A stretch of 64,000 nucleotides of DNA from an uncultured Solirubrobacterales bacterium (GTDB lineage Bacteria > Actinomycetota > Thermoleophilia > Solirubrobacterales > Thermoleophilaceae), in contig CAWGTP010000006.1 of assembly GCA_963825535.1 (NCBI GenBank), positions 183,507-247,506 of the forward strand. Direction: 5' to 3'. The position numbers and the translations under genes are program-made. Shown piece after piece: positions 1 through 64,000 of this stretch. How positions within the stretch are numbered: position 1 is the first letter of the stretch; each line of letters opens with the position of its first letter. The notes beneath the pieces were generated by a model, which worked only from the letters and a program-made list of their open reading frames with translations, did not search any database and was not told the origin of the DNA.

Positions 1-1
1 T

Positions 2-307
2 CCGGCGCGGACGCCGGCGGCCCCGGCCGCCGCCCGCCGACCGACGCGGGTGCGCATCGGCGCCCGCGGTGCGCCCGTCAGGCGGACGCTCGAGGTCGGC
101 CGCGCGGCCACGGTCGTGGTGTCGGTCGACGAGCCCGGCCAGGTCGAGATCCGCAGCCTCGGGTTGACCGACGCGGCCGAGCCGCACGACCCCGCCGTCT
201 TCGAGACGCTGCCGATGCGAGAGCGCCGGCACGAGGTGCTATTCACCCCGGCGGGTGGGGTACGCGCGCGCGTCGTGGGCGTGCTCGCAAGCCAGCCGCG
301 CGAATAG
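2..307 (+). CDS. hypothetical protein, C-terminal fragment (5' end lies left of the window)
   Basis: Frame is open from the window edge to TAG at 305-307. Third codon positions are almost all G/C, as in the confirmed genes. No family recognised from the ~101 visible residues. Confidence 0.5.
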   Translation, partial: PARTPAAPAAARRPTRVRIGARGAPVRRTLEVGRAATVVVSVDEPGQVEIRSLGLTDAAEPHDPAVFETLPMRERRHEVLFTPAGGVRARVVGVLASQPRE

Positions 308-319
308 CTAACGTGCCCA

Positions 320-359
320 ATGCGCCCGGCATCGTGGCCCCCTGCGGTGTCGGGCGCAT
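320..359. terminator. inverted repeat ATGCGCCCG...CGGGCGCAT between convergent genes, candidate bidirectional terminator
   Basis: 9-bp arms at 320-328 and 351-359, in the 79-nt gap between the fragment ORF (+) and pilC (-). The loop is long and there is no U-tract. Confidence 0.3.
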
Positions 360-386
360 CACCCTTTCAGGGGACACGCCAGCTAG

Positions 387-1601
387 CTACTTGATCGTGT
401 CGTAGACCTTGAACATCGGCAGGTACATCGAGATCACGATGAAGCCGACGATCCCGCCGACGACGATGATCATCACCGGCTCCAGGATCGACGTGAGCAT
501 CTTGACGGCTGCCTCCACCTCGTCCTCGTAGAAGTCGGCGACCTTGGACAGCATCGTCTCGAGTGCGCCCGTCTCCTCGCCGACGCCGATCATCTGGGTG
601 ACCAGCACCGGGAACGCTTCCGGGACCTTGGTCATCGGAGCCACGAGCGGGCCACCGCCCTTGACCGATTCGCGGACGTCGTTCATCGCGTCCTCGATCA
701 CACTGTTGCCGGAGGTCTTGCCGGTGATCTCGATCGCCTGGAGCATCGGCACGCCGGCCGCGATCAGGCTCGAGAACGTGCGCGAGAAGCGCGCCAGGGC
801 CACCTTCTGCACGATGCCGCCGATCTTCATCGGCGCCTTGAGCTTGAAGCGGTCCCACTGGCGCTTTCCGGCCTTCGAGCGCTTCCAGCGGCGGAAGGCG
901 TAGATCGTCCCGGCGATCCCTCCGAACAGCAGGTACCAGCGCTCCGTCACCAGATGCGACAGGAACACCGTGAACTTGGTGATCGTCGGCAGCTCGCCGC
1001 CGAAGTCCTTGAAGACCTTCTCGAACACCGGCACCAGGAAGGTCACGAGCGCGAACAGCACGATCAGGGCAAAGCCGCCGATCACCGACGGGTAGACCAT
1101 TGCCGCCTTGACCTGGCGGCGCAGCGCATCGTCCTTCTCGAGCTGGTCGGACACCCTCACCAGCGTCTGCTCCAGGATGCCGCCGGACTCGCCGGCGGCG
1201 ACCATCGCCACGTACAGGTCGTTGAAGATCGCGGGGTGGCGCGCCAGCGCCTCCGAGAACGCCAGGCCGGCCTCGACGTCCTTTCGGACCTCGATCCAGG
1301 CGTCCTTGAGCATCTCGCTCTCGGTCTGCTCCTCGAGCACGTAGAGGGCGCGCAGCAGCGACATGCCCGACGAGATCATCACCGACAGCTGCCGCGTGCC
1401 GACCGTCAGGTCGGCCGACTTGACCTTCTTGAAGTTGGCCAGGATGTCGCTGGCGCTGGCGGGCTTGATCTCCTCGATGTCGAGGACGATCAGGCCCTTT
1501 CCGCGCAGCTGGCTGGTCACCGCCCGCTTGTCCTGGGCCTCGATCTCCCCGGTCGTGGGGACCCCGGCCAGGTCCAGCGCCTTGAAGTTGAAGTTGGCCA
1601 C
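387..1601 (-). CDS. pilC: type IV pilus assembly platform protein PilC (GspF family)
   Basis: 404-aa ORF with two GspF-type repeats and hydrophobic segments (e.g. VYPSVIGGFALIVLFALVTFLVPVF, ILEPVMIIVVGGIVGFIVISMYLPMF). Lies directly downstream of pilT. Confidence 0.9.
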   Translation of the reverse strand: MANFNFKALDLAGVPTTGEIEAQDKRAVTSQLRGKGLIVLDIEEIKPASASDILANFKKVKSADLTVGTRQLSVMISSGMSLLRALYVLEEQTESEMLKDAWIEVRKDVEAGLAFSEALARHPAIFNDLYVAMVAAGESGGILEQTLVRVSDQLEKDDALRRQVKAAMVYPSVIGGFALIVLFALVTFLVPVFEKVFKDFGGELPTITKFTVFLSHLVTERWYLLFGGIAGTIYAFRRWKRSKAGKRQWDRFKLKAPMKIGGIVQKVALARFSRTFSSLIAAGVPMLQAIEITGKTSGNSVIEDAMNDVRESVKGGGPLVAPMTKVPEAFPVLVTQMIGVGEETGALETMLSKVADFYEDEVEAAVKMLTSILEPVMIIVVGGIVGFIVISMYLPMFKVYDTIK

Positions 1602-1610
1602 GACCGACCC

Positions 1611-2684
1611 CTAAGCCACCCGGACCGTGCCCATCAGGCGGCGCAGCTCCTCCGGCGAGGCCGAGCGGCTCTCGGCCAGCTCGCGCGTGATCTGGCCCGC
1701 GGCCACCAGCTCGGCCAGCGATGCGTCCATGGTCTGCATGCCGTGGGCGGCGCCGGTCTGGAGCGTGGAGGGGATCTGATGGGTCTTGCCCTCGCGGATC
1801 AGGTTGCGGACGGCCGGCGTGGGCACCAGCACCTCGGACGCCACACAGCGCCCCTGGCCGTCGGCGGTGGGCAGCAGCTGCTGGGTCACGATCCCCTGGA
1901 GCGCCACGGACAGCTGCACGCGCACCTGGTGCTGCTGCTCGGGTGGGAACACGTCCACGATCCGGTCCACGGTCTGGGCCGTGTCCTGCGTGTGCAGGGT
2001 GGCAAACACGAGGTGGCCGGTCTCGGCCGCCGTCAGGGCGGTCGAGATGGTGTCCAGGTCGCGCATCTCGCCCACGAGGATCACGTCGGGGTCCTGGCGC
2101 AGGGCGGCCTTGAGGGCCAGCCCGAAGCTCTGCGCGTCGGCGCCGAGCTCGCGCTGGTTGACGATGCACTTCTTGTGCCGGTGAAGGAACTCGATCGGGT
2201 CCTCGATCGTGAGGATGTGCTCGCTGCGCTCCTCGTTGATCACGTCCATCATCGCCGCGAGGGTGGTGGACTTGCCCGAGCCCGTAGGGCCGGTGACCAG
2301 CACGAAGCCGCGTGGCTTCTCGGTGAAGCTGCGAAGCACGCTGGGCAGCCCGAGGGTGCTCAGCGCCGGCATCTCCTGCGGGATCAGGCGGAACGCGGCC
2401 CCGATCGACGCACGCTGGAAGTAGGCGTTCACGCGGAAGCGAGCCTTGCCGGGGATCGAGTAGGCAAGGTCGATCTGCCAGTCGGTCTCCAGCTTCTGGC
2501 GCTGGGCGTTGGAGAGGATCGAGTAGACGATCTCCCTGACCTCCTGGGGGCCCAGCGTGGGGCTGTCGATCGGCCGCAGCGCGCCACGCTTGCGCAGCAT
2601 CGGCGGCGAGCCGGCGGTCAGGTGCAGGTCGGAGGCTCCCGTTTCCAGGACCTCGAGCAGGATGTCAGCGAAATCGATTTCCAT
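1611..2684 (-). CDS. pilT: twitching-motility (retraction) ATPase PilT
   Basis: 357 aa. Walker A GPTGSGKST, Walker B/Asp box ILVGEMRD, and the PilT-typical AHLVFATLHT-like TGHLVFATLHTQD motif. Confidence 0.92.
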   Translation of the reverse strand: MEIDFADILLEVLETGASDLHLTAGSPPMLRKRGALRPIDSPTLGPQEVREIVYSILSNAQRQKLETDWQIDLAYSIPGKARFRVNAYFQRASIGAAFRLIPQEMPALSTLGLPSVLRSFTEKPRGFVLVTGPTGSGKSTTLAAMMDVINEERSEHILTIEDPIEFLHRHKKCIVNQRELGADAQSFGLALKAALRQDPDVILVGEMRDLDTISTALTAAETGHLVFATLHTQDTAQTVDRIVDVFPPEQQHQVRVQLSVALQGIVTQQLLPTADGQGRCVASEVLVPTPAVRNLIREGKTHQIPSTLQTGAAHGMQTMDASLAELVAAGQITRELAESRSASPEELRRLMGTVRVA

Positions 2685-2712
2685 CGGCTTTCCTATCGGC
2701 AGGCGCGGCGGC

Positions 2713-4479
2713 TTACGTGACCCTTGCGACTTCGGCGATCGAGGTGACCCCCTGCTTGACGCGTTCGAAGCCGTCGTCGCGCAGCGACCGCATCCCCTGC
2801 GCGACCGCCACCGAACGGATGGCGTCGGCAGAGGCGCGCTCCACCGTCAGCGAGCGGATCTCCTCGCTCAGCCCCATGACCTCGTACAGGCCGCGCCGGC
2901 CCTTGTAGCCGCTGTCCGAGCAGCGTGTACAGCCCACGGGCTCGAAGGCGTCGAGGTCGCGATCGCTCGGAAAGCCCGCCACCTCGAGCGCCGACTGGGT
3001 CAGCGTGATCTGCCTGCGGCAGTGCACGCACAGGGTGCGGACCAGGCGCTGGGCGACGATGCAGTCGAGCGCTGAGGCCGTGAGGAAGGGCTCGATGCCC
3101 ATCTCGGTCAGCCGTGTGATGGCGGACGGCGCGTCGTTGGTGTGCAGCGTCGAGAGCACCAGGTGGCCGGTGAGGGCCGACTCGATGGCGATCCGGGCCG
3201 TCTCGGCGTCGCGGATCTCACCGACCATGATGATGTCGGGGTCCGCTCGCAGCATCGAGCGCAGGCCGCGGGCGAAGCTCAGCCCGCCCTTCATGTTCAC
3301 CTGAATCTGGTTGATGCCCGCGAGCTGGTATTCGACCGGGTCCTCGATCGTGATGATGTTCTTGTCGATCGAGTTCACCTGGCTCAACGCGGCGTACAAG
3401 GTCGTCGACTTGCCCGAACCGGTCGGCCCGGTGACCAGCACCGCACCGTACGCCCTGTGGAAGCCCCGCTCGAAGCGCTCGCGGGAGTTCCCATCCATGC
3501 CGAGCGAGTCCAGGTCCAGCAGCACCTGGCCCTTGTCCAGCAGGCGCATGACGATGCCCTCGCCGTGCACGGAGGGCATGCTCACGATGCGCACGTCGAC
3601 CGGCCGCTTCTCCACGGTCAGACCGACGCGGCCGTCCTGGGGCACGCGCTTCTCCGCGATGTCCAGGTCGCCCATGATCTTGATGCGCGACACCACCCCG
3701 GCCACCATCCGGCGCGGGATCGTCGTCGTCTCCTTGAGGACGCCGTCGACGCGGAAGCGCACGCGCATGTCACGGCCGTCGGGTTCGAGGTGGATGTCGG
3801 AGACGCCCTCGCTCACGGCCTGGCCGATGATCGAGTTCACCAGCTTGATCACCGGCGCGTCCTCTGCGGACTCGCGGATCTCGGTGACCGGCGCGAGGTC
3901 GTCGTCGTCGGCCTCCTGCTCCATCGCGCTGGCCACGGCCTCGTCCAGGCTGCTCATGCGCGCGATCACGCCGGCGATGTCCTCGGCGGAGGCCACCGCC
4001 GGCCGCACCTCGTGGCCCGTCATCAGCTTCAGGTCGTCCAGCGCCAGCACGTTCGACGGGTCGGCGATCGCCACGATCAGCGCACCGGACGCGTCAAAGC
4101 CGATCGGCACCGCGTCGAACCGCTTCGCCGCCTGCGAGCTGATCAGGTTCACCGCGGCCAGATCGGCTTCGAAGACGGACAAGTCGACGTAGTCGAGCCC
4201 GAACCGCTCGGCCAGCGCGTGCGCCAGCTGCTCGCGCGAGAGCGCGCCCCAGTCGATCAGCACCTGGCCGGTGCGCTTGCCGACCCTGCGCGACTCCTGC
4301 ACGGCTGCCTCAGCCTGCTCGCGGTCGACGTAGCCAAGGGCCACTATCACGTCCGCGATGAACCGCGACGGTCCGGTGCGCCGCATCGGCGGCGTGAGCC
4401 CGGTGGCGTCGACCTCGGGCTTCAGCGCCGTGGCGCCGCCGGCAGCCGAGCCGGACTCCTGGGTCGGGACGTCGCTCAC
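2713..4479 (-). CDS. pilB: type IV pilus assembly ATPase PilB (GspE family)
   Basis: 588 aa. N-terminal GSPII-like domain, Walker A GPTGSGKST, IMVGEIRD, and a C-terminal tetracysteine motif (CVHC...CTRC). Confidence 0.92.
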   Translation of the reverse strand: MSDVPTQESGSAAGGATALKPEVDATGLTPPMRRTGPSRFIADVIVALGYVDREQAEAAVQESRRVGKRTGQVLIDWGALSREQLAHALAERFGLDYVDLSVFEADLAAVNLISSQAAKRFDAVPIGFDASGALIVAIADPSNVLALDDLKLMTGHEVRPAVASAEDIAGVIARMSSLDEAVASAMEQEADDDDLAPVTEIRESAEDAPVIKLVNSIIGQAVSEGVSDIHLEPDGRDMRVRFRVDGVLKETTTIPRRMVAGVVSRIKIMGDLDIAEKRVPQDGRVGLTVEKRPVDVRIVSMPSVHGEGIVMRLLDKGQVLLDLDSLGMDGNSRERFERGFHRAYGAVLVTGPTGSGKSTTLYAALSQVNSIDKNIITIEDPVEYQLAGINQIQVNMKGGLSFARGLRSMLRADPDIIMVGEIRDAETARIAIESALTGHLVLSTLHTNDAPSAITRLTEMGIEPFLTASALDCIVAQRLVRTLCVHCRRQITLTQSALEVAGFPSDRDLDAFEPVGCTRCSDSGYKGRRGLYEVMGLSEEIRSLTVERASADAIRSVAVAQGMRSLRDDGFERVKQGVTSIAEVARVT

Positions 4480-4982
4480 CGCGCGTCCTCGACCTGCTGA
4501 CGGAGCGTGGCCGAATCGACGTACCCCTCGATCAGGCTGGCCTTGAGGTCCTTTCCGACGATTACGACGGCGGGGGCCTGGCTCACGCCAAGGCCGCCGA
4601 TGATCCCGCGGTAGTCGACGAGCTTGGTGATCGGCGCGGTAAAGACGGAGGCGCCCTTGACGCCCCGCACCGAATTCACGGCAGCGGCGGTGGCGGCGTC
4701 GTCGGCGGCCGGCTGGCGGAAGAACAGGACCACGGTGCGGCGAGCGGTCAGCGCCTTGGCTACCCGCGGCGGCACGCCCTCGACCGCGGCGGGGGCCTTC
4801 GGCTTGGCGGGCGCCGGCTTGGCCGGCTTGGCGGGCGTGCGCGCGGCGGGCTTGACCACCTGCGGCGCCGCGCCGGTGTCGTCAGCCTCGGCCCGATCAG
4901 CGGCCGAACGCATCGAGGTGAAGCTGGCAAGCGCCAGGAGCGCACCCAGCACAGCGAGGACGAAGGGTCGGGACACTGCCAT
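4476..4982 (-). CDS. membrane-anchored hypothetical protein with a Cys-less thioredoxin-like C-terminal domain
   Basis: 168 aa. N-terminal TM (FVLAVLGALLALASF), an Ala/Pro/Lys repeat linker (PAKPAKPAPAKPKAP), then VVLFFRQPAADDA...PAVVIVGKD. Its stop overlaps the pilB start by 4 nt. Confidence 0.6.
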   Translation of the reverse strand: MAVSRPFVLAVLGALLALASFTSMRSAADRAEADDTGAAPQVVKPAARTPAKPAKPAPAKPKAPAAVEGVPPRVAKALTARRTVVLFFRQPAADDAATAAAVNSVRGVKGASVFTAPITKLVDYRGIIGGLGVSQAPAVVIVGKDLKASLIEGYVDSATLRQQVEDAR

Positions 4983-5035
4983 GCCTCGTCTATCGGCAGC
5001 ACGGACGAATGGTTGAGTGGCGTGAAAGGGGTCTT

Positions 5036-5827
5036 TCAGCCGAGGGCCGCGCGCATGGCCTCGACCGGCGCCGCCCGGCCCGTCCAGAGCTCCAGGCTGA
5101 GGGCTCCCTGGCGCACCAGGACCTCCCTGCCGGCCACGAACCGGGCGCCGCCGGCGGACGCCCAGCGCTGCACCGGCGTGGGGTCATCGGCGTACACGAG
5201 GTCCACCACCACGGCGGGCGGGGCGCGACCCGCCAGGCCGAGCGCGGCCACGGCCTCCTCGGAACTCCCGGGCTCGAGCCCGACGGTCGTGCAGTTGACC
5301 AGCAGGTCCCCGCGCGCGGGGACGTCACCGGCCTCGACGCCCAGGTCGGCGGCCAGCGCGGCCGCGCGTGCGCGGGTTCGGTTCACCACGGTCACACGGG
5401 CGGCGCCGGCATCTGCCAGGGCCCAGGCCACGGCCCGCGCGGAGCCACCGGCGCCGAGCACCACCGCCTCGACCCCGCGCACGTCCTGTCCCAGCGCCGC
5501 CAGGAATCCGGGCGCGTCGGTGTTGTCGGCGGCGATCGCGCCTCCCTCAGCGAACGTCAGCGTGTTGGCGGCCCCGATCGCCGCCGCCGCCTCGGAGCGG
5601 CTGTCGGCGAGCGCCAAGGCCGCCTCCTTGTGCGGCACGGTCACGTTCAGGCCGCGAAAGCCCGACCGCGGCAGGGCGCACACGGTCTCGGCGAGCAGCT
5701 CCGGCGGCACCGGCACCTTCACGTAGCGCCAGTCGAGCCCGAGCTCGGCCAGCGCCGCGGCGTGGATCGCCGGGGAGCGGCTGTGCGCCACCGGGAAGCC
5801 GGCCACGCCGAGCATGGGCGGGCCCAT
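5036..5827 (-). CDS. aroE: shikimate dehydrogenase
   Basis: Motifs FPVAHSRSPAIH, GLNVTVPHK, ADNTDAPGF and VLGAGGSARAV. Start chosen at ATG 5827, which shares one base with the mltG stop (TGATG). The longer ORF to 5935 would run into mltG. Confidence 0.9.
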   Translation of the reverse strand: MGPPMLGVAGFPVAHSRSPAIHAAALAELGLDWRYVKVPVPPELLAETVCALPRSGFRGLNVTVPHKEAALALADSRSEAAAAIGAANTLTFAEGGAIAADNTDAPGFLAALGQDVRGVEAVVLGAGGSARAVAWALADAGAARVTVVNRTRARAAALAADLGVEAGDVPARGDLLVNCTTVGLEPGSSEEAVAALGLAGRAPPAVVVDLVYADDPTPVQRWASAGGARFVAGREVLVRQGALSLELWTGRAAPVEAMRAALG

Positions 5828-7303
5828 CAGCAGCGCGTCGGTGACTTGCCGCCGCGGCGGGCACGCTCGCGGTTGTAGCGCTCCACGTCGCGCTGGAACT
5901 CGGCGTCGGTCTTCGTGAACGCATGCTCGCCGCACGTGCCGGGCTTGACCACGTAGAACAGGAACTGGGTGCGGGCGGGCCGCGCGGCGGCCTTGATCGC
6001 GGCCAGGCCGGGGCTGCCGATCGGGCCGGGCGGGAGCCCCTTGCGCGTACGCGTGTTGTAGGGCGAGTCGATCGCCAGCTGCGACTGCGTCAGTGGCCGT
6101 GACCAGTTGTTGGTCGCGTAGCGGATCGTGGCGTCGATGCCCAGCGGAATGCCCTCGCGCAGGCGGTTGTAGATCACCGACGCGATGATCGGCCGCTCGC
6201 GCGCCACCGAGGCCTCGCGGTCGATCATCGAGGCGATCGTGAGGATGTCGTAGGCGCTGAGCTTGCGCCGCTTGGCGAACGCCTGGTCAACGCCCGCGAA
6301 GTTGCGCTTGAACTGGGCCAGCTGCTGGCTGACCAGCTGGCTCGTGCGGCTGCCCTTCTTCAGCTCGTATGTCGCGGGAAACAGGAACCCCTCCAGCGTG
6401 GCGCCGCGTGGCGCGCCATAGCGGCGCGGGTCGAGCTGAGCGGAACGGCGGGTGCCGGTGATGTAGTCGCCGCGCAGGCGGTTGCCGACGATCCGGTCGA
6501 TCTCGCGCCGGGAGCGGCCCTCGGGCACGGACACGCGCACCACATCGGCGGGCGGGCCCTCGGAGATCAGGTCCATGGCCGCCGTGTGGCTCATGCCGCG
6601 CTTGAGCGTGAAGCGGCCGGCCTTGAAGTCGTCGCGGCGGCCCGACACGGTCGCGCGCGCCTGGAAGAAGAACGCGCTCGAAACGACGCCCCGGTCCTCC
6701 AGCAGGTCGGCGATCTGGCTGACGCTGGCGCCCGTGGGGATGCGCACTTCCACGCTGCCGTCACCGTCGCCCTTGAACGGCTGGAACAGCGACAGCGCGA
6801 GCCAGCCGATTACGCCCACGACCAGCACGAGTACGGCCAGGGCGATCATGCGCAGCGGCCCGCGGCCCTTTGCCCGCGGCGCCTTGCCGCCGGCATCGCG
6901 GCGGCGCTCGAGCAGCGCGGTGGCGGTGGCTCGGCGGCGCTGCTCGGGGCTCTCGCCCTCCAGCCGCGGCGCGGGACCCGGGAACGGCGCGGGCGGCGCC
7001 GGCGGCGCGGGCACCGGCGCGCGCTCGACTTCCGGAGCGGGCGCCCGCGGCTCGGGCTCGGGCGCCTGCGGCTCGGGCTCGGGCGGCTCCGGCTCCGGCT
7101 CCGGCTCGGGCGCCGGCGGCTCCGGCTCGGGCGACGACGGCTCCGGCACCGGGCATCGGCGGCTCGGGCTCGGCGCGGAACTCCGGCGGCGGCACCTCGA
7201 GCGGGGGCGGCTCGGGGGGCGGCTCACGCCCCTCCTTGCGCGCGCGCGCGACCTCGCGCTCGTAGCGGGCCCGCTCGCGTTCTGCCGGTGTGCGCTCAGG
7301 CAT
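5827..7303 (-). CDS. mltG: endolytic murein transglycosylase MltG (YceG-like), reading frame interrupted near 7151-7153
   Basis: The YceG core (single TM LRMIALAVLVLVVGVIGWLAL, then ...PEGRSRREI...FLFPATYEL...IASMIDREA...GLPPGPIGSPG) is in the 5827-7227 frame. About 50 N-terminal codons with ~90% GC3 start at ATG 7303 in another frame. That ATG overlaps the ruvX stop (ATGCCTGA). Confidence 0.85.
7047..7172 (-). repeat. imperfect tandem hexanucleotide repeat (CGGCTC/CGGGCT)n encoding a Pro-Glu-rich linker inside mltG
   Basis: Read directly: ...ggctcgggctcgggcgcctgcggctcgggctcgggcggctccggctccggctccggctcggg... It translates on the minus strand as PEPEPPAPEPEPEPEPPEPEPQAPEPEP. Confidence 0.7.
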
Positions 7304-7691
7304 CGTGACGCCCCCGTGCCGCCAGCCAGCCCTCCAGCAGGTGGGCGGCCGCGCGTGAGTCTTCACGCGCCTCACCACCGGTGGCGGCAGCGATGCGGGT
7401 GGTCAGCCGTTCGTCATAGAGCTCCACGGGCACGCGCACCCGACGCGCCAGCTGGTCGGCGAACTGCTGGGCGGCCTCGGCCTGATGGCCACGCTCCCCG
7501 GCCAGGGTCAGCGGGAGTCCCACAAGGACGAGCTCTGCTTCCAGCTCCTCGGTGAGCGCGCCGAGGCGGGCCAGCCCCTTGCGCGTGTCCGGCCGCTCGA
7601 CGACGTCGAGCGGCGTCGCCAGCGTCCCCGAAGGATCGGAAACGGCGCAGCCGCAGCGGGCCTCCCCATGGTCGAGCGCGAGCACTCGCAC
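7296..7691 (-). CDS. ruvX: Holliday-junction-resolvase-like nuclease RuvX/YqgF
   Basis: 131 aa with YqgF hallmarks: MRVLALDHGEARCGCAVSD, LVLVGLPL, YDERLTT. Sits in the conserved position between alaS and mltG. Confidence 0.9.
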   Translation of the reverse strand: MRVLALDHGEARCGCAVSDPSGTLATPLDVVERPDTRKGLARLGALTEELEAELVLVGLPLTLAGERGHQAEAAQQFADQLARRVRVPVELYDERLTTRIAAATGGEAREDSRAAAHLLEGWLAARGRHDA

Positions 7692-7696
7692 AGAGC

Positions 7697-10312
7697 CTAT
7701 GAAAGCGTCGTCTCGATCGCCGCGCGGGCCGCGGCCAGGGCGTCGTCGAGCTTCTCGGGATCACGGCCGCCGGCCTGCGCCATCGTGTCGCGCCCACCGC
7801 CGCCCCCGCCCGCAACCTCGGCGGCGACCTTGATGATCGCACCGGCCTTGAGCCCGCGCTCTGTCAGCGCCGGCGCCACCTGCGCCACGAGGTGCACGCG
7901 GCCGTCGGCGGCGGTTCCAAGCACCACGACGGCATCGCCGAGCTTCTGGCGCACGCGGTCGGACAGCGCCAGAAGCTCCTTCGCGTCGCCGACCTCGGAG
8001 CGGGCCGTGACCACCGGAACGCCCCCCATGTCGGCGGCGGCGCCGACCAGGTCGTCGGTGGCGGCCGCGCCATCCTGGCCCGACGGCCGGCTCTGCAGCT
8101 CCTTGACACGGTCGCCGAGGCGCTCCACCGCGCGCGGCAGCTCGTCCTCGGTGGTCTTCAGGCGCGCCGCCAGGTCGCGCAGCATCGCCGTGCGCTCGTC
8201 GAAGAGGCGGGTGGCCTCGGGGCCGGTGACCGCCTCGATCCGCCGGACGTTGGACGCGCTCGAGGTCTCGCTGGTGATGTGGAAGAGCCCAACCTCGGCC
8301 GTTCGTGCCACGTGGGTTCCGCCGCACAGCTCACGCGAGACCTCGTCAACCTCGACCATCCGCACCCAGTCGCCGTACTTCTCGCCGAACAGCGCCATCG
8401 CCCCGAGCTTCTTCGCCTCGTCGAGGCTCGTCTCGATCGCGCGCACCGGCCGGCTTGCGGCGATCCATTTGTTCACGCGCTCCTCGACCGCGTGCAGGTC
8501 GTCCGCCGACATCCGCTCGCCGTGGGTGAAGTCGAAGCGCAGCTTGTCCGGCCCGACGTACGATCCGGCCTGGCGCACATGCGTGCCGAGCCGCTCGCGC
8601 AGCGCCGCGTGCAGCAGGTGGGTCGCGGTGTGGTTGCGCATCGTGGCCAGGCGCGCGTCGCGTTCCACCACGGCGTGCACCCGCTCGCCCTCGACCAGGT
8701 CGCCCTCGAGCGGCTCGAGCGCCAGCGCCTGGTCGCTGCCAAGGCGCAGCACCTCGGCTACCCGCGCGCGCCCGCTGGGGGTCTCGACCAGGCCGCCATC
8801 GGACACCTGGCCGCCACCCTCGGCGTAGAACGGGCTGTCCTCGAGCTTGGCCAGGATCGTGCCGTTGTCGCGCTCGAGCGCGCGCAGCACCGTCTCCGCC
8901 TCGGTGGACTCGTAGCCCACGAAGTTGGTGGTGAAGCCGCTGGTCTTGGCGAACGTCGAGGCGCGCTCGCGCACGCTGTCGCCCGCCCCGACGCGCCCCT
9001 CCCCGCGCGCGACCTCGCGCGCGACCTCCATCAGACCCGCGAACCCCTCCTCGTCCACGCCGAGCCCCTGCTCGGCCAGCAGCTCGGTGGTCAGCTCGAA
9101 CGGGAACCCGAAGGTGTCGTGCAGCCGAAATGCCTCCTCGGCCGCGATCGCCTGCTGACCGTCGTGGCGCGCCTTCTCGATCAGATCGGCCAGCAGGCGC
9201 TCGCCCTGGGCAAGTGTGCGGCCGAAGCCCTCCTCCTCGGCGGCGGCCCAGCGCAGGATCGTGTCACGCTCCTCGTGCAGCTGCGGGTAGGGCTCGCCCA
9301 TCTTGTCGATGACGACCTGGCACAGGTCCGGCACGAACCCGTCCGCGATGCCCAAGCGGCGGCCCTGCTGGATCGCCCGGCGCAGTATCCGGCGCAGGAT
9401 GTAGCCGCGGTCCTCGTTCGACGGGACCACGCCGTCGGCCATCAGAAACGTGGCGCCGCGCCCGTGGTCGGCCAGGATCCGCAGCGCGCGGGTGGTCGCG
9501 AAGTCGTCCCCGGCCCGTTTGCCCGACCGCTGCTCCCCGAACTCGACCAGCGGCGCGAACAGGTCGGTCTCGAACACGGACGGGACGTCCTGCAGGATCG
9601 CCGCCATCCGGTCCAGTCCCAGCCCCGTGTCGATGTTCTGCTGCGGGAGATCGGTCAGCGACCCGTCCGCGTGCAGCTCGAACTGCATGAACACAAGGTT
9701 CCAGTACTCCAGGAACCGCTCGGTGTCATCGCCCGGGCGGTCGTCCTCGGACCCGAAGCCGGGGCCACGGTCGAGGTAGAGCTCCGAGCACGGGCCGCAC
9801 GGCCCCGTGGGCCCGGACTGCCAGAAGTTGTCCTCCATGCCCAGGCGCACGATGCGCCCCTCGGGCACGCCGATCGCGCGCCAGCACTCGATCGCCTCCT
9901 CGTCGGGCCCGACTCCCAAGTCCTCGTCGCCGCCGAAGACGGTGATCCAGATCTGCTCCGGGTCGAAGCCGAAACCCGCCGTCGAGAGCTCCCACGCGTA
10001 CTCCGCCGCCCCCTGCTTGAAGTAGTCCCCGACCGAGAAGTTGCCCAGCATCTCGAAGAAAGTCAGGTGGCGCGCGGTCAGGCCCACGTTCTCGATGTCG
10101 GTGGTGCGGAACACCTTCTGGCACGAGGTCAGGCGTGGCGAGGGCGGCCTTTCCTCACCCCTGAAATAGGGCTTGAACGGCTGCATCCCGGCGGTGGTCA
10201 GCAGCACCGTCGGGTCGAAGCTCGCAGGCACGAGCGACGCGGAGGCGATTCGCTCGTGCCCGCGCTCCTCGAAGAACGTCAGGTACCGCTCCCGTATCTC
10301 GGCCGACTGCAT
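7697..10312 (-). CDS. alaS: alanine--tRNA ligase
   Basis: 871 aa from ATG 10312 (MQSAEIRERYLTFFEERGH...). Class II core, editing-domain motifs HTATHLLHAAL and CGGTH, and a C-terminal DHHA1-like GGGGGR. Confidence 0.95.
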   Translation of the reverse strand: MQSAEIRERYLTFFEERGHERIASASLVPASFDPTVLLTTAGMQPFKPYFRGEERPPSPRLTSCQKVFRTTDIENVGLTARHLTFFEMLGNFSVGDYFKQGAAEYAWELSTAGFGFDPEQIWITVFGGDEDLGVGPDEEAIECWRAIGVPEGRIVRLGMEDNFWQSGPTGPCGPCSELYLDRGPGFGSEDDRPGDDTERFLEYWNLVFMQFELHADGSLTDLPQQNIDTGLGLDRMAAILQDVPSVFETDLFAPLVEFGEQRSGKRAGDDFATTRALRILADHGRGATFLMADGVVPSNEDRGYILRRILRRAIQQGRRLGIADGFVPDLCQVVIDKMGEPYPQLHEERDTILRWAAAEEEGFGRTLAQGERLLADLIEKARHDGQQAIAAEEAFRLHDTFGFPFELTTELLAEQGLGVDEEGFAGLMEVAREVARGEGRVGAGDSVRERASTFAKTSGFTTNFVGYESTEAETVLRALERDNGTILAKLEDSPFYAEGGGQVSDGGLVETPSGRARVAEVLRLGSDQALALEPLEGDLVEGERVHAVVERDARLATMRNHTATHLLHAALRERLGTHVRQAGSYVGPDKLRFDFTHGERMSADDLHAVEERVNKWIAASRPVRAIETSLDEAKKLGAMALFGEKYGDWVRMVEVDEVSRELCGGTHVARTAEVGLFHITSETSSASNVRRIEAVTGPEATRLFDERTAMLRDLAARLKTTEDELPRAVERLGDRVKELQSRPSGQDGAAATDDLVGAAADMGGVPVVTARSEVGDAKELLALSDRVRQKLGDAVVVLGTAADGRVHLVAQVAPALTERGLKAGAIIKVAAEVAGGGGGGRDTMAQAGGRDPEKLDDALAAARAAIETTLS

Positions 10313-10496
10313 CGCCCGAAGTCTAGGAGTCCGCGGGACGCACCGATCTGCGCCGCTATCGGCCGAAAAGATGCCTGCATATCTCGGCTCACCCAACCCA
10401 AAGGTGTGCCGACGCTGCAGGGTTCATCCCCCGAAGTTGCGCACTTGGCACGGGGACCGAAAGCGTGCGCTACAGGAAGCCGACCATGACCTGGTA

Positions 10497-11873
10497 ATGC
10501 TGCTCGCGCCGCAACTGGTAGGAGAAGCTCGCGCGCGACGCCAGCGCAAGATGGATCGGCGCGAGCGACTGGTCGAGGGAACGTCCGCGCTGCTCTTCCT
10601 GGCGGCCGCGTCCTCGATCGCCATCCTGGTCGACTCCCCGCGCGCGACCGATCCGCTGCTGATCCTCGGTCTCACGCTGGGATACGCGGCCGTCTCGCGG
10701 GTGCGGTTCGAGTACTCGGACGTGTACGTGTCCGCGGAGCAGCTCGTGTTCATCATGATGATCGCGCTGCTGCCGGTACAGCTGGTGCCGCTGCTGGTCT
10801 GCGCCGCCGGCTTCGTCTCCGTGCTGCCCGAGATCATGGCCGGCACGTGGCACCGCCAGCGCGCCATCCACGTCGTCAGCGAATCCTGGTTCACAGTCGG
10901 GCCCGTCCTGGTCGTCGCCCTGTTCGCACCGGGCATGGTCAGCGCCGCCGACTGGGAGATCTACATCGCCGCCTTCGCCGCCGAGGTCGTGTTCGACATC
11001 GGCGGGGCGCTCATCCGGGAGACCTTCCGGACGCGCACGCCGCTGGTGGAGTTCATCCGTTCCTCGCTGGGCACGGTGCAGATCGACGCCATCCTCACCC
11101 CGGTCGCCTTCGTGATCGCCCTCGAGGCAGTCCACGTTCCGCTCGTCCTGCTGGCCATCGGACCGCTGGTGTGGCTGCTGCGGGTGTTCTCCCGGGAACG
11201 CCGCGAGCGCTACTCCACCACGCTAGAGCTGAACCGGGCCTACCGCGGCACGGTGATGCTGCTGGCCGACGTGGTCGAGTCCGACGACGGATACACGGGT
11301 GAGCACTCCCGCTCGGTGGTCGAACTGGTGCACGCGGTGACCGATCACCTGAACGTGGACCCCGGAACCCGCCAGGAGATGGAGTTCGCGGCGCTCCTGC
11401 ACGACGTGGGCAAGATCTCGATCCCGAAGGAGATCCTGAACAAGCCGGCGAAGCTCACCGCCGAGGAGTTCGAGCTCATGAAGACCCACACCGTCGAGGG
11501 CCAGTTCCTGCTCGATCGCGTGGGTGGCCTGCTCGGGCGGATCGGCGAGGTCGTTCGCTCGTGCCACGAGCGCTGGGACGGAAAGGGCTATCCAGATGGG
11601 CTCAAGGGCGAGCAGATCCCGCTGGCCGCCCGGATCGTGTTCGTCTGCGACGCCTACAACGCCATGACCACCGACCGGCCCTACCGGAAGGCCCTGACCA
11701 CGCCGGATGCGCTCGACGAGCTAAAGGCGAACGCGGGAACGCAGTTCGACCCCACCATCGTCGCGGCCCTCGTCGAGGTCGTCGAGGATGCCCAGCCAGC
11801 GAGCCGCGCCGCCGACGACATGCGGGTGCTGCTCTCCGAGGTGCGGCTGAGCGACCAGACCACCTCGGTCTGA
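10497..11873 (+). CDS. membrane-bound HD-GYP domain protein (probable cyclic-di-GMP phosphodiesterase)
   Basis: Multi-TM N-terminal half, then ALLHDVGKISIP and CHERWDGKGYPDGL (HD and GYP motifs). The start is uncertain: ATG 10497 or ATG 10551. The TTG at 10173 would overlap alaS. Confidence 0.85.
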   Translation: MLLAPQLVGEARARRQRKMDRRERLVEGTSALLFLAAASSIAILVDSPRATDPLLILGLTLGYAAVSRVRFEYSDVYVSAEQLVFIMMIALLPVQLVPLLVCAAGFVSVLPEIMAGTWHRQRAIHVVSESWFTVGPVLVVALFAPGMVSAADWEIYIAAFAAEVVFDIGGALIRETFRTRTPLVEFIRSSLGTVQIDAILTPVAFVIALEAVHVPLVLLAIGPLVWLLRVFSRERRERYSTTLELNRAYRGTVMLLADVVESDDGYTGEHSRSVVELVHAVTDHLNVDPGTRQEMEFAALLHDVGKISIPKEILNKPAKLTAEEFELMKTHTVEGQFLLDRVGGLLGRIGEVVRSCHERWDGKGYPDGLKGEQIPLAARIVFVCDAYNAMTTDRPYRKALTTPDALDELKANAGTQFDPTIVAALVEVVEDAQPASRAADDMRVLLSEVRLSDQTTSV

Positions 11874-13049
11874 ATCTGCCCGCCAGTGCCGGCGCAGCAC
11901 GGCCACGGCGACCACGCCAAGCAGGATCTCCCAGGCGCCGGTGATCGCCATGAGCTCCCGTGGGCTGAGCACCGCGGTCAGCGCGCCGCCCGCCAGCAGG
12001 GCGATGACCATCGCCCATGACGTCAAGGTGTCGGTCAGCGCGAATGTCCGTCCCTGGAAGCGATCCGGCACCTCGGACTGCACGAGCAGCCGCTGGTAGG
12101 TCACGAACAGCCCGTTGCCGAACCCACCGAGGCCGAACGCCAGCAGGGCGATCGCCAGGTTGGGTGAGGCAGCCGTGAACAGGCTGCCAAGCCCGGTGAA
12201 GAACACGCCCTGCACGAACCGGCGCTTGAGCAGCGGAGCGGCGCCTCCTCCGGCGCCCACGAGCGATCCGAGCAGGAAGCCGATGCCGAGCACGGCGACG
12301 AGGGCCGAGTAGCCGGAGTCGCCGGTCCCCAGCTCCTCCTCCGCGAACAGGAGCTCGATGACGTTGAAGATGCCACCGGAGAGCATCGAGCCGGCCATGA
12401 GGCCGACCAGGATGGCGATCGGCCGCATCCGCAGCACCGCGCTGATGCCGGCGCGCGTCTCGCTCAGCAGCGACTCGCCCCCGGCGTCGGCCCGCCTGGG
12501 CCCGAATGCGAGCCGGCTCAGCACGAGCGCCGAGACGGCAAAGGTTGCCCCATTGGCCAACAGCAGGGCCTCCGGGCTTGCGAGCGCCAAGAACCCCGCG
12601 GCCAGGGCCGGCCCGAGCGTGTAGCCCACATCCGTGACCGCGCCGTAGGCCGAGGTCGTCGGCGGGACGCGGTCGGCCGCGACCAGCCCTGGGATGGCCG
12701 ACAGCATCGACGGCCTGAACAGGCCGCTTCCGGCACCCGCAACCAGGGCGAGGGCCAACGTGGCCTCAAAGCTGCCCACCACGGCCACGCCGCCGAAGGC
12801 GAACGCGCGCAGCAGGTCCGCGATCACGACACAGCGCTTGCGCGACCATCGGTCGGCCGCTGCCCCGGCGAGCGGTCCGAGCAGCATCGAGGGCAGGAAC
12901 TCGGCAAGCAGGATGAGGCTGATGGCCCACGGCGACTGCCATCGCTCGTAGGCGACCAGCAGCAGCGCCACGTAGCCGGCGCCGGTCCCGACGGACGACT
13001 GCGCAACTGCGGCCAACATGAGCCTGGCCCGCGGCTCGCTGCGCAGCAT
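11721..13049 (-). CDS. MFS transporter
   Basis: About 12 hydrophobic segments and the MFS loop motif GPLAGAAADRWSRKR. ATG 13049 is preferred over TTG 13070. The 3' end overlaps the convergent HD-GYP gene. Confidence 0.85.
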   Translation of the reverse strand: MLRSEPRARLMLAAVAQSSVGTGAGYVALLLVAYERWQSPWAISLILLAEFLPSMLLGPLAGAAADRWSRKRCVVIADLLRAFAFGGVAVVGSFEATLALALVAGAGSGLFRPSMLSAIPGLVAADRVPPTTSAYGAVTDVGYTLGPALAAGFLALASPEALLLANGATFAVSALVLSRLAFGPRRADAGGESLLSETRAGISAVLRMRPIAILVGLMAGSMLSGGIFNVIELLFAEEELGTGDSGYSALVAVLGIGFLLGSLVGAGGGAAPLLKRRFVQGVFFTGLGSLFTAASPNLAIALLAFGLGGFGNGLFVTYQRLLVQSEVPDRFQGRTFALTDTLTSWAMVIALLAGGALTAVLSPRELMAITGAWEILLGVVAVAVLRRHWRADSDRGGLVAQPHLGEQHPHVVGGAARWLGILDDLDEGRDDGGVELRSRVRL

Positions 13050-13114
13050 CGTGAGGGTCGTAGAGATCAAGCAGCGCCTTCCGCCTCTGGTTCCCGCCCG
13101 TGGAGCCTAACGCG

Positions 13115-13150
13115 AGAGGGGCCGCAATCCCGATGGGATGCGGCCCCTCT
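13115..13150. terminator. strong GC hairpin (AGAGGGGCCGCA ... TGCGGCCCCTCT), likely terminator of the peptide ABC operon
   Basis: 12-bp perfect stem, extendable by about 4 bp through ATCCC/GGGAT. Lies downstream of the last ABC gene on the minus strand and upstream of the MFS gene. Confidence 0.5.
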
Positions 13151-13378
13151 ACGCCTTGTGAAACGTCTTAGCTGCGACGCGGCATCTAGGCTCCCTTCAA
13201 CGGCTGGGTACCGGTCTCAAAACTCCACTCCCATGCACAGGTAAGTGGGGCAAACCCGTGCACTTAGCTGCACTGTGGCATAGCTGGCAGCTTCGCGCCA
13301 CTTTTCTGCAAGAGGCCGTGCAGAGAGGAGGGGTTCCCCTACCGGAACCCGACGGCGCGCGGCTTGGTGAGGACGGCT

Positions 13379-14452
13379 CTAGGCCGCCGAGGGCAGCTGC
13401 TGGCCGGCGGACTGCGGGCTGGTGTCCGAGCGCTCGGCGGAGGCGATCTCGGCCTCGGTCACGTTCAGCGGGTGGTGGCAGGCGGCCAGGTGGCCGTCCG
13501 CGTACCGCGTGAGCGGGGGCTCGACCGTCCGGCATATGTCGGTGGCGCGCGGACAGCGCGGATGGAAGACGCAGCCGGAGGGAGGGTCGATCGGGTTCGG
13601 CGGCTCGCCGGTGACCAGGGCGCGCTTGCGGGCGCGGTTCTCCCGCGGGTCCGGGATCGGAATCGCGCCTAGCAGTGCCTGTGTGTACGGATGGACGGGC
13701 TTGGAGTAGAGCGCCTCCGATGGCGAGACCTCCATCAGCTTGCCCAGGTACATGACGGCGATCCGATCGGACACGTGGCGGACGACGCTGAGGTCGTGGG
13801 CCACGAACAGGTAGGCGAGCTTGAACTCGTCCTGGAGATCGTCGAGCAGGTTGACGATCTGGGCCTGTACCGACACGTCGAGCGCCGATACGGGCTCGTC
13901 CAGAACGATCATCCGGGGCTGGAGCGCGAGCGCGCGGGCGATGCCGATCCGCTGGCGCTGACCGCCGGAGAACTCGTGTGGGAAACGGCGCGCGTGCTCG
14001 GGCGCGAGCCCGACGCGCTCGAGCAGGTCGTCGACCCTGCCCTCGGCCTCCTCACGCGAGCTGCCGTGCAGGCGCATCGGCGCGGACACGAGCTGGCGCA
14101 CGGTCTTGCGCGGGTTCAGCGAGGCGAACGGGTCCTGGAAGACCATCTGCATGTCGCGCCGCAGTGGCTGCAGCGACTTGCGGCCGGCGCTGGTGATGTC
14201 CTGGCCGTCGAAACGGATCCTGCCGTCGGTGGGCCTGAGCAGCCGCATCAGCGTCCGGGCCAGAGTGGTCTTTCCGCAGCCCGACTCGCCCACAAGACCC
14301 ACGGTCTCGCCCTCGTGCAGGCTGAAGCTGACATCGTCCACCGCCTTGACGCTGGCCACCTCGCGGCCGAAGATCAGGCCCTCGCGCACCGGGAAGTGCT
14401 GGCGGACGTGATCGACCTCCAACAGGGGTGTGGCGCCGTTTCCCTCGCTCAC
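13379..14452 (-). CDS. Opp/Dpp-type ABC transporter ATP-binding protein (OppF-like)
   Basis: Walker A GESGCGKTT, signature FSGGQRQR, Walker B MIVLDEPVSALD, and a C-terminal oligopeptide-type Cys-rich extension. The GTG start forms a GTGA overlap with the upstream stop. Confidence 0.9.
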   Translation of the reverse strand: MSEGNGATPLLEVDHVRQHFPVREGLIFGREVASVKAVDDVSFSLHEGETVGLVGESGCGKTTLARTLMRLLRPTDGRIRFDGQDITSAGRKSLQPLRRDMQMVFQDPFASLNPRKTVRQLVSAPMRLHGSSREEAEGRVDDLLERVGLAPEHARRFPHEFSGGQRQRIGIARALALQPRMIVLDEPVSALDVSVQAQIVNLLDDLQDEFKLAYLFVAHDLSVVRHVSDRIAVMYLGKLMEVSPSEALYSKPVHPYTQALLGAIPIPDPRENRARKRALVTGEPPNPIDPPSGCVFHPRCPRATDICRTVEPPLTRYADGHLAACHHPLNVTEAEIASAERSDTSPQSAGQQLPSAA

Positions 14453-15489
14453 GTGACCGCCTCCGTGTTCGCGAGGCCGAACTGACCGTCGACCACGCGC
14501 AGCCGCCGCTTGGCGTCGCCGTCCAGCCAACAGCGGTCGGCGTGCTCGGCCGAGTTTCCGGCCCGGCGCTCGAGCGCGGGCGTCTGCTCGCACTTGGCGA
14601 ACGCGTGCGGGCAGCGGGGCGCGAAGTGGCATCCCTTCGGCCGGTTGGCCAGCGACGGCGGCAGGCCGGCGATCGCGGGTAGCCGCTCGGGGCGGTCGCG
14701 GTCGACGCGCGCGATCGAGCCCAGCAGACCCCACGTGTACGGGTGCTGGGGGTCGTAGAAGATCTCGTCGAGCGTGCCCTGCTCCACGATCCGGCCGGCG
14801 TACATGACGGCGACGCGGTCGGCCACGTCGGCCACCACACCCAGGTCGTGGGTGACCAGGATCACCGCCGCGCCGGTCTCGTCGCGCAGGGCGCGGATGC
14901 GATCGAGGATCTGGGCCTGGATCGTCACGTCAAGCGCGGTCGTCGGCTCGTCGGCGATCAGCAGCTTGGGATCGCACGACAGCGCCAGCGCGATCATCAC
15001 GCGCTGGCGCATACCGCCGGAGAACTCGTGCGGGTAGGAGTCGACGCGGTCGCGGGCGCGCGGGATGCCGACCCGCTCCAGCAGCTCGATCGCGCGCTCG
15101 CGCGCCTCCCGGTCGGCGATCGACTCGTGCGCCTGGATCTGTTCCTCGATCTGATGCCCGATCTTCTGGACCGGGTTCAGCGAGGTCATCGGGTCCTGGA
15201 AGATCATCGCGATCTCGGCTCCCCGGATCTTGCGCAGCGTCTCGTCGTCGGCGCCGACCAGTTCCGTCTCGCGATAGTGCGCCTCGCCGGAGAAACGCGC
15301 GTTGGGGGACCGCGTGAGGCCCATCAGCGTCATCGCGGTGACCGACTTGCCCGACCCCGACTCGCCAACCACGGCCACGATCTCCCCGGGCGCGAGCTCG
15401 AGCGACACCCCGTCCACGGCCTGCACGGACCCCTCCTCGGTCACGAACTGGACCGCCAGGTCCTGGATCGACAGCAGCCGTTCGCTCAC
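14449..15489 (-). CDS. Opp/Dpp-type ABC transporter ATP-binding protein (OppD-like)
   Basis: Walker [10 protein letters not shown], signature FSGGMRQR, Walker [17 protein letters not shown] overlap with the upstream permease gene. Confidence 0.9.
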
Positions 15490-16433
15490 GTCAGCCGGAT
15501 CCGCGGGTCGAGCGCCGCATAGACGATGTCCACGATCGTGTTCAGGAACACGATGAAGAACGCACCGAACAGGGTGATCATGACCAGCGCGGCCTGGTCC
15601 AGGCTCTGTACCGACTCGCGCGCGTACTGGCCGACGCCCTGGAGGTCGAAGACGGTCTCGGTCAGGATTGCCCCGCCGCCCAGCACGGCCCCGAAGTCAA
15701 GCCCCCAGAGGGTGATGACGGGGATCATCGAGTTGCGCAGGACATGCCGCAGCAGCACCTGGCGCTCGGACAGGCCCTTGGCCCGCGCGGTGCGCACGAA
15801 GTCGTCGTTCATCGTGTCCAGCAGGTTCGAGCGCAGGACGCGCGAGTACACGCCGATGAACAGCAGCGACAGCGCGGTCCAGGGCATGATCAGGTGGGTG
15901 AACCACTGCCACGGGGACTCCGCGAACGGGACGTATCCGCCGTTCGGGAAGATGCCCCACTTGAAGCCCAGGAAGTAGTTCATCAGCGCACCGACCCAGA
16001 ACACGGGCATCGACACACCGACCAGGGCGAGCACGGTCAGGAAGCGATCCGAGAACTGGCCCGCGCGCAAGGCGGTGTACAGGCCGAGCATCACGGCCAT
16101 GAACATCCACAGCAGCGCCGCGCCGACGGCCAGCGCGAGCGTGCGCGGGAGGCCCTTCTTGATCTCCTCGAACACGTTCAGGCGCGTTGTGTACGAGATC
16201 AGGCTGCCGTCGAAGACCTTGCCCATCAGCGTCACGTACTGCTCGGGCTTGGACCTGTCGAAGCCGAAGTCCTTGCGGATCAGGTCCTTCTGCTCGTCGG
16301 TCGCGTTGCGGCCGGCGAGCCGCACGACGGGATCGCCGCCCGGGATCACGTTGAAGATGCCGAAGGTGAGCACCGAGATCGCGAACAGGACCAGCACCAT
16401 CGCGATCAGCCGGCGGATGATGAAGCGCGCCAC
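15486..16433 (-). CDS. Opp/Dpp-type ABC transporter permease (DppB/OppB-like)
   Basis: 315 aa from GTG 16433 (VARFIIRRLIAMVLVLFAISVLTF...PGGDP). BPD-transporter EAA-like loop ARAKGLSERQVLLRHVLRN. Its start shares one base with the upstream stop (TAGTG). Confidence 0.88.
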   Translation of the reverse strand: MARFIIRRLIAMVLVLFAISVLTFGIFNVIPGGDPVVRLAGRNATDEQKDLIRKDFGFDRSKPEQYVTLMGKVFDGSLISYTTRLNVFEEIKKGLPRTLALAVGAALLWMFMAVMLGLYTALRAGQFSDRFLTVLALVGVSMPVFWVGALMNYFLGFKWGIFPNGGYVPFAESPWQWFTHLIMPWTALSLLFIGVYSRVLRSNLLDTMNDDFVRTARAKGLSERQVLLRHVLRNSMIPVITLWGLDFGAVLGGGAILTETVFDLQGVGQYARESVQSLDQAALVMITLFGAFFIVFLNTIVDIVYAALDPRIRLT

Positions 16434-17491
16434 TAGTGCTCCACGCGGATCTTGGCCCGCGGGTCGAAGGCGTCGCGCACGCCGTCGCCGAACACGTTCA
16501 GCCCGAGCACGGTGGCCACGAGCATGAGGCCGGGGACGATCGTCTGGTGCGGCGCCGAGGTCACCGTCTCGACGCCCTCGGCGATCATCGTCCCCCACGA
16601 GGTCTCGGGCGACCGGACGCCCGCGCCGACGAACGAGAGCGCCGCCTCCAGCAGGATCGCGTTGGCCACCGCCAGCGGCAGGAAGACGATGATCGTGGAG
16701 GTCAGGTTGGGCATGATCTCGCTGAACATGATCCGCAGCGAGCCGGCCCCCTGCGACTCCGCGGCCTCCACGAACTCCTTCTGGCGCAGCGCCAGCACCT
16801 GGCCCCTGATCGGCCGGGCCAGGTAGGGCACGTAGACGAAGCCGATGATCAGGACGGGGATCAGCTTCGAGTCCGCGGCAAGCGTGATCGGCCCGACCTT
16901 GAGCCCTGCGACGCCCAGGGCGGTGCCCAGCGCGATGCCGAGCAGGATCACCGGGAATGCCCACACCACGTCCAACGCGCGCGAGATCACGGAGTCCGTG
17001 AAGCCCCCGAAGAAGCCCGCCAGCAGCCCGAGAACCACCGAGAGCAACGCGGTGATCAGCGCCGCGGAGATGCCGATCAGCAGCGAGTTGCGGCCGCCGT
17101 AGAGGAGCCTGACCGCCGTGTCCCGGCCGTTGGCGTCGGCACCGAGGAAATACTGGCCCTGGTAGGTCGGCCCGATCGGGATGCCGTCGGGCGAGACCAC
17201 GTCCTTCTTCTTGCCGTCCACCGTGACGCTGCCGACCTCGTTGTTGTCCTTGGGCCCCCGCTTGGCCACGTCGCTGGACCAGATCGGCGCCGCCAGGCAC
17301 ATGGCCACGACAACGAAGAACAGCGCCAGGAACGCCAGCGCCACCTTGTTGCGGCGCAGGCGCCGGCCCGCGATCCGCCACGGCCCCTGGGCCTGGACCA
17401 CGCCGCCGTGGACGAACTCCTCCTCGTGCGCGACCTCGGCAAGGGCGTCGGTCGACAGCTCCGTCGAGGCATCGCGCGGGTCAACCGCCAT
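16433..17491 (-). CDS. Opp/Dpp-type ABC transporter permease (DppC/OppC-like)
   Basis: 352 aa. OppC_N-like N-terminus (WRIAGRRLRRNKVALAFLALFFVV) and EAA-like loop AAESQGAGSLRIMFSEIMPN. Confidence 0.88.
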   Translation of the reverse strand: MAVDPRDASTELSTDALAEVAHEEEFVHGGVVQAQGPWRIAGRRLRRNKVALAFLALFFVVVAMCLAAPIWSSDVAKRGPKDNNEVGSVTVDGKKKDVVSPDGIPIGPTYQGQYFLGADANGRDTAVRLLYGGRNSLLIGISAALITALLSVVLGLLAGFFGGFTDSVISRALDVVWAFPVILLGIALGTALGVAGLKVGPITLAADSKLIPVLIIGFVYVPYLARPIRGQVLALRQKEFVEAAESQGAGSLRIMFSEIMPNLTSTIIVFLPLAVANAILLEAALSFVGAGVRSPETSWGTMIAEGVETVTSAPHQTIVPGLMLVATVLGLNVFGDGVRDAFDPRAKIRVEH

Positions 17492-17562
17492 CGTCTACTC
17501 GCTCCGGGGGACGGGAACCGCCGGCGGGCGCCGCCTGGCGCCCGCCGACATTCCAATGTCCG

Positions 17563-19224
17563 CTACTTCAGGCAGAACTGGGTCCAGTCGTTCTTGTAGA
17601 CCGGGTGGATGCCCGCACAGTTCTCGAAGTCCATCCGCTCGGAGAAGAACGTCGTGGCCTCCTCGTAGCCGTAGGGCACGAGGTAGGCCTTGTCCTTGAC
17701 CACGTACTCGTCCAGCGCGCCCCACTCCGGAGCTGCCTTCTCGAGGTCGGGCTGCTGGACCAGGTCCTCGGACTTCTTGTTCAGCGTCGCGTCGTTGACG
17801 AAGCCCTGGTTGCTTGTCGGGGTCGACTGGAGCGAATCCCCGGTGAGCAGCGGCTGGAAGAAGTCGGCCGGGTGCGGGAAGTCCTGGTACCAGTCCGTGA
17901 ACCCGGTCTGGGCCTTGGACGACTTCGTGCCGATCCGGTCGAAGTAGACCTGCTGGTCCAGCGTCTTGATCTTGGTCTTGTAGCCGATGTCCTCGAGCAC
18001 GCCGGCGTAGTAGACCGCGATCTTGTCGCGCGGGCTCTTGTTGTTGGTCCAGACCGTGACCTGCTGGCCCTTGGTGCCGGACTTCTCGACCAACTCCTTG
18101 GCCTTCGCCACGTCGCCGGGACCGTCCGGGTCGCCGTAGGGGCACTTGAAGTCCTTGTACCCCACGAGCTGCGGCGGCAGGAACGTGCAGCCGGGCTCCA
18201 GCCGGCCGCCGAAGATGCGCACCAGGGCGCGCGAGTCGATTGCGTAGTTCACCGCCTGGCGGGCCTCCAGCTTGTTGAAGGGCGCCATCGTGACGTTGAG
18301 GAAGAAGTAGTACGTGTTGGGCGGGTTCGCGTCCTCGCGGATCCGGTCCTTGTACTTGGACCGCACCTGCGGGAGCAGGTTGCCCGACGGATCCTCGGTG
18401 GAGAAGTCGAGCTTGCCGCTGATCACGTCCTGGGTCTGGCGCTCGACCGAGTCGGACACCTCGCCGTTGACCTTGTCGACCTTGCCCTTCTCCACGCCAG
18501 GAACGTTGAAGTTCTTGTTCTTGGTCAGCACGAACTTCTTGGACGGGTCGATCACTTTGATCGTGTACGGCCCCGCGCCGATCGGCGGGTTCTTGGTCAT
18601 GTCCTCAATCGGCGAGCTGGACGCCTTCACCGGCGCCGCGTAGGCCACCGACTGGGCGAACGGGAACTTGCCGTCGGGCGCCTTGAGGGTGATCGCGATC
18701 TTGCCGGTCTTGTCGTCGGTCTCGATGCCCGAGATGTCGTTCGAGGCCTTCGGGTCCTCCTGGAACTCCTCGGCGCCCTCGATGCCGGTGAAGAACGAGC
18801 TGTAGGGGCCCTTCTGGCCCACCGTCCGCTTGATCGCGTGCTCGTAGTCACTGGCCTTGACCGGCGAGCCGTCGGAGAAGTTGACGCCCTTCTTGAGCGT
18901 GTAGGTGTAGGTCTTGCCGCCGTTGGTGACCTTCGGCAAATCGGCCAGGCCGGGCACGATCTCACCGCCGCCCTTGCCCTCCTTCGGGGCGTACTTGGTC
19001 AGCGGAAGGTAGACCGGCGAGAGGGCCTGGCTGGCCTGCACGGTCTGGAACAGGGACGGGTCGTAGGAGTCGGGACCGACTGTGCCGATGTTGATCGTGC
19101 CGCCGCTCTTGCCCGAGCCGCCACCCGATGACTCGTCATCGCTGCCCCCTCCACAGGCTGTGATGCCGAGCGCCGCCACAGCGGTCCCGGCCACTACTGC
19201 GAGAAGACTGCGATACCTCGTCAT
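17563..19224 (-). CDS. ABC transporter substrate-binding lipoprotein, family 5 (peptide/nickel type)
   Basis: Lipobox LGITAC after a signal peptide. Family-5 SBP length and motifs. GGAGGG lies 9 nt upstream of ATG 19224, which is preferred over ATG 19251. Confidence 0.88.
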   Translation of the reverse strand: MTRYRSLLAVVAGTAVAALGITACGGGSDDESSGGGSGKSGGTINIGTVGPDSYDPSLFQTVQASQALSPVYLPLTKYAPKEGKGGGEIVPGLADLPKVTNGGKTYTYTLKKGVNFSDGSPVKASDYEHAIKRTVGQKGPYSSFFTGIEGAEEFQEDPKASNDISGIETDDKTGKIAITLKAPDGKFPFAQSVAYAAPVKASSSPIEDMTKNPPIGAGPYTIKVIDPSKKFVLTKNKNFNVPGVEKGKVDKVNGEVSDSVERQTQDVISGKLDFSTEDPSGNLLPQVRSKYKDRIREDANPPNTYYFFLNVTMAPFNKLEARQAVNYAIDSRALVRIFGGRLEPGCTFLPPQLVGYKDFKCPYGDPDGPGDVAKAKELVEKSGTKGQQVTVWTNNKSPRDKIAVYYAGVLEDIGYKTKIKTLDQQVYFDRIGTKSSKAQTGFTDWYQDFPHPADFFQPLLTGDSLQSTPTSNQGFVNDATLNKKSEDLVQQPDLEKAAPEWGALDEYVVKDKAYLVPYGYEEATTFFSERMDFENCAGIHPVYKNDWTQFCLK

Positions 19225-19311
19225 ACTTAGATTCCCTCCGGTCCTAGACATCCTCCACCCGACGGCGGGACAAGTTACTCCTTTTCGCGCCCGGCGGAGA
19301 TTGCCTGCAAA

Positions 19312-20823
19312 TCAGGACAGGCAGAGGCTCGAGAAGTCGAGCCCGTACACCGGGTGGAAGCGCAGGCACTGGTCCGGGTCGAGGCGCTCGGACAGCAGCA
19401 CGCCGGTCGTGCGGAGGCCGAACGGGACGATCAGCGCGCCCTCCACGACGTCGCGGTCGAGCGCCGCCCAGCGCGGGCCCTTGGGCGTGTCGCTGTCGCG
19501 CTCCAGCGCCCCCACGTCGCTACGCACGCCCGCGTCCGTGACCACGTCCAGGTACCGCCCCGGGACCGGCATGCTCGGCGTTACCGCGTCGAACCGCAGC
19601 TGCGCGCGCGATCGCTCGCGGTCGGTGCGCGCCCGCCGGGCGCGCAGGCCGATCTTGCGGAGCACGTCGACCCCGTAGCGTGCCAGCGCGACGGCGCGCG
19701 GGCCCTCGCCGCCGTCCACCAGGACGCGTGCGTCGCGGTCACTCGAGGCGCGGACGAGCCGCTCCGCGCGCACGAGATCGGAATCGCCGTCGCGGGCGCC
19801 GTAGGGGCACGGGTCGAGCTCCACGTAGCCGGGCACCTGAGGTGGGATCGCGTTGCACGTCGAGGACAGGAAACCGTCCTCGAGCCGGGCCAGCGCGCGC
19901 AGGTCGAGCGCGAACGCCACCGCGCGGCGGGTGTCCTGGTCGGTGAACGGCGGCCGGTCGAGGTCGAACGCGACGTAGCGCGAGGTCAGCGTCGGGAACT
20001 CGCGGTAGCGCGACTTGTACTCGGACCGGATCTGCGGCAACCGCTCGACCGGCGGCTCGCCCTGGGTCACGTCCAGGAGGCCGGAAAGCGTCTGGCTGGT
20101 GCGGCGGGCGTCGTCGCCGACGAAGCTGCCGGCGACCGAGTCCACATTGCCGGCGGGCACGCCGGGGAGCCGGAAGCCGCGGCGGCGGGTCAGCACGTAG
20201 GCCCGGCCACGCGTGGGCGCCTCGAGCCGGTACGGGCCAACGCCGACGACCGGGGCGCGGGTCAGGTCGCGCGTGGGTGTGCCGGGCGGCACGGGCGCGG
20301 TCCACAGCGTCGCCAGCAGGTCGGGGAACTCGGGGTCGGGCACGCTCAGGGTGATGCGCACCTCGCGCCTGCGCTCGTCGGCCGCGACGCTCTCGATGTT
20401 GGCCAGCGCGCTCCGGGCCGCGCGGTTGAGCGCCCGCGACCGCCTGATCGCGCGGCCCACGTCCGCGGCCAGCACCGTGCGGCCGTCGGAATAGCTGAGG
20501 TCCTTACGCAGCGTGAAGGTGAACTCGCGCTTCTCGTCGTCGGCCTCGGGCGCCGACTCGGCCAGCCCCGGGACCAACTGGGTGCCCGCGGCGCCCTCGG
20601 CGCGGCGGTAGGTCATCGGCGGCGTGTAGGCCAGCCAGAGCGCCCGTAGCGCCACCGGGGAACGCGCGAGCGCGGGATCGAGCGAGTCGGGACGCTCCCC
20701 GAGGCCGACCAGCACGCTGCCGCCCTCGCGCGCGTCGCCGCGCTCGCCGGTGATGCCGGACTCACACCCGGCAGACGCCGCGAGCAGGCACGCCAGCGTC
20801 CCTGCGATCGCGCCGTTTCTCAC
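19312..20823 (-). CDS. second family-5 substrate-binding lipoprotein (paralog of 17563-19224)
   Basis: Lipobox AASAGC. It shares with the neighbour the Cys-containing blocks PPQ(L/V)xGY...CPYG and SER(M/L)D...C...HPVY...CL. ATGA overlap with the sigma factor gene. Confidence 0.8.
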   Translation of the reverse strand: MRNGAIAGTLACLLAASAGCESGITGERGDAREGGSVLVGLGERPDSLDPALARSPVALRALWLAYTPPMTYRRAEGAAGTQLVPGLAESAPEADDEKREFTFTLRKDLSYSDGRTVLAADVGRAIRRSRALNRAARSALANIESVAADERRREVRITLSVPDPEFPDLLATLWTAPVPPGTPTRDLTRAPVVGVGPYRLEAPTRGRAYVLTRRRGFRLPGVPAGNVDSVAGSFVGDDARRTSQTLSGLLDVTQGEPPVERLPQIRSEYKSRYREFPTLTSRYVAFDLDRPPFTDQDTRRAVAFALDLRALARLEDGFLSSTCNAIPPQVPGYVELDPCPYGARDGDSDLVRAERLVRASSDRDARVLVDGGEGPRAVALARYGVDVLRKIGLRARRARTDRERSRAQLRFDAVTPSMPVPGRYLDVVTDAGVRSDVGALERDSDTPKGPRWAALDRDVVEGALIVPFGLRTTGVLLSERLDPDQCLRFHPVYGLDFSSLCLS

Positions 20824-21578
20824 TGCAGCTCGTCGCGCATCGCTCCGAGCGCCTTGCGGATCAGGCGCGACACGTGCATCTGGGAAAGCCCGACGCGCTC
20901 GGCGATCTGCGTCTGGGGCAGGCCCTCCTCGAAGCGCATGCGCAGGATCTCCTGCTCGCGCGAGGGCAGGTGGGCCAGCGCCGGCGCCAGCGAAGCGCGG
21001 TCCTCGCTACGCGAGAACTCCTCGTCCTCGTGACCCAGGCTCTCCAGCGGATCGGACTCCCCCTCCGTGGTCGGCCCGGACGAGAGCGACAGCGTGGTGT
21101 ATGCGCTCCCGACCTCGAGCGCCTCCAGTACCTCCTCGGGCGTGGTGGCCAGCTCGGCGGCGATCTCGGCCACGCTGGGCGAGCGGCCCAGCCGCGAGGT
21201 CAGCCGGTCGATCGTGGCCGACATCCGGGCGTTGAGCTCCTGGAGCGCGCGCGGTACCCGGATCGCCCACCCCTTGTCGCGGAAGTGACGCTTGATCTCG
21301 CCCACGACCGTCGGTGTGGCGTAGGTGGCCAGTGAAACCTCACGGCCCAGCTCGAAGCGGTCGATCGCCTTGATCAGGCCGATCGCGCCGACCTGCTCGA
21401 TGTCCTCGAGCGACTCGCCCCGGCCCGAGTAGCGGCGGGCCAGCGACCGCACCAGCGGCAGGTGGCGCTGCACCAGCCGCTCGCGGGCGGACTCGTCGCC
21501 ATCCTCGTGCAGGCGGCGCAGCAGCTCGCGGTCGACCTCGCGCGCCCGCGCCCGCGCCGTGTCGACCTCTCCCCTCAT
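20820..21578 (-). CDS. RNA polymerase sigma factor, SigB/SigF/SigG-like (sigma-70 group 3)
   Basis: Region 2 (DIEQVGAIGLIKAIDRF, YATPTVVGEIKRHFRD), region 3, and region 4.2 HTH (TQIAERVGLSQMHVSRLIRKAL). Confidence 0.88.
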   Translation of the reverse strand: MRGEVDTARARAREVDRELLRRLHEDGDESARERLVQRHLPLVRSLARRYSGRGESLEDIEQVGAIGLIKAIDRFELGREVSLATYATPTVVGEIKRHFRDKGWAIRVPRALQELNARMSATIDRLTSRLGRSPSVAEIAAELATTPEEVLEALEVGSAYTTLSLSSGPTTEGESDPLESLGHEDEEFSRSEDRASLAPALAHLPSREQEILRMRFEEGLPQTQIAERVGLSQMHVSRLIRKALGAMRDELQ

Positions 21579-21955
21579 ACTGCGACCAGCTTCACCAGCC
21601 GGATGAACAGCCGGCCGTCGCCGGCTTCCTCGACGCCGTAGGAGTCGACGACGGTGTCCAGCACGCCCGCCAGGCTGAGCGCGCCGTGCTCGCGCTCGCG
21701 CTGGAGCGCGTCGGCAAGGCCGCGTTCGAGCAGCGGCCCGACGCGCACCCTCACGCGTCCGGGCGACAGCTCGAAGCCGATCGTCAGCCGCTCCTGGCCT
21801 CCGGACTCGGCGTACAGGCGCTCGATGGCCAGCTGGAGATCGTCCATCTCCTCGAATCCGAGCTCCGCGCCGGCGGCGATGCCGCCGACGATCAGGCGGA
21901 CGACCGAGCCGAAGTCCCCGCCCAGCGGCGCCTCGAGGACGATCCGGTCAGGCAT
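21575..21955 (-). CDS. RsbW/SpoIIAB-like anti-sigma factor candidate lacking ATP-binding residues
   Basis: 126 aa. By eye it aligns to B. subtilis RsbW (VVRLIVGGIAAG...FEEMDDLQLAIERLYAES vs IIRLTLSGVASR...YDEIEDLKIAVSEACTNAV). The N-box Asn and the G1/G2 glycines are absent. 4-nt overlap with the sigma gene. Confidence 0.55.
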   Translation of the reverse strand: MPDRIVLEAPLGGDFGSVVRLIVGGIAAGAELGFEEMDDLQLAIERLYAESGGQERLTIGFELSPGRVRVRVGPLLERGLADALQREREHGALSLAGVLDTVVDSYGVEEAGDGRLFIRLVKLVAV

Positions 21956-23393
21956 CGACGTCCCTCATCGTCCCCCAGCCTACGACCAGGTCGCCGTCCA
22001 TCAGGCACGCCGTCTGCCCGGGCGCCGGCCGCGCGACCTCGCGCGCGAGGTCGATCCGCGCGCCGCCGGCGACAGTGCACGCCACAGCAGGCGCGTGGTA
22101 GCGCAGGCGCACGCTGCCGGCGCGTGTGGCCGGCCGGTGCAGCACGAGCGGGTCGACAGCGACCGAACGCACCGCCAGCTCGGCGCGCGTGCCCACCACA
22201 ACGCGGTTGGCACCGGGGTCCTTGGCCAGCACGTAAAGCGGCTCGCGCGCCGCGACCCCGATGCCGCGGCGCTGGCCCACGGTGAAGCGGTGGTGCCCGT
22301 CGTGCTCGCCGAGCACGGTCCCGTCACGGTCCACGATCGCGCCCGCACGCGGCTGCGGCGCCCCGTGCCGGAGCATGAAGTCGGGCCCGTTCGTGCCCGC
22401 CAGAAAGCACAGGTCCTGGCTCTCGGGCTTTCGTGCGACCGGTAGGCCGGCCGCGCCCGCCAGCTCGCGCACGCGCGGCTTCTCGAGCTCGCCGAGCGGG
22501 AAGCGCATCCGCTCGAGCTCGTCCCCGGTCAGCCGCGCCAGCACATAGCTCTGGTCCTTGGCGGGGTCGGCGCCGGCGCGCACGAGCGCGCCCGCATCGT
22601 CCTCGGCGATGCGCGCGTAGTGCCCGGTCGCCAGCCGCGCCGCGCCAAGATCGCCGGCCAGCGCGAGCATCGCGTCGAAGCGCACCAGGCCGTTGCAGCG
22701 CACGCATGGGTTGGGCGTCGTGCCCTGGGCGTAGCCGGCCAGGAAGTCGTCTACTACGTCGGCGCGAAAGCGGTCGCGCAGGTCGAGCGTGAAGTGTGCG
22801 ATGCCCATCCGGTGGGCCAGCGCGCGGGCGCCGGTGACCGCCTGCGGCGAGCAGCAGCTCTTGTCGCCGTCCGTGCCGGGGTCGGACCAGAGCTCGAGGG
22901 TGACCGCCAGCACGTGCTCGCCCGCGTCCAGCGCCAGCTGCGCGGCGGCGGCACTGTCGACTCCGCCGCTCATGGCCACCAGCGTGCGGGTGGCCACGGC
23001 GGGGAGGGCGATGGCGCCGTCGCGCGCCGCCAAGCCCAGCGCGCGGTGCAGCGCATCGGCGGCCAGCTCGGCCGCGTGCGTGCCGGCGGGCGACAGGCCG
23101 CCCAGCTCGTCCGCCACCGCGGCGGGCGTTACGGCCGCCGCGTCCAGCACCGGCACGCCCTCCACCAGCTCGACCACCGCGCTGCCCGCGGCGCGCGCGG
23201 CGGCACAGCCCTCGGCCTGGTAGCCGGCGGCGGCCACGCGGTCGCCCTCGACCTGGACCGAGACCCGGATCAGGTCACCGCAGGCGGCGCCGCCGGCAGC
23301 GCCGGTGTGGGGCGCGCGGGCCAGCGCCCCGAGCCCGCGCGGGGACGCGAGGTGCTCGTGCAGCGCTGACGCCGGGTTGGCGGTGCGGGCCAT
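21948..23393 (-). CDS. mnmA: IscU/NifU-N-like domain fused to tRNA 2-thiouridine(34) synthase MnmA
   Basis: N-terminal ~125 aa: GGAACGDLIRVSV, YQAEGCAAARAAGSAV, THAAELAADAL (IscU-like). Then PP-loop AMSGGVDSAAAA, NPCVRCN and ESQDLCF (MnmA). ATG 23393 was chosen because codons further upstream drop to about 68% GC3. Confidence 0.85.
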   Translation of the reverse strand: MARTANPASALHEHLASPRGLGALARAPHTGAAGGAACGDLIRVSVQVEGDRVAAAGYQAEGCAAARAAGSAVVELVEGVPVLDAAAVTPAAVADELGGLSPAGTHAAELAADALHRALGLAARDGAIALPAVATRTLVAMSGGVDSAAAAQLALDAGEHVLAVTLELWSDPGTDGDKSCCSPQAVTGARALAHRMGIAHFTLDLRDRFRADVVDDFLAGYAQGTTPNPCVRCNGLVRFDAMLALAGDLGAARLATGHYARIAEDDAGALVRAGADPAKDQSYVLARLTGDELERMRFPLGELEKPRVRELAGAAGLPVARKPESQDLCFLAGTNGPDFMLRHGAPQPRAGAIVDRDGTVLGEHDGHHRFTVGQRRGIGVAAREPLYVLAKDPGANRVVVGTRAELAVRSVAVDPLVLHRPATRAGSVRLRYHAPAVACTVAGGARIDLAREVARPAPGQTACLMDGDLVVGWGTMRDVDA

Positions 23394-23628
23394 GCGCTGA
23401 GGATACGAACGCAACGCGGTCGCTGACACCTTTGTTGCGGGCTCCAGCTTGCCGCTGCCGGCTCTGGGTTGGGCCTGCGTTGGTGCAAGCTCGGGAGTCC
23501 CCCGGAACGAACCTGGCGGCGAAACGCCTGGCTGACCCTGAGACAGGACTCCCATCCCATTGGTGTTGGCTCAACGTGGTGAGCCGGCTGGCGTACAAGC
23601 TCGAGCCTCAGCTCAACGTAGCAGCGGC

Positions 23629-25383
23629 TCAGGTGCCCGGGGGGGCGAGCAGCTTCAGGCCGAGCTCTCTCAGCTGCGCCTCCTCGACCGGCGCCGGCCC
23701 GCCGGTCAGCGGATCGAAGCCACTGGCCGTCTTGGGGAAGGCGATCACATCTCGAATGGTCTCGCAACCGGCCAGGAGCGCCACGATCCGGTCGATGCCG
23801 AAGGCCACGCCTCCGTGCGGTGGGGCCCCGTAGGTCAGCGCGTCCAGCAGGAAGCCGAACCGCTCCTTGGCCTGCTCGGGCGACAGGCCGAGCACGTCGA
23901 AGACCTGTTGCTGCAGCTCGGGCGTGTTGATGCGGATCGACCCGCCGCCGATCTCGGCGCCGTTCCAGACCATGTCGTAGGCGCGGCTGCGCCACGTGCC
24001 GGGGTCCGCGTCCAGGTCGCCGCTCGGCGCGGTGAACGGGTGGTGCATCGGGTCCCAGCGCTTCTCCGCCTCGTCCCACTCGAACATCGGGAAGTCGACG
24101 ACCCAGAGGAAGTCGTCGCGGGCCTCGGGCACTCCCACCTGGAGCCGCAGGTCACCCAGCACGCGGGCCGCCGTCGCGGCCGTGTCGGCCACCACGAGGA
24201 TCGCATCGCCCTCGACGGCGCCTGTGGCCCGCTTGAGCCCCGCGATCTCGTCCTCGGACAGGAACTTGGCCACCGGTGAGCGCCACTGGTCGGGCTCGAC
24301 CACGCCCCAGACCAGGCCTTTCGCGCCGAACCGCTTGGCGCGCTCGGTCAGCTCGTCGAACTGCTTGCGCGTGAAGTCACCCGGCGCCGCGAACCCGCGG
24401 ACCACCCCGCCCGAGCCCAGCGCGCCGCTGAACACCTTGAACTCCGACGACGCGAACAGCTCGCCGAGGTCGGCGATCTCGAACGGGATCCGGCGGTCGG
24501 GCCGGTCGCTGCCGTAGCGCAGCATCGCCTCGTCGTAGCCGATCCGCTCGACCGGATCCGGCACCTCGACGCCACCCAGCGCCAGTACTGCGCGCATGAG
24601 CGGATCGATCGTGGCGATCACGTCGTCCTCGTCCACGAACGCCAGCTCCACGTCCAGCTGGGTGAACTCGGGCAGCCGGTCGGCGCGCGAGGACTCGTCG
24701 CGGAAGCAGCGGGCGATCTGGTAGTAGCGCTCGAAGCCGGCGATCATCAGCAGCTGCTTGAAGATCTGCGGTGACTGCGGCAGCGCGTAGACCGATCCGG
24801 GCGCCACACGGCTGGGCACCAGGAAGTCGCGCGCGCCCTCGGGCGTGGAGCGCGTGAGCACGGGTGTCTCGATCTCCAGGAAGCCGCGGTCCTCGAGGTG
24901 GCGGCGGATGGCCGATACGACCCGGTGGCGCAGCCGGATCGCCGTGGCCATCCGCTCCTTGCGCAGGTCGAGGTAGCGGTACTGGAGCCGAAGCTCCTCG
25001 GACACCGCGTCGTCCTCGTCGATCTGGAAGGGCGGCGTCCGGGCCGTGGCCAGCAGGTCGAACTGCTCGACATTCAGCTCAACGCCGCCGGTGGGCAGCT
25101 CGGGGTTGACCGCGCCCGCCTCGCGCTCCAGCAGCGTTCCGGTGGCCGAGACGACGTGCTCGGGCCGCAGCCGGTGGGCGGCGGCGTGGGCGTCGGGGAA
25201 CTCGTCGGGGCGGAAGACCAGCTGGAGCAGGCCCTCACGGTCGCGCAGGTCGATGAAGATCAGCCCACCGTGATCGCGGCGGCGGTGCACCCAGCCGGCC
25301 ACGCGCAACCTCGAGCCCACCTGCTGCGGCGTGGCCAGGCCACACCACGTGTCGCGGTAGCGGTTGGCGAACGTTTCGGTCAC
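23629..25383 (-). CDS. aspS: aspartate--tRNA ligase
   Basis: 584 aa. OB-fold N-terminus (RVAGWVHRRRDHGGLIFIDLRD), class II motifs (FRDESSRADRLPEFTQLD, GGGSIRI, GVAFGIDR) and the bacterial insertion domain. Confidence 0.95.
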   Translation of the reverse strand: MTETFANRYRDTWCGLATPQQVGSRLRVAGWVHRRRDHGGLIFIDLRDREGLLQLVFRPDEFPDAHAAAHRLRPEHVVSATGTLLEREAGAVNPELPTGGVELNVEQFDLLATARTPPFQIDEDDAVSEELRLQYRYLDLRKERMATAIRLRHRVVSAIRRHLEDRGFLEIETPVLTRSTPEGARDFLVPSRVAPGSVYALPQSPQIFKQLLMIAGFERYYQIARCFRDESSRADRLPEFTQLDVELAFVDEDDVIATIDPLMRAVLALGGVEVPDPVERIGYDEAMLRYGSDRPDRRIPFEIADLGELFASSEFKVFSGALGSGGVVRGFAAPGDFTRKQFDELTERAKRFGAKGLVWGVVEPDQWRSPVAKFLSEDEIAGLKRATGAVEGDAILVVADTAATAARVLGDLRLQVGVPEARDDFLWVVDFPMFEWDEAEKRWDPMHHPFTAPSGDLDADPGTWRSRAYDMVWNGAEIGGGSIRINTPELQQQVFDVLGLSPEQAKERFGFLLDALTYGAPPHGGVAFGIDRIVALLAGCETIRDVIAFPKTASGFDPLTGGPAPVEEAQLRELGLKLLAPPGT

Positions 25384-26609
25384 GTCGCCACCCGTTCCAG
25401 CAGCTCGCCGATGTCGGCGACCGGGCTCTGCTCGCCGCTGTCCATGTCCTTGATCTCGATCTGCGCGCCGACCACGATCACGTGGGTCGCCCCGAGCCGG
25501 TCGGCCTGCTTGAGCTGGCCCTTCATCGAGCGGCCGGCCTGCTCCATCTGGGCCTGGACGCCGCGGCCGCGCAGCGCCTCGGTGATCTTGAACGCTGTGC
25601 GCCGCTGGTCGGCGTCGGTCACGGCCACGTACGCCACCGGCAGCGCCAGCGCCTCGCCGGCGCTCCCGGCGAGCAGGATCCGCTCGATGCCCGCGGCCCA
25701 GCCGACGCCCGGGGTCGGTGGGCCGCCGAGCTGCTCGACGAGGCCGTCGTAGCGCCCGCCGCCGCCGACGCCGCTCTGGGCGCCCAGCGACGGGCTGTCG
25801 AACTCGAACACCGTGCGCGTGTAGTAGTCGAGGCCACGAACCAGCGTCGGGTCGAGCTCGTACTCCTGCTCGGCGTCGTCCAGGAAGGCGCGCACCTCGG
25901 CGAAGTGCTCGGCGTCGGCGGGGTCGAGCCGGTCCACCAGCAGCGGCGCGTCTGCCATCACCGCGCGCGTGCCCTCGTGGTCGGAGTCGAACGCGCGCAG
26001 CGGGTTGGCGTCGATCCGGCCACGCACCTCGTCCGAGAGCTCACCCTCGCGCGAGCGCAGGAACGTCCGCAGCTCCTCGCCGTATGCGGCGCGAGTGGCG
26101 GCGTTGCCAAGGCTGGACAGGTGCAGCCGGCAGTCAACCTCGGCCTCCTCGAGCAGCTGGGCCAGCAGCAGGATCAGCTCCGCGTCCAGGGACGGGTCGT
26201 CGGAGCCCAGCGCCTCGGCCCCGATCTGGCTGAACTGGCGGTAGCGGCCGGCCTGGGGCGCCTCGTGGCGGAAGAACGGGCCCCAGTAGCGCAGCTTCAC
26301 CGGCTGGGCCAGCTTGTGCATGCCGTGCTCGACGTAGGCGCGGCAGGCGCCTGCCGTGCCCTCGGGGCGCAGCGTGAGTGACCGCCCGCCCTTGTCCTCG
26401 AAGGTGAACATCTCCTTCTGCACGATGTCCGTGGACTCGCCCACCCCGCGCGCGAACACCTCGGTGTCCTCGAACACGGGCGTGTCGAACGGCCCGTAGC
26501 CCGCCAGGCCCAGCAGCGCGTCGCTGCTCTCGCGCAGCGCCTCACGGCGCTCGCCGTCCTCGGGCAGCACGTCGAATGTCCCGCGCGGGGCCTGCAGCTT
26601 CGCCGCCAT
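25380..26609 (-). CDS. hisS: histidine--tRNA ligase
   Basis: 409 aa from ATG 26609 (MAAKLQAPRGTFDVLPED). Motifs LRPEGTA, YWGPFFRHEAPQAGRYRQF and GGGGRYDGL, plus a C-terminal anticodon-binding domain. Confidence 0.93.
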   Translation of the reverse strand: MAAKLQAPRGTFDVLPEDGERREALRESSDALLGLAGYGPFDTPVFEDTEVFARGVGESTDIVQKEMFTFEDKGGRSLTLRPEGTAGACRAYVEHGMHKLAQPVKLRYWGPFFRHEAPQAGRYRQFSQIGAEALGSDDPSLDAELILLLAQLLEEAEVDCRLHLSSLGNAATRAAYGEELRTFLRSREGELSDEVRGRIDANPLRAFDSDHEGTRAVMADAPLLVDRLDPADAEHFAEVRAFLDDAEQEYELDPTLVRGLDYYTRTVFEFDSPSLGAQSGVGGGGRYDGLVEQLGGPPTPGVGWAAGIERILLAGSAGEALALPVAYVAVTDADQRRTAFKITEALRGRGVQAQMEQAGRSMKGQLKQADRLGATHVIVVGAQIEIKDMDSGEQSPVADIGELLERVAT

Positions 26610-26613
26610 CGGG

Positions 26614-27258
26614 CTAGCGGGCCAGCTCGGCCAGGAAGGGGTTCGTGGCGCGCTCGGCGCCGAGCGTGGTCTGGCCCATGTGGCCGGGGTGCACGGCCGT
26701 CTCGGCGGGCAGCGAGTCGACCAGGGCACGGATCGACTCCAGTAGCGTCGGCCAGTCGCCGCCGGGCAGGTCGACGCGGCCGACCGAGCCCTGGAACAGC
26801 ACGTCGCCGGAGAACACCGCCTGTTCGTCGGGAATCGAGAAGGTCACGTGCCCCGGGCTGTGGCCGGGCGTGAACACGACGTCGATGCCGAAGCCGGCCA
26901 GCTCGAGCCGCTCGCCGCCGGCCACGGTGTGCTCGGCGTCCCAGTCCTCGAACGGGCCGAAGCCCGGCCACGGCACGTAGGCGTTGATGTCGGCCAGCAC
27001 CTGCTTCTCGGCCTCCGGAACCCACACCTCGGCGCCGGTGGCCTTGGCGATCGGCGCGACCGCTCCGATGTGGTCGAAATGGGTGTGCGTCACCAGGATG
27101 CCGTCCAGGGTCAGCCCGGCCTCGTCGATCGCGCCGAGCAGCCGCGGCGCCTCCTCGCCCGGGTCCACGATCAGCGCCCGGTCGGAGCCCTCGCGGTTGA
27201 TCAGGAAGGTGTTCTCCTGCACAGGCCCGACGGTGAACATCCGCACTTCCATGCTCAT
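26614..27258 (-). CDS. MBL-fold metallo-hydrolase (glyoxalase II-like)
   Basis: 214 aa with THTHFDHIG (HxHxDH) and TPGHSPGH. ATGA overlap with the upstream small ORF fixes the start. The 433-aa ORF in the track is an out-of-gene extension. Confidence 0.88.
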   Translation of the reverse strand: MSMEVRMFTVGPVQENTFLINREGSDRALIVDPGEEAPRLLGAIDEAGLTLDGILVTHTHFDHIGAVAPIAKATGAEVWVPEAEKQVLADINAYVPWPGFGPFEDWDAEHTVAGGERLELAGFGIDVVFTPGHSPGHVTFSIPDEQAVFSGDVLFQGSVGRVDLPGGDWPTLLESIRALVDSLPAETAVHPGHMGQTTLGAERATNPFLAELAR

Positions 27259-27599
27259 CGTTTCCGGCGGTTGCGGAAGTTGTAGACCGCCTTGTCGGTC
27301 AGATACCCGAGCGGGATGTAGAGCACGAACATGAACGCGGCCAGCGCGGCACCCTGGATCGGCGCGCGGCCGAACGCGACCACTACCAGCAGCCCGAACA
27401 CGGCCGCGGCGATGGCCGCACGGTTCACCGCTCCGCGCCAGGTTGGTGGGCGGTTCAGGCGCTCGCGGCGCTGATCGCGTGCGGCCTGCTTGGGATCTGC
27501 CTTGCGCTTGGTCCCGCTTCCCGGCCGGCCCGCGCGCTCGATCGTCCCGGCGGGCGTGCCGCGGTGCTTGCGCGAACGCTTCTTCTTCGTCTGCGCCAT
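27255..27599 (-). CDS. small basic membrane protein, hypothetical
   Basis: 114 aa. Lys/Arg-rich N-terminal ~55 aa followed by two hydrophobic helices (AAIAAAVFGLLVVVAF, AALAAFMFVLYIPLGY). High GC3. Overlaps both neighbours at its start and stop. Confidence 0.6.
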   Translation of the reverse strand: MAQTKKKRSRKHRGTPAGTIERAGRPGSGTKRKADPKQAARDQRRERLNRPPTWRGAVNRAAIAAAVFGLLVVVAFGRAPIQGAALAAFMFVLYIPLGYLTDKAVYNFRNRRKR

Positions 27600-28486
27600 C
27601 AGGAATGTGAGCGTAACGCGTTCTCGAGCAGGTGAAGAGCGGGATCGAAGTCCCTGAGCGGGACATCGGCGGGGAAGCCCTCGAACGCCGCCTCCGGCGC
27701 CAGCCCGACCAGCTCGGCTTCCGCGACCGGCGCCCGGGCGCGCACCGCCGCGACCACCGCCGCCAGCGGCGTGGCCCGGTGGTCGTGCACGTTCGTCGAC
27801 ACCTGGGCGCGGCTGCGCCCGTCCAGGCGAAGACCGATCGCGCGCACGCCCGGCAGGCCTCCCGGGGCCGACTCGCGGATCGCGGCGGCCACCGACCGCG
27901 CCAGCTCGAGGTCATCGGTGTCCAGGTCCACGTTGAACGCCACCAGCGGAGGCCGGGCCGTGGCCAGCGCCGCGCCCGCGGTCGGGTGTGCGCGCGGCGG
28001 GCCGAAGTCGGGGACCAGCTCCCCGCGCTCGATCCTGCCGGCCAGCGCGCGCCAGCCGCCCCGGCGCAGATCGGCCCGCTCGCGGTGCTCGGGACGGGTG
28101 GCCAGCGCGCCGTACAGGAACACCGGCAGCTCGAGCTCGTCGCCCACGCGCGCGGCCGCCGTGATCACCTCGGCGCACGCCGACCCGCGGCGATCGTCGT
28201 CGAGGTGGACCACGGGCATCACATCCAGGGCGCCGACGCACGGGTGCAGCCCCTGGTGCACGTTCAGGTCGATCGCCGCCACCGCCGCGGCGGCGCCTTC
28301 CACCAGCGCGTCGGCCAGCGCCCCCTGGGCACCGGCAAGGGTGAACACCGACCGGTTGTGGTCGGCGTCCGAATGGATGTCCAGGACGGCCACGCCGCCG
28401 AACGCGGCCCGCAGGCGCTCCAGGCGCGCACGGTCACGGCCCTCGCTCAGGTTCGGTATCGCCATGAGCTGGTGCTTCGGTGGCAT
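27599..28486 (-). CDS. glutamate formimidoyltransferase (FtcD N-terminal, formiminotransferase-only)
   Basis: IPNLSEGRD, SDADHNRSVFTL, HPCVGALDV, PDFGP...HPTAGA and PLVAFNVDLDTDDLELA all match the formiminotransferase domain. There is no cyclodeaminase domain. Start is ATG 28486 or 28465. Confidence 0.88.
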   Translation of the reverse strand: MPPKHQLMAIPNLSEGRDRARLERLRAAFGGVAVLDIHSDADHNRSVFTLAGAQGALADALVEGAAAAVAAIDLNVHQGLHPCVGALDVMPVVHLDDDRRGSACAEVITAAARVGDELELPVFLYGALATRPEHRERADLRRGGWRALAGRIERGELVPDFGPPRAHPTAGAALATARPPLVAFNVDLDTDDLELARSVAAAIRESAPGGLPGVRAIGLRLDGRSRAQVSTNVHDHRATPLAAVVAAVRARAPVAEAELVGLAPEAAFEGFPADVPLRDFDPALHLLENALRSHS

Positions 28487-28676
28487 GCGGGCATCATGAA
28501 GGCCGCGGGGCGAGCGCACGGCCCTGGCTGGGGCGCCCGGGTGGGCCCACGATGACCGTGTGGCCTCGCGGGCCCGGAATGGTGCGTCCATCGACGCCAT
28601 TCGTGCCCTACGACCGGGTAAGGCGGTCGCGGGCCGGAAACAGCGCCCTCTCCGGCGCGTATCCTCCGGGGAGCGC

Positions 28677-28750
28677 GGCTCCGTAGCTCAGTTGGTAAGA
28701 GCGCACGACTCATAATCGTGAGGTCCCTGGTTCGAGTCCAGGCGGAGCTA
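28677..28750 (+). tRNA. tRNA-Met (anticodon CAT), elongator-like
   Basis: Manual cloverleaf: acceptor GGCTCCG/CGGAGCT (pair 1-72 is G-T), D arm GCTC/GAGC, anticodon arm CACGA-CTCATAA-TCGTG, T arm CCTGG-TTCGAGT-CCAGG, discriminator A. No encoded CCA and no initiator-type GGG/CCC anticodon stem. An Ile2 (lysidine) identity cannot be excluded. Confidence 0.85.
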
Positions 28751-28767
28751 TCGGTTGGAAGAACGAA

Positions 28768-29395
28768 TCAGCAGCAGGCGTCGCCGTGCCACGACTCGTA
28801 GCCCTCGTACACGGCCAGTCCGGCGATGAGCAGGCCCACCGCGGGGTCGAGCCACCACGCCCCGAGCAGGGCGTTGCCGACAAGGCCGACCAGCAGCGCC
28901 GCCGCGAGGTAGGCACACAGGAGGTTCTGCTTGCCCTCGCTGGCCGTGGCCGACGAGCTCATACGGGCGCCGATCGCCTGCTTGGCCCGGCCGAGGTACG
29001 GCATGACGACCAGGCTGCTGGCCGCAAGGGCGATCCCGACCACGCTGACGTCCGGGTGGTGGCCCTCGATCAGGGTCCGGACCGACTCGATGGCGACGTA
29101 CGGGGCGAGGATGAAGAACTGAACCGCGACGAGCTTCTGCGCCCGTCCCTCTGCCGCGTGGGAGAGGGTGCGAGACCCCGGTGAAGCGCCACACGATCAC
29201 GACGGACGCGAAACCCTCGATGGCCGAGTCGATGCCGAACCCGATCAACGCGATCGACCCGGCCGCGATCCCGGCCACGATGCCGACGGCACCCTCGACG
29301 ACCATGTAGCCGAGGCTGGCCCAGGACAGCCATTTGGCCCGTTGGGCGAGGCGGAGATAGTCGGCTGAGCCGTGCGCTACCCGTGCGGCTTCCAC
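28768..29395 (-). pseudogene. small cation-efflux-like membrane protein, disrupted by a 1-nt insertion in a G4 run
   Basis: The N-half (…IALIGFGIDSAIEGFASVVIVWRFTG) and the C-half (SRTLSHAAEGRAQKLVAVQFFILAPYVAIES…LCAYL…WWLDP…EGYESWHGDACC) are in frames one base apart. The junction is at CCCC 29176-29179 (+ strand). Confidence 0.7.
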
Positions 29396-29452
29396 GATCC
29401 GAGGCTACCCGTGCAGGCAATCCGGAGCGCGCTCCGGGACCGTAGACCGTTC

Positions 29453-29902
29453 ATGAAGGTCCACGTCCTCGAGCGCGAGCAGCTCCTGCCCCACCCGGTC
29501 GAGCGGGTGTTCCCGTTCTTCGCCGACGCGCGCAACCTGGAGCGCATCACCCCTCCCCTGCTGGGCTTCGAGGTGGCCGGCGACGCGCCGGCCGAGATGC
29601 GTGCGGGCGCGATCATCCAGTACCGCCTGAGGCTGCATGGGCTGCCGGTGGATTGGCTGACCAGGATCGACGAGTGGGAGCCCGGCGTGCGGTTCGTCGA
29701 TCAGCAGCTCGTGGGCCCCTACCGGCTGTGGCATCACACCCACACGTTCGAGCCGCGCGGCGACGGAACGCTGATGCGCGACACGGTCCGGTACGCGCTG
29801 CCGATGTGGCCGCTCGGCGAGCTGGCGCTGCCGCTGGTGCGGCGCGACCTGCGGCGGATCTTCGACTTCCGCCGCGACAGCGTCGGCGCGTTGCTGGGTT
29901 GA
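29453..29902 (+). CDS. SRPBCC-superfamily protein (polyketide cyclase/dehydrase-like fold)
   Basis: 149 aa from ATG 29453 (MKVHVLEREQLLPHPVERVFPFFADARNLERITPP…WHHTHTFEP), typical of the SRPBCC ligand-binding family. Confidence 0.7.
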   Translation: MKVHVLEREQLLPHPVERVFPFFADARNLERITPPLLGFEVAGDAPAEMRAGAIIQYRLRLHGLPVDWLTRIDEWEPGVRFVDQQLVGPYRLWHHTHTFEPRGDGTLMRDTVRYALPMWPLGELALPLVRRDLRRIFDFRRDSVGALLG

Positions 29903-29904
29903 CT

Positions 29905-29918
29905 TCAAGCGCGCTTGA
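29905..29918. promoter_or_regulatory. perfect 14-nt palindrome TCAAGCGCGCTTGA (hairpin terminator or operator)
   Basis: Read directly. Lies 3 nt after the SRPBCC stop codon and about 48 nt before the ABC exporter start. Confidence 0.3.
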
Positions 29919-29965
29919 GCTTCTAGCATCGGGAGAAATGATGCTTCAGAAAGTAAAGTGAGGGC

Positions 29966-31732
29966 GTGAAGGTCTTTCGGAGACTGCTGGGCTTCCTGCG
30001 CCCCTACCGCCGCGGCGTGATCGGCTCGCTGCTGCTGGCCGCGGCCGCGATGGGCACCGGCGTGATGATCCCGTTCCTGGTCGGCCGCACGATCGACGAC
30101 ATCCGCGGCGGCGGCGACAGCCTGTGGGTGCTGGCCGGCGTGCTGGTGGCCGCCGGAGTGCTGCGGCTGGCCTTCAGCGTCGTCCGGCGGCTGGTGGCAG
30201 GGCGCGTGTCGCTCGGCGTGGAGTTCGACCTGCGCAACCTGATGTACCGCCACCTGCAGTCGCTCGAGCTGAGCTTCTTCGACGGCCAGCAGACCGGCCA
30301 GCTGATGTCACGCTCGACCGTCGACCTCCAGTCGGTGCGGTTCTTCCTCGGCTACGGGCTGATCTTCATGATGCAGTCGGCCCTGGCCATCCTTATCGCC
30401 GCCGGCGTGATGCTCGCGGTCAACCCGCTGCTGGCCGCGGTCGCACTGGCACCGATGCCGCTAGTCATCTGGGTGGCCGCCCGCTACGGGAAGCTGAACC
30501 GGCCCGCCGCGCAGGAGGTGCAGCAGCGGATCGCGGAGCTGACCGCGGAGGCCGAGGAGAACGTGGGCGGAGTGCGCGTGGTCAAGGCGTTCGCGCAGGA
30601 GCGGCGCCAGGTCAAGCGCTTCGACCGCGCCGTCACGCGCGTGTTCGACCAGTCGATGGTGTCCACGCGGCTGCGCGCGTTCTACAACCCGTTCCTGGGC
30701 TTCCTGCCCCAGCTCGGCCTGGCGGCGATCATCCTGGTCGGGGGGCGGCAGGTGATCAACGGCGCCATCTCGATCGGGGACTTCGTGGCCTTCTATGGCT
30801 ACGTGGTCATGCTCGTCGGCCCGATGCGCATGCTCGGTGTGTCGTTGGGCATGGCCCAGCGTGCCGTGGCATCGGGCAACCGCGTGTTCGAGATCCTGGA
30901 CCGCGCGCCGCGGCTGACCGCGCCCGACGACGCTTCGGCGCTGCCGGCGGGCGGCGGGCACGTGCGCATGAGCGGCGTGTCGTTCGGCTACGAGGGAGGC
31001 GCCGGCGAGGTGCTGCGCGACATCGAGCTGGACGTCCCGGCCGGCCGGACGGTGGCCGTGGTTGGCGCCACCGGGTCCGGCAAGAGCACGCTGGTCATGC
31101 TGATCCCGCGGCTCTACGACGTGGACCTCGGAGCGGTCACGATCGACGGCGTCGACGTCCGGGACGTAGACCTGGAGTCGCTGCGCCACGAGATCGCGCT
31201 CGTTTCCGACGACGCGTTCCTGTTCAGCGCCTCGCTTCGCGACAACATCGCCTACGCGCGGCCCGAGGCCGCCGATGAAGAGGTGGCCGAGGCCGCCGCG
31301 CGCGCTGGGCTTACCGAGGTGGTCGCGGGCCTGCCCGACGGCTACGACACGCTCGTGGGCGAGCGCGGCCTGACCCTCTCCGGCGGCCAGCGCCAGCGCG
31401 TGGCGATCGCGCGAGCGCTGCTGGCGGCGCCGCGGGTGCTGATCCTGGACGACGCCACGTCCAGCGTGGACGCCACGACCGAGAGCGCGATCAAGAAGGC
31501 ACTTGCCGAGGTCATGGAGGGCCGCACCACGTTCGTGATCGCGCACCGGATGTCCACGATCTCGCTGGCCGACGAGGTGATCGTGCTCGAGGACGGCCGG
31601 ATAGCCGCGCAAGGCACGCACGACGAGCTTCTCGAGCGCTCGCCGCTGTACCGCGAGATCGCCGAGCGCGGCCTGCCGGACCCGCGCGTGCTCGCGGCCG
31701 CCAACGAGGGCCGGCAGGTCGCGGGCCTGTGA
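29966..31732 (+). CDS. ABC exporter half-transporter (TMD-NBD), subunit with a non-canonical catalytic residue
   Basis: Six-TM exporter domain. Walker A GATGSGKST, signature LSGGQRQR, Walker B LILDDATSSVD (Asp where the catalytic Glu is expected). Confidence 0.9.
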   Translation: MKVFRRLLGFLRPYRRGVIGSLLLAAAAMGTGVMIPFLVGRTIDDIRGGGDSLWVLAGVLVAAGVLRLAFSVVRRLVAGRVSLGVEFDLRNLMYRHLQSLELSFFDGQQTGQLMSRSTVDLQSVRFFLGYGLIFMMQSALAILIAAGVMLAVNPLLAAVALAPMPLVIWVAARYGKLNRPAAQEVQQRIAELTAEAEENVGGVRVVKAFAQERRQVKRFDRAVTRVFDQSMVSTRLRAFYNPFLGFLPQLGLAAIILVGGRQVINGAISIGDFVAFYGYVVMLVGPMRMLGVSLGMAQRAVASGNRVFEILDRAPRLTAPDDASALPAGGGHVRMSGVSFGYEGGAGEVLRDIELDVPAGRTVAVVGATGSGKSTLVMLIPRLYDVDLGAVTIDGVDVRDVDLESLRHEIALVSDDAFLFSASLRDNIAYARPEAADEEVAEAAARAGLTEVVAGLPDGYDTLVGERGLTLSGGQRQRVAIARALLAAPRVLILDDATSSVDATTESAIKKALAEVMEGRTTFVIAHRMSTISLADEVIVLEDGRIAAQGTHDELLERSPLYREIAERGLPDPRVLAAANEGRQVAGL

Positions 31733-33507
31733 GCGGCCTACGCGCCAACTGGGCGACTGTGCGGGCCGAGCGCGGCCGCGCCCGCCGGCTCGGCAAGCTG
31801 GCCGCGCTGCTGCGCCCCTACCGCGGCCGCGTCGTGCTGATGTTCATCACGCTGGTGATCGCGACCGCGGCTGCGCTGGCGCCCGCCTACCTGGCCGGGC
31901 GCGCCATCGACGCGGGGATCCGCGACAAGGACACCACGGCGCTCACCTGGATCATGGTGGCCTTCGTGGGCGCGGGCCTGGTCAACTTCGCCGCCACCTA
32001 CGCGCAGACGTACCTGACCAGCTGGGTCGGCCAGCGCGCGCTGCAGGACCTGCGCCGCCAGATCTTCCGCCACCTCCAGCGGCTGTCGATCGGCTTCTAC
32101 TCACGCAACAAGGCGGGCGTGCTGATCTCACGTATGACCAACGACGTGCAGGCGCTGGACCAGCTCGTAACCGACGGCATCGTGACGCTGTTCTCGGCCT
32201 CGCTGACGTTGATCGGCACCGCCGCGATCCTGATGGCGATGGACGTCAAGCTGGCGCTGATCACGTTCACGGTGTTCCCGGTGCTGGCGATCGCCAGCGT
32301 CGCCTTTCGGATCGCGTCGGCGGACGCCTACCGGATGACCAGGGAGAAGATCGCCTCGATCACCTCCTATCTCCAGGAGACGCTCTCGGGGGTGAGGATC
32401 GTGCGCGCGTTCGGCCAGGAGCCACGGCACGAGCGCCAGTTCACCGGCCTCAACGACGAGAACCGCGACGCGAACATGAAGACCGTCTACCTGAACGCCG
32501 CCTACTTCCCGTCGGTAGAGCTGCTGTCCGCCGTCGCAACCGCGGTGATCCTGGTCTATGGCGGCAACCAGGTGGTCGACGGCGCCGTGTCGATCGGCGT
32601 GCTCGCCTCGTTCGTGTTCTACCTGGCCACGTTCTTCGACCCGATCCAGCAGCTCTCGCAGCTGTACACGACCTACCAGTCGGGCATGGCTGCGCTGGAC
32701 AAGATCTTCGGGCTGTTGGCCGAACAGCCCGAGATCGAGGACGCACCCGGCGCGACCGAGCTGCCGCCGGTCAAGGGCCAGATCGACTTCGACGGCGTTT
32801 GCTTCTCATACGGCAACGACGAGGTCCTGCACGCGATCGACCTGCATGTGCCGCCGGGCCAGACCGTCGCGCTCGTGGGCGCCACGGGCGCGGGGAAATC
32901 CACGCTGGCCAAGCTGGTGGCGCGCTTCTACGACCCCACATCGGGCCGGATCGCCATCGACGGCCACGACCTGCGCGACGTGACCGAGCACTCGCTGCGC
33001 TCCCAGCTGGGCACGGTGCCCCAGGAGGGCTTCCTGTTCTCCGGCAGCATCCGCGAGAACATCGGCTTCGGCGCCCCCGAGGCGGGTGACGAGGAGGTCG
33101 AGGCCGCGGCTCGGGCCGTGGGCGCCAGCGAGTTCATCGAGCGGCTTCCCGGCGGCTACGACACCGAGGTCGGTGAGCGCGGCGGCCACCTGTCCGCCGG
33201 CCAGCGCCAGCTGGTCGCCTTCGCCCGCGCCGCCGCCGCCGACCCACGCGTGCTGATCCTCGACGAGGCGACCTCGAACGTGGACGTGGCGACCGAGGCG
33301 CGGATCGAGCACGGCCTGCGCCGGCTGCTGGCCGGGCGCACCGCGATCGTGATCGCGCATCGGCTGTCGACGATCCAGGACGCCGGGCGGATCGTGGTGC
33401 TCGAGCACGGCCGGATCGCCGAGCAGGGCACGCACGACGAGCTGCTGGCCGCCGGCGGCGCCTACGCGCGGCTGTACGAGGACTGGGCGCGGCAGGCAGC
33501 CGCGTAG
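31729..33507 (+). CDS. ABC exporter half-transporter (TMD-NBD), canonical catalytic subunit
   Basis: Walker A GATGAGKST, Walker B LILDEATSNVD (canonical Glu), signature LSAGQRQL (deviant). 4-nt overlap with the partner gene. Confidence 0.9.
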   Translation: MSGLRANWATVRAERGRARRLGKLAALLRPYRGRVVLMFITLVIATAAALAPAYLAGRAIDAGIRDKDTTALTWIMVAFVGAGLVNFAATYAQTYLTSWVGQRALQDLRRQIFRHLQRLSIGFYSRNKAGVLISRMTNDVQALDQLVTDGIVTLFSASLTLIGTAAILMAMDVKLALITFTVFPVLAIASVAFRIASADAYRMTREKIASITSYLQETLSGVRIVRAFGQEPRHERQFTGLNDENRDANMKTVYLNAAYFPSVELLSAVATAVILVYGGNQVVDGAVSIGVLASFVFYLATFFDPIQQLSQLYTTYQSGMAALDKIFGLLAEQPEIEDAPGATELPPVKGQIDFDGVCFSYGNDEVLHAIDLHVPPGQTVALVGATGAGKSTLAKLVARFYDPTSGRIAIDGHDLRDVTEHSLRSQLGTVPQEGFLFSGSIRENIGFGAPEAGDEEVEAAARAVGASEFIERLPGGYDTEVGERGGHLSAGQRQLVAFARAAAADPRVLILDEATSNVDVATEARIEHGLRRLLAGRTAIVIAHRLSTIQDAGRIVVLEHGRIAEQGTHDELLAAGGAYARLYEDWARQAAA

Positions 33508-33510
33508 CCC

Positions 33511-34152
33511 CTAGCGCCGGTCCTGGCTCGGCGGAGCCGTCACTGAAACGGCGTAGATGATCTCGAAGGCGGCGTCCACGACCTCGGTCAGCCGCTCGGC
33601 CCGGCCCTCCTCGACCACCTCGAGCATCAGCTCGTTGATGCCGGCCACGATCGCGGTGGCCACCGCCGGGCTGATCGGGCGCACGTCGGGCCGGTCGCGA
33701 GCGGCCTGCTCGGACAACCGTACGAACGTGTCGGCGTGGGCCTTGTAGGCCTGCCGCCGCACCCGCAATGCCTCGGGCCCACCGGCCTGGACCTCCAGCA
33801 CCAGCGTCCGCGTGAGCTGGGGGCTTGACGCCGCGACACGCATGTAGGTCAGGCACGCGGCGCGCGCCTTGGCCTCCCAGGTGTCCTCCTGTGCGATCGC
33901 CTGGTCGATCACCCCCAGCATCTGGTCGGTGATCGACATGGCGAGCGCGGCGAAGCACTCGCGCTTGTCGGTGAAGTACTCGTAGAAGGTCCGCTTGGAC
34001 ACGTGCGCATGGCGAACAATGTCGGCCACCGTGGTAGCGCCGAGCTCCTTCTCGGCGAGCGCGGACGCGAGTCCGTTGATCAGACGCCGGCGATAACGAT
34101 CAGATCCGCCGGAATCCCCTGCGCGCGCCTCGGTCCCAATGATCGCGGACAT
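33511..34152 (-). CDS. TetR family transcriptional regulator
   Basis: N-terminal HTH: TTVADIVRHAHVSKRTFYEYFTDKRECF. 213 aa. Divergent from the lipid-kinase operon. Confidence 0.9.
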   Translation of the reverse strand: MSAIIGTEARAGDSGGSDRYRRRLINGLASALAEKELGATTVADIVRHAHVSKRTFYEYFTDKRECFAALAMSITDQMLGVIDQAIAQEDTWEAKARAACLTYMRVAASSPQLTRTLVLEVQAGGPEALRVRRQAYKAHADTFVRLSEQAARDRPDVRPISPAVATAIVAGINELMLEVVEEGRAERLTEVVDAAFEIIYAVSVTAPPSQDRR

Positions 34153-34262
34153 CGGTTTCCTAACCCTACGCCAGCGTGGCCGAGAGTACGGCTACCACGA
34201 TTGGCGGCCTCCGGAAAGCTGAACTAGATTTGGATAGTCGTTAACGAAAGGCGAGGGTAGGC

Positions 34263-35180
34263 ATGCGACTGGCGCGCCGCTCATCTCACGCGTCGGTGAT
34301 CGTGAACGGACGCGCCAGCGGAAGCGTCGATGCCTCCGACCTGCTCGCCGAGGTGGTCGACCACGTCCGCGCTGCGGGCGCCACGGCCGACGGCCTGGTC
34401 ACCCACGATGAAGACGAGCTCCGGGCGGCGCTCGAGCGGGCCGGCGATCGCCGCGCGGTACTCGTCGGCGGCGACGGCACGCTGCACACCGCGCTCAACC
34501 TGCCGATCGAGTTGCCCGAGCTGGCACTGGTGCCGGCCGGGCGGGCGAACAACGTCGCACGTGCCCTCGGCATCCCCAGCGATGCCGGCGCCGCCGCCCG
34601 GTTGGCCGTCAAGGGTCCGGCAGCCGCCCTCGACACCCTGCTGGTGGAGTCCAGCGGACGCTCGACGTACACACTCGAGGCGCTCAGCGCCGGGCTCCAG
34701 GCCGATGCCCGTGGGCGCTACAACGGCCAGAACTCGGCCGATCTCGCAGCCGGCGTGCGCGCGCTGGCGAATGCCATGCGCTCCTACCATCCCTACCCGG
34801 TCGACCTCGAGATCGACGGGGAACAGGCGTTCGCGGGCAGTGCCGGCCAGGTGTTCCTGGCGAACATGCCCTACTTCGGCTTCGGTTTCAGGGTCGATCC
34901 GTACGCCGACCCCTCGGACGGGCTGCTGGAGGCGATCGTGCTCGAGGCTGCGTCGCGGGCATCGGCGGCGAAGCTGCTGATATCGGTCTACCGGGGCCAC
35001 CACCTCCAGCGTGCCGGCGTGCACGTCAGGCGAGGGCGTCGCGCGCGCCTCTCGGGACCGCTGCCGATGGCTTCGGACGGCGAACCGCTCGGAATCGGGT
35101 CGGCGACCATCACGATCGACCCCGACCGGCTGCGGCTGGTCACCCACGGCCTCCCGATGGAGGCGTCATGGCAAGGGTGA
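34263..35180 (+). CDS. diacylglycerol-kinase-catalytic-domain lipid kinase (DgkB/YegS-like)
   Basis: SVIVNGRASG, VLVGGDGTLHTAL (GGDGT motif), LVPAGRANNVARALG. RBS GAGGG lies upstream of the ATG. Confidence 0.85.
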   Translation: MRLARRSSHASVIVNGRASGSVDASDLLAEVVDHVRAAGATADGLVTHDEDELRAALERAGDRRAVLVGGDGTLHTALNLPIELPELALVPAGRANNVARALGIPSDAGAAARLAVKGPAAALDTLLVESSGRSTYTLEALSAGLQADARGRYNGQNSADLAAGVRALANAMRSYHPYPVDLEIDGEQAFAGSAGQVFLANMPYFGFGFRVDPYADPSDGLLEAIVLEAASRASAAKLLISVYRGHHLQRAGVHVRRGRRARLSGPLPMASDGEPLGIGSATITIDPDRLRLVTHGLPMEASWQG

Positions 35181-37870
35181 GCGGTCCAGCCGGGGGCGCC
35201 GCAGGCTTTCTGGCGGCGTTCGGGATGGCCGCGCTCGGAGTCGGAGCAGCGCGAGCCATCACCACCTCGTATGTACCGGTACTGCTCGAGCGGATCCAGG
35301 ACAACCCGGCGCTGATCGGCGTGGTGATGCTCGTGAACGCCGGCGCGGGGTTCGCCGTGCCGCTCGCGGTCGGTGTGTGGACGGACCGCCACGGCGGCGG
35401 GCGCATGGGCCCGAGGCTGCCGTTCCTGGTCGCGGGCGCCGTTCTGACGAGCGTGGGCCTCACCGCGGTCGCGCTCGGGACCGAGAGCTCCTATCTCTTC
35501 CTCGCCCTGGCGGCGGCGATCGTCTACGTGGGGCTCAACGCCGCCGCCACCGCCCACCGCGCAATCGTGGCGGAGTCGTTCGAGGACGGACGCCGGCCGG
35601 GCGCGACCAGCGCCCAGGAGACGGCGATGCTCGTCGGGGCGCTTGCCGGTGTCGTCGTGGGTGGGTTCCTGATCGACTCAACCCCCTGGCTGGTATTCGC
35701 CGCTACGGCGCTTGCGCTTCCGGCGCTGGCGATAGTGACTGTGCGGGCGACGCTGGGACGGCTCGGGCCCGGGCCGGGCGGACGCCGGACACCTGCCGCG
35801 CCCAACCGTGGCGGGGGACGCGACCTGCTCGGGGCGTTGCAGGTGCGCGGCGCACGCGAGGTCCTGCTGGCGCAGATCATCTGGGTCGGGGCCTACGCGG
35901 CCCTGCCGGCCTTCTTCATCCTGTACGCCGACGACGTGCTCGAACTGGGGGCCGGGCCTGCATCACTGATGCTCGCCGGCTTCGGCCTCTTCACCGGCGG
36001 CGCCATGGTCATCGCGGGCCGCACCGCGCCGGAGCGCGTCTACCCGCTGCTGTGTCTGGGCGCGCTGGCGCTCGGCGCCGGCCTCGCGGTCTCAGCGCTC
36101 GGCGGCAGCGTCGCGGCCGTGAGCATCCCGTTCGCTGTCGCAGCCGTGGGCGCGGGCCTGGTCACGGCGCTCGGATTTCCCTACTTCGCCCGCTTCATCC
36201 CCGACGGGGAGTCGGGCCGCTACACCGGGCTGTTCTTCTCGGTGCGGGCGATTGCCACGGCGGTCGCGCTGCCGCTTGCCGGGCTCGCGATCGAGCTTTC
36301 GGGCAGCTACCGGTCGCTGCTGCTGCTCGGTGGCACGGCGCTGCTGGCGCTGATCCCGCTCGGCATTGCCGAGCGCGGCCGCGCCGCCGCGCCCGATCGC
36401 CGCCGGTCGCCACCCGCCCGTCTTGCCGCGGTAATCCCCTGCCATGAGTCCGCATGCCTCGAGCGCGTTGTGGTGCTGACGCTCGCGCAGGTCGACCGCG
36501 CCGTGGTGGTGGCCGACGGCTGTTCGCCGCTGCTCGGCGACGAGCTGCAGCGGATCGCGCGGCTGCCACGGGCGCAAGTGGTGCGGCTGGAGCGCAACGC
36601 CGGAAAGGGCACCGCCGTGGCCGCCGGGATCGACGCTGCGCTGAACTCGGATCACCGACCCGACGCGGTCGTGGTGGTCGACGCCGACGGCCAGCATCCG
36701 CCCGAGCGGATTCGCGAGCTCGCCGCCGCGGCCGCCGGCGCCGATCTTGTCATCGGCGATCGGCTCGGCGAAGTGGCCGCGATGCCGCGCGTGCGCCGCT
36801 TCACCAACCGTGTCTCGAGCACGCTGCTCAGCGTGGTCACCAGACGGCGGGTGCGTGACTCGCAGTGCGGCATGCGCCTGTACCGCAGCGAGCTGCTGGA
36901 GCGGGTCCCACCCCCGCCCGGGCGCTACGAGGCCGAGACGCTGCACCTGCGCGCGATGCTCCGTGAGGGCGCGCGCGTGGCGTGGGTGCCGATAGCGTCG
37001 ATCTACGGCGACGCCCAGAGCTCCTTCCGCCCGCTGCGGGACACGCTGCGTGTGCTCGCGGCGATCGTGCTGCCCGCCGCGCTCGTGCGCCGGGCGGCGT
37101 CCGCGTGGCGGAGGCGGCGCGGCGAGCGGGACCGCGGCGTGGCCTGGCCGGAACGGGACTTCTGGCGCATCTGGGGCGTGCGGCTGGCCGCGATCGTGAT
37201 CGGCACCTGGGCACTTGCCGCGTTCATCCCGCTGATCGAGGCAGCCGACCACAAGCTGTTCGTGGCGATCAACTCGGTCGGGGCCGGGCCCGACTGGGTC
37301 TACCAGACGCTCGATCCGCACAGCCGCAACTACATCCTGCTCTGCCTGGCCGCGGTGCTCGTGGCGCGGCTGAGGTGCCCGCCTCGGGTGCTCGGCGTGG
37401 CGGCCGCCGTCGTGCTCGCCGCTTTCGTCTCCGATGTACTGGTCCAGGCTGTCTACCTGGTACATGACCGCGCCCGGCCGGAGGAGGTGCTGGGCGGCCA
37501 GGCGCTGCTCACCAACGGGCGGCACTGGTCGCACATCGCCTCCTTCCCCAGCGGGCACCTGACCGTGACCACCGCGATCGCCGTCGCGGCGATGTCCACC
37601 GTCCCGGCGCTGCGAGCGCCGATGTGGACCTATGTGGCGGTCATCGCCGTGACCAGGATCACGTTCGGAGCCCATTTCCCGCTCGATGTGGCCGTCGGGA
37701 TCGTGTTCGGCTACGAGGCCGGGCGCTTCTCGGCTGCCTTCATCCAGGCGACCGGGCTGCTGCGCGGCCCGCTGGCGGACGCCTCGCCGCTGACGCGGCC
37801 ACGCACGCCCGGCTTGAGACCGCGGCCGGCCGGCGGCCCGGCGTGGACCCGCTCGAATCGATCGGGCTAG
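35168..37870 (+). CDS. tri-domain membrane protein: MFS-like transporter + family-2 glycosyltransferase + PAP2 phosphatase
   Basis: Single 900-aa ORF. Residues ~1-400 are multi-TM with the loop WTDRHGGGRMGPRLPF. Residues ~405-640 have VIPCHES, ADGCSP, NAGKGTAVAAG, VVDADGQHPP and DSQCGMRLY (GT2). Residues ~690-880 are TM helices with HDRARPEE, FPSGH and TRITFGAHFPLDV (PAP2 C1-C3). Confidence 0.85.
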   Translation: MARVSGPAGGAAGFLAAFGMAALGVGAARAITTSYVPVLLERIQDNPALIGVVMLVNAGAGFAVPLAVGVWTDRHGGGRMGPRLPFLVAGAVLTSVGLTAVALGTESSYLFLALAAAIVYVGLNAAATAHRAIVAESFEDGRRPGATSAQETAMLVGALAGVVVGGFLIDSTPWLVFAATALALPALAIVTVRATLGRLGPGPGGRRTPAAPNRGGGRDLLGALQVRGAREVLLAQIIWVGAYAALPAFFILYADDVLELGAGPASLMLAGFGLFTGGAMVIAGRTAPERVYPLLCLGALALGAGLAVSALGGSVAAVSIPFAVAAVGAGLVTALGFPYFARFIPDGESGRYTGLFFSVRAIATAVALPLAGLAIELSGSYRSLLLLGGTALLALIPLGIAERGRAAAPDRRRSPPARLAAVIPCHESACLERVVVLTLAQVDRAVVVADGCSPLLGDELQRIARLPRAQVVRLERNAGKGTAVAAGIDAALNSDHRPDAVVVVDADGQHPPERIRELAAAAAGADLVIGDRLGEVAAMPRVRRFTNRVSSTLLSVVTRRRVRDSQCGMRLYRSELLERVPPPPGRYEAETLHLRAMLREGARVAWVPIASIYGDAQSSFRPLRDTLRVLAAIVLPAALVRRAASAWRRRRGERDRGVAWPERDFWRIWGVRLAAIVIGTWALAAFIPLIEAADHKLFVAINSVGAGPDWVYQTLDPHSRNYILLCLAAVLVARLRCPPRVLGVAAAVVLAAFVSDVLVQAVYLVHDRARPEEVLGGQALLTNGRHWSHIASFPSGHLTVTTAIAVAAMSTVPALRAPMWTYVAVIAVTRITFGAHFPLDVAVGIVFGYEAGRFSAAFIQATGLLRGPLADASPLTRPRTPGLRPRPAGGPAWTRSNRSG

Positions 37871-38547
37871 ACGGCCGGCTCGGGCGCGCGGCCGCGCTGG
37901 GGCCGCTGGATGCCGAGCACCCTGACGAGCCCCCACGAGCCCAGCACGAGCAGGCCGCCGGTCAACCAGCCGGCGAGAACGTCGGTCGGGTAGTGCACGC
38001 CGAGGAAGACGCGTGACATGCCGACCGCGAGGACGATCACGCCACCAACGAGCCCGACCGCCACACGGACCCGGTCGCGGCTCGCGGCCCGGATCAGCAG
38101 GAAGGCGAGGGTCGCGTAGACCGCCATGCTCGTGGCCGAGTGACCGCTTGGAAAGCTGAATCCGCCGGCGTGTACGAGCTGGTCATCGGCACCGGGTCGC
38201 GGCCGCTCCACGACCTGCTTGATCACCTGGACTGTCAGCTGTGCGGCCACCACCGACAAGACGACCATCAGCACGCCGTGCCAGTGCCGCAGTAGGGCGA
38301 GCACCGCGGTCGCCGCGGCGGCGACCAGCAGCGCGATCTGGGTGCTGCCGACGGCCGAGACGAACAGCGCGGCGCCGGTTCCGGCCGTCAGGGCGGGCCG
38401 GTCTCGCAGTCCCTCGACGGCGAGGCTGTCCAGCCGCGGCAGGGTGACGGTGTGCGTCACGGCCATGCCGAGCACGGCGACCACCCCGGCCATCAACGCC
38501 AGCCACGGCAGGAACGACTTGTGGATGTAGCGATTCAGTGGAGGCAT
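37867..38547 (-). CDS. PAP2-family membrane phosphatase
   Basis: 226 aa with KQVVERPRP, FPSGHSATS and SRVFLGVHYPTDV. Convergent with the fusion gene; the two stop codons share the tetranucleotide CTAG. Confidence 0.88.
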   Translation of the reverse strand: MPPLNRYIHKSFLPWLALMAGVVAVLGMAVTHTVTLPRLDSLAVEGLRDRPALTAGTGAALFVSAVGSTQIALLVAAAATAVLALLRHWHGVLMVVLSVVAAQLTVQVIKQVVERPRPGADDQLVHAGGFSFPSGHSATSMAVYATLAFLLIRAASRDRVRVAVGLVGGVIVLAVGMSRVFLGVHYPTDVLAGWLTGGLLVLGSWGLVRVLGIQRPQRGRAPEPAV

Positions 38548-38663
38548 GGATGGGCGTGGCGCAGCCCTGCCAGCGAGTTCGGCGCCTGCGAAGCCTCACC
38601 TCTCTCGATACCCATGACGGCCACCGATCAACCACCGGTGCCGTCAACCACGGCAGAGTGCTA

Positions 38664-38734
38664 CTGGGGGACAGGGATTCGAACCCCGATTACCTGGACC
38701 AGAACCAGGCGTCTTGCCGTTAGACGATCCCCCA
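38664..38734 (-). tRNA. tRNA-Gln (anticodon CTG)
   Basis: Manual cloverleaf on the minus strand: acceptor TGGGGGA/TCCCCCA, D arm GTCT/AGAC, anticodon arm CCTGG-TTCTGGT-CCAGG, T arm CGGGG-TTCGAAT-CCCTG, discriminator G. Confidence 0.88.
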
Positions 38735-38799
38735 ATCGAGACCGGGACGATAGCGATTTCCGACCGAGCCCGATGGGAACGTATGTTCGTGACGGTGAC

Positions 38800-39474
38800 C
38801 TAGCCCGCGGCCGTGGCCCGGCCCGCGAATCGCTCGGTCACCGACTCCTCGATGCCGATGTCCAGCACCAGCAGGACCTCGTCGCCGGCCTGTACGACCG
38901 ACTCGCCGGTGGGCACGAAGCCGCCGCCGTCACGCAGGATCGAGATCACGAGGGCGCCCTGGGGCAGACCGAGGGACTGCACCGCGACGCCGTCGGCGGC
39001 GGACCCCTCGGCCACCTCCATCTCGATGATCTCCAGCCGCTCCTCCTTGAGGTCCAGCAGGTGCACGAGGCCGTACTTGGGAACCTCGTGTTCGATCAGG
39101 CGCATGATCAGGTCGGTGGCGGACACGGCGGGCTTGACGCCCAGTAGCTCGAAGTGCTGGAGGTTGCGCGGGTTGTTGCAGCGGGCGACCACGCGCTCGA
39201 CGCCGTACTTCTCCTTGGCCACCTGGCAGATCAGGATGTTGTCCTCGTCGTCGCCGGTTACGGCGATCACGAGGTCGGCGCGCTCGATGCCGGCGCGCTC
39301 CAGGATCCAGAGCTCGGTGCCGTCGCCGTACTGGATGTTGTGCTCGAGCTCCTCTTCGACCACCTCGTAGCGGCGGCGGCTGGCCTCGACGACCGTGACC
39401 TCGTTCTGCTTGTCGATCAGCTCGCGGGCCAGATTCCAGCCAACCTTGCCGGCGCCGACGATCAGGACGTACAT
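38800..39474 (-). CDS. trkA: TrkA/RCK protein with TrkA_N and TrkA_C domains
   Basis: 224 aa. MYVLIVGAGKVG (GxGxxG Rossmann), a C-terminal RCK_C-like segment (…GALVISILRDGGGFVPTGESVVQAGDEVLLV). The start shares one base with the upstream stop (TGATG). Confidence 0.88.
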   Translation of the reverse strand: MYVLIVGAGKVGWNLARELIDKQNEVTVVEASRRRYEVVEEELEHNIQYGDGTELWILERAGIERADLVIAVTGDDEDNILICQVAKEKYGVERVVARCNNPRNLQHFELLGVKPAVSATDLIMRLIEHEVPKYGLVHLLDLKEERLEIIEMEVAEGSAADGVAVQSLGLPQGALVISILRDGGGFVPTGESVVQAGDEVLLVLDIGIEESVTERFAGRATAAG

Positions 39475-39929
39475 CAGGCTCTCACCCCGCGGCGCTCGGG
39501 CTGGCCGCCGACGGCGCGCTCCAGCATCTCGATCGCGGTCTGGGTCGGGCAGATCGTCTGGAGGCCCTGCTCGGCGTACCACCTGGCGCGCCCGGGGTCG
39601 AGCACGCGCACCACGACCTTGGCGATCGAGAACCGGCGCTGGGCGATCTGGGCGATCACCAGGTTGGTGTTGTCGCCATCGGTGGAGGCCACGAACGCAT
39701 CGGCGTTCTCGATCCCCGCCGCGAGCAGCGCGTCGATCTCCAGCGCAGTGCCGACCGTGAACGAGCCACCGAGGTCCTCCCAGCTCTGCTCCTGGCCGCG
39801 GTTGAGCAGCGCGATCGCCTCGGGGTTCTCATCGAGCACCGACACCTCGTTGCCCGCGGACAGCATGGATTTGGCGACGGACGAGCCAACTCGGCCGCAG
39901 CCCACGATCAGGACGAACACTGCGCGCAC
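39474..39929 (-). CDS. TrkA_N-only RCK protein
   Basis: About 150 aa with FVLIVGCGRVG and no RCK_C domain. The start is uncertain: GTG 39929 or GTG 39920. Confidence 0.8.
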   Translation of the reverse strand: MRAVFVLIVGCGRVGSSVAKSMLSAGNEVSVLDENPEAIALLNRGQEQSWEDLGGSFTVGTALEIDALLAAGIENADAFVASTDGDNTNLVIAQIAQRRFSIAKVVVRVLDPGRARWYAEQGLQTICPTQTAIEMLERAVGGQPERRGVRA

Positions 39930-39948
39930 AATAGCGGCGCGGAGCCGG

Positions 39949-41895
39949 TCAGGACGCGGTCTGGGCGGGCGATGGCTCCGCCGCCGGCGCATCGGCGGGC
40001 GGCGCGGTCAAGATGACCTTGCACGGGGCCTTCTCGACCACGTAGCGCGTGGTATCGCCCGCGAACCGGTCCTCCGCGCTGGCCTTGCCGCCGAAGCGGG
40101 CGCCGCCGCGGGTACGGCTGGGAGGCTCGGCGGCCAGCACGATCGCCTCCACCCCGCGTCGCTTGGCCTCGGACACGATCGCCGCGCCGGCGGAGCGCCC
40201 GCGCACGGTGGCGGTGGCCACCTCGACACCCTCATACTCCTCGCCGACCTCTTTCGCCCGCGCCAGCGCCTCACGGCCGGCGGTGACCTTGTCCGGCGCC
40301 ACGCGGGCGTCGATCGGCAGCGACATCGGGATCTCGAACACGTACAGGGCCTCGAGCATCGCGCCGCCCTCCCCCTCGTCGGCCTCGTCTGCCGCCAGCC
40401 GCCCGGCCGTGCCCACGATGTCGTCGTCAAGCGCACCGCCGAAGACCGGGACCAGGATGCTGCCGTACGCGGCCTCGTGCCGGGCCTCCTTTAGCGCCGC
40501 CTCGGGGATCGTGAAGCGCTTGGTCAGCGGCTTGCCCTGGCTGCGGCGGTAGACCACGTACAGCCCCAGGCCGGCCAGCATCCAGATGCCACCGGCGATC
40601 CGGGCACCCTCGTGCAGCACCACGACCGTCACCCAGCCCGCGCTGCCCATCAGCGCGCCGAGCGCGGCCGGAAGCGGGATCGACCCGCCGCCGACCGGCA
40701 CGCTAAGCGGGATACGAAACGGACGCGCCCGGTCGGGCTCGCGGAAGCGCAGCACGATCACCGACAGATGCGCAATCGTGAACGCCAGCATCGCGCCGAA
40801 CGCGAAGATCCCGGCCAGGAAGTCGATGTCGTTCGAGAGCGCCAGGCCGAAGCCGATCACCGCCGCGAGCGCGATCGTCACGTAAGGCGTCGAGCGGCGG
40901 GCGTCGAGACGCGACAGCAGGCTGGGGATCTGGCGGTTGGTGCCCAGCGAGTACGCCAGCCTGCCGATGCCCAGCATCTGCCCGTTCACCGCCTGGACCA
41001 GGACCAGTGCGCCCACGAAGCCGACCACGTAGCGGGCCGCCTCGGCGAGCCCGGCCGGCTCGAACGCGGACACCACGCCCAGCACCGGCGCGTCGATGTA
41101 GCGCCCTCCGAGCGCGGTGCCGTCCTCGCCGGCCGGCACCGCCATCAGCGCGATCACCGACACCGCCACGTACAGGACCAGCACCGATGCGGCACCGACC
41201 AGGGCCACCCGGCGCAGGTCGGAGCGACGGACCTTTACATCGGCGGCAAGGCCCGAGGCGGCCTCGATGCCGGTGCACGCCACCGTGGCGATCACCATCG
41301 CGAACACCAGATCGTCCACCGCGGGCATCGAGCCGAGGTCGATCGAGTCGGTGATCAGCGCCAGATCGAACAGCTGGGCGGTGCCGACCACGAGGATCGT
41401 GGCGAACACCACCAGGCTGACGAGCGACAACCGCAGCACCACCTTGTAGCGCTGCGCCGAGACCCCCTGGAAGTTCATCCAGGCCACCCAGCCGATCGTG
41501 GCCGCCGAGATCAGGATGGCCACCGCCCCGTCGTCCGCCTCGCCCCAGAAGGCGCCGAGGTAGTGCGGCACGGCCACGGCGCCGATGGCCAGCACGATCA
41601 GGAAGTCCAGCAGGATCGCCCAGCCGGCCACGAAGCTCCACAGCTCGTTGAAGCCGTAGCGGGCCAGTGCCGCGGCGCCGCCGCGCTCGGGGTGGAGTGA
41701 GTTTCCCTCCACGTATGTGAGCATCGTCAGCACGAAGAACAGCGCGCCCACGGCGAACACGAGCGGAGTCAGGCCCTGGGCCTGGCCCGCCACCACTCCG
41801 AGGATGTAGTACAGCGACGAGCCCACGGCCGCCGCCGCGATCGCGAACAGCACCGGCTGGCCCAGTCCGCGCGCGATCCGCGTCTCGGTGTTCAC
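39949..41895 (-). CDS. APC-superfamily permease with C-terminal universal stress protein (USP) domain
   Basis: 648 aa from GTG 41895 (GTGA overlap with the upstream small ORF). 12-TM APC-type core, then a USP-like tail (ILVPVFGGALDDD…VATATVRGRSAGAAIVSEAKRRGVEAIVLAAE). Confidence 0.85.
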   Translation of the reverse strand: MNTETRIARGLGQPVLFAIAAAAVGSSLYYILGVVAGQAQGLTPLVFAVGALFFVLTMLTYVEGNSLHPERGGAAALARYGFNELWSFVAGWAILLDFLIVLAIGAVAVPHYLGAFWGEADDGAVAILISAATIGWVAWMNFQGVSAQRYKVVLRLSLVSLVVFATILVVGTAQLFDLALITDSIDLGSMPAVDDLVFAMVIATVACTGIEAASGLAADVKVRRSDLRRVALVGAASVLVLYVAVSVIALMAVPAGEDGTALGGRYIDAPVLGVVSAFEPAGLAEAARYVVGFVGALVLVQAVNGQMLGIGRLAYSLGTNRQIPSLLSRLDARRSTPYVTIALAAVIGFGLALSNDIDFLAGIFAFGAMLAFTIAHLSVIVLRFREPDRARPFRIPLSVPVGGGSIPLPAALGALMGSAGWVTVVVLHEGARIAGGIWMLAGLGLYVVYRRSQGKPLTKRFTIPEAALKEARHEAAYGSILVPVFGGALDDDIVGTAGRLAADEADEGEGGAMLEALYVFEIPMSLPIDARVAPDKVTAGREALARAKEVGEEYEGVEVATATVRGRSAGAAIVSEAKRRGVEAIVLAAEPPSRTRGGARFGGKASAEDRFAGDTTRYVVEKAPCKVILTAPPADAPAAEPSPAQTAS

Positions 41896-42089
41896 CGCGC
41901 TCTCCCCCGCGGCCACACCCCGGCCACGTAGAGGCGCCCCACCCCCGCCAGCACGAAGAGAACGCCGAGCACCACGCCGAGCGCCAGCGGGCCGCCGCCG
42001 CGGGCGAGCGTGCTGATGACCATCGCAATGCCGATCAGGCACACGGCGGCGCCGAGGACGCGGCCGGAATGCATCAGCGCGCGCTCCAT
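41892..42089 (-). CDS. 65-aa two-helix membrane protein, hypothetical
   Basis: MERALMHSGRVLGAAVCLIGIAMVISTLARGGGPLALGVVLGVLFVLAGVGRLYVAGVWPRGRAR. Its start shares a base with the upstream permease stop (TGATG) and its stop overlaps the downstream permease start (GTGA). Confidence 0.6.
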   Translation of the reverse strand: MERALMHSGRVLGAAVCLIGIAMVISTLARGGGPLALGVVLGVLFVLAGVGRLYVAGVWPRGRAR

Positions 42090-43984
42090 CAGGCGGTCGC
42101 CTTTGCCTTCTTGTCCTCGCGCATGCCTACCGACGAATCGATGATCACCCGGCAGGGCCGCTCCGCCAGCACGGTCTCGAGCGTACGCCCGAACAGCGAG
42201 CTGCCGGCCCGCTTGGCGGGCAGCGGCATGACGATCGCGCGGGCGTGGATCTCGCGTGCCTCGCTGACGATCCGCCGGCCGGCGCCGCCGGCGCGCACCT
42301 TCTCGTAGTGACCGGTGACCCGCCGGCCGCCCCTGACCCGCGCCTGGTCCACGGCCGCCTGGGCCTTGGCCTCGGCATCCGGCATCGTCGCGTCGATGGG
42401 CGCGTTCTGGGGCACGCTGATGGTCACCAGCACGTGGATCCCGCGCCGGCGCCTGGCCGCCAGGCGCACCGCCATCGCAATCGCCTCGCTGGAGTAGTTG
42501 CCGTCCTCGAAGGCCACGAGGATCGACTCGTACTCGACCTCGTGCTCCACGATCGGGTCGGGCGTGATGATCTTCTTGGTCTCGGTGGGCCTGAGGCCCA
42601 GATGGCGCCGGTACAGGAAGTAGACGGTCATGCCGAGCGCCAGCCACAAGCCGCCGAACACGAGCACCACGAAGTTGAGGAACGTGACAGCGATGAACGC
42701 GGCCAGCGTCCCGAGGCCGCCGAAGATGGCGAACAACGGCAGGTCGTGGCCTCCGACCTTGAGGTTGCCGGGGCCGCGGAACGGACGCTCGGCGTCGGGC
42801 TGCCTTATCCGCAGCGCGATCACCGAGGCGTGCGCGACGGTGAACGACAGCATCGCGCCGAACGCGTAGACCGTGCCCAGGAAGTCCGCCTGGCCGGGAA
42901 GCATCGTCAGGCAGGCGATGAACCCGAACACGCCGATCGCCACATACGGCGTGCGAAAGCGCGGGTGCAGCTGGCGCACCTTCTCGGGCAGCTGGCGGTA
43001 CTGGCCCATCGAGTAGCTCAGCCGCGACAGGCCGATCAGGCCCGCGTTCGTGGCCACCAGCAGGATCGTGGCGGCCAGCAGGCCAACGTATCCCTTCAGG
43101 AACGTCTCCGGCCCGGCGCTCAGGCCCAGGTTGGTGACCAGCCCGGTGATCGGGTCGCCGGCGAAGCCGCCCTCGGAGGCCGGCTCGCCGAGCGGCGTCG
43201 AGCCGTCCTTTACCGGCATCGCCGACAGGGCCACGGCGGGCAGCGTCAGCGAGATCGCCATGACCGCGGCCACCACCCGCTTCATCGCTGCCGGAATCGT
43301 CTCCGCCTGGTCACGCGCCTCCTCGGCCATGTTCGAGATCGTGTCGATTCCGGTGAAGGCGACCATCCCCACCGGGATCGCGATCAGGAAGTCGTTCAGC
43401 TTCGGCGAGACGCCGAAGTCGACGTTGTCGACGAGCGTCTCGGGCGAGAGCACGAGCACCGCGCCCAGCAGCACGATCGCGACCTGGGTGACCAGGTCCA
43501 TGATCGCCAGGAAGATGTTCAGGCGGGCGGCCTCCTGGACGCCGACGACGTTGACGGCGCCGAGCACCACGACAACCGTGATGCCAAGGATCACGTCCCC
43601 GGGGCTGGTCTTCAGCGGCTCCCAGAACACGCCTAGGTAGTGCGGCAGGAAGAACGCCGAGATGGCGACCGTGATGATGTAGTTGAGCATCTGGCCCCAC
43701 GCGGTGACCGCGGAGACGGTCTCGTTGAAGGCGTGGCGCGCGAACGAGGACGAGCCGCCGGCCTCGGCGTACATCGTGGTCGCCTCGGTGTAGGTGATCG
43801 CCGTGAGCACGAAGATCACGCCGGCGATCAGGAAGACCACCGGCGTCATGCCCAGCGCGAACACCGCCACCAGGCCGAGCGCGTAGTAGATCGAGCTGCC
43901 GACGTTGCCGTAGGCGGTGCTGAAGAGCGCTCCCGTGCCGAGCACGCGCTCCAGCCCTTGGTTCTTGGGGCGGTACTCGGCCAT
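42089..43984 (-). CDS. APC-superfamily permease with C-terminal USP domain (paralog of 39949-41895)
   Basis: 631 aa. APC core (GTGALFSTAYGNVGSSIYYALG…) plus a USP-like tail (ILVAFEDGNYSSEAIAMAVRLAA…VRAGGAGRRIVSEAREIHARAIVMP). Confidence 0.87.
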   Translation of the reverse strand: MAEYRPKNQGLERVLGTGALFSTAYGNVGSSIYYALGLVAVFALGMTPVVFLIAGVIFVLTAITYTEATTMYAEAGGSSSFARHAFNETVSAVTAWGQMLNYIITVAISAFFLPHYLGVFWEPLKTSPGDVILGITVVVVLGAVNVVGVQEAARLNIFLAIMDLVTQVAIVLLGAVLVLSPETLVDNVDFGVSPKLNDFLIAIPVGMVAFTGIDTISNMAEEARDQAETIPAAMKRVVAAVMAISLTLPAVALSAMPVKDGSTPLGEPASEGGFAGDPITGLVTNLGLSAGPETFLKGYVGLLAATILLVATNAGLIGLSRLSYSMGQYRQLPEKVRQLHPRFRTPYVAIGVFGFIACLTMLPGQADFLGTVYAFGAMLSFTVAHASVIALRIRQPDAERPFRGPGNLKVGGHDLPLFAIFGGLGTLAAFIAVTFLNFVVLVFGGLWLALGMTVYFLYRRHLGLRPTETKKIITPDPIVEHEVEYESILVAFEDGNYSSEAIAMAVRLAARRRRGIHVLVTISVPQNAPIDATMPDAEAKAQAAVDQARVRGGRRVTGHYEKVRAGGAGRRIVSEAREIHARAIVMPLPAKRAGSSLFGRTLETVLAERPCRVIIDSSVGMREDKKAKATA

Positions 43985-44343
43985 AGCCGAGCGAGAAAGC
44001 TACTCCTGTACGGCCGGCTGGGTAGGAGGCGGGTCCGTTACCGCGCTGTCACGTTTGTGGCGTCGGTGTGACCAAACCGCCGCCGGTACCGGGCGCCGCC
44101 AACCGTGCGGCTCTACTTACGTACCGTGGAGGTACGTTTCCAGAGCCACACTGGCCGGGCGCGTAACGGTCGAGCGACAAACCCAACGACCACGTGACAG
44201 CGACGCCAAGCGCGGCCCCAGCGGCCGTCCGCCCACCCAGCCGCAAACACCAACCCACGGCAAGCCTCTAGGCGCAGTCGCGGCCGAGCCCACCAGCGCA
44301 CTCAACCGTTGCCGGACCGTTACCGCCGGACCTTGTCCTGTAA

Positions 44344-44508
44344 CCCCGGCCCGCCCATGCTTGGTGGTTCCTCGCCGGCTGGGATGACGAGGACGCCAGC
44401 GCCATCAAGAAGGCAATCCTCACGGCCAATGAGGAGTCCAGCAAGCCGGACTACTTCGAGCGCCTTCAGGCCCAGGCGTCAGGGACCGGCGGTAAGGCCG
44501 GTCCCTGA
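44344..44508 (+). other. coding-like open frame without a start codon (gene remnant or frameshifted small gene)
   Basis: The 54-codon frame after TAA 44341-44343 reads …AWWFLAGWDDEDASAIKKAILTANEESSKPDYFERLQAQASGTGGKAGP*. About 83% GC3 by hand count. No ATG/GTG/TTG in frame. The stop lies inside the terminator hairpin. Confidence 0.35.
44479..44508. terminator. 12-bp GC-rich hairpin, bidirectional terminator candidate downstream of hppA
   Basis: TCAGGGACCGGC-GGTAAG-GCCGGTCCCTGA, read directly. Lies about 23 nt after the hppA stop on the minus strand. Confidence 0.6.
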
Positions 44509-44530
44509 GCGCGCTAGCTGATGCTGATGC

Positions 44531-46615
44531 TCAGACCAGGAACGGGATGATCAGGATCGCCACGATGTTGGCCACCTTGATCATCGGGTTGATCGCCGGG
44601 CCGGCGGTGTCCTTGTAGGGGTCGCCGACGGTGTCGCCCGTGATCGAGGCCTCGTGCGCCTCGGAGCCCTTGCCGCCGAACTCGCCGTCCTCGATCAGCT
44701 TCTTGGCGTTGTCCCACGCGCCGCCACCGGCGGTCATGGAGACGGCGGTGAAGAAGCCGACGATGATCACGCCGATCAGCAGGCCGCCGAGCGCCTGGTA
44801 GGACAGCAGGCCGACGACGACGGTGATCACGATCGGGATCAGCGCGGGAAGGATCATCTCCTTCTGGGCCGCCGCGGTCACGATGGCCACCGCGCCGCGG
44901 TAGTCGGGCTCCTCGGTGCGGTCCATGATCCCCGGCTTCTCCTTGAACTGGCGCCGGACCTCGTCCACCACCAGTCCGCCCGCGCGGCCGACCGACTCGA
45001 TCGAAAGCGCGACGAACAGGAACACCATCATGCCGCCGACCAGCAGGCCAACGAGCACCTCGGGCTGCGAGATGTCGAACCCCTGGAGGGTCACGCCCTC
45101 CTTGGCCGCCTCCTCGCGCAGCTCCTCCACGAACGCTGCGAACAGCACGAGCGCGGCGAGCACGGCGGACCCGATCGCGTAGCCCTTGGTCACGGCCTTG
45201 GTGGTGTTGCCGACCGCGTCCAGCGGGTCGGTCACGTTGCGGACCTCCTCGGGCAGCTCCGCCATCTCGGCGATCCCGCCGGCGTTGTCGGTGATCGGCC
45301 CGAAGGCATCGAGGGCCACGATCAGCCCGGTCAGCGACAGCTGCGCCATGACGGCGACGCCGATGCCGTAGATGCCGGCAAGCTCGTTGGCCGCCAGGAT
45401 GCCCAGCGCCAGCACGATCGCGGGAGCGGCCGTGGACTGGAAGCCCTGCGCCAGGCCCTGGATGATGTTGGTCGCATGACCGGTCTGCGAGGCACGCGCG
45501 GTGCTCTTGACCGGGTTGAAGCGGGTGGACGTGTAGTAGTCGGTGATCACGAACAGGAACGCCGTGATGGCGATTCCGATCAGGGAGCAGAGCCAGAAGT
45601 CGAAGCCGCTGGCCACACCGCCGCCGCCGGTGATCAGCGTGGACGCGCCCTCCTTGAAGGACAGGTCGTCCATCAGCCACAGCGAGATCGGCAGGAACGC
45701 GATCGCGGCGATCACGCCCGAGACGACCAGGCCCTGGTAGAGCGCACGCTCGACGTTGCCGGTCGCGCTCTTGACGGCGAACGTGCCGATGATCGAGGCG
45801 ATGATCGACACGCCGCCGATGACCAGCGGGTAGACGCCGACGGCGCCGATGTTGTCGAAGGTCAGGACGCCAAGCAGCATCACCGCGACTGCCGTCACGG
45901 CGTAGGTCTCGAACAGGTCGGCCGCCATTCCGGCGCAGTCGCCGACGTTGTCGCCGACGTTGTCGGCGATGACCGCCGGGTTACGCGGGTCGTCCTCGGG
46001 GATGCCGGCCTCGATCTTGCCGACGACGTCGGCGCCCACGTCGGCCGCCTTGGTGAAGATGCCGCCGCCAAGCCGGGCGAACACGGAGATCAGCGAGCCA
46101 CCGAAGCCGAGGCCGACCAGCGCGTCGATGGCCTCCTTCTCCTCGGTGCCCGTCGCCAGCAGCACGCCGTAGTAGCCCGCCACGCCAAGGAGCGCGAGGC
46201 CGGCGACCAGCATGCCCGTGATGGCGCCGCCCTTGAAGGCCACCTCGAGCGCCGGGGCGACGCCGCCGCGTGCGGTCTCGGCCACGCGGCAGTTGGCCCG
46301 CACCGACACGTTCATGCCGATGAAGCCGGCCGCGCCCGAGAAGGCGCCGCCGATCACGAAGCCGACGGCAGTGCGCAGGTCGAGCGCGATCGCCAGGATG
46401 ATCGCGAGCACGATCGCGACCACGCCGATGATCTGGTACTGGCGTGTCAGGTAGGCGCTTGCGCCCTCCTGGACGGCCTTGGAGATGCGCTGCATCTCAT
46501 CGTTGCCCGGCGACTTGGCCAGAAGCCAGCGCGAGGTGGTGTATCCGTAAACGACGGCAGCACCGGCGCAGACGAGCGCGATGATGATCCCGTAGTCGGT
46601 CAGAAAGTCGGTCAA
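44531..46615 (-). CDS. hppA: membrane-bound H+-translocating pyrophosphatase, K+-independent type
   Basis: 694 aa, about 16 TM. Motifs [21 protein letters not shown] and [19 protein letters not shown] start with GGAGG 10 nt upstream. Confidence 0.93.
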
Positions 46616-46677
46616 GGGAAGAAGCCTCCGGTTGAATCGCTGTCAGGCGGGCCCGGGGCCGCGACAGAAGTGTGCGC

Positions 46678-47517
46678 CTAGTGGACGATCGCGCTGGACA
46701 GAGCCGTGGCGCAGGAATCGTCCGGCTGAGGCCCCACCGTCGGCACCGCCCGGAACAAAAGCGCGCGCAGCTTATCGAGGTTGTCGGAAAAAACGCGGAA
46801 CGCCTCCTCCGCCGACACCGGCGGGACCTCCGGCATGCCCTCCAGACCGGCGTCGTAGTCGGTCACGAGCGAGACATTGGCGTAGCAGAGCTCCAGCTCC
46901 CGGGCCAGCCACGCCTCCGGGTACTGCGTCATGTTCACCACATCCCAGCCGGCCTGGGCGAACCAGCGCGACTCGGCCCGGGTCGAGAAGCGCGGGCCGG
47001 CGATGACCACCACGGTCCCGCCGTCCACGACCGGGATCTCCAGCTCGCGCGCAGCCGCGAGCAGCCTGGCGCGGAGGTCGTGGCAGTACGGGTCGGCGGC
47101 CGACACATGGGTAGTCGCGGGCCCGTCGTAGAAGGTGTCGGCGCGGCCGCGGGTGCGGTCCACGTACTGGTCACAGACCACGAAGGTGCCCGGCGCCAGC
47201 TCCGGCTTGAGCGCGCCACAGGCGCTCGGCCCGATGATCCGCCGGACCCCCGCCTCCTTCATCGCCCACAGGTTGGCGCGGTAGTTGATCCGGTGCGGGG
47301 GCAGCGAGTGGGCGTCGCCGTGACGGGGCATGAACGCCACCGGCGTGCCGTCGATCTCGCCCATCCGCAGCGACGCCGACGGCGCGCCGTAGGGCGTCTC
47401 GAGCTCGACCTCCTCGACGTCGTCCAACAGCGAGTAGAAGCCGCTGCCGCCGAAGATGCCTACGGCTTCGCGGCCATCCCTGGCCGCTGCGCGGGCAGCT
47501 ACTGGCCGGGTGTCCAA
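46678..47517 (-). CDS. mtnP: S-methyl-5'-thioadenosine phosphorylase (MTAP/PNP family)
   Basis: GIFGGSGFY, FMPRHG, HRINYRANLWAMK, GPRFSTRAES and NMTQYPE. TTG start at 47517 overlaps the upstream gene by 19 nt. Confidence 0.88.
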   Translation of the reverse strand: MDTRPVAARAAARDGREAVGIFGGSGFYSLLDDVEEVELETPYGAPSASLRMGEIDGTPVAFMPRHGDAHSLPPHRINYRANLWAMKEAGVRRIIGPSACGALKPELAPGTFVVCDQYVDRTRGRADTFYDGPATTHVSAADPYCHDLRARLLAAARELEIPVVDGGTVVVIAGPRFSTRAESRWFAQAGWDVVNMTQYPEAWLARELELCYANVSLVTDYDAGLEGMPEVPPVSAEEAFRVFSDNLDKLRALLFRAVPTVGPQPDDSCATALSSAIVH

Positions 47518-47918
47518 ATCTTCGATCGCGCCTTAGCGCGCTCTGCATCTTCCCCCGCGGCGGGCTGCTGCTCGGGCTCGGACGCCGGCGCCTGCGCTTC
47601 GCCGCCGGGCGCGCCGGCCAGCCGCGAGTAGGCCATCTGGAGCTGCGACAGCGCCTGCTTGATCGGCTCCGCCTGGTCCTCGGGGCACAGCGGCGCCAGC
47701 GCCATCGCGCCGTCGATGGCCAGCTTTGCCTGCTGGAGATCGACATCGCCGGAGGCGTCCTGCCCGGGCTCGGCGGCCAGGCCGACGCGGCGGCCGGCCA
47801 GGTTGATCAGCGTGGCGGTGGTCTGCAGCACCACGTCCTCCACCCGGATGTTGCGCATCTGCTCCTCGAGCGCGGCGCGCATCTCCTCCTCGGTGGGCTC
47901 GCGTCCTTCTGCGCTCAT
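47499..47918 (-). CDS. conserved hypothetical protein, DUF1844-like
   Basis: 139 aa with an acidic N-terminus. VEDVVLQTTATLINLAGRRVGL…DLQQAKLAIDGAMAL…LSQLQMAY resembles DUF1844 as I recall it. Confidence 0.55.
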   Translation of the reverse strand: MSAEGREPTEEEMRAALEEQMRNIRVEDVVLQTTATLINLAGRRVGLAAEPGQDASGDVDLQQAKLAIDGAMALAPLCPEDQAEPIKQALSQLQMAYSRLAGAPGGEAQAPASEPEQQPAAGEDAERAKARSKIWTPGQ

Positions 47919-47957
47919 CGGCTTGAGATGGGGAATCGAATCGACATCGTGTCGATC

Positions 47958-49121
47958 CTACCTCCGGGTCGCTGGCTCTGGCACCGATTCTCCGCCTGCG
48001 TAGGTGCGGCCCGCGTGGGCGACCTCCGCAGCGAAGACCTCGGGCATGGTCGCACCATCGGTCAGCGCGGCTCGCTGGCGCTGCGCGCCGTTGACCTCGG
48101 GCACGGCCAGTTCGAGCTTGAGCTGGGCGCGCGCGGGCGCGGTCCACGCCATCAGCCGGTCGCCGATCGCGGCGGCCGGGAACTCCTCGAGCCGCTCGGT
48201 GTCGATCATCCGCCCGTCAAGGCCGCAGCGGATGGCGCGCCAGAAGTTCTCCTCGATCAGTCGCCCGGGCGGATCGGCGAACTCGACGCCGGCATCGTGG
48301 TCCGCGGCCGCCTGGGCCACGCACGCCACGATCAGGCCGGCGAGCGCGGTGGACTCGTCGGCGCCGGCCTGGGAATCGCAGATCCTGACCTCGACGGTGC
48401 CGAACGAGTGGTGCGGGCGCACGCTCCACCAGAGCTGGGTGTGCTCGACGATCGAGTTGGTGCGCACCAGCAGGTCCACGTAATCGGCCCACGCCGACCA
48501 GCTGCCGAACGGCTCTGGCACCCCGCAGCGCGGGAAGCTCTTGGTGAAGATCTGCGAGCGCACGGAGTGCAGGCCGGAATCGCGCCCGTCGAGGAAGATC
48601 GAGTTGGCCGACACGGCAAGCAGCTCGGGCAGGATCGGCCGCAAGCGGTCGCAGACGGCGATCGCGCGGTCGGCGCCGTTGACGCCCACATGCACGTGCA
48701 GGCTGAAGGTGTTGTTACGCCAGGCCACGTACTTCAGGCCTTCCTCGACCCGGTGGTAGTGCTCCGTGTCGATCACCGTCTGGTCCTGCCACGCGCTCCA
48801 CGGGTGCGTGGCGGTGGCCGACAAGATCGCGTCCTGGCGCGCGGCCAGGGCGAACAGGCGGGCGCGGTGCTCGCGCTGACGCGCGATCGCGTCGGCGAAG
48901 TCGGCGCCGCGGCCGGATGTGATCTCGATCTCGGACTCGATCAGCTCGCCGGCCACCGACTCGGCCAGCAGCGGGTCGGACCGCGCCGCGTCACGCAGCT
49001 CCACGAACCGGGGGACCAGCTCGCGACTGTCCGGATCGAGGATGCCGAACTCCTCCTCGATGCCGACGGTGAAGTCCTCGGAGGCCTCGAAGATCTCCCG
49101 GGCTCGCGTCATGTCCAGCAT
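47958..49121 (-). CDS. ybdK: carboxylate-amine ligase, glutamate-cysteine ligase family 2 (YbdK-like)
   Basis: 387 aa with FTVGIEEEFGILD, SLHVHVGV and TQLWWSVRPH, typical of GCS2. Confidence 0.85.
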   Translation of the reverse strand: MLDMTRAREIFEASEDFTVGIEEEFGILDPDSRELVPRFVELRDAARSDPLLAESVAGELIESEIEITSGRGADFADAIARQREHRARLFALAARQDAILSATATHPWSAWQDQTVIDTEHYHRVEEGLKYVAWRNNTFSLHVHVGVNGADRAIAVCDRLRPILPELLAVSANSIFLDGRDSGLHSVRSQIFTKSFPRCGVPEPFGSWSAWADYVDLLVRTNSIVEHTQLWWSVRPHHSFGTVEVRICDSQAGADESTALAGLIVACVAQAAADHDAGVEFADPPGRLIEENFWRAIRCGLDGRMIDTERLEEFPAAAIGDRLMAWTAPARAQLKLELAVPEVNGAQRQRAALTDGATMPEVFAAEVAHAGRTYAGGESVPEPATRR

Positions 49122-49124
49122 TGG

Positions 49125-49796
49125 TCAGGCCAGGTAGAAGTAGAGCGCGTACAGCAGGTCCACGGCGGGCGAGGAGGCGTGCACGGTGACCTCGGGCGGC
49201 ACCTGGAGCAGTGCCTCGGAGTAGTTGAAGATGATCTTCACCCCGGCCTGCACCAGCTCGTCGGCAACCTGTTGGGCGGCCGCGGTGGGCACGGCGATCA
49301 CGCCGACCACGATCTCCTCCTCCTGCACCACGAGCGCCAGGTCGCTCGCCGAGCGGACGGTCAGGCCCTCGCCGACCGCGGTGCCGATCTTTGCCGGATC
49401 GGTGTCGAACAAGGCCACGACGCGAAAACCGTGGTCGGCAAAGATGCTCGAGCCGGCGATCGCCTGGCCCAGGTGGCCGGCGCCGAACAGGGCGATGTTG
49501 TGCTGGCCGCTGGTGCGCAGGATCTTGCGGATCTGCGAGACCAGCGAGTCCACGTTGTAGCCCACCCCGCGCTTGCCGAACTTGCCGAACCCGGACAGGT
49601 CACGCCGGATCTGGGTGGAGTTGACGTGGGTGTAGTCGGCCAGCTCCTGGGAGGAGATCGTGTCCTTGCCCATCTTCTTGGCCTGGGTCAGCACCTGGAG
49701 GTAGCGCGAAAGGCGCGCGGCGACGCCGATCGACAAACGCTCGCCCGCCGGAGGCGGGACGGCAGGGGCACCCGCCATGGGCTCGCGAAAGCTCAC
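49125..49796 (-). CDS. rex: redox-sensing transcriptional repressor Rex
   Basis: Winged-helix part (RLSRYLQVL…ISSQELA…STQIRRDLSGFGKFGKRGVGY) plus Rossmann GAGHLGQA. GTG 49796 forms a GTGA overlap with the upstream gene; ATG 49778 is an alternative start. Confidence 0.9.
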   Translation of the reverse strand: MSFREPMAGAPAVPPPAGERLSIGVAARLSRYLQVLTQAKKMGKDTISSQELADYTHVNSTQIRRDLSGFGKFGKRGVGYNVDSLVSQIRKILRTSGQHNIALFGAGHLGQAIAGSSIFADHGFRVVALFDTDPAKIGTAVGEGLTVRSASDLALVVQEEEIVVGVIAVPTAAAQQVADELVQAGVKIIFNYSEALLQVPPEVTVHASSPAVDLLYALYFYLA

Positions 49797-50035
49797 GGCC
49801 CCACTCTACCGAGCGCCGAACGCACCGAACCGGCGTCGAAGCCCAGCTCCAGCACGTCGCGGCCGTCGAGCGCCAGGACAGGGACGCGCTCGCCGTACTC
49901 GCGGTTCAGCCGCGGATCGAGGGAAACATCGAGCACCTCGAGCTCGAACCACTCCTCGTCCCTGACGGCGAGCAGCTCCCCGTAGGCCTCCTCGCACAGG
50001 TGGCAGCCGGCCCTGCCGTAGAAGGTGGCCCTCAC
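49793..50035 (-). CDS. glutaredoxin-like small protein (DUF836-type)
   Basis: 80 aa from GTG 50035 (GTGA overlap with the tsaD stop). TFYGRAGCHLCEEA…GERVPVL. Confidence 0.7.
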   Translation of the reverse strand: MRATFYGRAGCHLCEEAYGELLAVRDEEWFELEVLDVSLDPRLNREYGERVPVLALDGRDVLELGFDAGSVRSALGRVGP

Positions 50036-51027
50036 GCCACAAGCCTGGCCGCGGCGTCCAGCGCCAGGTAATCCGGGTACTGGACTGGCTCGGAGAACCG
50101 GGCCGCGGCGGCGATCATCGCCGCGTTGTCGGTGCACAGCTCGCGCGCCGGGATCCACACGCGCACACCCATCTCCGCGGCGCGCTCGGCCAGCGTCGAG
50201 CGCAGCTCGCTGTTGGCCGCCACGCCGCCGCCGATGGCCAGCCGCGCCGTGCGCTCGCGGCCGACCGCCTGGGCGGTCCGTGCCACCAGGGCGGTCACGA
50301 TCGCCCGCTGGTAGGAAGCGGCCAGGTCGGCCCGCCGTTCCCGCGCCTGCTCCTCCCCGATGTCGCGGATCGCGTACAGCAGCGCCGTCTTGACGCCGCT
50401 GAAGCTGAAATCGAGCCCGTCCCCTGGCGCGGACCGGGGGAAGTCGAACGCGTCCGGGTCGCCCTGCCGGGCCAGCCGGTCGAGCTCCGGGCCGCCGGGG
50501 TAGTCAAGGCCAAGTAGCCGCGCACCCTTGTCGAACGCCTCGCCGGCCGCGTCGTCCAGCGTCCGGCCGATCACCTCGTATGCGCCCGGCTCGTCCACGC
50601 GCGCCAGGAACGTGTGCCCGCCGCTGGCCACGAGGCACAGGTAGGGCGCCTCGATCGGGTCGTCGCCGAGCGTGCTGGCCACCACGTGGCCGTGCAGGTG
50701 GTCGACGGCCGCGAGCGGCAGCCGGCGCGCGGCGGCGAGCGCCTTCGCCGAGGCCACGCCGACCAGCAGCGCGCCGATCAGGCCCGGACCGCGGGTCACG
50801 GCCACGCGCTCGATGTCGTCGAGCGTCACGCCCGCCTTCTCGAGCGCGTCGGCGGTCACGGCGTCGATCAGCTCCAGGTGGTGGCGCGAGGCCAGCTCGG
50901 GCACCACGCCGCCATAGCGGGCGTGCAGCAGCCCCTGGGATGAGATCACATTCGACGCGATCGACCCGCCCGCCGACACCACCGCCGCGCAGGTGTCGTC
51001 GCAGCTGGTCTCGAGCGCCAGGATCAC
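50032..51027 (-). CDS. tsaD: tRNA N6-adenosine threonylcarbamoyltransferase TsaD
   Basis: [40 protein letters not shown] overlap with the rimI stop. Confidence 0.93.
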   Translation of the reverse strand: MILALETSCDDTCAAVVSAGGSIASNVISSQGLLHARYGGVVPELASRHHLELIDAVTADALEKAGVTLDDIERVAVTRGPGLIGALLVGVASAKALAAARRLPLAAVDHLHGHVVASTLGDDPIEAPYLCLVASGGHTFLARVDEPGAYEVIGRTLDDAAGEAFDKGARLLGLDYPGGPELDRLARQGDPDAFDFPRSAPGDGLDFSFSGVKTALLYAIRDIGEEQARERRADLAASYQRAIVTALVARTAQAVGRERTARLAIGGGVAANSELRSTLAERAAEMGVRVWIPARELCTDNAAMIAAAARFSEPVQYPDYLALDAAARLVA

Positions 51028-51521
51028 GCCCGCGCGGCGCGCGCCGCGGCGGGGGCGTCGCCGCCGTTGGCGGCGACCTCGGCGGTGCGCCACATGATCA
51101 CGGCGTCCTCGCGGTTGTCGTGGTAGTAGCCACGACGGCGGCCGGCGTCGCGGAACCCGAACTGCTCGTAGAGCCGGATCGCATCTGTGTTCGACGCGCG
51201 CACCTCCAGCGTGTACTGCTCGCCGGGCGCGTCGGCCTCGGCCAGTAGATGCTCGATCAGCGCGGTCGCGAGCCCCTCGCGGCGCAGGCGGTCGTCCACC
51301 GCAACGTTCATCACGTGCCAGATCGTGTCGTAGCGCGAGCAGATCAGGTAGGCGACCAGCCGCTCACCGCGGGTGGCGGCAAGGCAGATGCCCGACGCCT
51401 TCGACAGCTCGAGCACGAACATCGCGAGCGACCACGGCGTGGTGAACGCTCGCCGCTCGATCGCGATGACCTGGGGCAGGTCCGCATAGGTCAGGCGGCG
51501 GATCTCGGTTTGCTCGCTCAC
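51024..51521 (-). CDS. rimI: ribosomal-protein-alanine N-acetyltransferase RimI (GNAT)
   Basis: 165 aa. [11 protein letters not shown] and a GNAT core ([21 protein letters not shown]…[19 protein letters not shown]). Conserved position between tsaB and tsaD. Confidence 0.85.
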
Positions 51522-52183
51522 GGTGCTTGGACGTCGGGTTGGCGCAGGTAGCGCGGGAGGACGGCCTCGGCAGGCGTGGCCGGTGTGCCGAGCGCCAGCC
51601 GGCAGATCGCCACCGCGCTTGGCACGTGGGCCTGCTGGTCGGCCGGGACGACTCGCACGCCGCCCGCCTCGAGGGCGTCTGCCCATCGTAACGACCCGTT
51701 CCCCGCAGCAAGCGGTGTCAGACCCCCTTGGTGCAGGCGTTCGGCGATCGCCTCGGGTGTGGCCGCGAACGGCGCCCAGCGCTCGTGGTCGCCCTCGTAG
51801 AGGGCGGCGAACAGCTCGCCGCGGCCGGCGTCGATCAACGGCAGCGACAGCGGCGCGGCGATGCCTGCCGTCAGCGCAGCCAGCGAGGACACCGCGCGCA
51901 GCTCCAGATCGTGCGCCGCGGCCAGCGCGCGCGCGGTCGCCACACCGATCCGCAGGCCGGTGAACGCGCCCGGCCCGACCCCCACCGCCACCGCATCCAG
52001 GTCGCCCCAGTCCAGCCCGGCGTCTGACAGTGCGGCGACGGCGCGCGGCAGCAGCTCGGCCGAATGCGCCGGTCGGCCGCCCAGCTCCGCCGGCTTGGGG
52101 TCGTGCGCGAAGGCCTCGCCGTCGGCCCGGAGCACGGCCGCGGCGCTGGCCGGGGTCGATGTGTCCAGGCCCAGCAGGTTCAC
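51518..52183 (-). CDS. tsaB: tRNA threonylcarbamoyladenosine biosynthesis protein TsaB
   Basis: 221 aa from GTG 52183 ([18 protein letters not shown]…[21 protein letters not shown]). GTGA overlap with the corrected tsaE stop. Confidence 0.88.
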
Positions 52184-52588
52184 GCGATCACCACCGTCCG
52201 CCGGTCGCCGCCGGCGTGCTCGAGCCGAACCCGGGCGGCCACACGCGCCACCGCCGCCTCGCCGACCGCGGGCCACTCCACGAACCCGATCCGCTCCGGG
52301 GTCAGGTAGTCGGCCAGCAGCTGCGGGATCCTCACCCTCCAGCGTGGCCAGCCGGTACAGGTCGAGGTGGGCCACCTCCACGCGCCCGGCAAGCACGTGG
52401 CCGATCGTGAACGTCGGGCTGGTCACAGGGCCCTCGACCCCGAGCGCGCGCGCGGCGCCGCGCACGAACGTGGTCTTGCCCGCACCGAGGTCGCCGCTGA
52501 CGAGCACCACGTCGCCGGGCTCGAGCCGGGCCGCAAGCGCGGCACCCAGCGCCTCGGTCTCCGCGGCGGATGTGGACTCGTGTGTCAC
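52180..52588 (-). pseudogene. tsaE: tRNA t6A ATPase TsaE, disrupted by a 1-nt insertion in a C3 run (as sequenced)
   Basis: The N-part (…[17 protein letters not shown]…SPTFTIGH…HLDLYRL…EGEDP) and the C-part ([18 protein letters not shown]…[16 protein letters not shown]) are one base out of register. The junction is at GGG 52325-52327 (+ strand). Confidence 0.8.
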
Positions 52589-52620
52589 GGGAAGAGTGTG
52601 ACCAGGGCGACGATCCGAGC

Positions 52621-52646
52621 CTCGGGTAGTCCATGGACTACCCGAG
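52621..52646. terminator. perfect 26-nt palindrome CTCGGGTAGTCCATGGACTACCCGAG
   Basis: Read directly. Lies between the udg stop (52658) and the tsaE start (52588). Could be the udg terminator and/or an operator for the t6A operon. Confidence 0.5.
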
Positions 52647-52657
52647 AGTCGAATCGA

Positions 52658-53305
52658 TCAGCCGAACAGGCCGAGCTGGTCGTCGGCGTGGGCCGCCTCC
52701 GGCGCCGGCTCCTGCTCGACCGGCTCGGCCAGCAGCGCCGGTAGCTTGGCGAAGTCCTCGCGCAGCTGCTGCTTGACGCTCGGCGTGCGCAACCCTGCCG
52801 CCGGGTGGAAGATCGGGAACAGCTGCACCGTACGCGCACCGAGCCGGCGCTCCTGCGGCTGGCCGTGGACGCGCGTGATCCCCTGCGGCGATCCGGTCAG
52901 CAGCTTGGTGGCGAAGTTGCCAAGCGTGCAGATCACGCGCGGCTCGATCAGCTCCACCTGGCGCTCGAGGTACGGACGGCACGCCTCGATCTCGTCGGGC
53001 TGCGGATCGCGGTTGTCGGGCGGGCGACTCTTGAGCACGTTCGCGATGAACACGTCGTCGCGGTCCATCCCCTGCTCCTGGAGCAGCTCGTTGAGCAGCT
53101 GCCCGGCGCGGCCCACGAACGGGATCCCCTGCTGGTCCTCGTGGAAGCCGGGCGCCTCGCCGACGAACATCAGGTCGGCGTCCGCGTTGCCGGCGCCGAA
53201 AACGACCCGTGTGCGGGTCGCGTGCAACGGACACCGGGTGCACGCGCGCGCCTCCTTGTAGAGCGCGACGAGGTCCTCGCGGCGTTCGGCGGCGGGGCGG
53301 CCCAT
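52658..53305 (-). CDS. udg: uracil-DNA glycosylase, family 4
   Basis: CTRCPL, VFGAGNADADLMFVGEAPGFHEDQQGIPFVGRAG, and HPAA near the C-terminus. Confidence 0.9.
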   Translation of the reverse strand: MGRPAAERREDLVALYKEARACTRCPLHATRTRVVFGAGNADADLMFVGEAPGFHEDQQGIPFVGRAGQLLNELLQEQGMDRDDVFIANVLKSRPPDNRDPQPDEIEACRPYLERQVELIEPRVICTLGNFATKLLTGSPQGITRVHGQPQERRLGARTVQLFPIFHPAAGLRTPSVKQQLREDFAKLPALLAEPVEQEPAPEAAHADDQLGLFG

Positions 53306-53332
53306 CGCCCGCCAGCCTACGGGTTCGCGCGT

Positions 53333-53350
53333 CCGTGACGAACGTCACGG
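53333..53350. promoter_or_regulatory. inverted repeat CCGTGACG-AA-CGTCACGG in a divergent promoter region
   Basis: 8-bp perfect arms with a 2-nt spacer, in the 152-nt gap between udg (-) and the DUF2520-pan operon (+). Confidence 0.3.
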
Positions 53351-53457
53351 TGTGGCGCGCGCCGCCCCGGGGAGTATCCTGTCTGAAGCAGGCCGCTACC
53401 CGTCTCGGGAGTGGACCTAGCTCTTACATCGCCGCGCCCGCCGCCGGGCCGGGGAAG

Positions 53458-54231
53458 ATGACCCAACCGATCGCCACAGATCAGCCGTTCACGCCCCAGC
53501 GCGTCAGCGTGGTGGGCCCCGGACGCCTCGGCCGGGTGCTGGCCGCCGCGCTCGGCCAGGCCGGTTACGAGGTCGCGGGCCCGCTCGGCCGTGGCGAGTC
53601 GCCGCCGCGCGCCGACGTCGCGCTGCTGTGCGTGCCCGACGGCGAGATCCGGTCCGCCGCCGAGACACTGTCGGGGTCCGCTCGGATGGTCGGGCACACC
53701 AGCGGCGCGACCCCGCTCGCCCCGCTTGCGATCGCCGGCGCGGACCAGTTCGGCCTCCACCCGCTCCAGACCTTCACCGGCAACGAGACCCCGCGCCACC
53801 TGCTCGGCGTGGGCTGTGCGATGGCCGGCTCCAGCGCCGCCGCGCTTGACGTTGCGCGCGAGCTTGCGCTGAGCCTCGGCATGCTGCCGTTCGAGCTGAG
53901 CGACGATCAGCGCCCCGCCTACCACGCCGCCGCATCGGTGGCCTCCAACTTCCTGGTCACGCTGGAGGCGGCCGCCGAGCAGATCGCGGCCGGCGCCGGG
54001 CTGCCGGCGGACCGGGCGCGCACGCTGCTCGCGCCGCTGGTGCGTAGCACCGTCGAGAACTGGGCCGAGCTGGGCCCCGAGCGCGCGCTGACCGGTCCCG
54101 TCGCCCGTGGTGACGACGAGACGGTGGCCGCCCAGCGGGCCGCCGTCGCCGAGACCGCGCCCGAGCTGCTGGCCCTGTTCGACGCGATGGTGGACCGCAC
54201 CCGTGTCCTGGCCGGCGGGGGGCCGGCGTGA
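53458..54231 (+). CDS. Rossmann-fold DUF2520-family putative oxidoreductase
   Basis: 257 aa. VSVVGPGRLGRVLAAAL (dinucleotide-binding fold) and a C-terminal helical domain (…ALTGPVARGD…). 4-nt overlap with panC. Confidence 0.7.
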   Translation: MTQPIATDQPFTPQRVSVVGPGRLGRVLAAALGQAGYEVAGPLGRGESPPRADVALLCVPDGEIRSAAETLSGSARMVGHTSGATPLAPLAIAGADQFGLHPLQTFTGNETPRHLLGVGCAMAGSSAAALDVARELALSLGMLPFELSDDQRPAYHAAASVASNFLVTLEAAAEQIAAGAGLPADRARTLLAPLVRSTVENWAELGPERALTGPVARGDDETVAAQRAAVAETAPELLALFDAMVDRTRVLAGGGPA

Positions 54232-55088
54232 GGACCGTGCGCACCGTCGCCGATCTGCGCGCCGCGCTGGCGCCCGAGCGGGCCGCCGGACGCAAGGTCG
54301 GACTGGTGCCCACGATGGGCTTCTTCCACGAGGGCCACCTGTCGCTGATGCGCGCCGCGCGCGCCGAGCACGACGTGGTCGTGGTGTCGCTGTTCGTCAA
54401 CCCGACCCAGTTCGGCCCCGGCGAGGATCTGGATGCCTACCCGCGCGACGAGCAGCGTGACGCCGAGCTGGCCGAGGGCGAGGGCGTGGATCTGCTGTTC
54501 GCACCCGCGCCCGAGGAGGTCTACCCGGACGGCTTCGCCACCGAGGTGCGCGTGACCGGCCTGACCGACGTGCTGGACGGCGACCCCGCCCGCCGCGGCG
54601 CGGCGCACTTCAACGGCGTGACCACCGTCGTCTGCAAGCTGCTGAACATGGTCGGCCCCGACGCCGCCTACTTCGGCCAGAAGGACGCCCAGCAGGCGCT
54701 GGTGATCGGGCGGATGGCGCGCGATCTGGACGTCCCGGCCCGGATCGAGGTCCGCCCGACGGTGCGCGAGTCCGACGGCCTCGCGATGAGCTCGCGCAAC
54801 GCCTACCTGGACCCCGGCGAGCGCGAGCGCGCCGTGGCGCTCAGCCGCGCGCTGACCGCGGCCGACGACACCGTGGCCGCCGGCGAGCGCGCCGCTGGGC
54901 CCGTGCTGGCCGCCGCGCGCGCCGAGCTGGCCGCCGCCGGCATCGAGCCGGAGTACCTGGAGCTGCGCTGCGCCACCGATCTTTCCCCAGTCGAGCGTGT
55001 GAACGGTTCGACGCTTCTGGCCGTAGCCGCGCACATCGGCCGTGCGCGCTTGATCGACAACATCGTCCTCGGAGGGACGCGCACATGA
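54228..55088 (+). CDS. panC: pantoate--beta-alanine ligase
   Basis: [41 protein letters not shown]. Confidence 0.94.
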
Positions 55089-55504
55089 GACGGACCATGC
55101 TCAAGTCCAAGATCCACCGGGCCACGCTCACGGGCAGTGACCTGAACTACGTCGGCTCGATCACCATCGACCCGGACCTGCTCGAGGCCGCGGACATCCG
55201 CGAGCACGAGCAGGTGCATGTGCTGGACATCGACAACGGCGCTCGCTTCGAGACCTACACGATCCTGGGCGCGCGCGGCTCGGGTGACATGCAGGTCAAC
55301 GGCGCGGCCGCACGGCTGGTGCACACCGGCGACAAGGTGATCGTGGTCAGCTACGCCGAGTACGACGAGGCCGAGCTGGACGACTACGAGCCGCGTGTGG
55401 TGCACGTGAACGCCGACAACGGCATCGTCACGGTGGATAACGTCCCGAGCGATTTGGCATCCATGCCAAATCCCTCCCACACGGTGAGCGAGCTGCTGAC
55501 ATGA
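55085..55504 (+). CDS. panD: aspartate 1-decarboxylase
   Basis: [25 protein letters not shown] (self-processing Gly-Ser site) and NGAAARL. Confidence 0.94.
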
Positions 55505-56391
55505 GTGCGCGACCGAAGGCCGAGGCCCCGGCAGCCAAGGGCAAGCCGGTGACGCTGTCGGCGCTGGCGCAGAAGAAGGCGCTCGGCGAGCCGATCGCGA
55601 TGGTCACCGCCTACGACTTCCCCAGCGCCCAGGTGGCCGAGGAAGCCGGCGTGGACGTGGTGCTGGTGGGCGACAGCGGCGCCATGACGGTGCTCGGCTA
55701 CCCCAGCACGGTGCCGGTGACCACCGATGAGATGCTGATGCTGGCCGCCGCGGTCCGGCGCGGGCTGCGTACACCGATGCTGGTGGGCGATCTGCCGTTC
55801 GGCTCCTACGAGGTGTCCGACGAGCAGGCGGTCGCGACCGCGCAGCGGTTCGTCAAGGAGGCGGGCTGCGACGCCGTCAAGCTCGAGCGCGGTGGCAGCT
55901 CGGTGGCGCGCGCCAAGGCGATCATCGGCGCCGGCATCCCCGTGATGGGCCATGTGGGCCTGACGCCCCAGACGGCGACCGCGCTGGGCGGCTACCGCTC
56001 CCAGGGCCGCACCGCCGAGCGGGCGCTCGAGGTGGCCGAGGACGCCCTCGCGCTCCAGGACGCCGGCTGCTTCTCGATCGTCTTCGAGGCGATCCCGTCG
56101 GACCTGACCGCGGAGCTGATGCCACGGCTGGAGATCCCCGTGATCGGCATCGGCGCCGGCCCCGCGACCGATGGCCAGGTGCTGGTGTTCCACGACCTGC
56201 TCGGCATCTACGACGGCCACGCCGCCCGCTTCGTCAAGCGCTACGGCGAGATCCGCAAGGCGATGATCGAGGGTGTGGAGGCCTACGCGGCCGACGTGCG
56301 CGAGCGCCGCTACCCGGAGGCCGAGCACGGCTACACGATGGCGCCCGACGAGCGTGAGCGGCTCAGGGAGCTGCTGGCCGAGCGCGTGTAG
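55501..56391 (+). CDS. panB: 3-methyl-2-oxobutanoate hydroxymethyltransferase
   Basis: [33 protein letters not shown] and IGIGAG motifs. Confidence 0.94.
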
Positions 56392-56408
56392 CCACAGCTA
56401 CTTCGGGG

Positions 56409-56444
56409 GAGGTGGCGGGTTGCGTTAGCAACCCCAACCACCTC
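56409..56444. terminator. two-tier hairpin after panB (GAGGTGG-c-GGGTTGC-GTTA-GCAACCC-caa-CCACCTC)
   Basis: Read directly. Starts about 17 nt after the panB stop. The 3' arm abuts the AGGAG RBS of the next gene. Confidence 0.5.
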
Positions 56445-56458
56445 AGGAGATCCCCGCA

Positions 56459-56968
56459 ATGCAGAAGCTGAACCTGATGCTGCCGTCGCCCGCGATGGTC
56501 GTGGCATGCGTCGCTCTGTTCGTCGCGTTGGGTGGCTCGGCGTACGCGCTCGGCACCGGCGTGATCGACGGCCGCGAGGTCAAGAACTACTCGCTGACCG
56601 GCAAGGACGTCAAGAAGGACGGCATCGGCGGGGTGACCGTCAAGGAGTCGCGCCTCGGCACCGTGCCGTCGGCGGAGGCGCTGAGCCACTCGGCGACGGT
56701 GACGGGCGCGGGTCAGGCCGTGCGCGGCAAGGGCGTGGTCACGGCGGTGCGGGTCGGCAGCGGCCGCTACCACGTGGCGTTCAACCGCAACATCCAGGGC
56801 TGCGTGTCGGTCGCGAGCGTGGGCGATCCCAGTGCGGCCGGCCCTCCGTCGGGTCAGGCCACCACGTCGTTCCTGGCCACCAACCCGAACGCGTTCGTCG
56901 TACGTACCTCCGACGGCGCCACCGGCCAGGCCGAGAACCGCGGCTTCAACCTGATCGTGACCTGCTGA
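56459..56968 (+). CDS. hypothetical membrane-anchored or secreted protein
   Basis: 169 aa. N-terminal hydrophobic helix (MVVACVALFVALGGSAYAL). AGGAG RBS 10 nt upstream. High GC3. No family recognised. Confidence 0.65.
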   Translation: MQKLNLMLPSPAMVVACVALFVALGGSAYALGTGVIDGREVKNYSLTGKDVKKDGIGGVTVKESRLGTVPSAEALSHSATVTGAGQAVRGKGVVTAVRVGSGRYHVAFNRNIQGCVSVASVGDPSAAGPPSGQATTSFLATNPNAFVVRTSDGATGQAENRGFNLIVTC

Positions 56969-56972
56969 ACCT

Positions 56973-57554
56973 TCAGCCGTACTGAACCTCGCGTAGCACC
57001 CGCGCGGGCGCTCCCGCCGCGATCGATCGCGGCGGGAGGTCCTGTGTGACCACGCTGTTGGCGCCGATCACGCACCGGTCGCCGATCGTGACGCCCGACG
57101 TGACCACCACGTTGGCGCCGCACCAGACGTTGTCGCCGATTCGCGTCGGCCCCTTGCTGGTGAAGCCCTGCCAGGTCACCGGCGTGTCCGGGTCATCGAA
57201 GCGGTGGGCGCCGTCGGTGACGAAGCAGCCGTTGGCGAACATGCAGTGGTCACCGATGCTGACCAGCTCCACCGCCGCGACCATGCAGCCGATGTTCAGG
57301 AACGTGCCGGCGCCGATCTCGATCCGCGCCCGATCGGGAGCGGTCAGCCACACCTGCGGCTCGAACAGAGTGCCCTCCCCCACGCTCAGGCGCTCCTCGC
57401 GCAGCATCTCGAGCACGTTGCCTTGGACCGGCCAGCGCGCGAACGCGCCCCGGCGCGCCATCTCGCGATGGATGGCAAGCCGGTTCCACGGAAGCGCGTT
57501 GCGCTCGTACCAGCGCCACTTCTGCAGCCACAGCTTGGCCCGCGCGCGCTCCAC
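56973..57554 (-). CDS. hexapeptide-repeat (left-handed beta-helix) acyltransferase
   Basis: IGAGTFLNIGCMV, IGDNVWCGANVVVTSGVTIGDRCVIGANSVVTQDLPP. Start set at GTG 57554 because the longer ORF would overlap the divergent DCC gene. Confidence 0.75.
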   Translation of the reverse strand: MERARAKLWLQKWRWYERNALPWNRLAIHREMARRGAFARWPVQGNVLEMLREERLSVGEGTLFEPQVWLTAPDRARIEIGAGTFLNIGCMVAAVELVSIGDHCMFANGCFVTDGAHRFDDPDTPVTWQGFTSKGPTRIGDNVWCGANVVVTSGVTIGDRCVIGANSVVTQDLPPRSIAAGAPARVLREVQYG

Positions 57555-57588
57555 CTGGCCCAGCTTCGCAGACGCGTAGGCTCGTGGC

Positions 57589-57981
57589 GTGGAGCGACTA
57601 CCGCTGCTGTACGACGAGGATTGCGGGGTGTGCCGGGCGCTGCTGGGCGTGGTGCTGGCCTGGGATCGCGACCGGCGGCTGCGGCCGCTGGCACTGAGGT
57701 CGCCGGAAGCGGACGCGCTACTGGCCGACGTTCCGGCCCGGCGGCGCATGGACTCTTGGCATCTCCAGGGACCAGACGGGCTTCGGTCGGCCGGTGCCGC
57801 GTTTCCCGATTTGTTCACCGTTCTACCGGGCGGCTCACCGCTGGCCGCGCTGGCGCTGCGCGCACCCGGAGCCGCCGAGCGTGCCTACCGGCTGGTGGCC
57901 GACAACCGCTCGCGCCTCTCGCCGCTGGTGCCGGCCGGGCTCCGGGACCGCGCCGACGGGCTGATCGCCCGCCGGCGCTGA
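57589..57981 (+). CDS. thiol-disulfide oxidoreductase DCC-family protein (DUF393)
   Basis: 130 aa with the N-terminal LLYDEDCGVCR motif (DxxCxxC). Confidence 0.75.
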   Translation: MERLPLLYDEDCGVCRALLGVVLAWDRDRRLRPLALRSPEADALLADVPARRRMDSWHLQGPDGLRSAGAAFPDLFTVLPGGSPLAALALRAPGAAERAYRLVADNRSRLSPLVPAGLRDRADGLIARRR

Positions 57982-57985
57982 CCGG

Positions 57986-59128
57986 CTAGCGCCTGACGAT
58001 GCGGAAGGCGGCGCGCTTGAGGGTGCTGGTCTTGCGGGCGGGGGTGGTCGCCCGGGCGGACAGGCGGTACACGCCGGGCTTGAGCTTGCGGTTGCGCAGC
58101 CGCCCCCGGAACGTGAACCGGTTGTCCCCCGGCTCGCCGGCGATCTTCCACGACCCAGAGCGCCTGACCCAGCGCGTACAGCGCCGCCGACTGCGGTTCG
58201 ATCGGCGGGACTTCACGCACCTGCGCCCGACACGGCGTCCGCGGGTCTTGATCTCGACCCTGAAGCGCGTCGAGGCGGTCTGGGACAGCGAGAAGCGGAC
58301 CCTGGTCCCGGTTCTGGCCGACGCGATGGCGCGGCCGGAGCGCGCGGCCCTGAAGCGCTTGCGCGAGAGGACCAGCTTGCCCAGCTTCGGCGTGCCGGTT
58401 TCATCTGCCGCAGGCACACCGGGGCTCACCGGGGCGGGGGTCGGATTCGACGCCGGCGTGGGCTGGCGGAAGTTGTCCAGCCGCGCGGTGCCGTAGGACG
58501 CCAGGCCGACTGCGGTCCCGGTGCCCGCCCCGGCCGGATAGTCGGAGCCGAAGCTGGCTTCGGGCACACCGTCGAAGTTGGTGTCGATGTCCAGCGTCAG
58601 ACGGTCGCCGACCACGAAGACGTGCAGCCGCCCGCTGGTGAACGCCGGGATCACGACGCTGCTGGGTGTGGGCGTGCCGGCACCGTTGTTGCCCACGTAG
58701 AAGTAGGCGCGGTTGAAGCCGCCGGGGTTGTTCTGCTGGACCTTGACGAACAGGTTCTGGGTGAGCGCGCCGTAGCGCAGGACCACGCCCGCGTACTGGA
58801 CATTGTTGCCGTTGGTGGCCACGTCCACGCATACCTCTGTGGCGGTGAAGTCGTTGAACGTCGCCAGCCCGGCCGTGGCGTTGGGGTTCGCGGCTCGCTG
58901 CCCCGTTACGGCCACCGACGGAGCCCGCTCGGTCCAGTTGCCGCCCAGGTTCGGGCTGTCGCCGCGGTCGAAATCGTCAAGCGTGGTCCCGCAGGTGTAT
59001 GCCCATGCGCCGGGAGCGGCCAGCAACAGGCCGAGCACGGCAACCGCAAGTGCCACCGCAGACCTCACCCCCACCCTTCGCGGGGCGGTCCCCGGTCGCG
59101 ACGTCGAAGTTGTTTCGCGGGAGATCAT
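57986..59128 (-). CDS. secreted hypothetical protein with an extremely basic C-terminal domain
   Basis: Signal peptide (…RRVGVRSAVALAVAVLGLLLAAPGAWA, possibly Tat-type), a beta-rich middle part, a Pro/Thr linker, then an Arg/Lys-rich ~130-aa tail. Confidence 0.7.
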   Translation of the reverse strand: MISRETTSTSRPGTAPRRVGVRSAVALAVAVLGLLLAAPGAWAYTCGTTLDDFDRGDSPNLGGNWTERAPSVAVTGQRAANPNATAGLATFNDFTATEVCVDVATNGNNVQYAGVVLRYGALTQNLFVKVQQNNPGGFNRAYFYVGNNGAGTPTPSSVVIPAFTSGRLHVFVVGDRLTLDIDTNFDGVPEASFGSDYPAGAGTGTAVGLASYGTARLDNFRQPTPASNPTPAPVSPGVPAADETGTPKLGKLVLSRKRFRAARSGRAIASARTGTRVRFSLSQTASTRFRVEIKTRGRRVGRRCVKSRRSNRSRRRCTRWVRRSGSWKIAGEPGDNRFTFRGRLRNRKLKPGVYRLSARATTPARKTSTLKRAAFRIVRR

Positions 59129-59231
59129 GGAGTCCTTGTGCCGGGGTATCTGGCGTTCGGTGCAGCCTACGCCTATGTGCGCTTTGTTGCATGGCGGCGG
59201 AAGCGACGTCCCCGCGCGGATGTCCGGCGAC

Positions 59232-62102
<2,871 letters not shown>

Positions 62103-62162
62103 ATAAGCGAGTCTACGTACCCGCGTGGACCGAACGCCTGTTCGCTTTGGGTTGGCGAGCGG

Positions 62163-63152
62163 CTATGCCGGTCCTGGCGAAGATCGGCGTCGATCCCGGC
62201 GGGCCCATGGGGCCTCGTGCTTGGTGGTGTCATAGACCACCTTCGTCCCCGCGATCCGGTCGTGCCAGCCCTGACGGGTCGGCGATACCAGGATCGCCAG
62301 CACGCCGAGCCCGGCGGGTAGGACGGCCAGCGGCAGCGCGAACACCCGCTTCAGCGCCCGGCGCAGCCCCAGCGCGCTGGTTCCCCCGGCCTCCAGGTGG
62401 ATGCTCAGCAGCCGCATGCCGGGTGTCTGCCCCACCAGCGCCCAGAACGCGGCCAGGATCGTTCCGCCCATCAGTACGCCGAGGACGCTGAAGCCCAGCA
62501 AGCCGAGAACGGAGAGGCCGTCGTTGTCACCGAACGCGAACGGGATCACCGAGGCGAGCAGGCCGGAGCCGATCGACAGTGCCCCCGAAAGCAGCCCGAG
62601 GTCGATCGCCGCGGCGGCCACGCGGGTGACCATTCCGACCTCGGTCGTCTCCTCCTCGACCGGAGTTCGGCGCATCAGCCTGTGCGCAGTGCGCTCGAGC
62701 GCGTCGTCCAGCCGCTCGGTGACGGCGGTCAGGCGGTGCCCGAGGTCGGTGACCAGGCCCATGCCCTGCTCGGTGATGGCGGCGCGCACCTCCGGCGCCT
62801 CGGCGATCCGCTCGACCAGCATCTGCGCCTTCGGGCTGGCCAGGATCTCCGCCCACACGCGGTCGGCCACCTCGGTGTCGAGCGCACGGATGACCACGTC
62901 GGCCACCTCGTCGCTGGCCAGCGCCCGCTCGACGGCGTTCTCGATCGCGTGCTGAACCGTGCCCTCATCCAGGCCGCGGGCGAGTGCCCGCTCCACGGCG
63001 GGGCTGCGCATGGCGCGCACGATCGCCTCCTCGATCGCGTCCTCGACCGCCCTGTCCACACCGGTGGCGCCGGCCAGCCGCTCCGCGCCGCGGGCGCCGG
63101 CCTCCAGGAGACGGGCGGGGGCCGGCCGCCTCCGATCGGGGGGAACGGACAT
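62163..63152 (-). CDS. RDD-family membrane protein with an N-terminal helical soluble domain
   Basis: 329 aa from ATG 63152. C-terminal RDD module (…GQTPGMRLLSIHL…RQGWHDRIAGTKVVYD). The start shares a base with the corrected stop of the upstream gene (TGATG). Confidence 0.8.
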   Translation of the reverse strand: MSVPPDRRRPAPARLLEAGARGAERLAGATGVDRAVEDAIEEAIVRAMRSPAVERALARGLDEGTVQHAIENAVERALASDEVADVVIRALDTEVADRVWAEILASPKAQMLVERIAEAPEVRAAITEQGMGLVTDLGHRLTAVTERLDDALERTAHRLMRRTPVEEETTEVGMVTRVAAAAIDLGLLSGALSIGSGLLASVIPFAFGDNDGLSVLGLLGFSVLGVLMGGTILAAFWALVGQTPGMRLLSIHLEAGGTSALGLRRALKRVFALPLAVLPAGLGVLAILVSPTRQGWHDRIAGTKVVYDTTKHEAPWARRDRRRSSPGPA

Positions 63153-63989
63153 CAGAGGCTGAGCAGGATCAGGACGGCGATGACGAGCACCAGCACGATC
63201 AGCGCCCCGGCGGTCAGCCAGCGGAGGCCCTGGCGGCGGGCGGGGACGGTGCTCCGGCCCACGACGGGTGCCACCACCGGCCCCGGGCCGGCTCGGAGCC
63301 CCGCCGACGTGACGCTCGCTGACCTCGTCGCGCTCCGCGCGTGCCGCGTCGCGCTGCTCGCGCATCGCGTCCCGCTCCTTGGTCATCGCCTGGAGCGCGG
63401 CATCGGCCTCGCGGCGCGTGGCCACCGCCACGGCGAGCTCGGCCACGGCGTCGTCGCGCTCGGTCTCGGCCTGCGACCGCGTGGACGACGCCCGGTGGAG
63501 CTCGCGGGCGGCGTCCTGCCTGCCTCCCACCGCCTCCTCGCGACGGCGCTCGGCGCCTTCGGCCTCCTGCCTGGCGAAGTCGCGCTCGGCCTGGGCGGTG
63601 CGCAGCTCGCTGCGCACCCGGTCGGCGTCACCGACGGCCTGCTCGCGTGCCTGGTCGGCGGCGCGGCGGCGCGCGTCGGCAGCCGCAACCTCGGCGCGCA
63701 TCTCCTCCAGCTCGGCCTGGGCCTTCTTCCACTGCTCCTTGGCGGCGTCGCGGGCCCCTGCCGCGGTGTCACGCTCGGCCCGCGCCCGCTCCAGCTCCGG
63801 GTCCAGCGGCACCTCGGGCTCGCGCTCGGCATCCTGCTCCCGCTCGGCCACCGGCGCCGTCGCGACCGCGGTGGCCGGGGGGCGGGCGGTGCCACCCGAT
63901 CCCGGGTGGGGCAGCGACACGATCGTCTCGGACCCGACAGCCAGGTCGGCGTGCTCCAGCGCCTGGGGGCCGGACCAGGGGAATGCCAC
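63152..63989 (-). CDS. Ala/Arg/Glu/Asp-rich coiled-coil protein with a C-terminal TM anchor, frame interrupted near 63281-63287
   Basis: The coiled-coil part (…AERD… repeats) is in the 608-aa ORF frame. The last ~40 codons (…RRQGLRWLTAGALIVLVLVIAVLILLSL*) have ~97% GC3 in the adjacent frame, while the annotated frame falls to T-rich third positions. The 5' end is uncertain (GTG 63989, or beyond the window). Confidence 0.6.
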
Positions 63990-64000
63990 GACCCACTGCT

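Follow-up and report, generated by a model that had tools for sequence, protein, structure and literature searches.

An IscU-like domain fused to a C-type MnmA in Thermoleophilia and Rubrobacteraceae

A gene from an uncultured Solirubrobacterales bacterium of soil encodes, in one reading frame, an IscU-like domain followed by a complete MnmA of the C-type. It occupies 21948..23393 on the minus strand of the 64,000-nucleotide stretch of DNA that was analyzed (the window). The fusion is genuine, of ancient origin and broadly distributed in two bacterial classes: a survey of its spread, as suggested in an initial annotation of the window, recovered more than 200 homologs with a continuous frame in Thermoleophilia and Rubrobacteraceae. 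That annotation was also not aware of any characterization of the fusion, and no published description of an IscU-MnmA fusion was found in the literature searched, which covered few subscription journals.

The in vivo Fe-S dependence of MnmA enzymes and the route by which sulfur reaches the cluster are openly disputed (PMC11784392, PMC8053098, PMC7025502). Here, an Fe-S- or sulfur-handling domain is welded to a C-type MnmA and is strongly constrained in actinobacteria of two classes, most of them aerobic. The fusion comes with a natural series of variants, comprising separate genes, a fusion with all ligands, fusions without the third Cys or without the His, a degenerate domain and a stub, found with or without a NifS partner. 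It could thus help to settle how such MnmA enzymes are supplied with sulfur and clusters, and bears on whether the IscU fold can be devoted to supplying one client enzyme with sulfur or a cluster, and on what a two-cysteine IscU site can bind.

A single ORF encodes both domains

In the ORF list, 21948..23393 (-) is a single ORF of 481 codons plus a stop, with the ATG at 23393 (MARTANP...) and the stop codon at 21948-21950. The upper limit of the ORF is a start at 23555, giving 535 aa. The start at 23393 is favored because the homologs are 481-482 aa long and M1-A2 is conserved in 93% of close relatives. A scan of 19200-23800 for promoter and terminator consensus sequences found nothing; a TATCCT box read by eye 7 nt 5' of the ATG makes a leaderless start possible.

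A profile search, which the initial annotation had proposed, matched both halves of the protein. Pfam NifU_N was found at residues 12-119 (23037..23360, minus strand, as for all features below) with an E-value of 6.8e-22 and 78.4 bits against a cut-off of 22, and tRNA_Me_trans at residues 136-332 with an E-value of 2e-61. The junction comprises residues 120-135 (22989..23036), and MnmA proper, with its PP-loop HUP domain, PRC barrel and C-terminal barrel, comprises residues 136-481 (21951..22988). The earlier reading of one ORF encoding an IscU-like domain and MnmA therefore stands.

The reading frame is unbroken across the junction in 120/120 of the best database homologs, nearly all of which carry both PF01592 and PF03054, as well as in about 60 genomes of named species and 120 Rubrobacteraceae proteins. 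The stop or frameshift between the domains against which the initial annotation had cautioned is thus absent. An assembly artefact and two separate genes were both considered and rejected, the frame being continuous in hundreds of independent assemblies. Cultured Rubrobacter species carry the fusion, and cultured Solirubrobacterales probably do as well. A few nanopore-derived MAGs (L019, L022, L062 and others) have frameshifts in the fusion gene, but away from the junction.

The MnmA part carries the C-type signature

The MnmA part scored above the cut-offs of the NCBIfam MnmA equivalog NF001138 (330.3 bits versus 284, residues 137-475) and of TIGR00420 (264.8 versus 236.95). Pfam found the HUP domain, the PRC barrel (residues 339-401) and the C-terminal barrel, the last with 20.3 bits, slightly below its cut-off of 20.6. 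Solved MnmA structures matched this part at 1.7e-56, and Foldseek comparison with 2hma and 2det gave TM-scores of 0.85-0.86. The ATP-binding/adenylation motif of the PP-loop, SGGVDS (residues 142-147, 22953..22970), is invariant from S142 to S147.

C-type MnmA is defined by a CC-CxxC-C motif, and the C-type MnmA from Thermus thermophilus (TtMnmA) was shown to be [4Fe-4S]-dependent by Shigi et al. 2020 (PMC7025502). In the fusion, the motif consists of Cys180-Cys181 (22851..22856), Cys230-Val-Arg-Cys233 in NPCVRCN (22695..22706) and Cys329 in QDLCF (22407..22409), which completes the CxxC...C set, and is invariant in every fusion examined. The CxxC-type MnmA recognized in the initial annotation is thereby confirmed and extended to the full signature. 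Cys230 and Cys233 are presumed to be two of the three [4Fe-4S] ligands. The source genome contains one MnmA match, the fusion itself, and by these motifs and models the gene is assigned as the cell's tRNA 2-thiouridine(34) synthase, of the Fe-S-dependent C-type.

The fusion shares with TtMnmA the enzyme family, the CC-CxxC-C signature, the PP-loop and, presumably, the [4Fe-4S]-assisted thiolation of U34. TtMnmA, in contrast, is a stand-alone protein, and the fusion has about 130 extra N-terminal residues in the IscU fold.

The N-terminal domain is IscU-like but lacks the third cysteine

The closest solved relative of the N-domain is Archaeoglobus fulgidus IscU (4eb5_C, 1.6e-19), and Foldseek superposition on IscU structures gave TM-scores of 0.78-0.84 with rmsd values of 1.6-2.3 Å. 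The N-domain retains two of the three cysteines of IscU: Cys38 (tgc, 23282-23280) lies with Asp40 (gac) in AACGD, the Cys38-Gly39-Asp40 codons spanning 23274..23282, and Cys63 (tgt, 23207-23205) lies in EGCAA (codon at 23205..23207). The His-Cys pair of IscU is replaced by His106-Ala107 (cac gcg, 23078-23073; 23073..23078), retaining the His and losing the Cys; in the alignment to solved IscU structures, including 4eb5_C, where HC aligns with HA, Ala107 falls exactly on the third ligand cysteine. The motif reading of the initial annotation, two cysteines with the third position altered, is thus correct, with Ala107 directly behind a retained His106. Of the features expected of a scaffold, the Asp and His are therefore in place, and the set of three cysteines is incomplete.

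The expectation that the domain would match IscU/NifU profiles held for NifU_N and failed for the IscU/NifU equivalog models, whose cut-offs were missed by a wide margin (TIGR03419, 77.3 versus 187.9; TIGR01999, 52.9 versus 192.4; TIGR02000, 59.4 versus 273.3). In E. coli IscU, a chaperone-binding LPPVK motif precedes His-Cys. This motif is absent before His106, where the sequence reads GGLSPAGTH.

We considered whether the N-domain might instead be a SufU, whose hallmarks are an 18-23-residue insertion between the second and third Cys and a Lys in place of the IscU His (PMC10216065). This was rejected: Cys63 and His106 are 43 residues apart, the spacing of IscU, without an insertion, the His is retained rather than replaced by Lys, and the SufU model TIGR01994 gave 37.4 against a cut-off of 92.5. 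Foldseek TM-scores to SufU were just 0.57-0.67.

The domain thus resembles IscU and clostridial-type NifU in fold (TM about 0.8), in sequence (about 36% identity), in the positions of Cys-Gly-Asp, Gly-Cys and His and, by descent, in its neighborhood. It differs from them in the Ala at the third Cys, the missing LPPVK, the covalently attached MnmA, the equivalog scores and the source genome, in which no type I desulfurase partner was detected. With SufU from Bacillus subtilis and Mycobacterium tuberculosis it shares the fold superfamily and a four-ligand site with Cys-x-Asp and a second Cys (metal binding by the fusion being putative), and it likewise co-occurs with a type II SufS, the sole desulfurase found. 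Unlike SufU, it has neither insertion, Lys nor third Cys, and a canonical SufU separately adjoins SufS. Cys38 corresponds to Cys37 of IscU and to Cys40/41 of SufU, which is the known persulfide acceptor there (PMC10216065).

The ligand positions are conserved, with lineage-specific variants

Across 72 fusions, the invariant columns of the N-domain are C38, D40, C63, L110 and D113, and H106 is nearly invariant; His106 and Ala107 each occur in at least 90%. Mean pairwise identities for the N-domain and the MnmA domain, within and between groups, were 0.69/0.71, 0.64/0.65 and 0.44/0.47. The N-domain changes at about the same slow rate as the MnmA domain and is not decaying in the source lineage. 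Its earlier description as partly degenerate understates the domain, given the remaining ligands and the rate of evolution.

The ligand set varies between lineages. Solirubrobacterales, Rubrobacteraceae and lineage f4 have Cys-Asp-Cys-His, with the third Cys always Ala or Gly, whereas lineages f58 and f5 and some Gaiellales have Cys-Asp-Cys-Cys without the His, the same set of ligands as in SufU. Since the variants have either only the His or only the Cys, four ligands are retained in both. Extra cysteines occur near the site, at position 66 in Rubrobacteraceae (GCAAC) and at position 39 in 8 Solirubrobacterales species (CCD).

Other fusions have lost more. The degenerate fusions f6 and f21 still keep the first Cys, and in the fused lineage f78 it is replaced by Asp. 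In f7 and Gaiellaceae the N-domain is absent or reduced to a cysteine-free stub, which keeps mainly the C-terminal helix (LAADAL...), and NifS is also absent. Several fused lineages thus drop further ligands or the entire N-domain, yet the C-type cysteines stay. From these ligand-decayed and stub lineages it follows that MnmA can do without the N-domain.

The fusion derives from a nifS-iscU-mnmA cluster

In the actinobacterial family f32, the genes are unfused and arranged as rrf2-cysK-cysE-nifS-iscU-mnmA, with a canonical 126-aa IscU that has Cys, Asp, Cys and His-Cys. In Rubrobacteraceae, the fusion gene follows 25-50 bp downstream of the end of nifS. Gene order and domain content indicate that the fusion arose from the adjacent iscU and mnmA of such a cluster, f32 representing the ancestral layout.

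In the source genome, a SufS (RAGHHCAQP) adjoins a canonical SufU. Searches of this genome (93.7% complete) by tblastn with NifS and by a PF00266 scan found no NifS/IscS; the tblastn matches were limited to SufS (31% identity, residues 6-228) and a class-V enzyme lacking the Cys. The latter, a second class-V aminotransferase on contig C4, was considered as a hidden IscS and rejected, its catalytic Cys loop being deleted. A third IscU-like match (genome C6:59948-60058) is a chance match inside a RelA/SpoT-type protein. Neither the source nor the 10 other genomes searched in the order yielded a NifS/IscS, the best NifS match being a cross-hit to SufS in all 11, and no cysteine desulfurase was found adjacent to the divergent metagenomic fusions. 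In Thermoleophilaceae, the fusion gene is joined through overlapping stop and start codons to genes for a putative RsbW-like protein and a SigB/F/G-type sigma factor.

Possible roles of the N-terminal domain

We propose, with somewhat less than even confidence, that the N-domain is a metal-binding module acting in cis, which receives sulfur from a desulfurase and passes it to the Fe-S-dependent MnmA site. General cluster building would be left to SUF, the N-domain no longer making clusters for the cell. Cys38, Asp40, Cys63 and His106, which are conserved, would form a four-ligand metal site. The domain would dock a cysteine desulfurase in cis (the adjacent NifS in Rubrobacteraceae, and in the source organism presumably SufS, the only one found), take up persulfide sulfur, with Cys38 as the most probable acceptor, and hand it over at a fixed distance to the MnmA active site. 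There, the sulfur might become an extra sulfide on the [4Fe-4S] cluster that attacks the adenylated U34, or might serve to re-form a damaged cluster.

Several lines of evidence speak for such a relay. AlphaFold predicted a two-domain rigid body (pLDDT 93.6, pTM 0.91), in which the long IscU C-terminal helix (102-124) ends in a short connector leading into the first PP-loop strand (133-140), with pLDDT 96-98 over the junction. The slow evolution, the invariant ligands, the retention of four ligands either way and the regained cysteines are consistent with a working site, and the domain identities and motifs and the ancestral nifS-iscU-mnmA layout fit as well. In type II desulfurases, to which SufS, the only desulfurase detected in the source organism, belongs, the Cys loop is short and rigid, and SufE or SufU normally takes the sulfur (PMC10216065).

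Against the relay, TtMnmA receives sulfur straight from IscS or SufS in vitro, without an adaptor (PMC7025502). The N-domain has neither the SufU insertion nor the Lys, SufS already has SufU next door, and its binding to the fusion is purely putative. The Asp at the first Cys in f78 also counts against it, and f7 and Gaiellaceae, which lack NifS yet have a stub or no N-domain, show that the module is not strictly required in a cell with SufS alone.

A second explanation, which we regard as possible but rather doubtful, is that the N-domain is an Fe-S scaffold or carrier that assembles or holds a cluster and transfers it in cis to the CxxC...C cysteines of the MnmA part. This could be, for example, a [2Fe-2S] cluster on Cys38/Asp40/Cys63/His106, perhaps completed by a cysteine of a partner or second subunit, and would give an oxygen-labile enzyme a private assembly and repair station in aerobic actinobacteria. 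The full C-type signature, for which [4Fe-4S] dependence was shown in T. thermophilus, and the descent from a genuine IscU agree with this, as does the conservation of Asp40, the labilizing ligand of IscU, and His106 with both cysteines. The cysteines at positions 66 and 39 would restore a third thiolate nearby. In the best structural match, the A. fulgidus IscS-IscU complex 4eb5, one cluster ligand is contributed by the partner protein, a further point in its favor. Several features of a canonical scaffold are missing, however: the third Cys is absent throughout Solirubrobacterales, Rubrobacteraceae and f4, the equivalog scores and the LPPVK position depart from IscU, and a NifS/IscS partner was found neither in the source genome nor in the 10 others searched. 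Lineages that lose ligands or the domain but keep the C-type cysteines further imply that the general (SUF) machinery can supply the MnmA cluster. The suggestion in the initial annotation that the domain delivers a cluster or sulfur to MnmA is therefore partly supported and a live rival, with cluster delivery no better supported than a sulfur relay or desulfurase docking.

A further reading, which we consider unlikely, is that the N-domain is a self-maturation station that builds or rebuilds the oxygen-labile [4Fe-4S] cluster of its own MnmA in cis, with sulfur from SufS (or NifS in Rubrobacter). If true, the two-Cys/His/Asp site would be unlike all studied scaffolds, and the fusion would show, as an experiment of nature, that the cluster of C-type MnmA is required in vivo.

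That the domain is a structural remnant appears improbable. Here, the IscU fold would have joined the enzyme core through its C-terminal helix, with Cys/Asp/Cys/His holding a structural zinc and playing no sulfur or cluster role. The predicted rigid body, in which the IscU helix runs on into MnmA, the cysteine-free stub that retains mainly this helix, and the loss of the partner NifS from the order (11 genomes searched) would be expected in that case, and IscU/SufU proteins readily bind zinc at the corresponding site (PMC10216065). The ligands are, however, the most conserved positions of the N-domain, which is about as slow as the catalytic part over class-level distances. The His-only/Cys-only alternation and the regained cysteines look as though a functional site, and not a staple, had been tuned, and the domain shrinks where the site is lost instead of persisting. 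Even a mere structural leftover would be a clean case of the fusion of neighboring genes followed by stepwise decay.

Least probable, and very much so, is a sensor, in which a labile cluster or metal at the IscU-like site would report Fe-S, iron or redox status and switch MnmA activity, so that wobble thiolation, and with it the decoding of Lys/Glu/Gln codons, would respond to stress. Lability would be expected of a site that includes Asp and His, and the sigma factor pair is linked to the fusion in Thermoleophilaceae, but this pair is unlinked in most Solirubrobacterales loci, nothing speaks for regulation specifically, and we know of no IscU acting as a sensor within an enzyme.

Comparison with other sulfur transfer systems

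For the proposed sulfur relay, a parallel is Arabidopsis SufE3, in which an acceptor domain of the SufE/IscU fold group likewise lies N-terminal to a [4Fe-4S] enzyme, the quinolinate synthase NadA. The NadA domain alone is inactive in vivo, and the SufE domain works with a type II desulfurase (PMC5890173). The acceptor of SufE3 belongs to the SufE rather than the IscU family, the enzyme and the kingdom are different, and its function is demonstrated, whereas that of the fusion is predicted.

Known routes for sulfur from a desulfurase to a tRNA thiolase include the C-terminal rhodanese domain of ThiI, the B. subtilis YrvO-MnmA pair and the E. coli TusA-TusBCD-TusE relay. All address the same problem, the transfer of a desulfurase persulfide to a PP-loop tRNA thiolase, and ThiI solves it by a fused, persulfide-carrying domain. 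They differ from the fusion in using rhodanese or Tus folds or direct contact, never the IscU fold, and their thiolases are of a type regarded as Fe-S-independent or disputed, unlike the C-type MnmA described here. On f58-like contigs, a ThiI-like PP-loop protein and a 2-thiouracil desulfidase are encoded near the fusion.

Domain structure of the fused MnmA

The fused gene (21948–23393, minus strand) is a single ORF of 481 codons. In the encoded protein, a Pfam NifU_N domain (residues 12–119; E 6.8e-22; 78.4 bits, cut-off 22) precedes three MnmA domains (residues 136–332, 339–401 and 425–475), and the NCBIfam MnmA equivalog NF001138 matched residues 137–475 with 330.3 bits (cut-off 284). The IscU/NifU-like N-terminal domain of the initial annotation was confirmed by the Pfam profile. 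The NCBIfam IscU, NifU and SufU models all scored far under their cut-offs.

The motifs were re-read from the DNA and aligned to solved IscU structures. The N-terminal domain contains Cys38-Gly-Asp40 (AACGD), Cys63 (EGCAA) and His106-Ala107, which aligns with the His-Cys of IscU; the match to A. fulgidus IscU (4eb5_C, 1.6e-19) has no gap at this position. The MnmA part contains SGGVDS, Cys180-Cys181, NPCVRCN and QDLCF, giving the full CC-CxxC-C motif that defines C-type MnmA, of which the T. thermophilus enzyme (TtMnmA) requires a [4Fe-4S] cluster (PMC7025502). By all sequence criteria the protein is an MnmA of the C-type subclass. Because these motifs agree with those first described, the earlier motif-level description is correct to the residue.

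The 120 best database relatives are 66–94% identical to the fusion and of the same length, and nearly all contain PF01592 and PF03054. In named species genomes, roughly 60 loci drawn from Thermoleophilaceae, Solirubrobacterales, Solirubrobacteraceae and Gaiellales each gave one in-frame tblastn match covering approximately residues 10–476. The frame is uninterrupted across the domains in both sets, confirming one continuous ORF instead of two genes; frameshifts occur at scattered sites of the gene in a few nanopore MAGs. In an AlphaFold2 model (72-sequence alignment; pLDDT 93.6, pTM 0.91), the long IscU C-terminal helix (102–124) is followed by a short connector and the first PP-loop strand (133–140), with a confidence of 96–98 at the junction. 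Foldseek matched the halves separately (MnmA half, TM 0.85–0.86; IscU half, TM 0.78–0.84, rmsd 1.6–2.3 Å), and found no solved chain spanning both.

Distribution and origin of the fusion

MnmA was present in nearly all of 400 sampled genomes of the phylum. Among the actinobacterial families of this sample (numbered with the prefix f), matches spanning both domains were found in f1–f3 (Solirubrobacterales), f4–f6 (the rest of the class Thermoleophilia), f19 (Rubrobacteraceae), f21, f58 and f78. The hisS-aspS-mnmA neighborhood is kept throughout the class. Databases hold hundreds of fusion proteins, annotated merely as MnmA, and the literature searched contained no description of an IscU-MnmA fusion, in keeping with the initial annotation.

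In f32, iscU and mnmA are separate neighbors in the cluster rrf2-cysK-cysE-nifS-iscU-mnmA, with a canonical free IscU of 126 aa, and in Rubrobacteraceae a NifS gene ends 25–50 bp upstream of the fused gene. The fusion thus arose by the joining of iscU and mnmA genes that were neighbors. When the MnmA domain was placed in a maximum-likelihood tree (74 rows, subsampled, with every third unfused representative taken), all Thermoleophilia and Rubrobacteraceae formed one clade (support 98/97). Stub-bearing or unfused sequences of Gaiellaceae and f7 were nested within it. The fusion is therefore ancestral in this clade, and some lines eroded it afterwards. A second group beside unfused f32 comprised the fused f21, f58 and f78 sequences, and the tree is compatible with a single fusion event and with two.

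State of the IscU-like site

In a species-level comparison, Solirubrobacterales, Rubrobacteraceae and f4 retained Cys, Asp, Cys and His, and the third Cys was replaced by Ala or Gly. In f58, f5 and three Gaiellales-like genomes the His is gone and the pattern is Cys, Asp, Cys, Cys, the ligand set of SufU. Asp replaces the first Cys in f78, and one or two ligands are left in f21 and f6. From these patterns, fusions that keep the site have four potential ligands, whereas IscU has five. In the f7 and Gaiellaceae ORFs (loci L114 = G223:C2 in f7; L079, L080 and L090), the N-terminal part is reduced to a stub of some 90 residues. This stub can still be aligned with the beta-sheet and C-terminal helix of IscU (LAADAL...), but both cysteines, Asp and His are gone, and it appears to be a relic of the fused domain.

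Extra cysteines near the site were gained twice, three residues past the second Cys in Rubrobacteraceae (GCAAC; L095–L098) and as Cys-Cys-Asp in place of Cys-Gly-Asp in 8 Solirubrobacterales species (subgroup loci L018, L021, L025, L028, L034, L041 and L042). They may compensate for the lost third cysteine.

In the 72-sequence alignment, only C38, D40, C63, L110 and D113 are invariant in the N-terminal domain, and H106 and A107 occur in at least 90% of the sequences. Mean pairwise identities of the N-terminal and MnmA domains were 0.69 and 0.71 within Thermoleophilaceae, 0.64 and 0.65 within Solirubrobacterales, and 0.44 and 0.47 between Thermoleophilaceae and Rubrobacteraceae. The N-terminal domain, about equal to MnmA in conservation, is clearly under selection in this lineage.

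Desulfurases and the role of the N-terminal domain

The genome (3.16 Mb, 93.7% complete) contains two NifU_N matches, the fused gene and a canonical SufU adjoining SufS, and the fused gene is its only MnmA match. Its SufS has the type II sequence RAGHHCAQP. Apart from SufS, one sizeable class-V enzyme is encoded, a 356-aa protein of class-V aminotransferase fold outside the window (C4:24974-25771; L004 1312–2382, minus strand), which retains the PLP lysine region but has no catalytic cysteine loop of the desulfurase kind. The best match of a NifS query was the SufS cross-match, and nothing scored above it in 11 of 11 Solirubrobacterales genomes searched, this one included. True NifS is present in f5, f6, f8 and Rubrobacteraceae, and was not found among the f7 genomes searched. 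SufS is apparently the sole cysteine desulfurase of the cell.

We firmly conclude that the protein is a C-type MnmA with a rigidly attached, selected IscU-derived domain, and that a Cys/Asp/Cys/His site forms the conserved core of this domain. Tentatively, we propose that this domain would serve its own MnmA in cis as a docking module and sulfur acceptor, with putative binding of SufS. We favor sulfur acceptance because Cys38 is the counterpart of SufU Cys40/41, the persulfide acceptor, because type II desulfurases normally depend on a SufE- or SufU-like acceptor (PMC10216065), and because plant SufE3 offers a direct precedent: its SufE domain, which partners a type II desulfurase, is joined to the [4Fe-4S] enzyme NadA and required for its function (PMC5890173). 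Against this, TtMnmA takes sulfur straight from IscS or SufS in vitro (PMC7025502), and f7 gets by on SufS and the stub alone.

The initial annotation proposed a scaffold domain that could deliver the cluster or sulfur to MnmA. The conserved Asp and His and the cysteines regained beside the site agree with a scaffold or cluster-delivery role, but we consider this role somewhat less likely than sulfur acceptance, because the third Cys is absent, NifS was not found, and some lineages dropped the ligands yet retained a C-type MnmA. The domain also departs from the IscU scaffold family in LPPVK, equivalog scores and partner desulfurase, and from SufU in the insertion and Lys. A purely structural zinc domain is improbable, and a sensor more so.

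The Fe-S dependence of MnmA and its sulfur delivery are under open dispute (PMC11784392). The fusion is of interest because it bears on this dispute and its family offers a natural variant series with cultured carriers.

Neighboring genes

The fused gene is the first in a four-gene chain with stop/start overlaps (19312–23393, minus strand). Its stop (21948–21950) lies within the next gene, which encodes 126 aa (21575–21955, ATG at 21955). The stop of that gene overlaps the start of a sigma factor gene at 21578 (ATGA; 20820–21578), whose stop overlaps a GTG at 20823, the start codon of a gene for a family-5 solute-binding protein. These overlaps suggest translational coupling of unrelated functions. 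The 126-aa protein gave no Pfam hit; its residues 3–45 show a weak similarity (E 0.001) to the N-terminal end of RsbW, an anti-sigma factor, and it is shorter than a full HATPase kinase requires. The sigma factor belongs to the SigB/SigF/SigG family (269.5 bits; cut-off 234.35). This pair follows fused mnmA in all Thermoleophilaceae loci. The linkage is looser in f5, f6, Rubrobacteraceae and one genome of Gaiellaceae, and is not seen in most Solirubrobacterales loci.

The 235 bp that separate aspS from the fused gene (23394–23628) have a lower G+C (about 0.69–0.71), and a consensus promoter and terminator scan of 19200–23800 gave no match. No Shine-Dalgarno-like sequence precedes the ATG; a TATCCT hexamer ending 7 nt upstream hints at a leaderless transcript.

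The f58-like loci L091, L099 and L100 carry a small thionucleoside-related cluster: beside the fused gene, the opposite strand encodes a PP-loop protein of about 340 aa that resembles ThiI/MnmA, and a member of the 2-thiouracil desulfidase family (PF04463).

Follow-up and report, generated by a model that had tools for sequence, protein, structure and literature searches.

In the 64,000-nucleotide stretch of DNA analyzed here (the window), we identified a member of a conserved gene unit, which pairs a lipid kinase with an MFS/GT2/PAP2 protein; most copies also include a second PAP2, and some a DedA protein. The unit is a vertically inherited core, conserved across three orders of Thermoleophilia, a class of soil actinobacteria, and we read it as a carrier-lipid sugar module specific to this class. 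In the version that we tentatively favor, and to which we give slightly less than an even chance, the module synthesizes a polyprenyl-P-hexose, flips it through the MFS domain, and returns the carrier via a phosphatase outside and a kinase inside. The searched literature yielded no account of a kinase plus MFS/GT2/PAP2 unit, in line with a preliminary description of this DNA that had not recognized the combination as a known pathway.

Table 1. Features of the locus, with positions in the window.
Feature	Positions	Strand	Evidence
TetR-family regulator, 213 aa	33511-34152	-	Pfam TetR_N 2e-11
TetR-kinase spacer, divergent promoter/intergenic region, 110 bp	34153-34262	.	57% GC
Soluble lipid kinase, DgkB/YegS/Rv2252 superfamily, 305 aa	34263-35180	+	Pfam DAGK_cat 1.4e-16 and YegS_C 2.2e-27
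MFS/GT2/PAP2 fusion, 900 aa	35168-37870	+	Pfam MFS_1, Glycos_transf_2, and PAP2
MFS domain of the fusion, aa 1-405, 12 TM helices	35168-36382	+	MFS_1 1.2e-27, aa 21-367
Cytoplasmic GT2 (GT-A) domain of the fusion, aa about 406-650	36383-37117	+	Glycos_transf_2 4.2e-13, aa 422-579
PAP2 lipid-phosphate phosphatase domain of the fusion, aa about 651-900	37118-37870	+	PAP2 2e-13, aa 745-858
Standalone canonical PAP2 phosphatase, 226 aa	37867-38547	-	Pfam PAP2 7.4e-24

All four open reading frames match the preliminary description in coordinates and strand, and Pfam bears out the domains assigned to them. GC3 is 0.86 to 0.90 in each of the four genes (TetR, kinase, fusion, and standalone PAP2). The stop of the kinase gene overlaps the start of the fusion gene, which is either an ATG at 35168, preceded by GGAGG, or a GTG at 35177 within a GTGA overlap. 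The fusion and the convergent PAP2 gene have CTAG in common as their overlapping stop codons.

Our comparison set comprised 59 related Thermoleophilia loci, of which fewer were assessable for individual questions (38, 27, or 21). Of the 38 assessable loci, 37 have the kinase gene directly 5′ of the fusion gene, at a spacing of −36 to +123 nt, and the pair is kept at 50 to 90% protein identity in otherwise unrelated surroundings, whose housekeeping genes vary (polA, coaE, and uvrB among them). Given this recurrence, the pairing goes beyond chance. In 17 of 21 loci, the pair has a standalone PAP2 gene beside it, which converges on the pair from downstream or lies upstream in divergent orientation. 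A DedA (UptA-like) gene, matching the UptA model at 8e−15, adjoins the pair in 10 of 27 loci, with DedA and PAP2 directly upstream; the window's own locus contains no DedA gene. The domain order of the fusion is MFS-GT2-PAP2 in 38 of 47 proteins and MFS-PAP2-GT2 in 9 of 47, the latter confirmed by Pfam, with the GT2 domain C-terminal and only about 36 residues beyond it. In the L135, L006, and L007 loci, the three domains are encoded by split but still adjacent genes. Two-domain MFS-PAP2 proteins are common, the GT2 can be a separate gene, and some variants contain a fused PhoD-like phosphatase.

A TetR gene is adjacent in 2 of the 27 loci with enough upstream sequence, and beyond the window it is found only in the closest relative of the locus (L082/L083, 83% identity). 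Because of this rarity, we regard it as a local add-on. In the window and in the same relative, an upstream ABC exporter pair is adjacent as well; both the regulator and the exporter pair are local neighbors outside the conserved module. The expected co-conservation of the locus was therefore seen for the kinase and the fusion and mostly for the second PAP2, but not for TetR, and the label "TetR-flanked" holds for this genome and its nearest relative alone. Every NCBIfam equivalog match of the TetR protein is far under its cut-off. The spacer between the TetR and kinase genes is lower in GC than its surroundings (about 71%) and contains, at 34239, CGTTAACG, which had been proposed as the TetR operator; this sequence is not kept in L083, which reads TGTTAAACG. 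In this spacer, a repeat finder detected no inverted repeat and a scan gave no match to the sigma-70 consensus. The arms of two palindromes, ACGCcaGCGT (34168) and ACTA-n8-TAGT (34223), are kept in L083, but both are too short for us to call them an operator.

The GT2 domain is of the polyprenyl-phosphate/DPM1 type, as had been suggested. This class is supported by its top NCBIfam matches (dolichyl-P hexose transferase, AglJ, PpgS, and ArnC), all of which are polyprenyl- or dolichyl-phosphate sugar transferases. ArnC, DPMS, and GtrB are its best matches by profile (4.9e−17, 1e−15, and 4e−12, respectively) as well as by fold, where Foldseek covers about 295 of the about 310 ArnC residues. In alignment, its VDADGQHPPERI lies opposite DADLQHPPE in PfDPMS and DADLQDPPE in GtrB, giving the signature DADxQxPPE. 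Membership in the DPM1/ArnC/GtrB type, as judged from sequence and fold, points to polyprenyl phosphate, and not diacylglycerol, as the probable acceptor.

Six TM helices were found in the fused PAP2 domain by hydropathy and in the AF2 model. Its invariant motif residues, which include the catalytic His, Arg, and Asp, are R768, R770, and P771 (C1), S795-G796-H797 (C2), and R830, H836, and D840 (C3); the canonical C1 lysine gives way to Tyr763 in the window and, in the majority of members, to Tyr or Gln. The closest solved structure is that of LpxE (6ebu, 2e−11), and the top NCBIfam matches are SepP and YbjG-type Und-PP phosphatases. The standalone PAP2 has full KX6RP, PSGH, and SRX5HX3D motifs, and its NCBIfam matches are PgpB (best), SepP, and Und-PP phosphatase. 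Twelve MFS helices followed by a cytoplasmic GT2 would place the C1 motif of the fused PAP2 on the outer face, and both PAP2s, which resemble undecaprenyl-diphosphate phosphatases, are predicted to face outward.

The AF2 model of the MFS domain consists of 12 long helices (pLDDT mostly >85). The subfamily is small and isolated (372 matches at E ≤ 1e−3 among 1.84 billion representatives), and it is rarely seen apart from PAP2, GT2, or kinase; in a sample of 10 larger matches, all 9 with Pfam matches carried PAP2, GT2, PhoD, or kinase. Polar or charged residues that are invariant and embedded in helices are R29, N57, N124, H130, R131, E151, Q236, Y243, and R360, of which the intramembrane R29, R131, and R360 would fit an anionic head group. 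The fold matches are generic, with SPNS2 at the top of the Foldseek results and drug and sugar transporters scoring equally, and sequence and profile comparison gave no match to LtaA or LplT.

The kinase has a GGDGT motif and no TM or hydrophobic segment by hydropathy. NCBIfam lipid-kinase models match it at 1e−26 to 1e−11, all under the equivalog cut-offs (e.g., 72.7 against 302 bits for DgkB/YegS). To our knowledge, all characterized relatives use diacylglycerol, sphingoid, or other glycerolipids, and we know of no member of the DAGK_cat/YegS_C superfamily that uses polyprenols; known kinases of undecaprenol are from DgkA, an unrelated family. The genomic context nevertheless suggests a polyprenol rather than a diacylglycerol substrate.

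We propose that, at the cytoplasmic face, the GT2 domain would transfer a hexose from a nucleotide sugar onto polyprenyl phosphate; the enzyme class is shown by sequence and fold, and the hexose and the polyprenyl acceptor are putative. The fused MFS may then carry this lipid-linked intermediate across the membrane, a putative role for which outward flipping is the most parsimonious direction, and a transferase encoded elsewhere would use the sugar outside. The earlier statement that the locus encodes every activity needed for such a cycle is overstated, since a GT-C type extracytoplasmic transferase consuming the lipid-linked sugar is absent from all 25 long neighborhoods. Judging from family and topology, the outward PAP2 domain and the second PAP2 would act on the spent carrier, converting polyprenyl-PP to polyprenyl-P and/or polyprenyl-P to the alcohol; the cycle could be closed if this alcohol is re-phosphorylated inside by the soluble kinase, whose translation is coupled to that of the fusion.

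Carrier-lipid recycling is also suggested by the DedA-PAP2 pairs beside the kinase-fusion pair in relatives, given that DedA-PAP2 synteny is a signature of Und-PP dephosphorylation and Und-P flipping (bioRxiv 10.1101/2022.02.03.479048). Also in favor of the polyprenyl-P-sugar cycle is the matching order, from polyprenol kinase to GT2 synthase to "hypothesized flippase," in a review of actinobacterial mannosylation (PMC12757957). Against it count the replaced C1 lysine of the fused PAP2, the NCBIfam equivalog matches, all of which fall far short of their cut-offs, the glycerolipid and sphingoid substrates of the kinase's relatives, the lack of a nearby GT-C, and the generic MFS fold. Moreover, a polyprenyl-P-sugar cycle yields polyprenyl-P and can run without phosphatase or kinase, so the Pren-OH shuttle has to be assumed in addition, and DedA makes this shuttle redundant in the loci that have a DedA gene.

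The common MFS-PAP2 proteins are explained no better by outward flipping than by inward transport of the phosphatase product. Under such an alternative, which we consider unlikely but worth weighing, the outward PAP2 would make polyprenyl-P from polyprenyl-PP, and the fused MFS would flip it inward and hand it directly to the fused GT2, which would add a third carrier-lipid translocase type to DedA/UptA and DUF368/PopT, with the kinase merely salvaging free polyprenol. MFS-PAP2 is the most constant pairing, with the GT2 separable; DedA-PAP2 fusions, read as phosphatase plus product flippase (bioRxiv 10.1101/2022.02.03.479048), offer a formal analogy; and a bare phosphate head group suits the invariant intramembrane arginines. 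However, the GT2 product would be left without a flippase, and in the 10 of 27 loci where an UptA-like DedA is adjacent, the MFS would duplicate its role. Known synthases of the ArnC/GtrB-like class, in addition, pair with product flippases (such as GtrA, GtcA, and ArnE/F).

A glycerolipid cycle, in our view improbable, would combine a DgkB-like diacylglycerol kinase, PAP2s acting as phosphatidate or PGP phosphatases, and an LtaA- or LplT-like MFS for a glycolipid or lysolipid; the GT2 would glycosylate a glycerolipid, possibly phosphatidate to a phosphoglycolipid, perhaps for membrane remodeling such as phosphate sparing. Consistent with it are the family-level matches of the kinase (all "lipid kinase/diacylglycerol kinase"), PgpB as the top match of the standalone PAP2, and the fused PhoD-like phosphatase of some variants, PhoD being linked to phosphate scavenging; LtaA, an MFS shown to flip a glycolipid, offers a precedent. 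Yet the GT2 has a polyprenyl-phosphate signature, profile, and fold rather than those of a GT4, GT28, or GT21 diacylglycerol glycosyltransferase, the DedA-PAP2 neighbors indicate a carrier lipid, the kinase scores far under the DgkB/YegS cut-offs, and the MFS showed no similarity to LtaA or LplT. Least probable, with only a slim chance, is a resistance or stress module against carrier-lipid-binding antibiotics (bacitracin and lipopeptides), analogous to BcrC plus BcrAB, in which the extra PAP2s and the kinase would supply the carrier pool, the GT2 and MFS would modify or shield the carrier, and the ABC exporter pair and TetR located beside the module here and in L082/L083 would be the inducible part. 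Classic bacitracin-resistance genes include those for BcrC-type PAP2s and for "undecaprenol kinase" (PMC3435297 and PMC5723303). Nearly all other loci, however, lack the ABC and TetR genes (present in 2 of 27), the contexts are varied and housekeeping, the core is vertically inherited, and known Bcr systems give a sugar transferase no role.

Among known systems, the staphylococcal YpfP/LtaA/DgkB pathway likewise brings a glycosyltransferase together with a lipid flippase of the MFS type and a soluble lipid kinase. The preliminary description had drawn this analogy, which implies a diacylglycerol glycolipid. Since the GT2 type and the DedA-PAP2 pairs of relatives indicate a carrier lipid instead, the analogy is not supported. 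YpfP is a GT28 acting on diacylglycerol, the staphylococcal pathway has no PAP2, and the window's MFS has no LtaA-specific similarity. The kinase shares DAGK_cat and YegS_C domains, the GGDGT nucleotide motif, and the lack of TM segments with DgkB, YegS, and Rv2252, but differs from them in scoring far under every curated equivalog cut-off and in belonging to its own Thermoleophilia clade, always coupled to the fusion. Like the DedA(UptA)-PAP2 systems (Roney & Rudner, bioRxiv 10.1101/2022.02.03.479048), which themselves adjoin the kinase-fusion pair in relatives, the locus joins a transporter to a PAP2 predicted to face outward; its transporter, however, is an MFS, GT2 and kinase are added, and DedA is missing.

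The GtrB/GtrA, CsbB/GtcA, and ArnC/ArnE-F systems resemble the module in their GT2, which has the DADxQxPPE signature and folds like ArnC, GtrB, and DPMS, in the genetic coupling of this synthase to a membrane transporter, and, as we propose for the module, in a cytoplasmic synthase whose product is used outside the cytoplasm. Their transporters are small GtrA-family or SMR-like proteins, whereas in the window the synthase is covalently fused to a 12-TM MFS and also to a PAP2, there is translational coupling to a soluble lipid kinase, and no GT-C transferase is located alongside. Mycobacterial Ppm1 (Rv2051c), whose membrane domain Lnt and soluble polyprenyl-phosphate mannose synthase form one protein, may be an analogous arrangement from an actinobacterial lineage, with a TM-less GT2 synthase anchored by a polytopic fusion partner and, as in the permuted MFS-PAP2-GT2 form, located C-terminally. 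The partner is an apolipoprotein N-acyltransferase in Ppm1 and an MFS plus a PAP2 in the window.

All four genes that the preliminary description placed within 33511-38547 were recovered as described from open reading frames and Pfam matches: a TetR gene, a soluble kinase gene, a gene for an MFS/GT2/PAP2 fusion, and a convergent standalone PAP2 gene. The GC content of the region is about 70%, and the GC3 values of the four genes (0.86 to 0.90) fall in the range expected of real genes in this genome. The start of the fusion gene overlaps the stop of the kinase gene, with either an ATG at 35168 that follows GGAGG or a GTG at 35177 within a GTGA overlap, which suggests that the two genes are translationally coupled. 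At its other end, the fusion gene shares a CTAG (37867-37870) with the convergent PAP2 gene as overlapping stops, and there is no terminator between the two; both features recur in the related loci L082-L085. Upstream of the four genes, two ABC exporter genes overlap each other by 4 nt, and 4 nt separate the end of the pair from the stop of TetR. On the strand that carries the standalone PAP2 gene, a tRNA-Gln(CTG) gene sits about 115 nt to its 5′ side. The potassium uptake and permease genes beyond it are syntenic with L082/L083, the closest relative, and apparently bear no relation to the lipid module.

Coordinates of features in the window and in related loci (positions are those of the respective locus)
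Locus	Feature	Coordinates	Strand	Domains or remarks
Window	tRNA-Met	28677-28750	+	
Window	ABC exporter gene pair, 588 and 592 aa	29966-33507	+	each ABC_membrane + ABC_tran
Window	TetR regulator	33511-34152	-	TetR_N 2e−11
Window	Soluble kinase, 305 aa	34263-35180	+	DAGK_cat 1.4e−16, YegS_C 2.2e−27
Window	Fusion, 900 aa	35168-37870	+	MFS_1 aa 21-367, Glycos_transf_2 aa 422-579, PAP2 aa 745-858
Window	Standalone PAP2, 226 aa	37867-38547	-	PAP2 7.4e−24
Window	tRNA-Gln(CTG)	38663-38735	-	
Window	Two TrkA-type K+ uptake components, amino-acid permease fused to Usp domain	38800-42042	-	
Window	tRNA-Phe	58320-58406	+	
L087	Sulfotransfer_4 + ABC-2 exporter	2893-5586	-	equivalents in L003 and L114
L087	DedA	5818-6519	+	DedA of the DedA-PAP2 pair
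L087	PAP2	6529-7080	-	PAP2 of the DedA-PAP2 pair
L087	Kinase	about 7096-8004	+	gene after DedA and PAP2
L115	Permuted fusion	7014-9704	+	MFS-PAP2-GT2
L135	MFS-PAP2-PhoD-like fusion	3110-7318	+	fusion of this kind also in protein P0253

Full-length relatives of the fusion number more than 100 (50 to 90% identity), and all named ones belong to the Thermoleophilia (Thermoleophilaceae or Solirubrobacterales). We gathered 59 nonredundant loci from long contigs, a genome scan, and a metagenome scan, and annotated them using the window's own domains as queries. Because the genome scan, which used the pattern DADGQHP, was flooded by generic GT2 matches and left only L002-L007 as usable loci, the metagenomes were rescanned with an MFS-specific segment as the seed. 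The kinase gene lies immediately 5′ of the fusion gene in 37 of the 38 assessable loci, with a gap of −36 to +123 nt. The sole kinase-less locus (L093) holds a C-terminal MFS fragment only, beside unrelated sugar-uptake genes. A standalone PAP2 gene adjoins the fusion or kinase gene in 17 of 21 assessable loci, placed either 3′ in convergent orientation (the arrangement in the window) or 5′ and divergent from the kinase gene, and a DedA/VTT gene stands before an upstream PAP2 gene in 10 of 27. The proposed co-conservation of the kinase, fusion, and PAP2 set was therefore borne out for the kinase with the fusion and mostly for the PAP2, but it does not extend to TetR, which was present in 2 of 27 assessable loci (the window and the relative that is 83% identical to it). 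When 25 loci were searched for further recurring neighbors, nothing came up beyond paralogous families that are common in general, namely 14-TM MFS, LuxR-type ATPases, and ABC transporters, none of them in more than 5 of the 25 loci; no GT-C type glycosyltransferase was found. The flanks differ wholly between clades: L084 has polA/coaE/uvrB, L086 has penicillin amidase, and L087 has a sulfotransferase with an ABC-2 exporter. Given the neighbor counts and the differing flanks, we conclude that the conserved unit comprises the kinase and the fusion, usually a second PAP2, and sometimes DedA, and that TetR and the two ABC exporter genes are local neighbors.

The low count for TetR places it outside the conserved unit. 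Its proposed operator, CGTTAACG at 34239 in the TetR-kinase intergenic region (34153-34262), fared no better: it is lost in L083, which reads TGTTAAACG, and the palindrome arms shared with that locus amount to only 4 nt. As a whole, the intergenic region shares 81% identity with its counterpart in L083, a level of conservation no higher than in the coding sequence. Within this spacer, a repeat finder returned no inverted repeat, and there was no match to a sigma-70 consensus. The ABC exporter pair, which is conserved only in L082/L083, could be the real target of TetR.

The assignment of the GT2 domain to the polyprenyl-phosphate/DPM1-like type is supported by motif, profile, and fold. The segment VDADGQHPPERI aligns with DADLQHPPE of the Pyrococcus DPMS (PfDPMS) and DADLQDPPE of GtrB, and RNAGKGTAVAAG likewise aligns with both enzymes, so that DAD-x-Q-x-PPE and N-x-GKG are both present. 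Residues D505, D507, Q509, H510, G479, K480, and G481 are invariant across 116 sequences. The best solved structures for the GT2 family profile in the PDB are ArnC (4.9e−17), DPMS (9.9e−16), and GtrB (4.4e−12). An AlphaFold2 model of the fusion built from the 116 sequences (mean pLDDT 89, pTM 0.67) yielded ArnC as the top Foldseek match (291 to 299 aligned columns of 308 to 318 residues), followed by DPMS and GtrB. These matches place the domain in the class that is predicted to charge polyprenyl or dolichyl phosphate with a sugar. The best NCBIfam matches (dolichyl-P hexose transferase, AglJ, PpgS, and ArnC) all score far below their equivalog cut-offs (63 bits against 375 for dolichyl-P hexose transferase, 46 against 370 for PpgS, and 35 against 529 for ArnC), and the domain is, as judged from sequence, a member of the class and not an ortholog of any named enzyme.

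Both PAP2 domains resemble carrier-lipid phosphatases to different degrees of motif completeness. The standalone PAP2 has all three motifs (KX6RP, PSGH, and SRX5HX3D) in the form of IKQVVERPRP, FPSGH, and SRVFLGVHYPTD. In the fused PAP2, RP (R770 and P771), PSGH (794-797), and TRX5HX3D (829-840) are invariant, and the C1 lysine of KX6RP (37454-37480, fusion aa 763-771) is Y763. Most relatives have Tyr or Gln at this position, and Lys occurs only in the DedA-linked clade of L087 and the proteins P0105 and P0111. Loss of the C1 lysine with His, Arg, and Asp invariant may reflect altered substrate handling. The closest solved relative of the fused PAP2 is LpxE (2e−11), and its best NCBIfam matches are Und-PP phosphatases (SepP, 1.4e−8; YbjG-type, 1e−5); the similarity is at the family level only, and Und-PP is a candidate substrate. 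Given the 12 MFS helices, the order of the PAP2 helices, and the location of the GT-A domain in the cytoplasm, the active site of the fused PAP2 is predicted to lie outside. The standalone PAP2 of the window is only 35% identical over 94 residues to the DedA-linked PAP2 of other clades; the standalone position is filled by two different PAP2 lineages.

The kinase contains its GGDGT motif within VLVGGDGTLHTALN and, having no detectable hydrophobic segment, is soluble. It matches lipid-kinase models at the family level only (90.5 bits against a cut-off of 274 for PRK13057, 75 against 119 for TIGR00147, 72.7 against 302 for PRK11914, and 67 against 284 for YegS), and with scores below the curated cut-offs it would not rank as an ortholog of a characterized diacylglycerol or phosphatidylglycerol kinase. 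A homolog search recovered only the same co-varying clade, generically named and mirroring that of the fusion.

When the MFS domain alone was searched against 1.84 billion representative proteins, 372 matches were obtained (E ≤ 1e−3). Ten larger matches were sampled, and all nine with any Pfam match bear PAP2, GT2, PhoD, or kinase domains, with PAP2 the most constant partner of the subfamily. Based on the number of matches and the partner domains in this sample, the MFS subfamily appears to occur almost exclusively in this partnership. No sequence match of the MFS domain to LtaA or LplT was found, and its only PDB sequence match is SUC1 (1e−3). Foldseek ranked SPNS2 first among MFS proteins, with MFSD2A present and with VMAT, NorA, MdfA, MCT, and FucP equal in score; the fold matches of the model look generic. 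Residues R29, R131, R360, H130, and E151 are invariant within the membrane.

The order of domains varies among relatives. A permuted order, MFS-PAP2-GT2, is found in 9 of 47 complete fusions (including L115, confirmed with Pfam, and L004, L096, L100, L117, L119, L125, and L132); it predicts the same PAP2 orientation, and the loci keep the kinase 5′ and usually the convergent PAP2 3′. There are also split forms: in L135, GT2 and PAP2 are genes of their own that come after the gene for an MFS-PAP2-PhoD protein, and in L006 and L007, PAP2 and GT2 are separate genes, both of which converge on the MFS-PAP2 gene in L007. The fusion is a recurrent association of domains and not a single event. MFS-PAP2-PhoD-like fusions of about 1190 to 1400 aa occur in some relatives, and their PhoD domain may point to the hydrolysis of phosphodiesters outside the cytoplasm or to the scavenging of phosphate. 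Apparent fusions that include the kinase were set aside or given little weight. The kinase-MFS-GT2-PAP2 protein P0082 is probably an indel artifact, with the kinase in two frames in L001, and P0270 and P0289, which join kinase and MFS in one frame, are weak evidence because one indel at a 4-nt gene overlap would suffice.

The pairing of DedA with PAP2 is a published signature of Und-PP dephosphorylation and Und-P flipping (bioRxiv 10.1101/2022.02.03.479048). The window locus has no DedA gene and thus lacks this adjacency. The layout of L087, in which DedA matches UptA models at 8e−15 (below their cut-off), is also seen in L003, L005, L099, L104, L105, L113, L114, L126, L131, and L133. A 728-aa “VTT/DedA-DAGK fusion” called in L087 (5818-8004; VTT_dom + DAGK) was rejected as Rosetta-stone evidence, because the gene call crosses the antisense strand of PAP2 and is an artifact of a long high-GC open reading frame. 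In the DedA-linked clade, the module comes after a gene for a Sulfotransfer_4 protein and an exporter of the ABC-2 type (ABC_tran + ABC2_membrane), and these neighbors may indicate, for that clade alone, a glycoconjugate that is sulfated or exported.

Taken by motif, profile, and model, the module contains a predicted cytoplasmic sugar transferase of the polyprenyl-phosphate type and a pair of PAP2 phosphatases that resemble those acting on carrier lipids and whose predicted orientation is outward. Very strong genetic linkage joins the transferase and the PAP2s to an MFS domain and a soluble lipid kinase, and a DedA-PAP2 pair is located next door in a third of the relatives. We infer that the module may be a polyprenyl-phosphate sugar and carrier-recycling system. 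In such a system, GT2 would make polyprenyl-P-hexose on the inside, the MFS domain would flip it outward, an unlinked transferase would consume it, the PAP2s would dephosphorylate the spent carrier on the outside, and the kinase would recharge the free alcohol on the inside. The same order of steps appears in a review of mannosylation in actinobacteria, which still marks the flippase as “hypothesized” (PMC12757957).

We favor outward movement by the MFS domain, since each part then has a role of its own and since DedA, where present, can return polyprenyl-P. The constant pairing of MFS with PAP2, however, fits an inward polyprenyl-P flippase nearly as well. The choice of lipid may also be questioned from the side of the kinase: no polyprenol kinase is known in the DgkB/YegS superfamily, so that a diacylglycerol-based cycle keeps a small probability, but such a cycle conflicts with the class of the GT2. 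A resistance module, in turn, would take its whole case from the ABC and TetR neighbors, and these are local. Returning to the polyprenyl-phosphate system, we put forward, as a reading that we think rather unlikely, a self-contained ATP-driven carrier-lipid shuttle. Its MFS domain would be the hypothesized actinobacterial polyprenyl-P-sugar flippase or a third family of polyprenyl-P translocases, its outward PAP2 would release a free alcohol that crosses unaided, and the coupled enzyme would be a polyprenol kinase, the first in the DgkB/YegS superfamily, recharging the alcohol inside. Substrate assignments throughout the module are those that we infer, and every example comes from uncultured or little-studied bacteria.

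The fusion is publicly annotated only as “MFS transporter.” The preliminary description did not recognize the combination as a described pathway, and our literature searches (MFS/GT2/PAP2 fusion, YegS-type undecaprenol kinase, Thermoleophilia phosphoglycolipids, and MFS Und-P transporter) agree, having returned no description. The module of kinase and MFS/GT2/PAP2 fusion, with a further PAP2 and with or without DedA, its permuted and split variants, and the dedicated MFS subfamily appear to be undescribed in the literature searched. Should the kinase use polyprenols, the substrate range of DgkB/YegS enzymes would be widened and an alcohol-based return of the carrier would gain a molecular basis; should the substrates be glycerolipids, the module would represent a new pathway for phosphoglycolipids in a class of soil bacteria that is widespread and barely studied. 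Two transport steps of bacterial envelope glycosylation, the flipping of polyprenyl-P-sugars and the return of the carrier lipid, are poorly assigned, and the latter was recently attributed to the DedA and DUF368 families (bioRxiv 10.1101/2022.02.03.479048). Through genetic linkage, in the form of fusion and translational coupling, a specific MFS subfamily and a kinase clade can be nominated for these steps. Taken singly, the domains of the module are ordinary representatives of known superfamilies, and what is unprecedented is the architecture.

Follow-up and report, generated by a model that had tools for sequence, protein, structure and literature searches.

The window analysed in this study, a stretch of 64,000 nucleotides from an uncultured Solirubrobacterales bacterium, carries on its plus strand two overlapping genes with which this report is concerned. 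The first (34263..35180) encodes a soluble lipid kinase of 305 aa, which belongs to the YegS/BmrU/DgkB family and is recognized by the Pfam models DAGK_cat and YegS_C. Its stop overlaps by 13 nt with the ATG of the second, an open reading frame of 900 codons (35168..37870), whose 900-aa product consists of an MFS transporter domain (aa 1-408, 35168..36391, Pfam MFS_1, PF07690), a GT2 glycosyltransferase domain with two amphipathic helices that is predicted to be cytoplasmic (aa 409-660, 36392..37147, PF00535), and a PAP2 lipid phosphate phosphatase domain (aa 661-900, 37148..37870, PF01569). Convergent to this fusion and overlapping its 3' end by 4 nt, a free-standing second PAP2 phosphatase gene lies on the minus strand (37867..38547, 226 aa, Pfam PAP2, 84 bits), and its product shows the canonical motifs K-x6-RP, PSGH and SR-x5-H-x3-D. 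The divergent gene on the other side encodes a TetR-family regulator (33511..34152, minus strand, Pfam TetR_N); its counterpart was not found at the other loci of the cassette, and it is regarded as local context only.

The original prediction described the open reading frame as a single polypeptide of 900 aa which joins a transporter, a glycosyltransferase and a phosphatase, and this is supported by domain scans, by about 120 fused orthologues and by a confident structure model. All three domains score above their Pfam cut-offs, namely MFS_1 at aa 21-367 (97 bits against 33.4), Glycos_transf_2 at aa 422-579 (50 bits against 23.3) and PAP2 at aa 745-858 (50.7 bits against 27.2), and both junction peptides quoted in the prediction are present, at aa 397-428 and aa 627-688 of the fusion. 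In a protein search, the 120 best relatives came from Thermoleophilia MAGs with 50-90% identity, and all but one of them (119) combine MFS, GT2 and PAP2 in a single chain, whose length is 741-1143 aa. The AlphaFold2 model of the fusion has a pLDDT of 86.6, and the inter-domain linkers, conserved among the relatives, are confidently folded in it; the pTM is 0.60, so the packing between domains is uncertain. One may ask whether three separate genes were instead joined by an assembly or sequencing artefact, as frameshifts do occur in some relatives from long-read MAGs (L034, L037 and L038) and GT2 is a separate gene in other genomes. However, the 119 fused homologues were assembled independently from several sources, other genomes, some of them complete or near-complete, hold the fusion full-length in one frame, and the linkers are conserved and fold confidently, which leaves the chance of an artefact practically negligible. 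The earlier statement that frameshifts are not the source of the fusion is upheld by the same evidence, and the open reading frame is a genuine trifunctional membrane protein.

The MFS domain is predicted, by hydropathy and by the model, to have twelve TM helices with both its N and C ends in the cytoplasm. Motif A between TM2 and TM3 is kept (G69..D73-R74..R83), and the residues invariant in 120 sequences are R29, T33, N57, D73, R74, R83, N124, T128, H130, R131, E151, Q236, W239, Y243 and R360. Among the residues of the membrane core, two arginines but no acidic residue are invariant, as would suit an anionic substrate that bears a phosphate. Pfam returned MFS families only for aa 1-411, and MFS_2 reached 22.7 bits on the fusion, below its cut-off of 27. 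By Foldseek the domain matches MdfA, SPNS2, SLC45A4 and VMAT with TM-scores of 0.73-0.82 on the target; these matches are generic, specific kinship to LtaA, LplT or MFSD2A was not detectable, and none was found to GlpT, UhpT or Pho-type carriers. The proposed resemblance of an MFS loop to glycoside-type carriers proved weak and could not be reproduced: one profile matched the SUC1 sucrose carrier weakly (E=1.6e-3, aa 55-111 only) and SLC45A4 is one among many Foldseek matches, but SUC1 was not recovered with an MFS-only profile, for which the best match was MCT2 at E=6e-3.

As judged from its sequence, the GT2 domain belongs to the class of polyprenyl-phosphate glycosyltransferases (ArnC, DPMS and GtrB). 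A profile search against the PDB gave ArnC at 8e-18, PfDPMS at 1e-16 and GtrB at 4e-12, the only glycosyltransferase matches at E<=1e-10, the next one being chondroitin synthase at 1.9e-4; Foldseek also found ArnC, with E 2.5e-8 over 299 columns. With the solved structures of these PI-GTs, i.e., ArnC (9hwj, 8vxh, 9bhc), Pyrococcus DPMS (5mlz) and Synechocystis GtrB (5ekp), it has in common the GT-A domain, a donor motif of the DADxQHPPE type and amphipathic helices past the domain; the juxtamembrane helices in the model are 541-558, 622-634 and 637-651. The motifs D505-A-D507-G-Q509-H510 and Q566-C-G568-M-R570 are invariant in 120 homologues, and D505/D507 (120/120) align with D94/D96 of GtrB and with the DAD of ArnC and DPMS. 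The acceptor-phosphate arginine R122 of GtrB, universally conserved in lipid-phosphate-acceptor glycosyltransferases according to Ardiccioni et al. (PMC4728340), aligns with invariant R532, and K132 of the basic juxtamembrane helix aligns with R543. For R200 of GtrB the HMM alignment stops short, and the near-invariant R621 is a candidate counterpart that is not aligned. The catalytic D157 of GtrB aligns with a glycine, G568, whereas the invariant D564 lies four residues upstream and is aligned with an Asp conserved in both ArnC and PfDPMS. Unlike the PI-GTs, the domain sits between, or after, MFS and PAP2, has neither a GtrA-like flippase nor a GT-C partner gene beside it, and lacks TM helices of its own, in either fusion order as well as in the separate-gene forms, so it would depend on a membrane partner, with the fusion partners providing the anchor.

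A similar arrangement is known in Ppm1 of Mycobacterium tuberculosis, a polyprenol-monophosphomannose synthase composed of a membrane domain and a soluble GT2, which are two proteins in M. smegmatis. In both cases an actinobacterial PI-GT domain without TM helices is held by a fused polytopic membrane protein, and fused and split forms occur among related organisms, but the partner is an Lnt-like acyltransferase domain in Ppm1 and MFS plus PAP2 here. With such a membrane domain holding a catalytic domain as precedent, and with a GT2 in need of an anchor, MFS could be imagined as a mere membrane anchor or scaffold for GT2 and PAP2 which transports nothing. This is very unlikely, because motif A and about 15 invariant intrahelical polar residues are maintained over 120 sequences, the conservation of MFS equals that of the enzyme domains, and the PAP2 domain by itself could anchor GT2.

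The PAP2 domain has six hydrophobic helices within aa 663-861 by hydropathy and by the model, giving 12 + 6 TM helices predicted for the whole fusion by hydropathy. Its best solved match is LpxE of Aquifex aeolicus (6ebu) at 8e-12, followed by E. coli PgpB at 1e-3, and it resembles LpxE and undecaprenyl-diphosphatase models. In common with LpxE, PgpB and BcrC-type enzymes it is a six-TM PAP2 with motifs of the RP, PSGH and SR-x5-H-x3-D types: R770-P771 and P794-S795-G796-H797 are invariant in 120/120 relatives, and T829, R830, H836 and D840 are kept in 118-120/120, the exceptions being one Ser829 and single alignment gaps. The claim that the catalytic motifs are intact is accurate for the GT2 and PAP2 motifs it listed, but the C1 motif K-x6-R-P of PAP2 has lost its lysine, whose position is Tyr763 in the fusion and Y, Q and K in 90, 19 and 11 of 120 family members, respectively. 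The C1 lysine of PAP2 enzymes helps pyrophosphate binding. The fused domain further differs from the enzymes above by invariant R768 and by an invariant outer-loop motif, G-x-G-P...D-P-H-x-R-N-Y, at aa 705-722. In the predicted membrane topology, GT2 faces the cytoplasm and the active site of PAP2 the exterior; for the active-site loops of PAP2, the hydropathy and the positive-inside pattern predict an outward orientation consistently in both domain orders, with kinase and GT2 on the inner side.

As to the kinase, its best PDB matches are BmrU, DgkB and YegS (E 1e-10 to 1e-8), and the lipid-kinase models of NCBIfam matched below cut-off. At 16/16 loci its orthologue immediately precedes the MFS module, and in two relatives (P0174 and P0082) it is even fused to MFS, while no other conserved neighbour was found across 15 loci. 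As the kinase is the sole conserved neighbour, the four activities are taken as the unit. The original prediction considered the protein alone, and in this respect it needs revision: the fusion is real, but the lipid kinase encoded upstream is part of the functional unit, and relatives differ in the order of their domains. The relatives have MFS-GT2-PAP2, MFS-PAP2-GT2, or MFS-PAP2 with a separate GT2, and three variants are MFS-PAP2-PhoD (P0136, P0210 and P0224) with PhoD predicted outside. The MFS tree is divided into two clades with 100/100 support, in which GT2 is placed differently, implying independent fusions, and MFS-PAP2 is the core common to both. A free-standing PAP2 gene adjoins the cassette in 7/16 loci.

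The distribution of the cassette is patchy, with 12 of 401 Thermoleophilia genomes having it, and none was found in the rest of the phylum sample outside Thermoleophilia. Since BacA, two DedA, GtrA-like and PMT_2 genes exist elsewhere in the same genome, the cassette should be accessory; with the GtrA-like and PMT_2 genes at other places, it does not form a three-component system of the GtrA/GtrB/GtrC type. The genome also carries DedA-PAP2 and PAP2-DAGK fusions. We found no published description of the kinase and MFS-GT2-PAP2 cassette in the literature; it is a putative lipid-carrier cassette known only from some Thermoleophilia and previously unstudied.

Regarding its function, we propose, with a confidence that comes close to but stays below an even chance, that the fusion and the kinase constitute a self-contained cassette of four activities, which glycosylates, flips, dephosphorylates and rephosphorylates a single lipid-phosphate carrier, for which a polyprenyl phosphate is the likeliest candidate. 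That MFS moves a lipid, in which direction it flips, and which lipid and sugar are handled, are points that we infer. In the proposed cycle, the kinase, taken as co-transcribed, would convert a lipid alcohol into lipid-P on the cytoplasmic face, GT2 would, by its predicted activity, use a nucleotide sugar to glycosylate lipid-P, yielding lipid-P-sugar, and MFS would act as flippase and carry the lipid-linked species outward across the membrane. After consumption of the sugar, the outward PAP2 would dephosphorylate the carrier left behind, either lipid-PP or lipid-P, and the lipid alcohol could return inside for re-phosphorylation by the kinase. In favour of this cycle are the fusion in nearly all best relatives, the kinase link at every locus with two cases of direct fusion, the nearest relatives of GT2, all of which glycosylate polyprenyl phosphate, the DxD motif and acceptor-phosphate arginine that GT2 keeps, its lack of own TM helices, the confident model, the independent fusions implied by the MFS tree, the predicted topology, the MFS arginines, the precedent of DedA-PAP2 and DUF368-PAP2 fusions, and the DedA-PAP2 and PAP2-DAGK fusions elsewhere in this genome. 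Against it, MFS is not detectably related in any specific way to MFS proteins known to flip lipids, DAGK_cat-family kinases are known to act on diacylglycerol, ceramide and sphingosine-type lipids rather than on polyprenols, no GT-C transferase or GtrA-like gene accompanying the cassette is conserved across 15 loci, the C1 lysine of PAP2 is usually absent, the pTM is modest, and the cassette is accessory in its genome.

The coupling of MFS to an enzyme that makes or consumes a lipid is familiar from MFS lipid flippases, such as LtaA with the glycolipid synthase YpfP, LplT fused to or paired with the acyltransferase Aas, MFSD2A and SPNS2. The last is a Foldseek match of the fusion MFS (TM 0.73-0.76); specific sequence kinship to these flippases was not found, however, and both the enzymes they are coupled to and the substrate presumed here are different. 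It is conceivable, though doubtful, that MFS represents a new type of translocase, which moves polyprenyl phosphate or polyprenyl-phosphate-sugar and is physically coupled to the enzyme making its substrate, and that kinase, GT2, MFS and PAP2 run an autonomous cycle in which the free alcohol, left after dephosphorylation on the outside, crosses back and is re-activated within the cell by a soluble DgkB-type kinase.

The carrier may also be recycled inward. C55-P translocases were found in 2022, partly via PAP2 fusion architectures, and Sit et al. described DedA-PAP2, DUF368-PAP2 and DUF368-BacA as fusions of a C55-P translocase with a C55-PP phosphatase (PMC9876793). These share with the present protein a polytopic transporter fused to an outward PAP2 (sidedness of PAP2 predicted), but the latter does not belong to their type, as its transporter is neither DedA/VTT nor DUF368, and GT2 and the lipid kinase are added. 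By the same logic, PAP2 would turn polyprenyl-PP into polyprenyl-P, MFS, as a third kind of C55-P translocase beside DedA and DUF368, would flip it inward, GT2 would capture it, and the kinase would top up the supply from polyprenol. The MFS-PAP2 core of both clades, the DedA-PAP2 fusion in the own genome and the likeness of PAP2 to LpxE and undecaprenyl-diphosphatase models agree with such a scheme; nevertheless it is unlikely, since the strict kinase linkage is left unexplained, the cassette is rare, BacA and two DedA genes are present in the host in any case, and the lysine that helps pyrophosphate binding is mostly lost.

Another substrate would be a glycerolipid. In this case the kinase would make phosphatidic acid or another lipid-P, GT2 would add a sugar to give a lipid of the phosphatidyl-sugar type, MFS would flip it to the outer leaflet like LtaA, and PAP2 would turn over lipid phosphate outside. 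The nearest relatives of the kinase are diacylglycerol-type kinases, glycerolipid phosphates are substrates of some PAP2 enzymes, for example PgpB and LpxE, and the absence of a downstream transferase from the cassette is expected for a glycolipid end product. Phosphoglycolipid synthesis is still rather improbable, given that we are not aware of any phosphatidyl-sugar synthase of the GT2 PI-GT class. All GT2 relatives of known function with E<=1e-10 use polyprenyl or dolichyl phosphate, and GtrB reportedly has a high specificity for isoprenoid acceptors (PMC4728340). There is, lastly, only a slim chance that the cassette scavenges phosphate, with the outward PAP2, and PhoD in some relatives, freeing phosphate or organophosphate and MFS importing the soluble anion. 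The outside location predicted for PhoD in the three variants and the two invariant membrane arginines would suit it, but it offers no role for a cytoplasmic polyprenyl-P-type GT2 or for an ATP-consuming kinase, both linked to MFS, and no kinship of MFS to GlpT, UhpT or Pho-type carriers was found.

In the glycosylation of cell surfaces, few steps are as poorly understood as the flipping of polyprenyl-phosphate monosaccharides. To our knowledge, the bacterial candidates are small GtrA and ArnE/F-type proteins only, and in eukaryotes no protein is known to be the flippase of Dol-P-Man or Dol-P-Glc. With a predicted synthase of lipid-linked sugar fused to a transporter and a phosphatase, and with a kinase always paired, the cassette is a compact and testable candidate for a flippase of a new type from Thermoleophilia, an abundant but poorly studied class of soil bacteria, and it suggests what kinase/phosphatase pairs acting on carrier lipids may do in the physiology of the cell. 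If the substrate were a glycerolipid, a new route to phosphoglycolipids would exist in Thermoleophilia; if the autonomous carrier-lipid cycle is true, it would provide a function for the polyprenol pool of Gram-positive bacteria and for the widespread PAP2-DAGK pairing.

The reading frame at 35168-37870 on the forward strand is uninterrupted and encodes 900 amino acids, with a G+C content of about 72-74% in its region, similar to that of the surroundings. Three Pfam domains lie in its product above the curated cut-offs, namely MFS_1 (aa 21-367), Glycos_transf_2 (aa 422-579) and PAP2 (aa 745-858), and both junction peptides quoted in the original prediction are found in it; the description of a transporter, a glycosyltransferase and a phosphatase in one chain is thus correct as it was given. 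Among 5.8 billion proteins searched, 770 relatives were recovered; the best 120 of them, with 50-90% identity and lengths of 741-1143 aa, were examined for domains. All three Pfam domains are found in one chain in 119 of these 120, so the view that orthologues might always be three separate genes does not hold, and the named organisms among them belong to Thermoleophilaceae or Solirubrobacterales. An assembly or sequencing artefact that joined three genes is rejected on the basis of orthologue conservation: other genomes, complete or nearly complete ones included, hold full-length copies in a single frame, and strong conservation extends over the three domains and into parts of the linkers. 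The AlphaFold2 model of the fusion, built with 64 homologues, has a mean pLDDT of 86.6 and a pTM of 0.60, and falls below a pLDDT of 50 only at the termini and at residues 653-655. At three loci from long-read metagenome-assembled genomes (L034 in G032, L037 and L038) the copies are split over several reading frames, which most likely reflects homopolymer sequencing errors and not pseudogenes. Public annotation calls the relatives 'MFS transporter' or 'membrane-associated phospholipid phosphatase/MFS family permease', and our literature searches met neither an account of an MFS-GT2-PAP2 protein nor one of the four-gene logic of the cassette. The fusion is real, conserved and unstudied; every part of it belongs to a known family, and what is new is the combination and the mechanism that it implies.

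The functional unit is larger than this reading frame alone and includes a lipid kinase. A gene for a soluble kinase of the YegS/BmrU/DgkB type (34263-35180) lies directly upstream, its stop overlapping the start of the fusion by 13 nt, and in each of the 16 loci examined the MFS module is directly preceded by an orthologous kinase gene with the same orientation. In one relative (P0174) the kinase is fused to the MFS module, and in another (P0082) kinase, MFS, GT2 and PAP2 form one chain of 1143 aa. When 15 loci were compared all against all, nothing recurred beyond the kinase and the three modules; no recurring GT-C, GtrA or similar partner was found. A second, free PAP2 gene adjoins the cassette in 7 of the 16 loci, among them the window, where it lies at 37867-38547 and has canonical motifs. 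On the other side, the stretch 33511-34262 holds a gene for a TetR-family regulator, divergent from the kinase gene and separated from it by a 110-bp spacer; the regulator is likely the local one of the cassette and is not conserved at other cassette loci. The TetR gene is in turn directly preceded by a heterodimeric ABC exporter pair (29966-33507), which is not conserved with the cassette either, the other loci giving only weak partial ABC matches.

The modules are joined in different ways. Besides the order MFS-GT2-PAP2 of the fusion and its relatives, we found MFS-PAP2-GT2 (G279, G309, P0122), MFS-PAP2 next to a convergent gene for a separate GT2 (G128, G046, G152) and MFS with GT2 in a gene of its own (G404). 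For the MFS domain, a midpoint-rooted tree of 34 rows picked to span all architectures separates two clades with 100/100 support. In one, MFS-PAP2 goes with a GT2 that is separate or attached at the C-terminus; in the other the order is MFS-GT2-PAP2, apart from a few secondary losses or splits. The MFS-PAP2 core thus acquired GT2 at two different positions, which is strong evidence for functional coupling. Three metagenomic relatives (P0136, P0210, P0224) have the order MFS-PAP2-PhoD, the fused GT2 being replaced or absent; about five extra TM helices, assigned to DUF7670 in one of the three, are followed by a PhoD-like phosphodiesterase/phosphatase, which they are predicted to place outside. 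In G128 the open frame of MFS-PAP2 continues into a 1-Cys peroxiredoxin (AhpC-TSA and 1-cysPrx_C; L032:6574-10179, +), and the same kind of protein is encoded by a convergent neighbour in G190 (L031:10687-11541, -); the G128 case may be a true fusion or merely family-level synteny.

For the GT2 domain, sequence and profile searches against solved structures gave at E<=1e-10 ArnC (8e-18), the dolichyl-phosphate mannose synthase of Pyrococcus (1e-16) and GtrB (4e-12), and the sole further glycosyltransferase matched by the fusion profile was chondroitin synthase at E 1.9e-4. The NCBIfam matches are dolichyl-phosphate hexose transferase, AglJ, PpgS and ArnC, each scoring well under its equivalog cut-off, and Foldseek aligned 299 columns to ArnC. 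D505 and D507 stand opposite the DxD of ArnC, the dolichyl-phosphate mannose synthase (DPMS) and GtrB, R532 opposite GtrB R122 and R543 opposite GtrB K132, and all four residues are invariant in 120 sequences; according to the GtrB study, every glycosyltransferase with a lipid-phosphate acceptor has R122 conserved (PMC4728340). A glycine stands opposite GtrB D157, and the invariant D564 opposite a conserved Asp of ArnC and DPMS. Amphipathic helices (541-558, 622-651) lie in the GT2 region, and no TM helix of its own was found for GT2 in the fusion order, the permuted order or the separate-gene form.

Among solved structures, the phosphatase domain matches Aquifex LpxE best (8e-12) and PgpB next. 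The RP and PSGH motifs are invariant and R830..H836..D840 is kept in at least 119 of the 120 sequences, which means that both histidines, nucleophile and acid, are retained; the C1 lysine position is Tyr763 in the fusion and Y, Q or rarely K among the relatives, and R768 and the outer-loop motif G705-x-G-P...D716-P-H-x-R-N-Y722 are invariant. The MFS domain has twelve helices and motif A, with invariant polar residues within the helices (R29, T33, N57, N124, T128, Q236, W239, Y243, R360) and, in 120 sequences, no invariant acidic residue inside the membrane part. No MFS subfamily emerges from the searches: a single-sequence PDB search gave no hit, the full-length profile matched SUC1 marginally and only in the motif A region, the MFS-only profile gave as its marginal match MCT2 and not SUC1, the Pfam MFS_2 score is below its cut-off, and the Foldseek matches are generic. 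A soluble-sugar importer is rejected as the main reading, for neither the lipid kinase nor the lipid phosphatase would then have a role.

From hydropathy averaged over the family and from the placing of Lys and Arg, the MFS part is predicted to have 12 TM helices with both ends inside, GT2 to lie in a cytoplasmic stretch (aa 403-660), and PAP2 to have six TM helices, its C1/C2 loop (764-797) and C3 motif facing outward and its basic C-terminal tail inward. The same sidedness is predicted for the permuted relatives with MFS, six-TM PAP2 and GT2. The kinase and GT2 would act on the inner face and PAP2 on the outer one. Each enzyme of the cassette, that is, the kinase, GT2 and one or two phosphatases, acts on a lipid phosphate, and the MFS module is the only part able to connect the two faces. 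Domain identities, motif conservation, gene linkage and the variation among fusions are shown directly and the sidedness is predicted; from these we infer a closed carrier cycle, with its substrate and direction of transport. Inside, the kinase would convert a lipid alcohol to lipid-phosphate, and GT2, whose class adds a sugar to the phosphate of polyprenyl-phosphate, would make lipid-phosphate-sugar; the MFS module would flip this product across the membrane, the sugar would be consumed outside, one or two PAP2 phosphatases would there dephosphorylate the spent carrier, and the lipid alcohol would return. This scheme is the most economical one and gives a non-redundant role to each of four strictly linked activities. 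The carrier is most likely a polyprenol, given the class of GT2. Known substrates of the kinase family are diacylglycerol-like, and a glycerolipid route that leads to a phosphoglycolipid is accordingly a serious rival.

As far as sampled, the cassette occurs in Thermoleophilia only, as a rare accessory module. Matches were found in 2 of 25 genomes of the own genus (E<=1e-20), the second copy being only 51% identical to the fusion, in 12 of 401 Thermoleophilia genomes from 10 of 120 genera (E<=1e-30), and in 3 of 401 genomes of a phylum sample (E<=1e-25), all three from Thermoleophilia and none from outside it. Among 1.84 billion cluster representatives only 133 matched at E<=1e-30, many of them fragments. 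In a search of genome contigs all full-length relatives came from Solirubrobacteraceae and Thermoleophilaceae, and 76 further loci matched in the GT2 domain only.

BacA is also encoded in the host genome, as are two DedA and two GtrA-like proteins and at least two of the PMT_2 (GT-C) family. One PMT_2 gene adjoins a GtrA-like gene at a distance of about 200 kb from the cassette (contig C6:425027-426929); the pair looks like a conventional glycosylation system dependent on polyprenyl-phosphate-sugar and could be a consumer of a lipid-linked sugar. Contig C3 carries another YegS-type lipid kinase gene directly beside a PLD-type, cardiolipin-synthase-like gene (L117:926-3024, -), with another PAP2 gene about 2.5 kb away. 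One reading frame on contig C2 (about 33070-34906, -; L115:1571-3406, -) joins PAP2 (aa 151-262) to DAGK_cat (aa 284-403) and is a second coupling of an outward lipid phosphatase with a cytoplasmic lipid kinase in this genome, and on contig C3 (L116:1502-3079, +) DedA/VTT (aa 128-253) is fused to PAP2 (aa 401-512), an arrangement that contributed to the recognition of DedA proteins as C55-P translocases. In another rival reading the carrier is polyprenyl and the MFS module works in reverse, flipping polyprenyl-phosphate inward after the PAP2 step as DedA and DUF368 do, whose fusions to PAP2 were used in their identification (PMC9876793). The closed carrier cycle accounts for the kinase, which simple recycling of polyprenyl-pyrophosphate leaves unexplained.

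Among known systems, GtrB, ArnC and DPMS are synthases as the fused GT2 would be, but the latter lacks TM helices of its own, and the cassette would add a presumed coupling to a flippase. Three-component systems use a GtrA-type flippase and a GT-C partner, and the cassette is without both. In mycobacterial Ppm1, a soluble domain of the polyisoprenyl-phosphate glycosyltransferase class is anchored by fusion to a polytopic membrane protein, and the present fusion is alike in this anchoring; it is also like the DedA-PAP2 fusions in joining a transporter to a PAP2 domain predicted to face outward. The fusion and its cassette are thus a concrete candidate for a new flippase of lipid-linked sugar or polyprenyl-phosphate, and the cassette may represent a carrier cycle driven by a kinase and a phosphatase.

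Follow-up and report, generated by a model that had tools for sequence, protein, structure and literature searches.

A conserved APC-USP permease and TrkA gene module as a candidate potassium uptake system of Solirubrobacterales

RCK/TrkA rings are the textbook gates of TrkH/KtrB pores, and many Actinomycetota, the tuberculosis bacillus included, possess a TrkA pair that is called a ‘Trk system’ without having a TrkH. The question of which membrane protein such a pair serves is raised by a 64,000-nt stretch of DNA (GCA_963825535.1 CAWGTP010000006.1:183507-247506; the whole of it is referred to as the window) from a soil actinobacterium of the Thermoleophilaceae, order Solirubrobacterales (assembly of 3.16 Mb, 93.7% complete), in which two TrkA proteins are encoded directly behind two APC-type permeases with USP domains. 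The initial annotation had pointed out that no TrkH/KtrB subunit accompanies them, and this was borne out for the window and for the whole assembly: neither contained a PF02386 domain, and tblastn of the host genome with the TrkH ORFs of relatives gave no match, ruling out a TrkH elsewhere in this genome as the true partner.

The five genes lie on the minus strand, in the order APC-USP permease 1 (42089-43984; 631 aa), a two-helix membrane micro-protein (41892-42089; 65 aa), APC-USP permease 2 (39949-41895; 648 aa, with a GTG start), a TrkA_N-only RCK protein resembling TM1088A (39474-39929; 151 aa), and an RCK protein that combines TrkA_N with TrkA_C and resembles TM1088B/CeoC (38800-39474; 224 aa). 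This order, as well as the tight chaining by 1–4-nt overlaps with a single gap of ~20 nt before the TrkA_N gene, had been proposed on first inspection, and ORFs, Pfam matches and junctions all agreed with it. Read directly, the junctions were TGATG between permease 1 and the micro-protein (1-nt overlap), GTGA between the micro-protein and permease 2 (4-nt overlap), and TGATG between the two RCK genes (1-nt overlap), while 19 nt separated permease 2 from the first GTG of the TrkA_N gene. Upstream, a spacer of 546 nt (43985-44530, no strand) that presumably holds a promoter or operator leads to hppA, encoding an H+-translocating pyrophosphatase (44531-46615, minus strand; PF03030, 2e-255). This gene is a conserved neighbor of the module, preceding permease 1 at 50 of 80 related loci. 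A scan for sigma-70-like promoters found no promoter-like site for the operon, and a terminator scan gave two terminator-like matches, both inside permease 2 and not above shuffle level. Rfam at E ≤ 1 over positions 38000-45000 returned only the tRNA gene that forms the downstream boundary (38664-38734, minus strand; RF00005, 57.4 bits); an upstream riboswitch or leader RNA was accordingly rejected.

This arrangement of five genes is not due to chance, as is evident from its conservation across the order. Among the 66 species loci that were informative, 51 had the chain (77% keep the permease–TrkA order), with protein identities of 46–74% across the conserved loci and a median estimated permease–TrkA gap of 7 nt, and the chain was also found in other families of the class. 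At 59 of the 60 tandem loci the two permease genes flanked a two-helix ORF, in which a GGG turn is conserved along with a GxGR(L/I) motif; the 65-aa representative in the window had no Pfam or NCBIfam match and is probably an accessory subunit of the membrane. The two permeases are only about 33–35% identical to each other. Median identity to the window proteins was 62% for permease 1 and 52% for permease 2, the former being the better conserved paralogue and the latter evolving faster. Relatives recovered in a homologue search with permease 1 were all at least 72% identical, the matches listed in a scan of genome contigs came from the same order (at least 596 species), and a phylum-wide search at E ≤ 1e-50 confined permease 1 to its own class, apart from one tail-less match. 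The suggested association of APC-USP genes with trkA was also reflected in co-occurrence: in a class sample, 18 genomes had both the permease and the orthologue of the short TrkA, one had TrkA only, five had neither and none had the permease only. More broadly, a short TrkA pair together with an APC-superfamily membrane protein recurs across Actinomycetota, in line with the conserved pairing first envisaged. About 9 of the 66 loci carried the small gene, permease 2 and permease 1 in the order small>APC2>APC1 without TrkA, which counts against a role of the module in K+ uptake.

The RCK pair was readily placed. The TrkA_N-only protein (PF02254, 1.6e-20; no TrkA_C) had as its best PDB match TM1088A of Thermotoga maritima (3L4B_A, 8.7e-22, residues 3-143 vs 7-140), and a dinucleotide-fold motif, GCGRVG...LDE, could be read from its sequence. 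The TrkA_N+C protein (PF02254, 2.1e-29; PF02080, 3e-11) matched TM1088B (3L4B_C, 1.8e-27, residues 1-219 vs 1-218) and Vibrio TrkA (4G65/4J9U, 3e-36). Judged by these alignments, the window pair matches the two-subunit ring of Thermotoga subunit for subunit. Of the components of a Trk/Ktr system, RCK proteins with TrkA_N (both) and TrkA_C (the second) are thus present, and the SKT subunit is absent. KefC was also among the NCBIfam/PDB matches in searches with the window proteins.

Permease 1 consists of a 12-helix APC/LeuT-fold domain (PF13520, 8.8e-33; also PF00324) followed by a C-terminal USP domain at residues 485-615 (PF00582, 2e-11), and permease 2 gave corresponding matches (PF13520, 3.4e-34; PF00582, 2.4e-08). 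Both passed the gathering scores, at 114.3 and 118.9 bits for AA_permease_2/AA_permease (cut-off 27) and 45.0 and 35.1 bits for the PF00582 USP profile (cut-off 24). Nucleotide binding by the USP domains, as assumed in the initial annotation, is at most putative. Their ATP motif, G-2x-G-9x-G(S/T), was sought by eye and is not evident in permease 1, which has the consensus R-x2-G-x3-F-G-R-T, so that on this reading its loop appears too short, and in permease 2 G-x9-G-D-T is present but poorly conserved. The best NCBIfam and PDB relatives of the permeases were amino-acid, ethanolamine and SLC7 carriers, and the best PDB sequence matches of permease 1 were SLC7-type carriers. No curated substrate family of NCBIfam was assigned to them: the best, TIGR00909, scored 112 bits where 556.8 are required, the others fell far below their cut-offs, and none attained a quarter of its own. 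Foldseek searches with the AF2 model of permease 1 (pLDDT 75.8) placed BasC at the top for the membrane part, while over the full length the only solved structures matched were KimA and the NCC/NKCC/KCC cotransporters; the alignment to KimA (8B70) spanned 635 columns, including the C-terminal alpha/beta domain after TM12.

Comparison of individual residues likewise pointed in both directions. The TM1 motif of permease 1, AYGNVGSSIYYALG, was invariant among 14 orthologues, and the permease sequence VGSS(I/L)YY aligned with the SLC7 substrate loop IGSGIF, the invariant G29-S30-S31 of permease 1 falling on the G-S-G of b0,+AT (SLC7 loop, G-[ST]-G). A serine at the third loop position is also found in the amino-acid carrier ApcT. 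KimA was not retrieved when permease 1 was searched against the PDB with phmmer at E ≤ 0.01, and its homology became apparent at the profile level only (hhalign, 98.9%, 20% identity); true KimA homologues gave 1e-109 to 1e-121. The essential K+-binding Asp36 in TM1 of KimA is absent, being aligned to G18 of permease 1, which is variable in the family. On the other hand, permease 1 retains equivalents of KimA Y43, T230, E233 and Y377, with Y43 and Y377 corresponding to the invariant Y25 and Y373, and E233 to D214, where the family consensus is Glu, whereas SLC7 relatives lack them and carry V, F/N and S at the positions of Y43, E233 and Y377. An Asp in TM5, Asp163, is invariant as well. Because the alignment is of low identity, the agreement at Y43, E233 and Y377 is suggestive only, and the equivalents of T121 and S125 do not discriminate between KimA and SLC7, since they occur in xCT too. 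Permease 2 retained few invariant site residues, although a conserved Asp aligned to KimA D117.

How the host obtains K+ was addressed from its inventory of transporters. Family searches of the genome returned no TrkH, KdpA, Kup, KimA, P2-ATPase or Ion_trans channel. The sole Ion_trans_2 ORF reads TLTSTGLSD where TVGYG would be expected and, with no Ion_trans and no RCK-fused channel found, a canonical K+ channel was rejected as the partner of the TrkA pair. The genome also encodes a diadenylate cyclase, which counts in favor of K+ uptake by the module with possible control by c-di-AMP. Among 41 Solirubrobacterales genomes, each at least 90% complete and mostly MAGs, the same family searches detected no TrkH, KdpA, Kup or KimA in 23, and all 23 carried the permease pair; the closed genomes G328 and G013 belong to this group, as does G316 apart from a TrkH fragment. 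Full TrkH occurred in one of the 41 and a TrkH fragment in one more, while the permease pair was present in 40, the exception (G014) having two Kup genes and KimA. That the genomes in which none of these importers was detected all carry the permease pair argues for K+ uptake by the module.

Elsewhere in the phylum, the place next to the TrkA pair is taken by other cation transporters. KimA homologues adjoined the pair at 13 of the 19 loci without TrkH, where they frequently came as two paralogues, and in five of five closed genomes from four families, one of them mycobacterial; at the other six loci the adjacent transporters were P2-type cation ATPases. Most other Actinomycetota without TrkH, mycobacteria among them, thus have KimA-type symporters in this slot, and Solirubrobacterales have the APC-USP module there. 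Where TrkH is present in the class, it adjoins its own double-RCK TrkA of 435–439 aa, and therefore the short TrkA pair is not needed for TrkH. APC proteins are not the only neighbors of the pair, since, besides those six loci, the pair lies by hppA with no adjacent permease in three relatives. Three genomes (G022, G039, and G288) have it beside P2-ATPases and lack TrkH, KimA and APC-USP genes, so that adjacency need not mean physical partnership.

The mycobacterial CeoB/CeoC ‘Trk’ system (Rv2691/Rv2692, with Rv2690c as its neighbor) had been named in the initial annotation as a precedent for an APC-type protein beside TrkA. A closed Mycobacterium/Mycolicibacterium-like genome, whose TrkA proteins were 86–89% identical to proteins so named, indeed had an APC-superfamily protein by the short TrkA pair, but this neighbor was a KimA homologue (PDB 6S3K, E = 1.2e-109) with no Pfam USP match, which ruled it out as an APC-USP orthologue. 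The link to the window therefore consists of the same slot and superfamily, filled by a different family. The CeoBC literature, searched by term, did not name a membrane partner, and no paper on an APC-USP/TrkA module was found in the literature searched.

Taken together, the operon probably encodes an undescribed, regulated cation uptake system, with potassium as the likely substrate. The more specific reading, that it is a regulated K+/cation uptake system replacing KimA/TrkH with the substrate as predicted, falls in our estimation a little short of an even chance. It is favored because the genes are coupled, the chain is conserved, the RCK pair matches a known ring, the slot is equivalent to that of KimA, KimA-aligned residues are kept in permease 1, and KimA and CCC structures match it over its full length; counted against it are the closest sequence and fold matches to SLC7/APC carriers, the replacement of Asp36, and the separability of the TrkA pair from the permeases. 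The two APC-USP paralogues would form a heterodimeric LeuT-fold carrier, with permease 1 as the conserved working subunit, permease 2 as its diverged partner and the 65-aa hairpin as a membrane accessory subunit. Beneath it, the TrkA_N-only and TrkA_N+C proteins may assemble into a TM1088A/B-type RCK ring, an octamer of 4+4 subunits, through which transport would respond to nucleotide status (ATP/ADP/NAD(H), possibly c-di-AMP via RCK_C) and to K+ status. We infer such a physical complex, its ligands and its substrate from the gene context and the alignments.

A different cargo would suit the permeases in several respects. They might carry an amino acid, polyamine or organic solute (e.g., glutamate or some other counter-ion or osmolyte), with K+ entering by a separate, unrecognized pathway and the RCK ring and USP domains tuning them to K+, energy or osmotic status. 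The AA_permease_2 scores far above cut-off, the amino-acid, ethanolamine and SLC7 carriers as best relatives, the SLC7-like TM1 loop, the missing Asp36 and the top position of BasC for the membrane domain would all fit, and fusions of RCK_C domains to carriers of substrates other than K+ exist as well. Yet no NCBIfam substrate family reached a quarter of its cut-off, 23 of the 41 genomes of the order would be left without any K+ importer, every neighbor of the module transports inorganic cations (hppA, KimA, P2-ATPase), and the TrkA-pair slot elsewhere holds K+ importers of proven type. We consider organic-solute transport less likely than cation uptake.

We regard as more improbable still that the adjacency reflects mere co-expression in a cation-homeostasis island, the permeases being independent of the TrkA pair, which would instead regulate the H+-pyrophosphatase, a CPA antiporter or the non-canonical channel, or serve as a soluble sensor. 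In other actinobacterial families, hppA lay no more than a few kb from the TrkA pair at 12 of 19 loci, and its adjacency to trkA recurs in other classes and persists where the permeases are located elsewhere (G019 and G196) or where no APC-USP gene is present (G014). TrkA pairs without TrkH, KimA or APC-USP, the 19-nt gap rather than an overlap before the TrkA_N gene, and five to six CPA antiporters in the host genome, one with its own TrkA_C domain, are also compatible with such independence. Against it stand the permease–TrkA order kept in 77% of species loci with its median gap of 7 nt, and the class co-occurrence of 18 genomes with both vs none with the permease only; moreover, no H+-PPase is known to be under RCK control, and M. 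tuberculosis, which is not known to possess an H+-PPase, retains CeoBC.

Should the two permeases transport K+, the module would represent a new K+ importer family and would explain K+ uptake by a widespread order of soil bacteria that has no known importer. The fullest version of the K+ uptake proposal is offered more tentatively: APC-USP heterodimer, hairpin and TM1088-type ring would constitute this new family and the only K+ uptake in most Solirubrobacterales, where it would stand in for KimA/TrkH as a non-orthologous replacement, and the actinobacterial CeoBC-type TrkA pair would have an APC-superfamily carrier, and not an SKT pore, as its long-missing membrane partner. The data point to APC-superfamily carriers as the membrane partner of the actinobacterial TrkA pair, KimA-type in mycobacteria, in genomes of streptomycete size and in others, with the distinct USP-tailed permease pair as the candidate in Solirubrobacterales.

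Among known systems, the mycobacterial Trk layout seen in the closed Mycobacterium/Mycolicibacterium-like genome resembles the window in its short TrkA pair, lack of TrkH and APC-superfamily neighbor, but differs in that both RCK proteins are N+C and the membrane gene is divergently transcribed. RCK control of secondary cation carriers instead of SKT pores has precedents in KhtT-KhtU, KefC and Streptomyces CpeA-CpeB, although these carriers are CPA2 antiporters and those of the window have the APC fold. The two-subunit TrkA ring of Thermotoga maritima, TM1088A/TM1088B, with N-only and N+C subunits encoded side by side as in the window, partners the TrkH pore TM1089 (PDB 3L4B; PMC4380455), whereas the partners in the window, where TrkH is absent, would be APC-fold carriers with USP tails and a micro-protein. 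KimA of Bacillus subtilis (KUP family; 6S3K, 8B70) combines, like permease 1, a LeuT/APC fold with a C-terminal alpha/beta (HUP-class) domain; ∼20% identical to permease 1, it works as a dimer and a K+/H+ symporter but, unlike the system proposed here, needs no RCK partner and is directly inhibited by c-di-AMP. The KimA paper noted such an alpha/beta fold likewise in the tail of a prokaryotic CCC (PDB 3G40). The SLC12 carriers (NKCC1, NCC, and KCC) are dimeric, with the APC fold and a large C-terminal alpha/beta regulatory domain, and carry K+/Na+ with neutral ligands only; the model of permease 1 matched them over its full length at about 1e-11 in Foldseek, at 11–14% identity. The membrane domain finds its best matches, in both sequence and structure, among the SLC7/APC carriers BasC, GkApcT, xCT, b0,+AT and LAT1; these have a G-S-x loop in TM1 and an AEE...P motif in TM6 in common with the window permeases, but are without USP tail, RCK partners and paralogue pairing.

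The minus-strand unit begins with APC-USP permease 1 (42089-43984; 631 aa; Pfam AA_permease_2, 8.8e-33, and Usp, 2e-11), followed by a hydrophobic small protein of 65 aa with no Pfam match (41892-42089), the paralogous APC-USP permease 2 (39949-41895; GTG start, 648 aa; AA_permease_2, 3.4e-34, and Usp, 2.4e-08), a TrkA_N-only protein (39474-39929; 151 aa) and a protein with both TrkA_N and TrkA_C (38800-39474; 224 aa). Read directly from the sequence, the junctions were in order TGATG, GTGA, a 19-nt gap and TGATG, and the initial annotation had described the genes, domains and junctions of 38800-43984 correctly in all details. A tRNA gene (38664-38734) closes the unit, and hppA, encoding an H+-pyrophosphatase (44531-46615), lies 546 nt upstream, across a spacer (43985-44530) in which neither an Rfam family nor a consensus promoter was found. 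The top match of the TrkA_N-only protein was Thermotoga maritima TM1088A (8.7e-22, full length), while the TrkA_N+C protein matched Vibrio TrkA (3e-36) and TM1088B (1.8e-27, full length). Together, TM1088A and TM1088B build an octameric gating ring of two subunit types, homologues of which have been noted in Actinobacteria and M. tuberculosis (PMC4380455). That ring partners the TrkH homologue TM1089, whereas the genome studied here has no TrkH/KtrB match.

Indeed, PF02386 (TrkH/KtrB) gave zero matches across the 3.16-Mb assembly (6 contigs, 93.7% complete), and tblastn with the TrkH ORFs of relatives found nothing in it, so that the reported lack of a TrkH/KtrB partner for the RCK proteins holds across the assembly and a TrkH elsewhere in it is rejected as the true partner. 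The two window proteins were the only genuine TrkA_N proteins, and genome-wide searches revealed no KdpA, Kup, KimA (the Bacillus subtilis K+/H+ symporter, itself of the APC superfamily), P2-type ATPase or Ion_trans channel. The sole Ion_trans_2-like ORF, outside the window (L033, 1471-2298, minus strand, G000:C3), carries TLTSTGLSD in place of the T-V-G-Y-G K+ selectivity filter. Several CPA antiporters were present; one CPA-family cation/proton antiporter outside the window (G000:C6:309980-311374), with an apparent C-terminal TrkA_C domain of its own, is likely a K+ efflux route.

The named relatives of permease 1 belonged to Thermoleophilaceae and Solirubrobacterales. The permease pair was found in 20 of 21 related genomes and, within the order, in 40 of the 41 genomes with completeness of ≥90%; among 301 sampled genomes of the phylum, matches to permease 1 at E ≤ 1e-50 were confined to its own class, save one tail-less exception. 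When one genome per GTDB species was scanned, the invariant TM1 motif turned up in at least 596 species, the best 80 of which were all Solirubrobacterales, including Conexibacter and Baekduia; 50 of these 80 loci had hppA upstream of permease 1. The order permease 1, permease 2, TrkA_N, TrkA_N+C was kept in 51 of the 66 loci with enough downstream sequence, with median estimated gaps of 7 nt and then 4 nt between the last three genes. Between the two permeases, 59 of 60 tandem loci had an ORF of two helices joined by a conserved GGG turn, indicating that the micro-protein (hereafter the hairpin) is a real gene. Median identity to the window fell from 70% (TrkA_N+C) through 68% (TrkA_N) and 62% (permease 1) to 52% (permease 2). 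Permease 2 is thus the fastest-evolving member across the order and has few invariant site residues. This fast divergence and the loss of most conserved site residues would fit a regulatory or structural partner subunit. The permeases are about 33–35% identical to each other, and other families of the class also have the two, so their duplication is old.

Known importers were sparse among the same 41 genomes: KdpA occurred in 12, Kup in 10 (plus one sub-cut-off match in G262), KimA in three and TrkH in one, plus one fragment. All four were absent from 23 genomes, including the closed genomes G328, G013 and, fragment aside, G316, and the permease pair was present in all 23. The fragment, a 173-aa ORF in a closed genome of the same genus (G316:C1:2367822-2368289), aligns with the final third of TrkH alone and seems to be what is left of a lost trkH gene. 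In the class sample, 18 genomes had both the permease and the short TrkA orthologue, one had TrkA alone, five had neither and none had the permease alone, counts that are descriptive and carry no test because the genomes are related. At about nine loci TrkA was missing and the genes ran hairpin, permease 2, permease 1, in some cases with a KimA or P2-ATPase gene upstream. At four of this type (L043, 12023-14272; L093; L130; L132) a KimA-like gene lay just upstream on the same strand, and an extra permease-1-like copy was often found ~2 kb downstream. The TrkA pair of G019 and G196 adjoins hppA, with the permeases located elsewhere; G014 retains the TrkA pair with no APC-USP gene and encodes two Kup and one KimA. 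From such loci, the tightest unit is permease 1, hairpin and permease 2, with the TrkA pair usually, not always, attached.

Across the 301-genome sample, a TrkA_N+C homologue was present in 257 genomes compared to 166 for TrkH, and entire families had TrkA and no TrkH. Across 19 TrkA loci in genomes without TrkH, all from other families, a KimA homologue, often as two paralogues (PDB 6S3K, E = 2.8e-121), adjoined the TrkA pair in 13, and one or two P2-type cation ATPases took that slot in the remaining six (~935 aa; L022, L023, L026, L027, L029 and L030, from five other families). Three of the latter genomes that were checked (G022, G039, G288) had no TrkH, KimA or APC-USP. hppA lay within a few kb of the TrkA pair in 12 of the 19, and was a recurrent neighbour of short pairs across classes (44531-46615 of the window, and L013, L016–L023, L028, L029, L031, L044, L045 and L047), even where a locus has no permease pair. 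KimA-type genes usually diverged from the CeoB/CeoC-type pair at ~100–450 bp (L134, G155:C1:4795000-4801000; L135, L013–L021, L024, L025, L028, L031); in five of five closed genomes from four families, KimA and the trkA pair occupied opposite strands. The initial annotation had named an APC-type neighbour of mycobacterial ceoB/ceoC. That synteny was confirmed in one of the five, G155, counted as mycobacterial since its TrkA is 86–89% identical to proteins named Mycolicibacterium or Mycobacterium; the APC-superfamily neighbour there matches KimA (1.2e-109, full length), which rules out an APC-USP permease of the window's family. The passages of M. tuberculosis CeoBC literature returned by a term search contained no mention of TrkH or Rv2690c, and a literature search found no relevant paper covering both KimA and ceoB. 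At the TrkH-bearing loci (n = 4), a canonical double-RCK TrkA of 435–439 aa stood beside each TrkH, so the short pair is a separate system. In the class relative G230 the two coexist side by side, TrkH and its own double-RCK TrkA being convergent 1.8 kb after the APC-USP/TrkA cluster (G230:C9:78000-92000; L032/L009).

Sequence comparison places the permeases among generic APC carriers. In NCBIfam, every match (to amino-acid, ethanolamine and BcaP families) fell far under its cut-off, the top PDB matches were xCT, b0,+AT, BasC and GkApcT, and KimA was not recovered by single-sequence PDB search. Profile-profile comparison related the permease 1 and KimA families with 98.9% probability at 20% identity. 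Among the KimA functional residues (PMC6994465), Y43, T230, E233 and Y377 aligned, at ~20% identity, to permease 1 Y25, T211, D214 and Y373; Y25, T211 and Y373 were invariant in 14 orthologues, Asp and Glu alternate at D214 (Glu in the family consensus), and SLC7 relatives have unlike residues at these positions. The T121 and S125 equivalents are uninformative because xCT has them too. The essential K+-binding Asp36 of KimA aligns to a variable Gly in permease 1, and permease 2 keeps solely an Asp at the D117 position. In an AlphaFold2 model of permease 1 (pLDDT 75.8), the membrane domain matched BasC and other SLC7 proteins. Only KimA, at 2.9e-14 over 635 columns, and the cation-chloride cotransporters (NCC, NKCC1, KCC) matched along the full length, carrier and C-terminal alpha/beta domain together; the same tail fold is reported for a prokaryotic CCC (PMC6994465). 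The ATP motif of USP proteins was not evident in permease 1 when read by eye.

The best-supported reading, held tentatively, is that the five genes encode one cation-uptake system under regulation, with K+ as the probable substrate. We infer its complex, ligands and substrate as follows: the permeases would make a heterodimeric carrier with the hairpin as accessory subunit, beneath which an RCK ring of the TM1088 type would respond to nucleotides and perhaps, by way of its RCK_C domain, to c-di-AMP as well, given that the genome encodes a diadenylate cyclase domain. The main rival, a carrier of amino acids or organocations that RCK and USP domains control, is favoured by the nearest sequence relatives and the missing Asp36; we regard it as less likely. 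Less probable again is that the genes do no more than share a cation-homeostasis island in which the TrkA pair acts on another target. This is favoured by the separability of pair and permeases in some genomes, by hppA persisting next to the pair, and by those P2-ATPase loci, in the three genomes checked, where TrkH and KimA are both absent; the retained four-gene order is to be set beside these.

No paper was found describing an APC-USP/RCK-pair or KimA/TrkA-pair pairing. As a regulated uptake system, the Solirubrobacterales module would occupy the place next to the same RCK pair that KimA-type importers hold elsewhere in Actinomycetota. With no TrkH, the subunit that defines a Trk system, the module falls outside that class, and it does not belong to the KimA family either; it is best read as another kind of RCK-regulated cation carrier.
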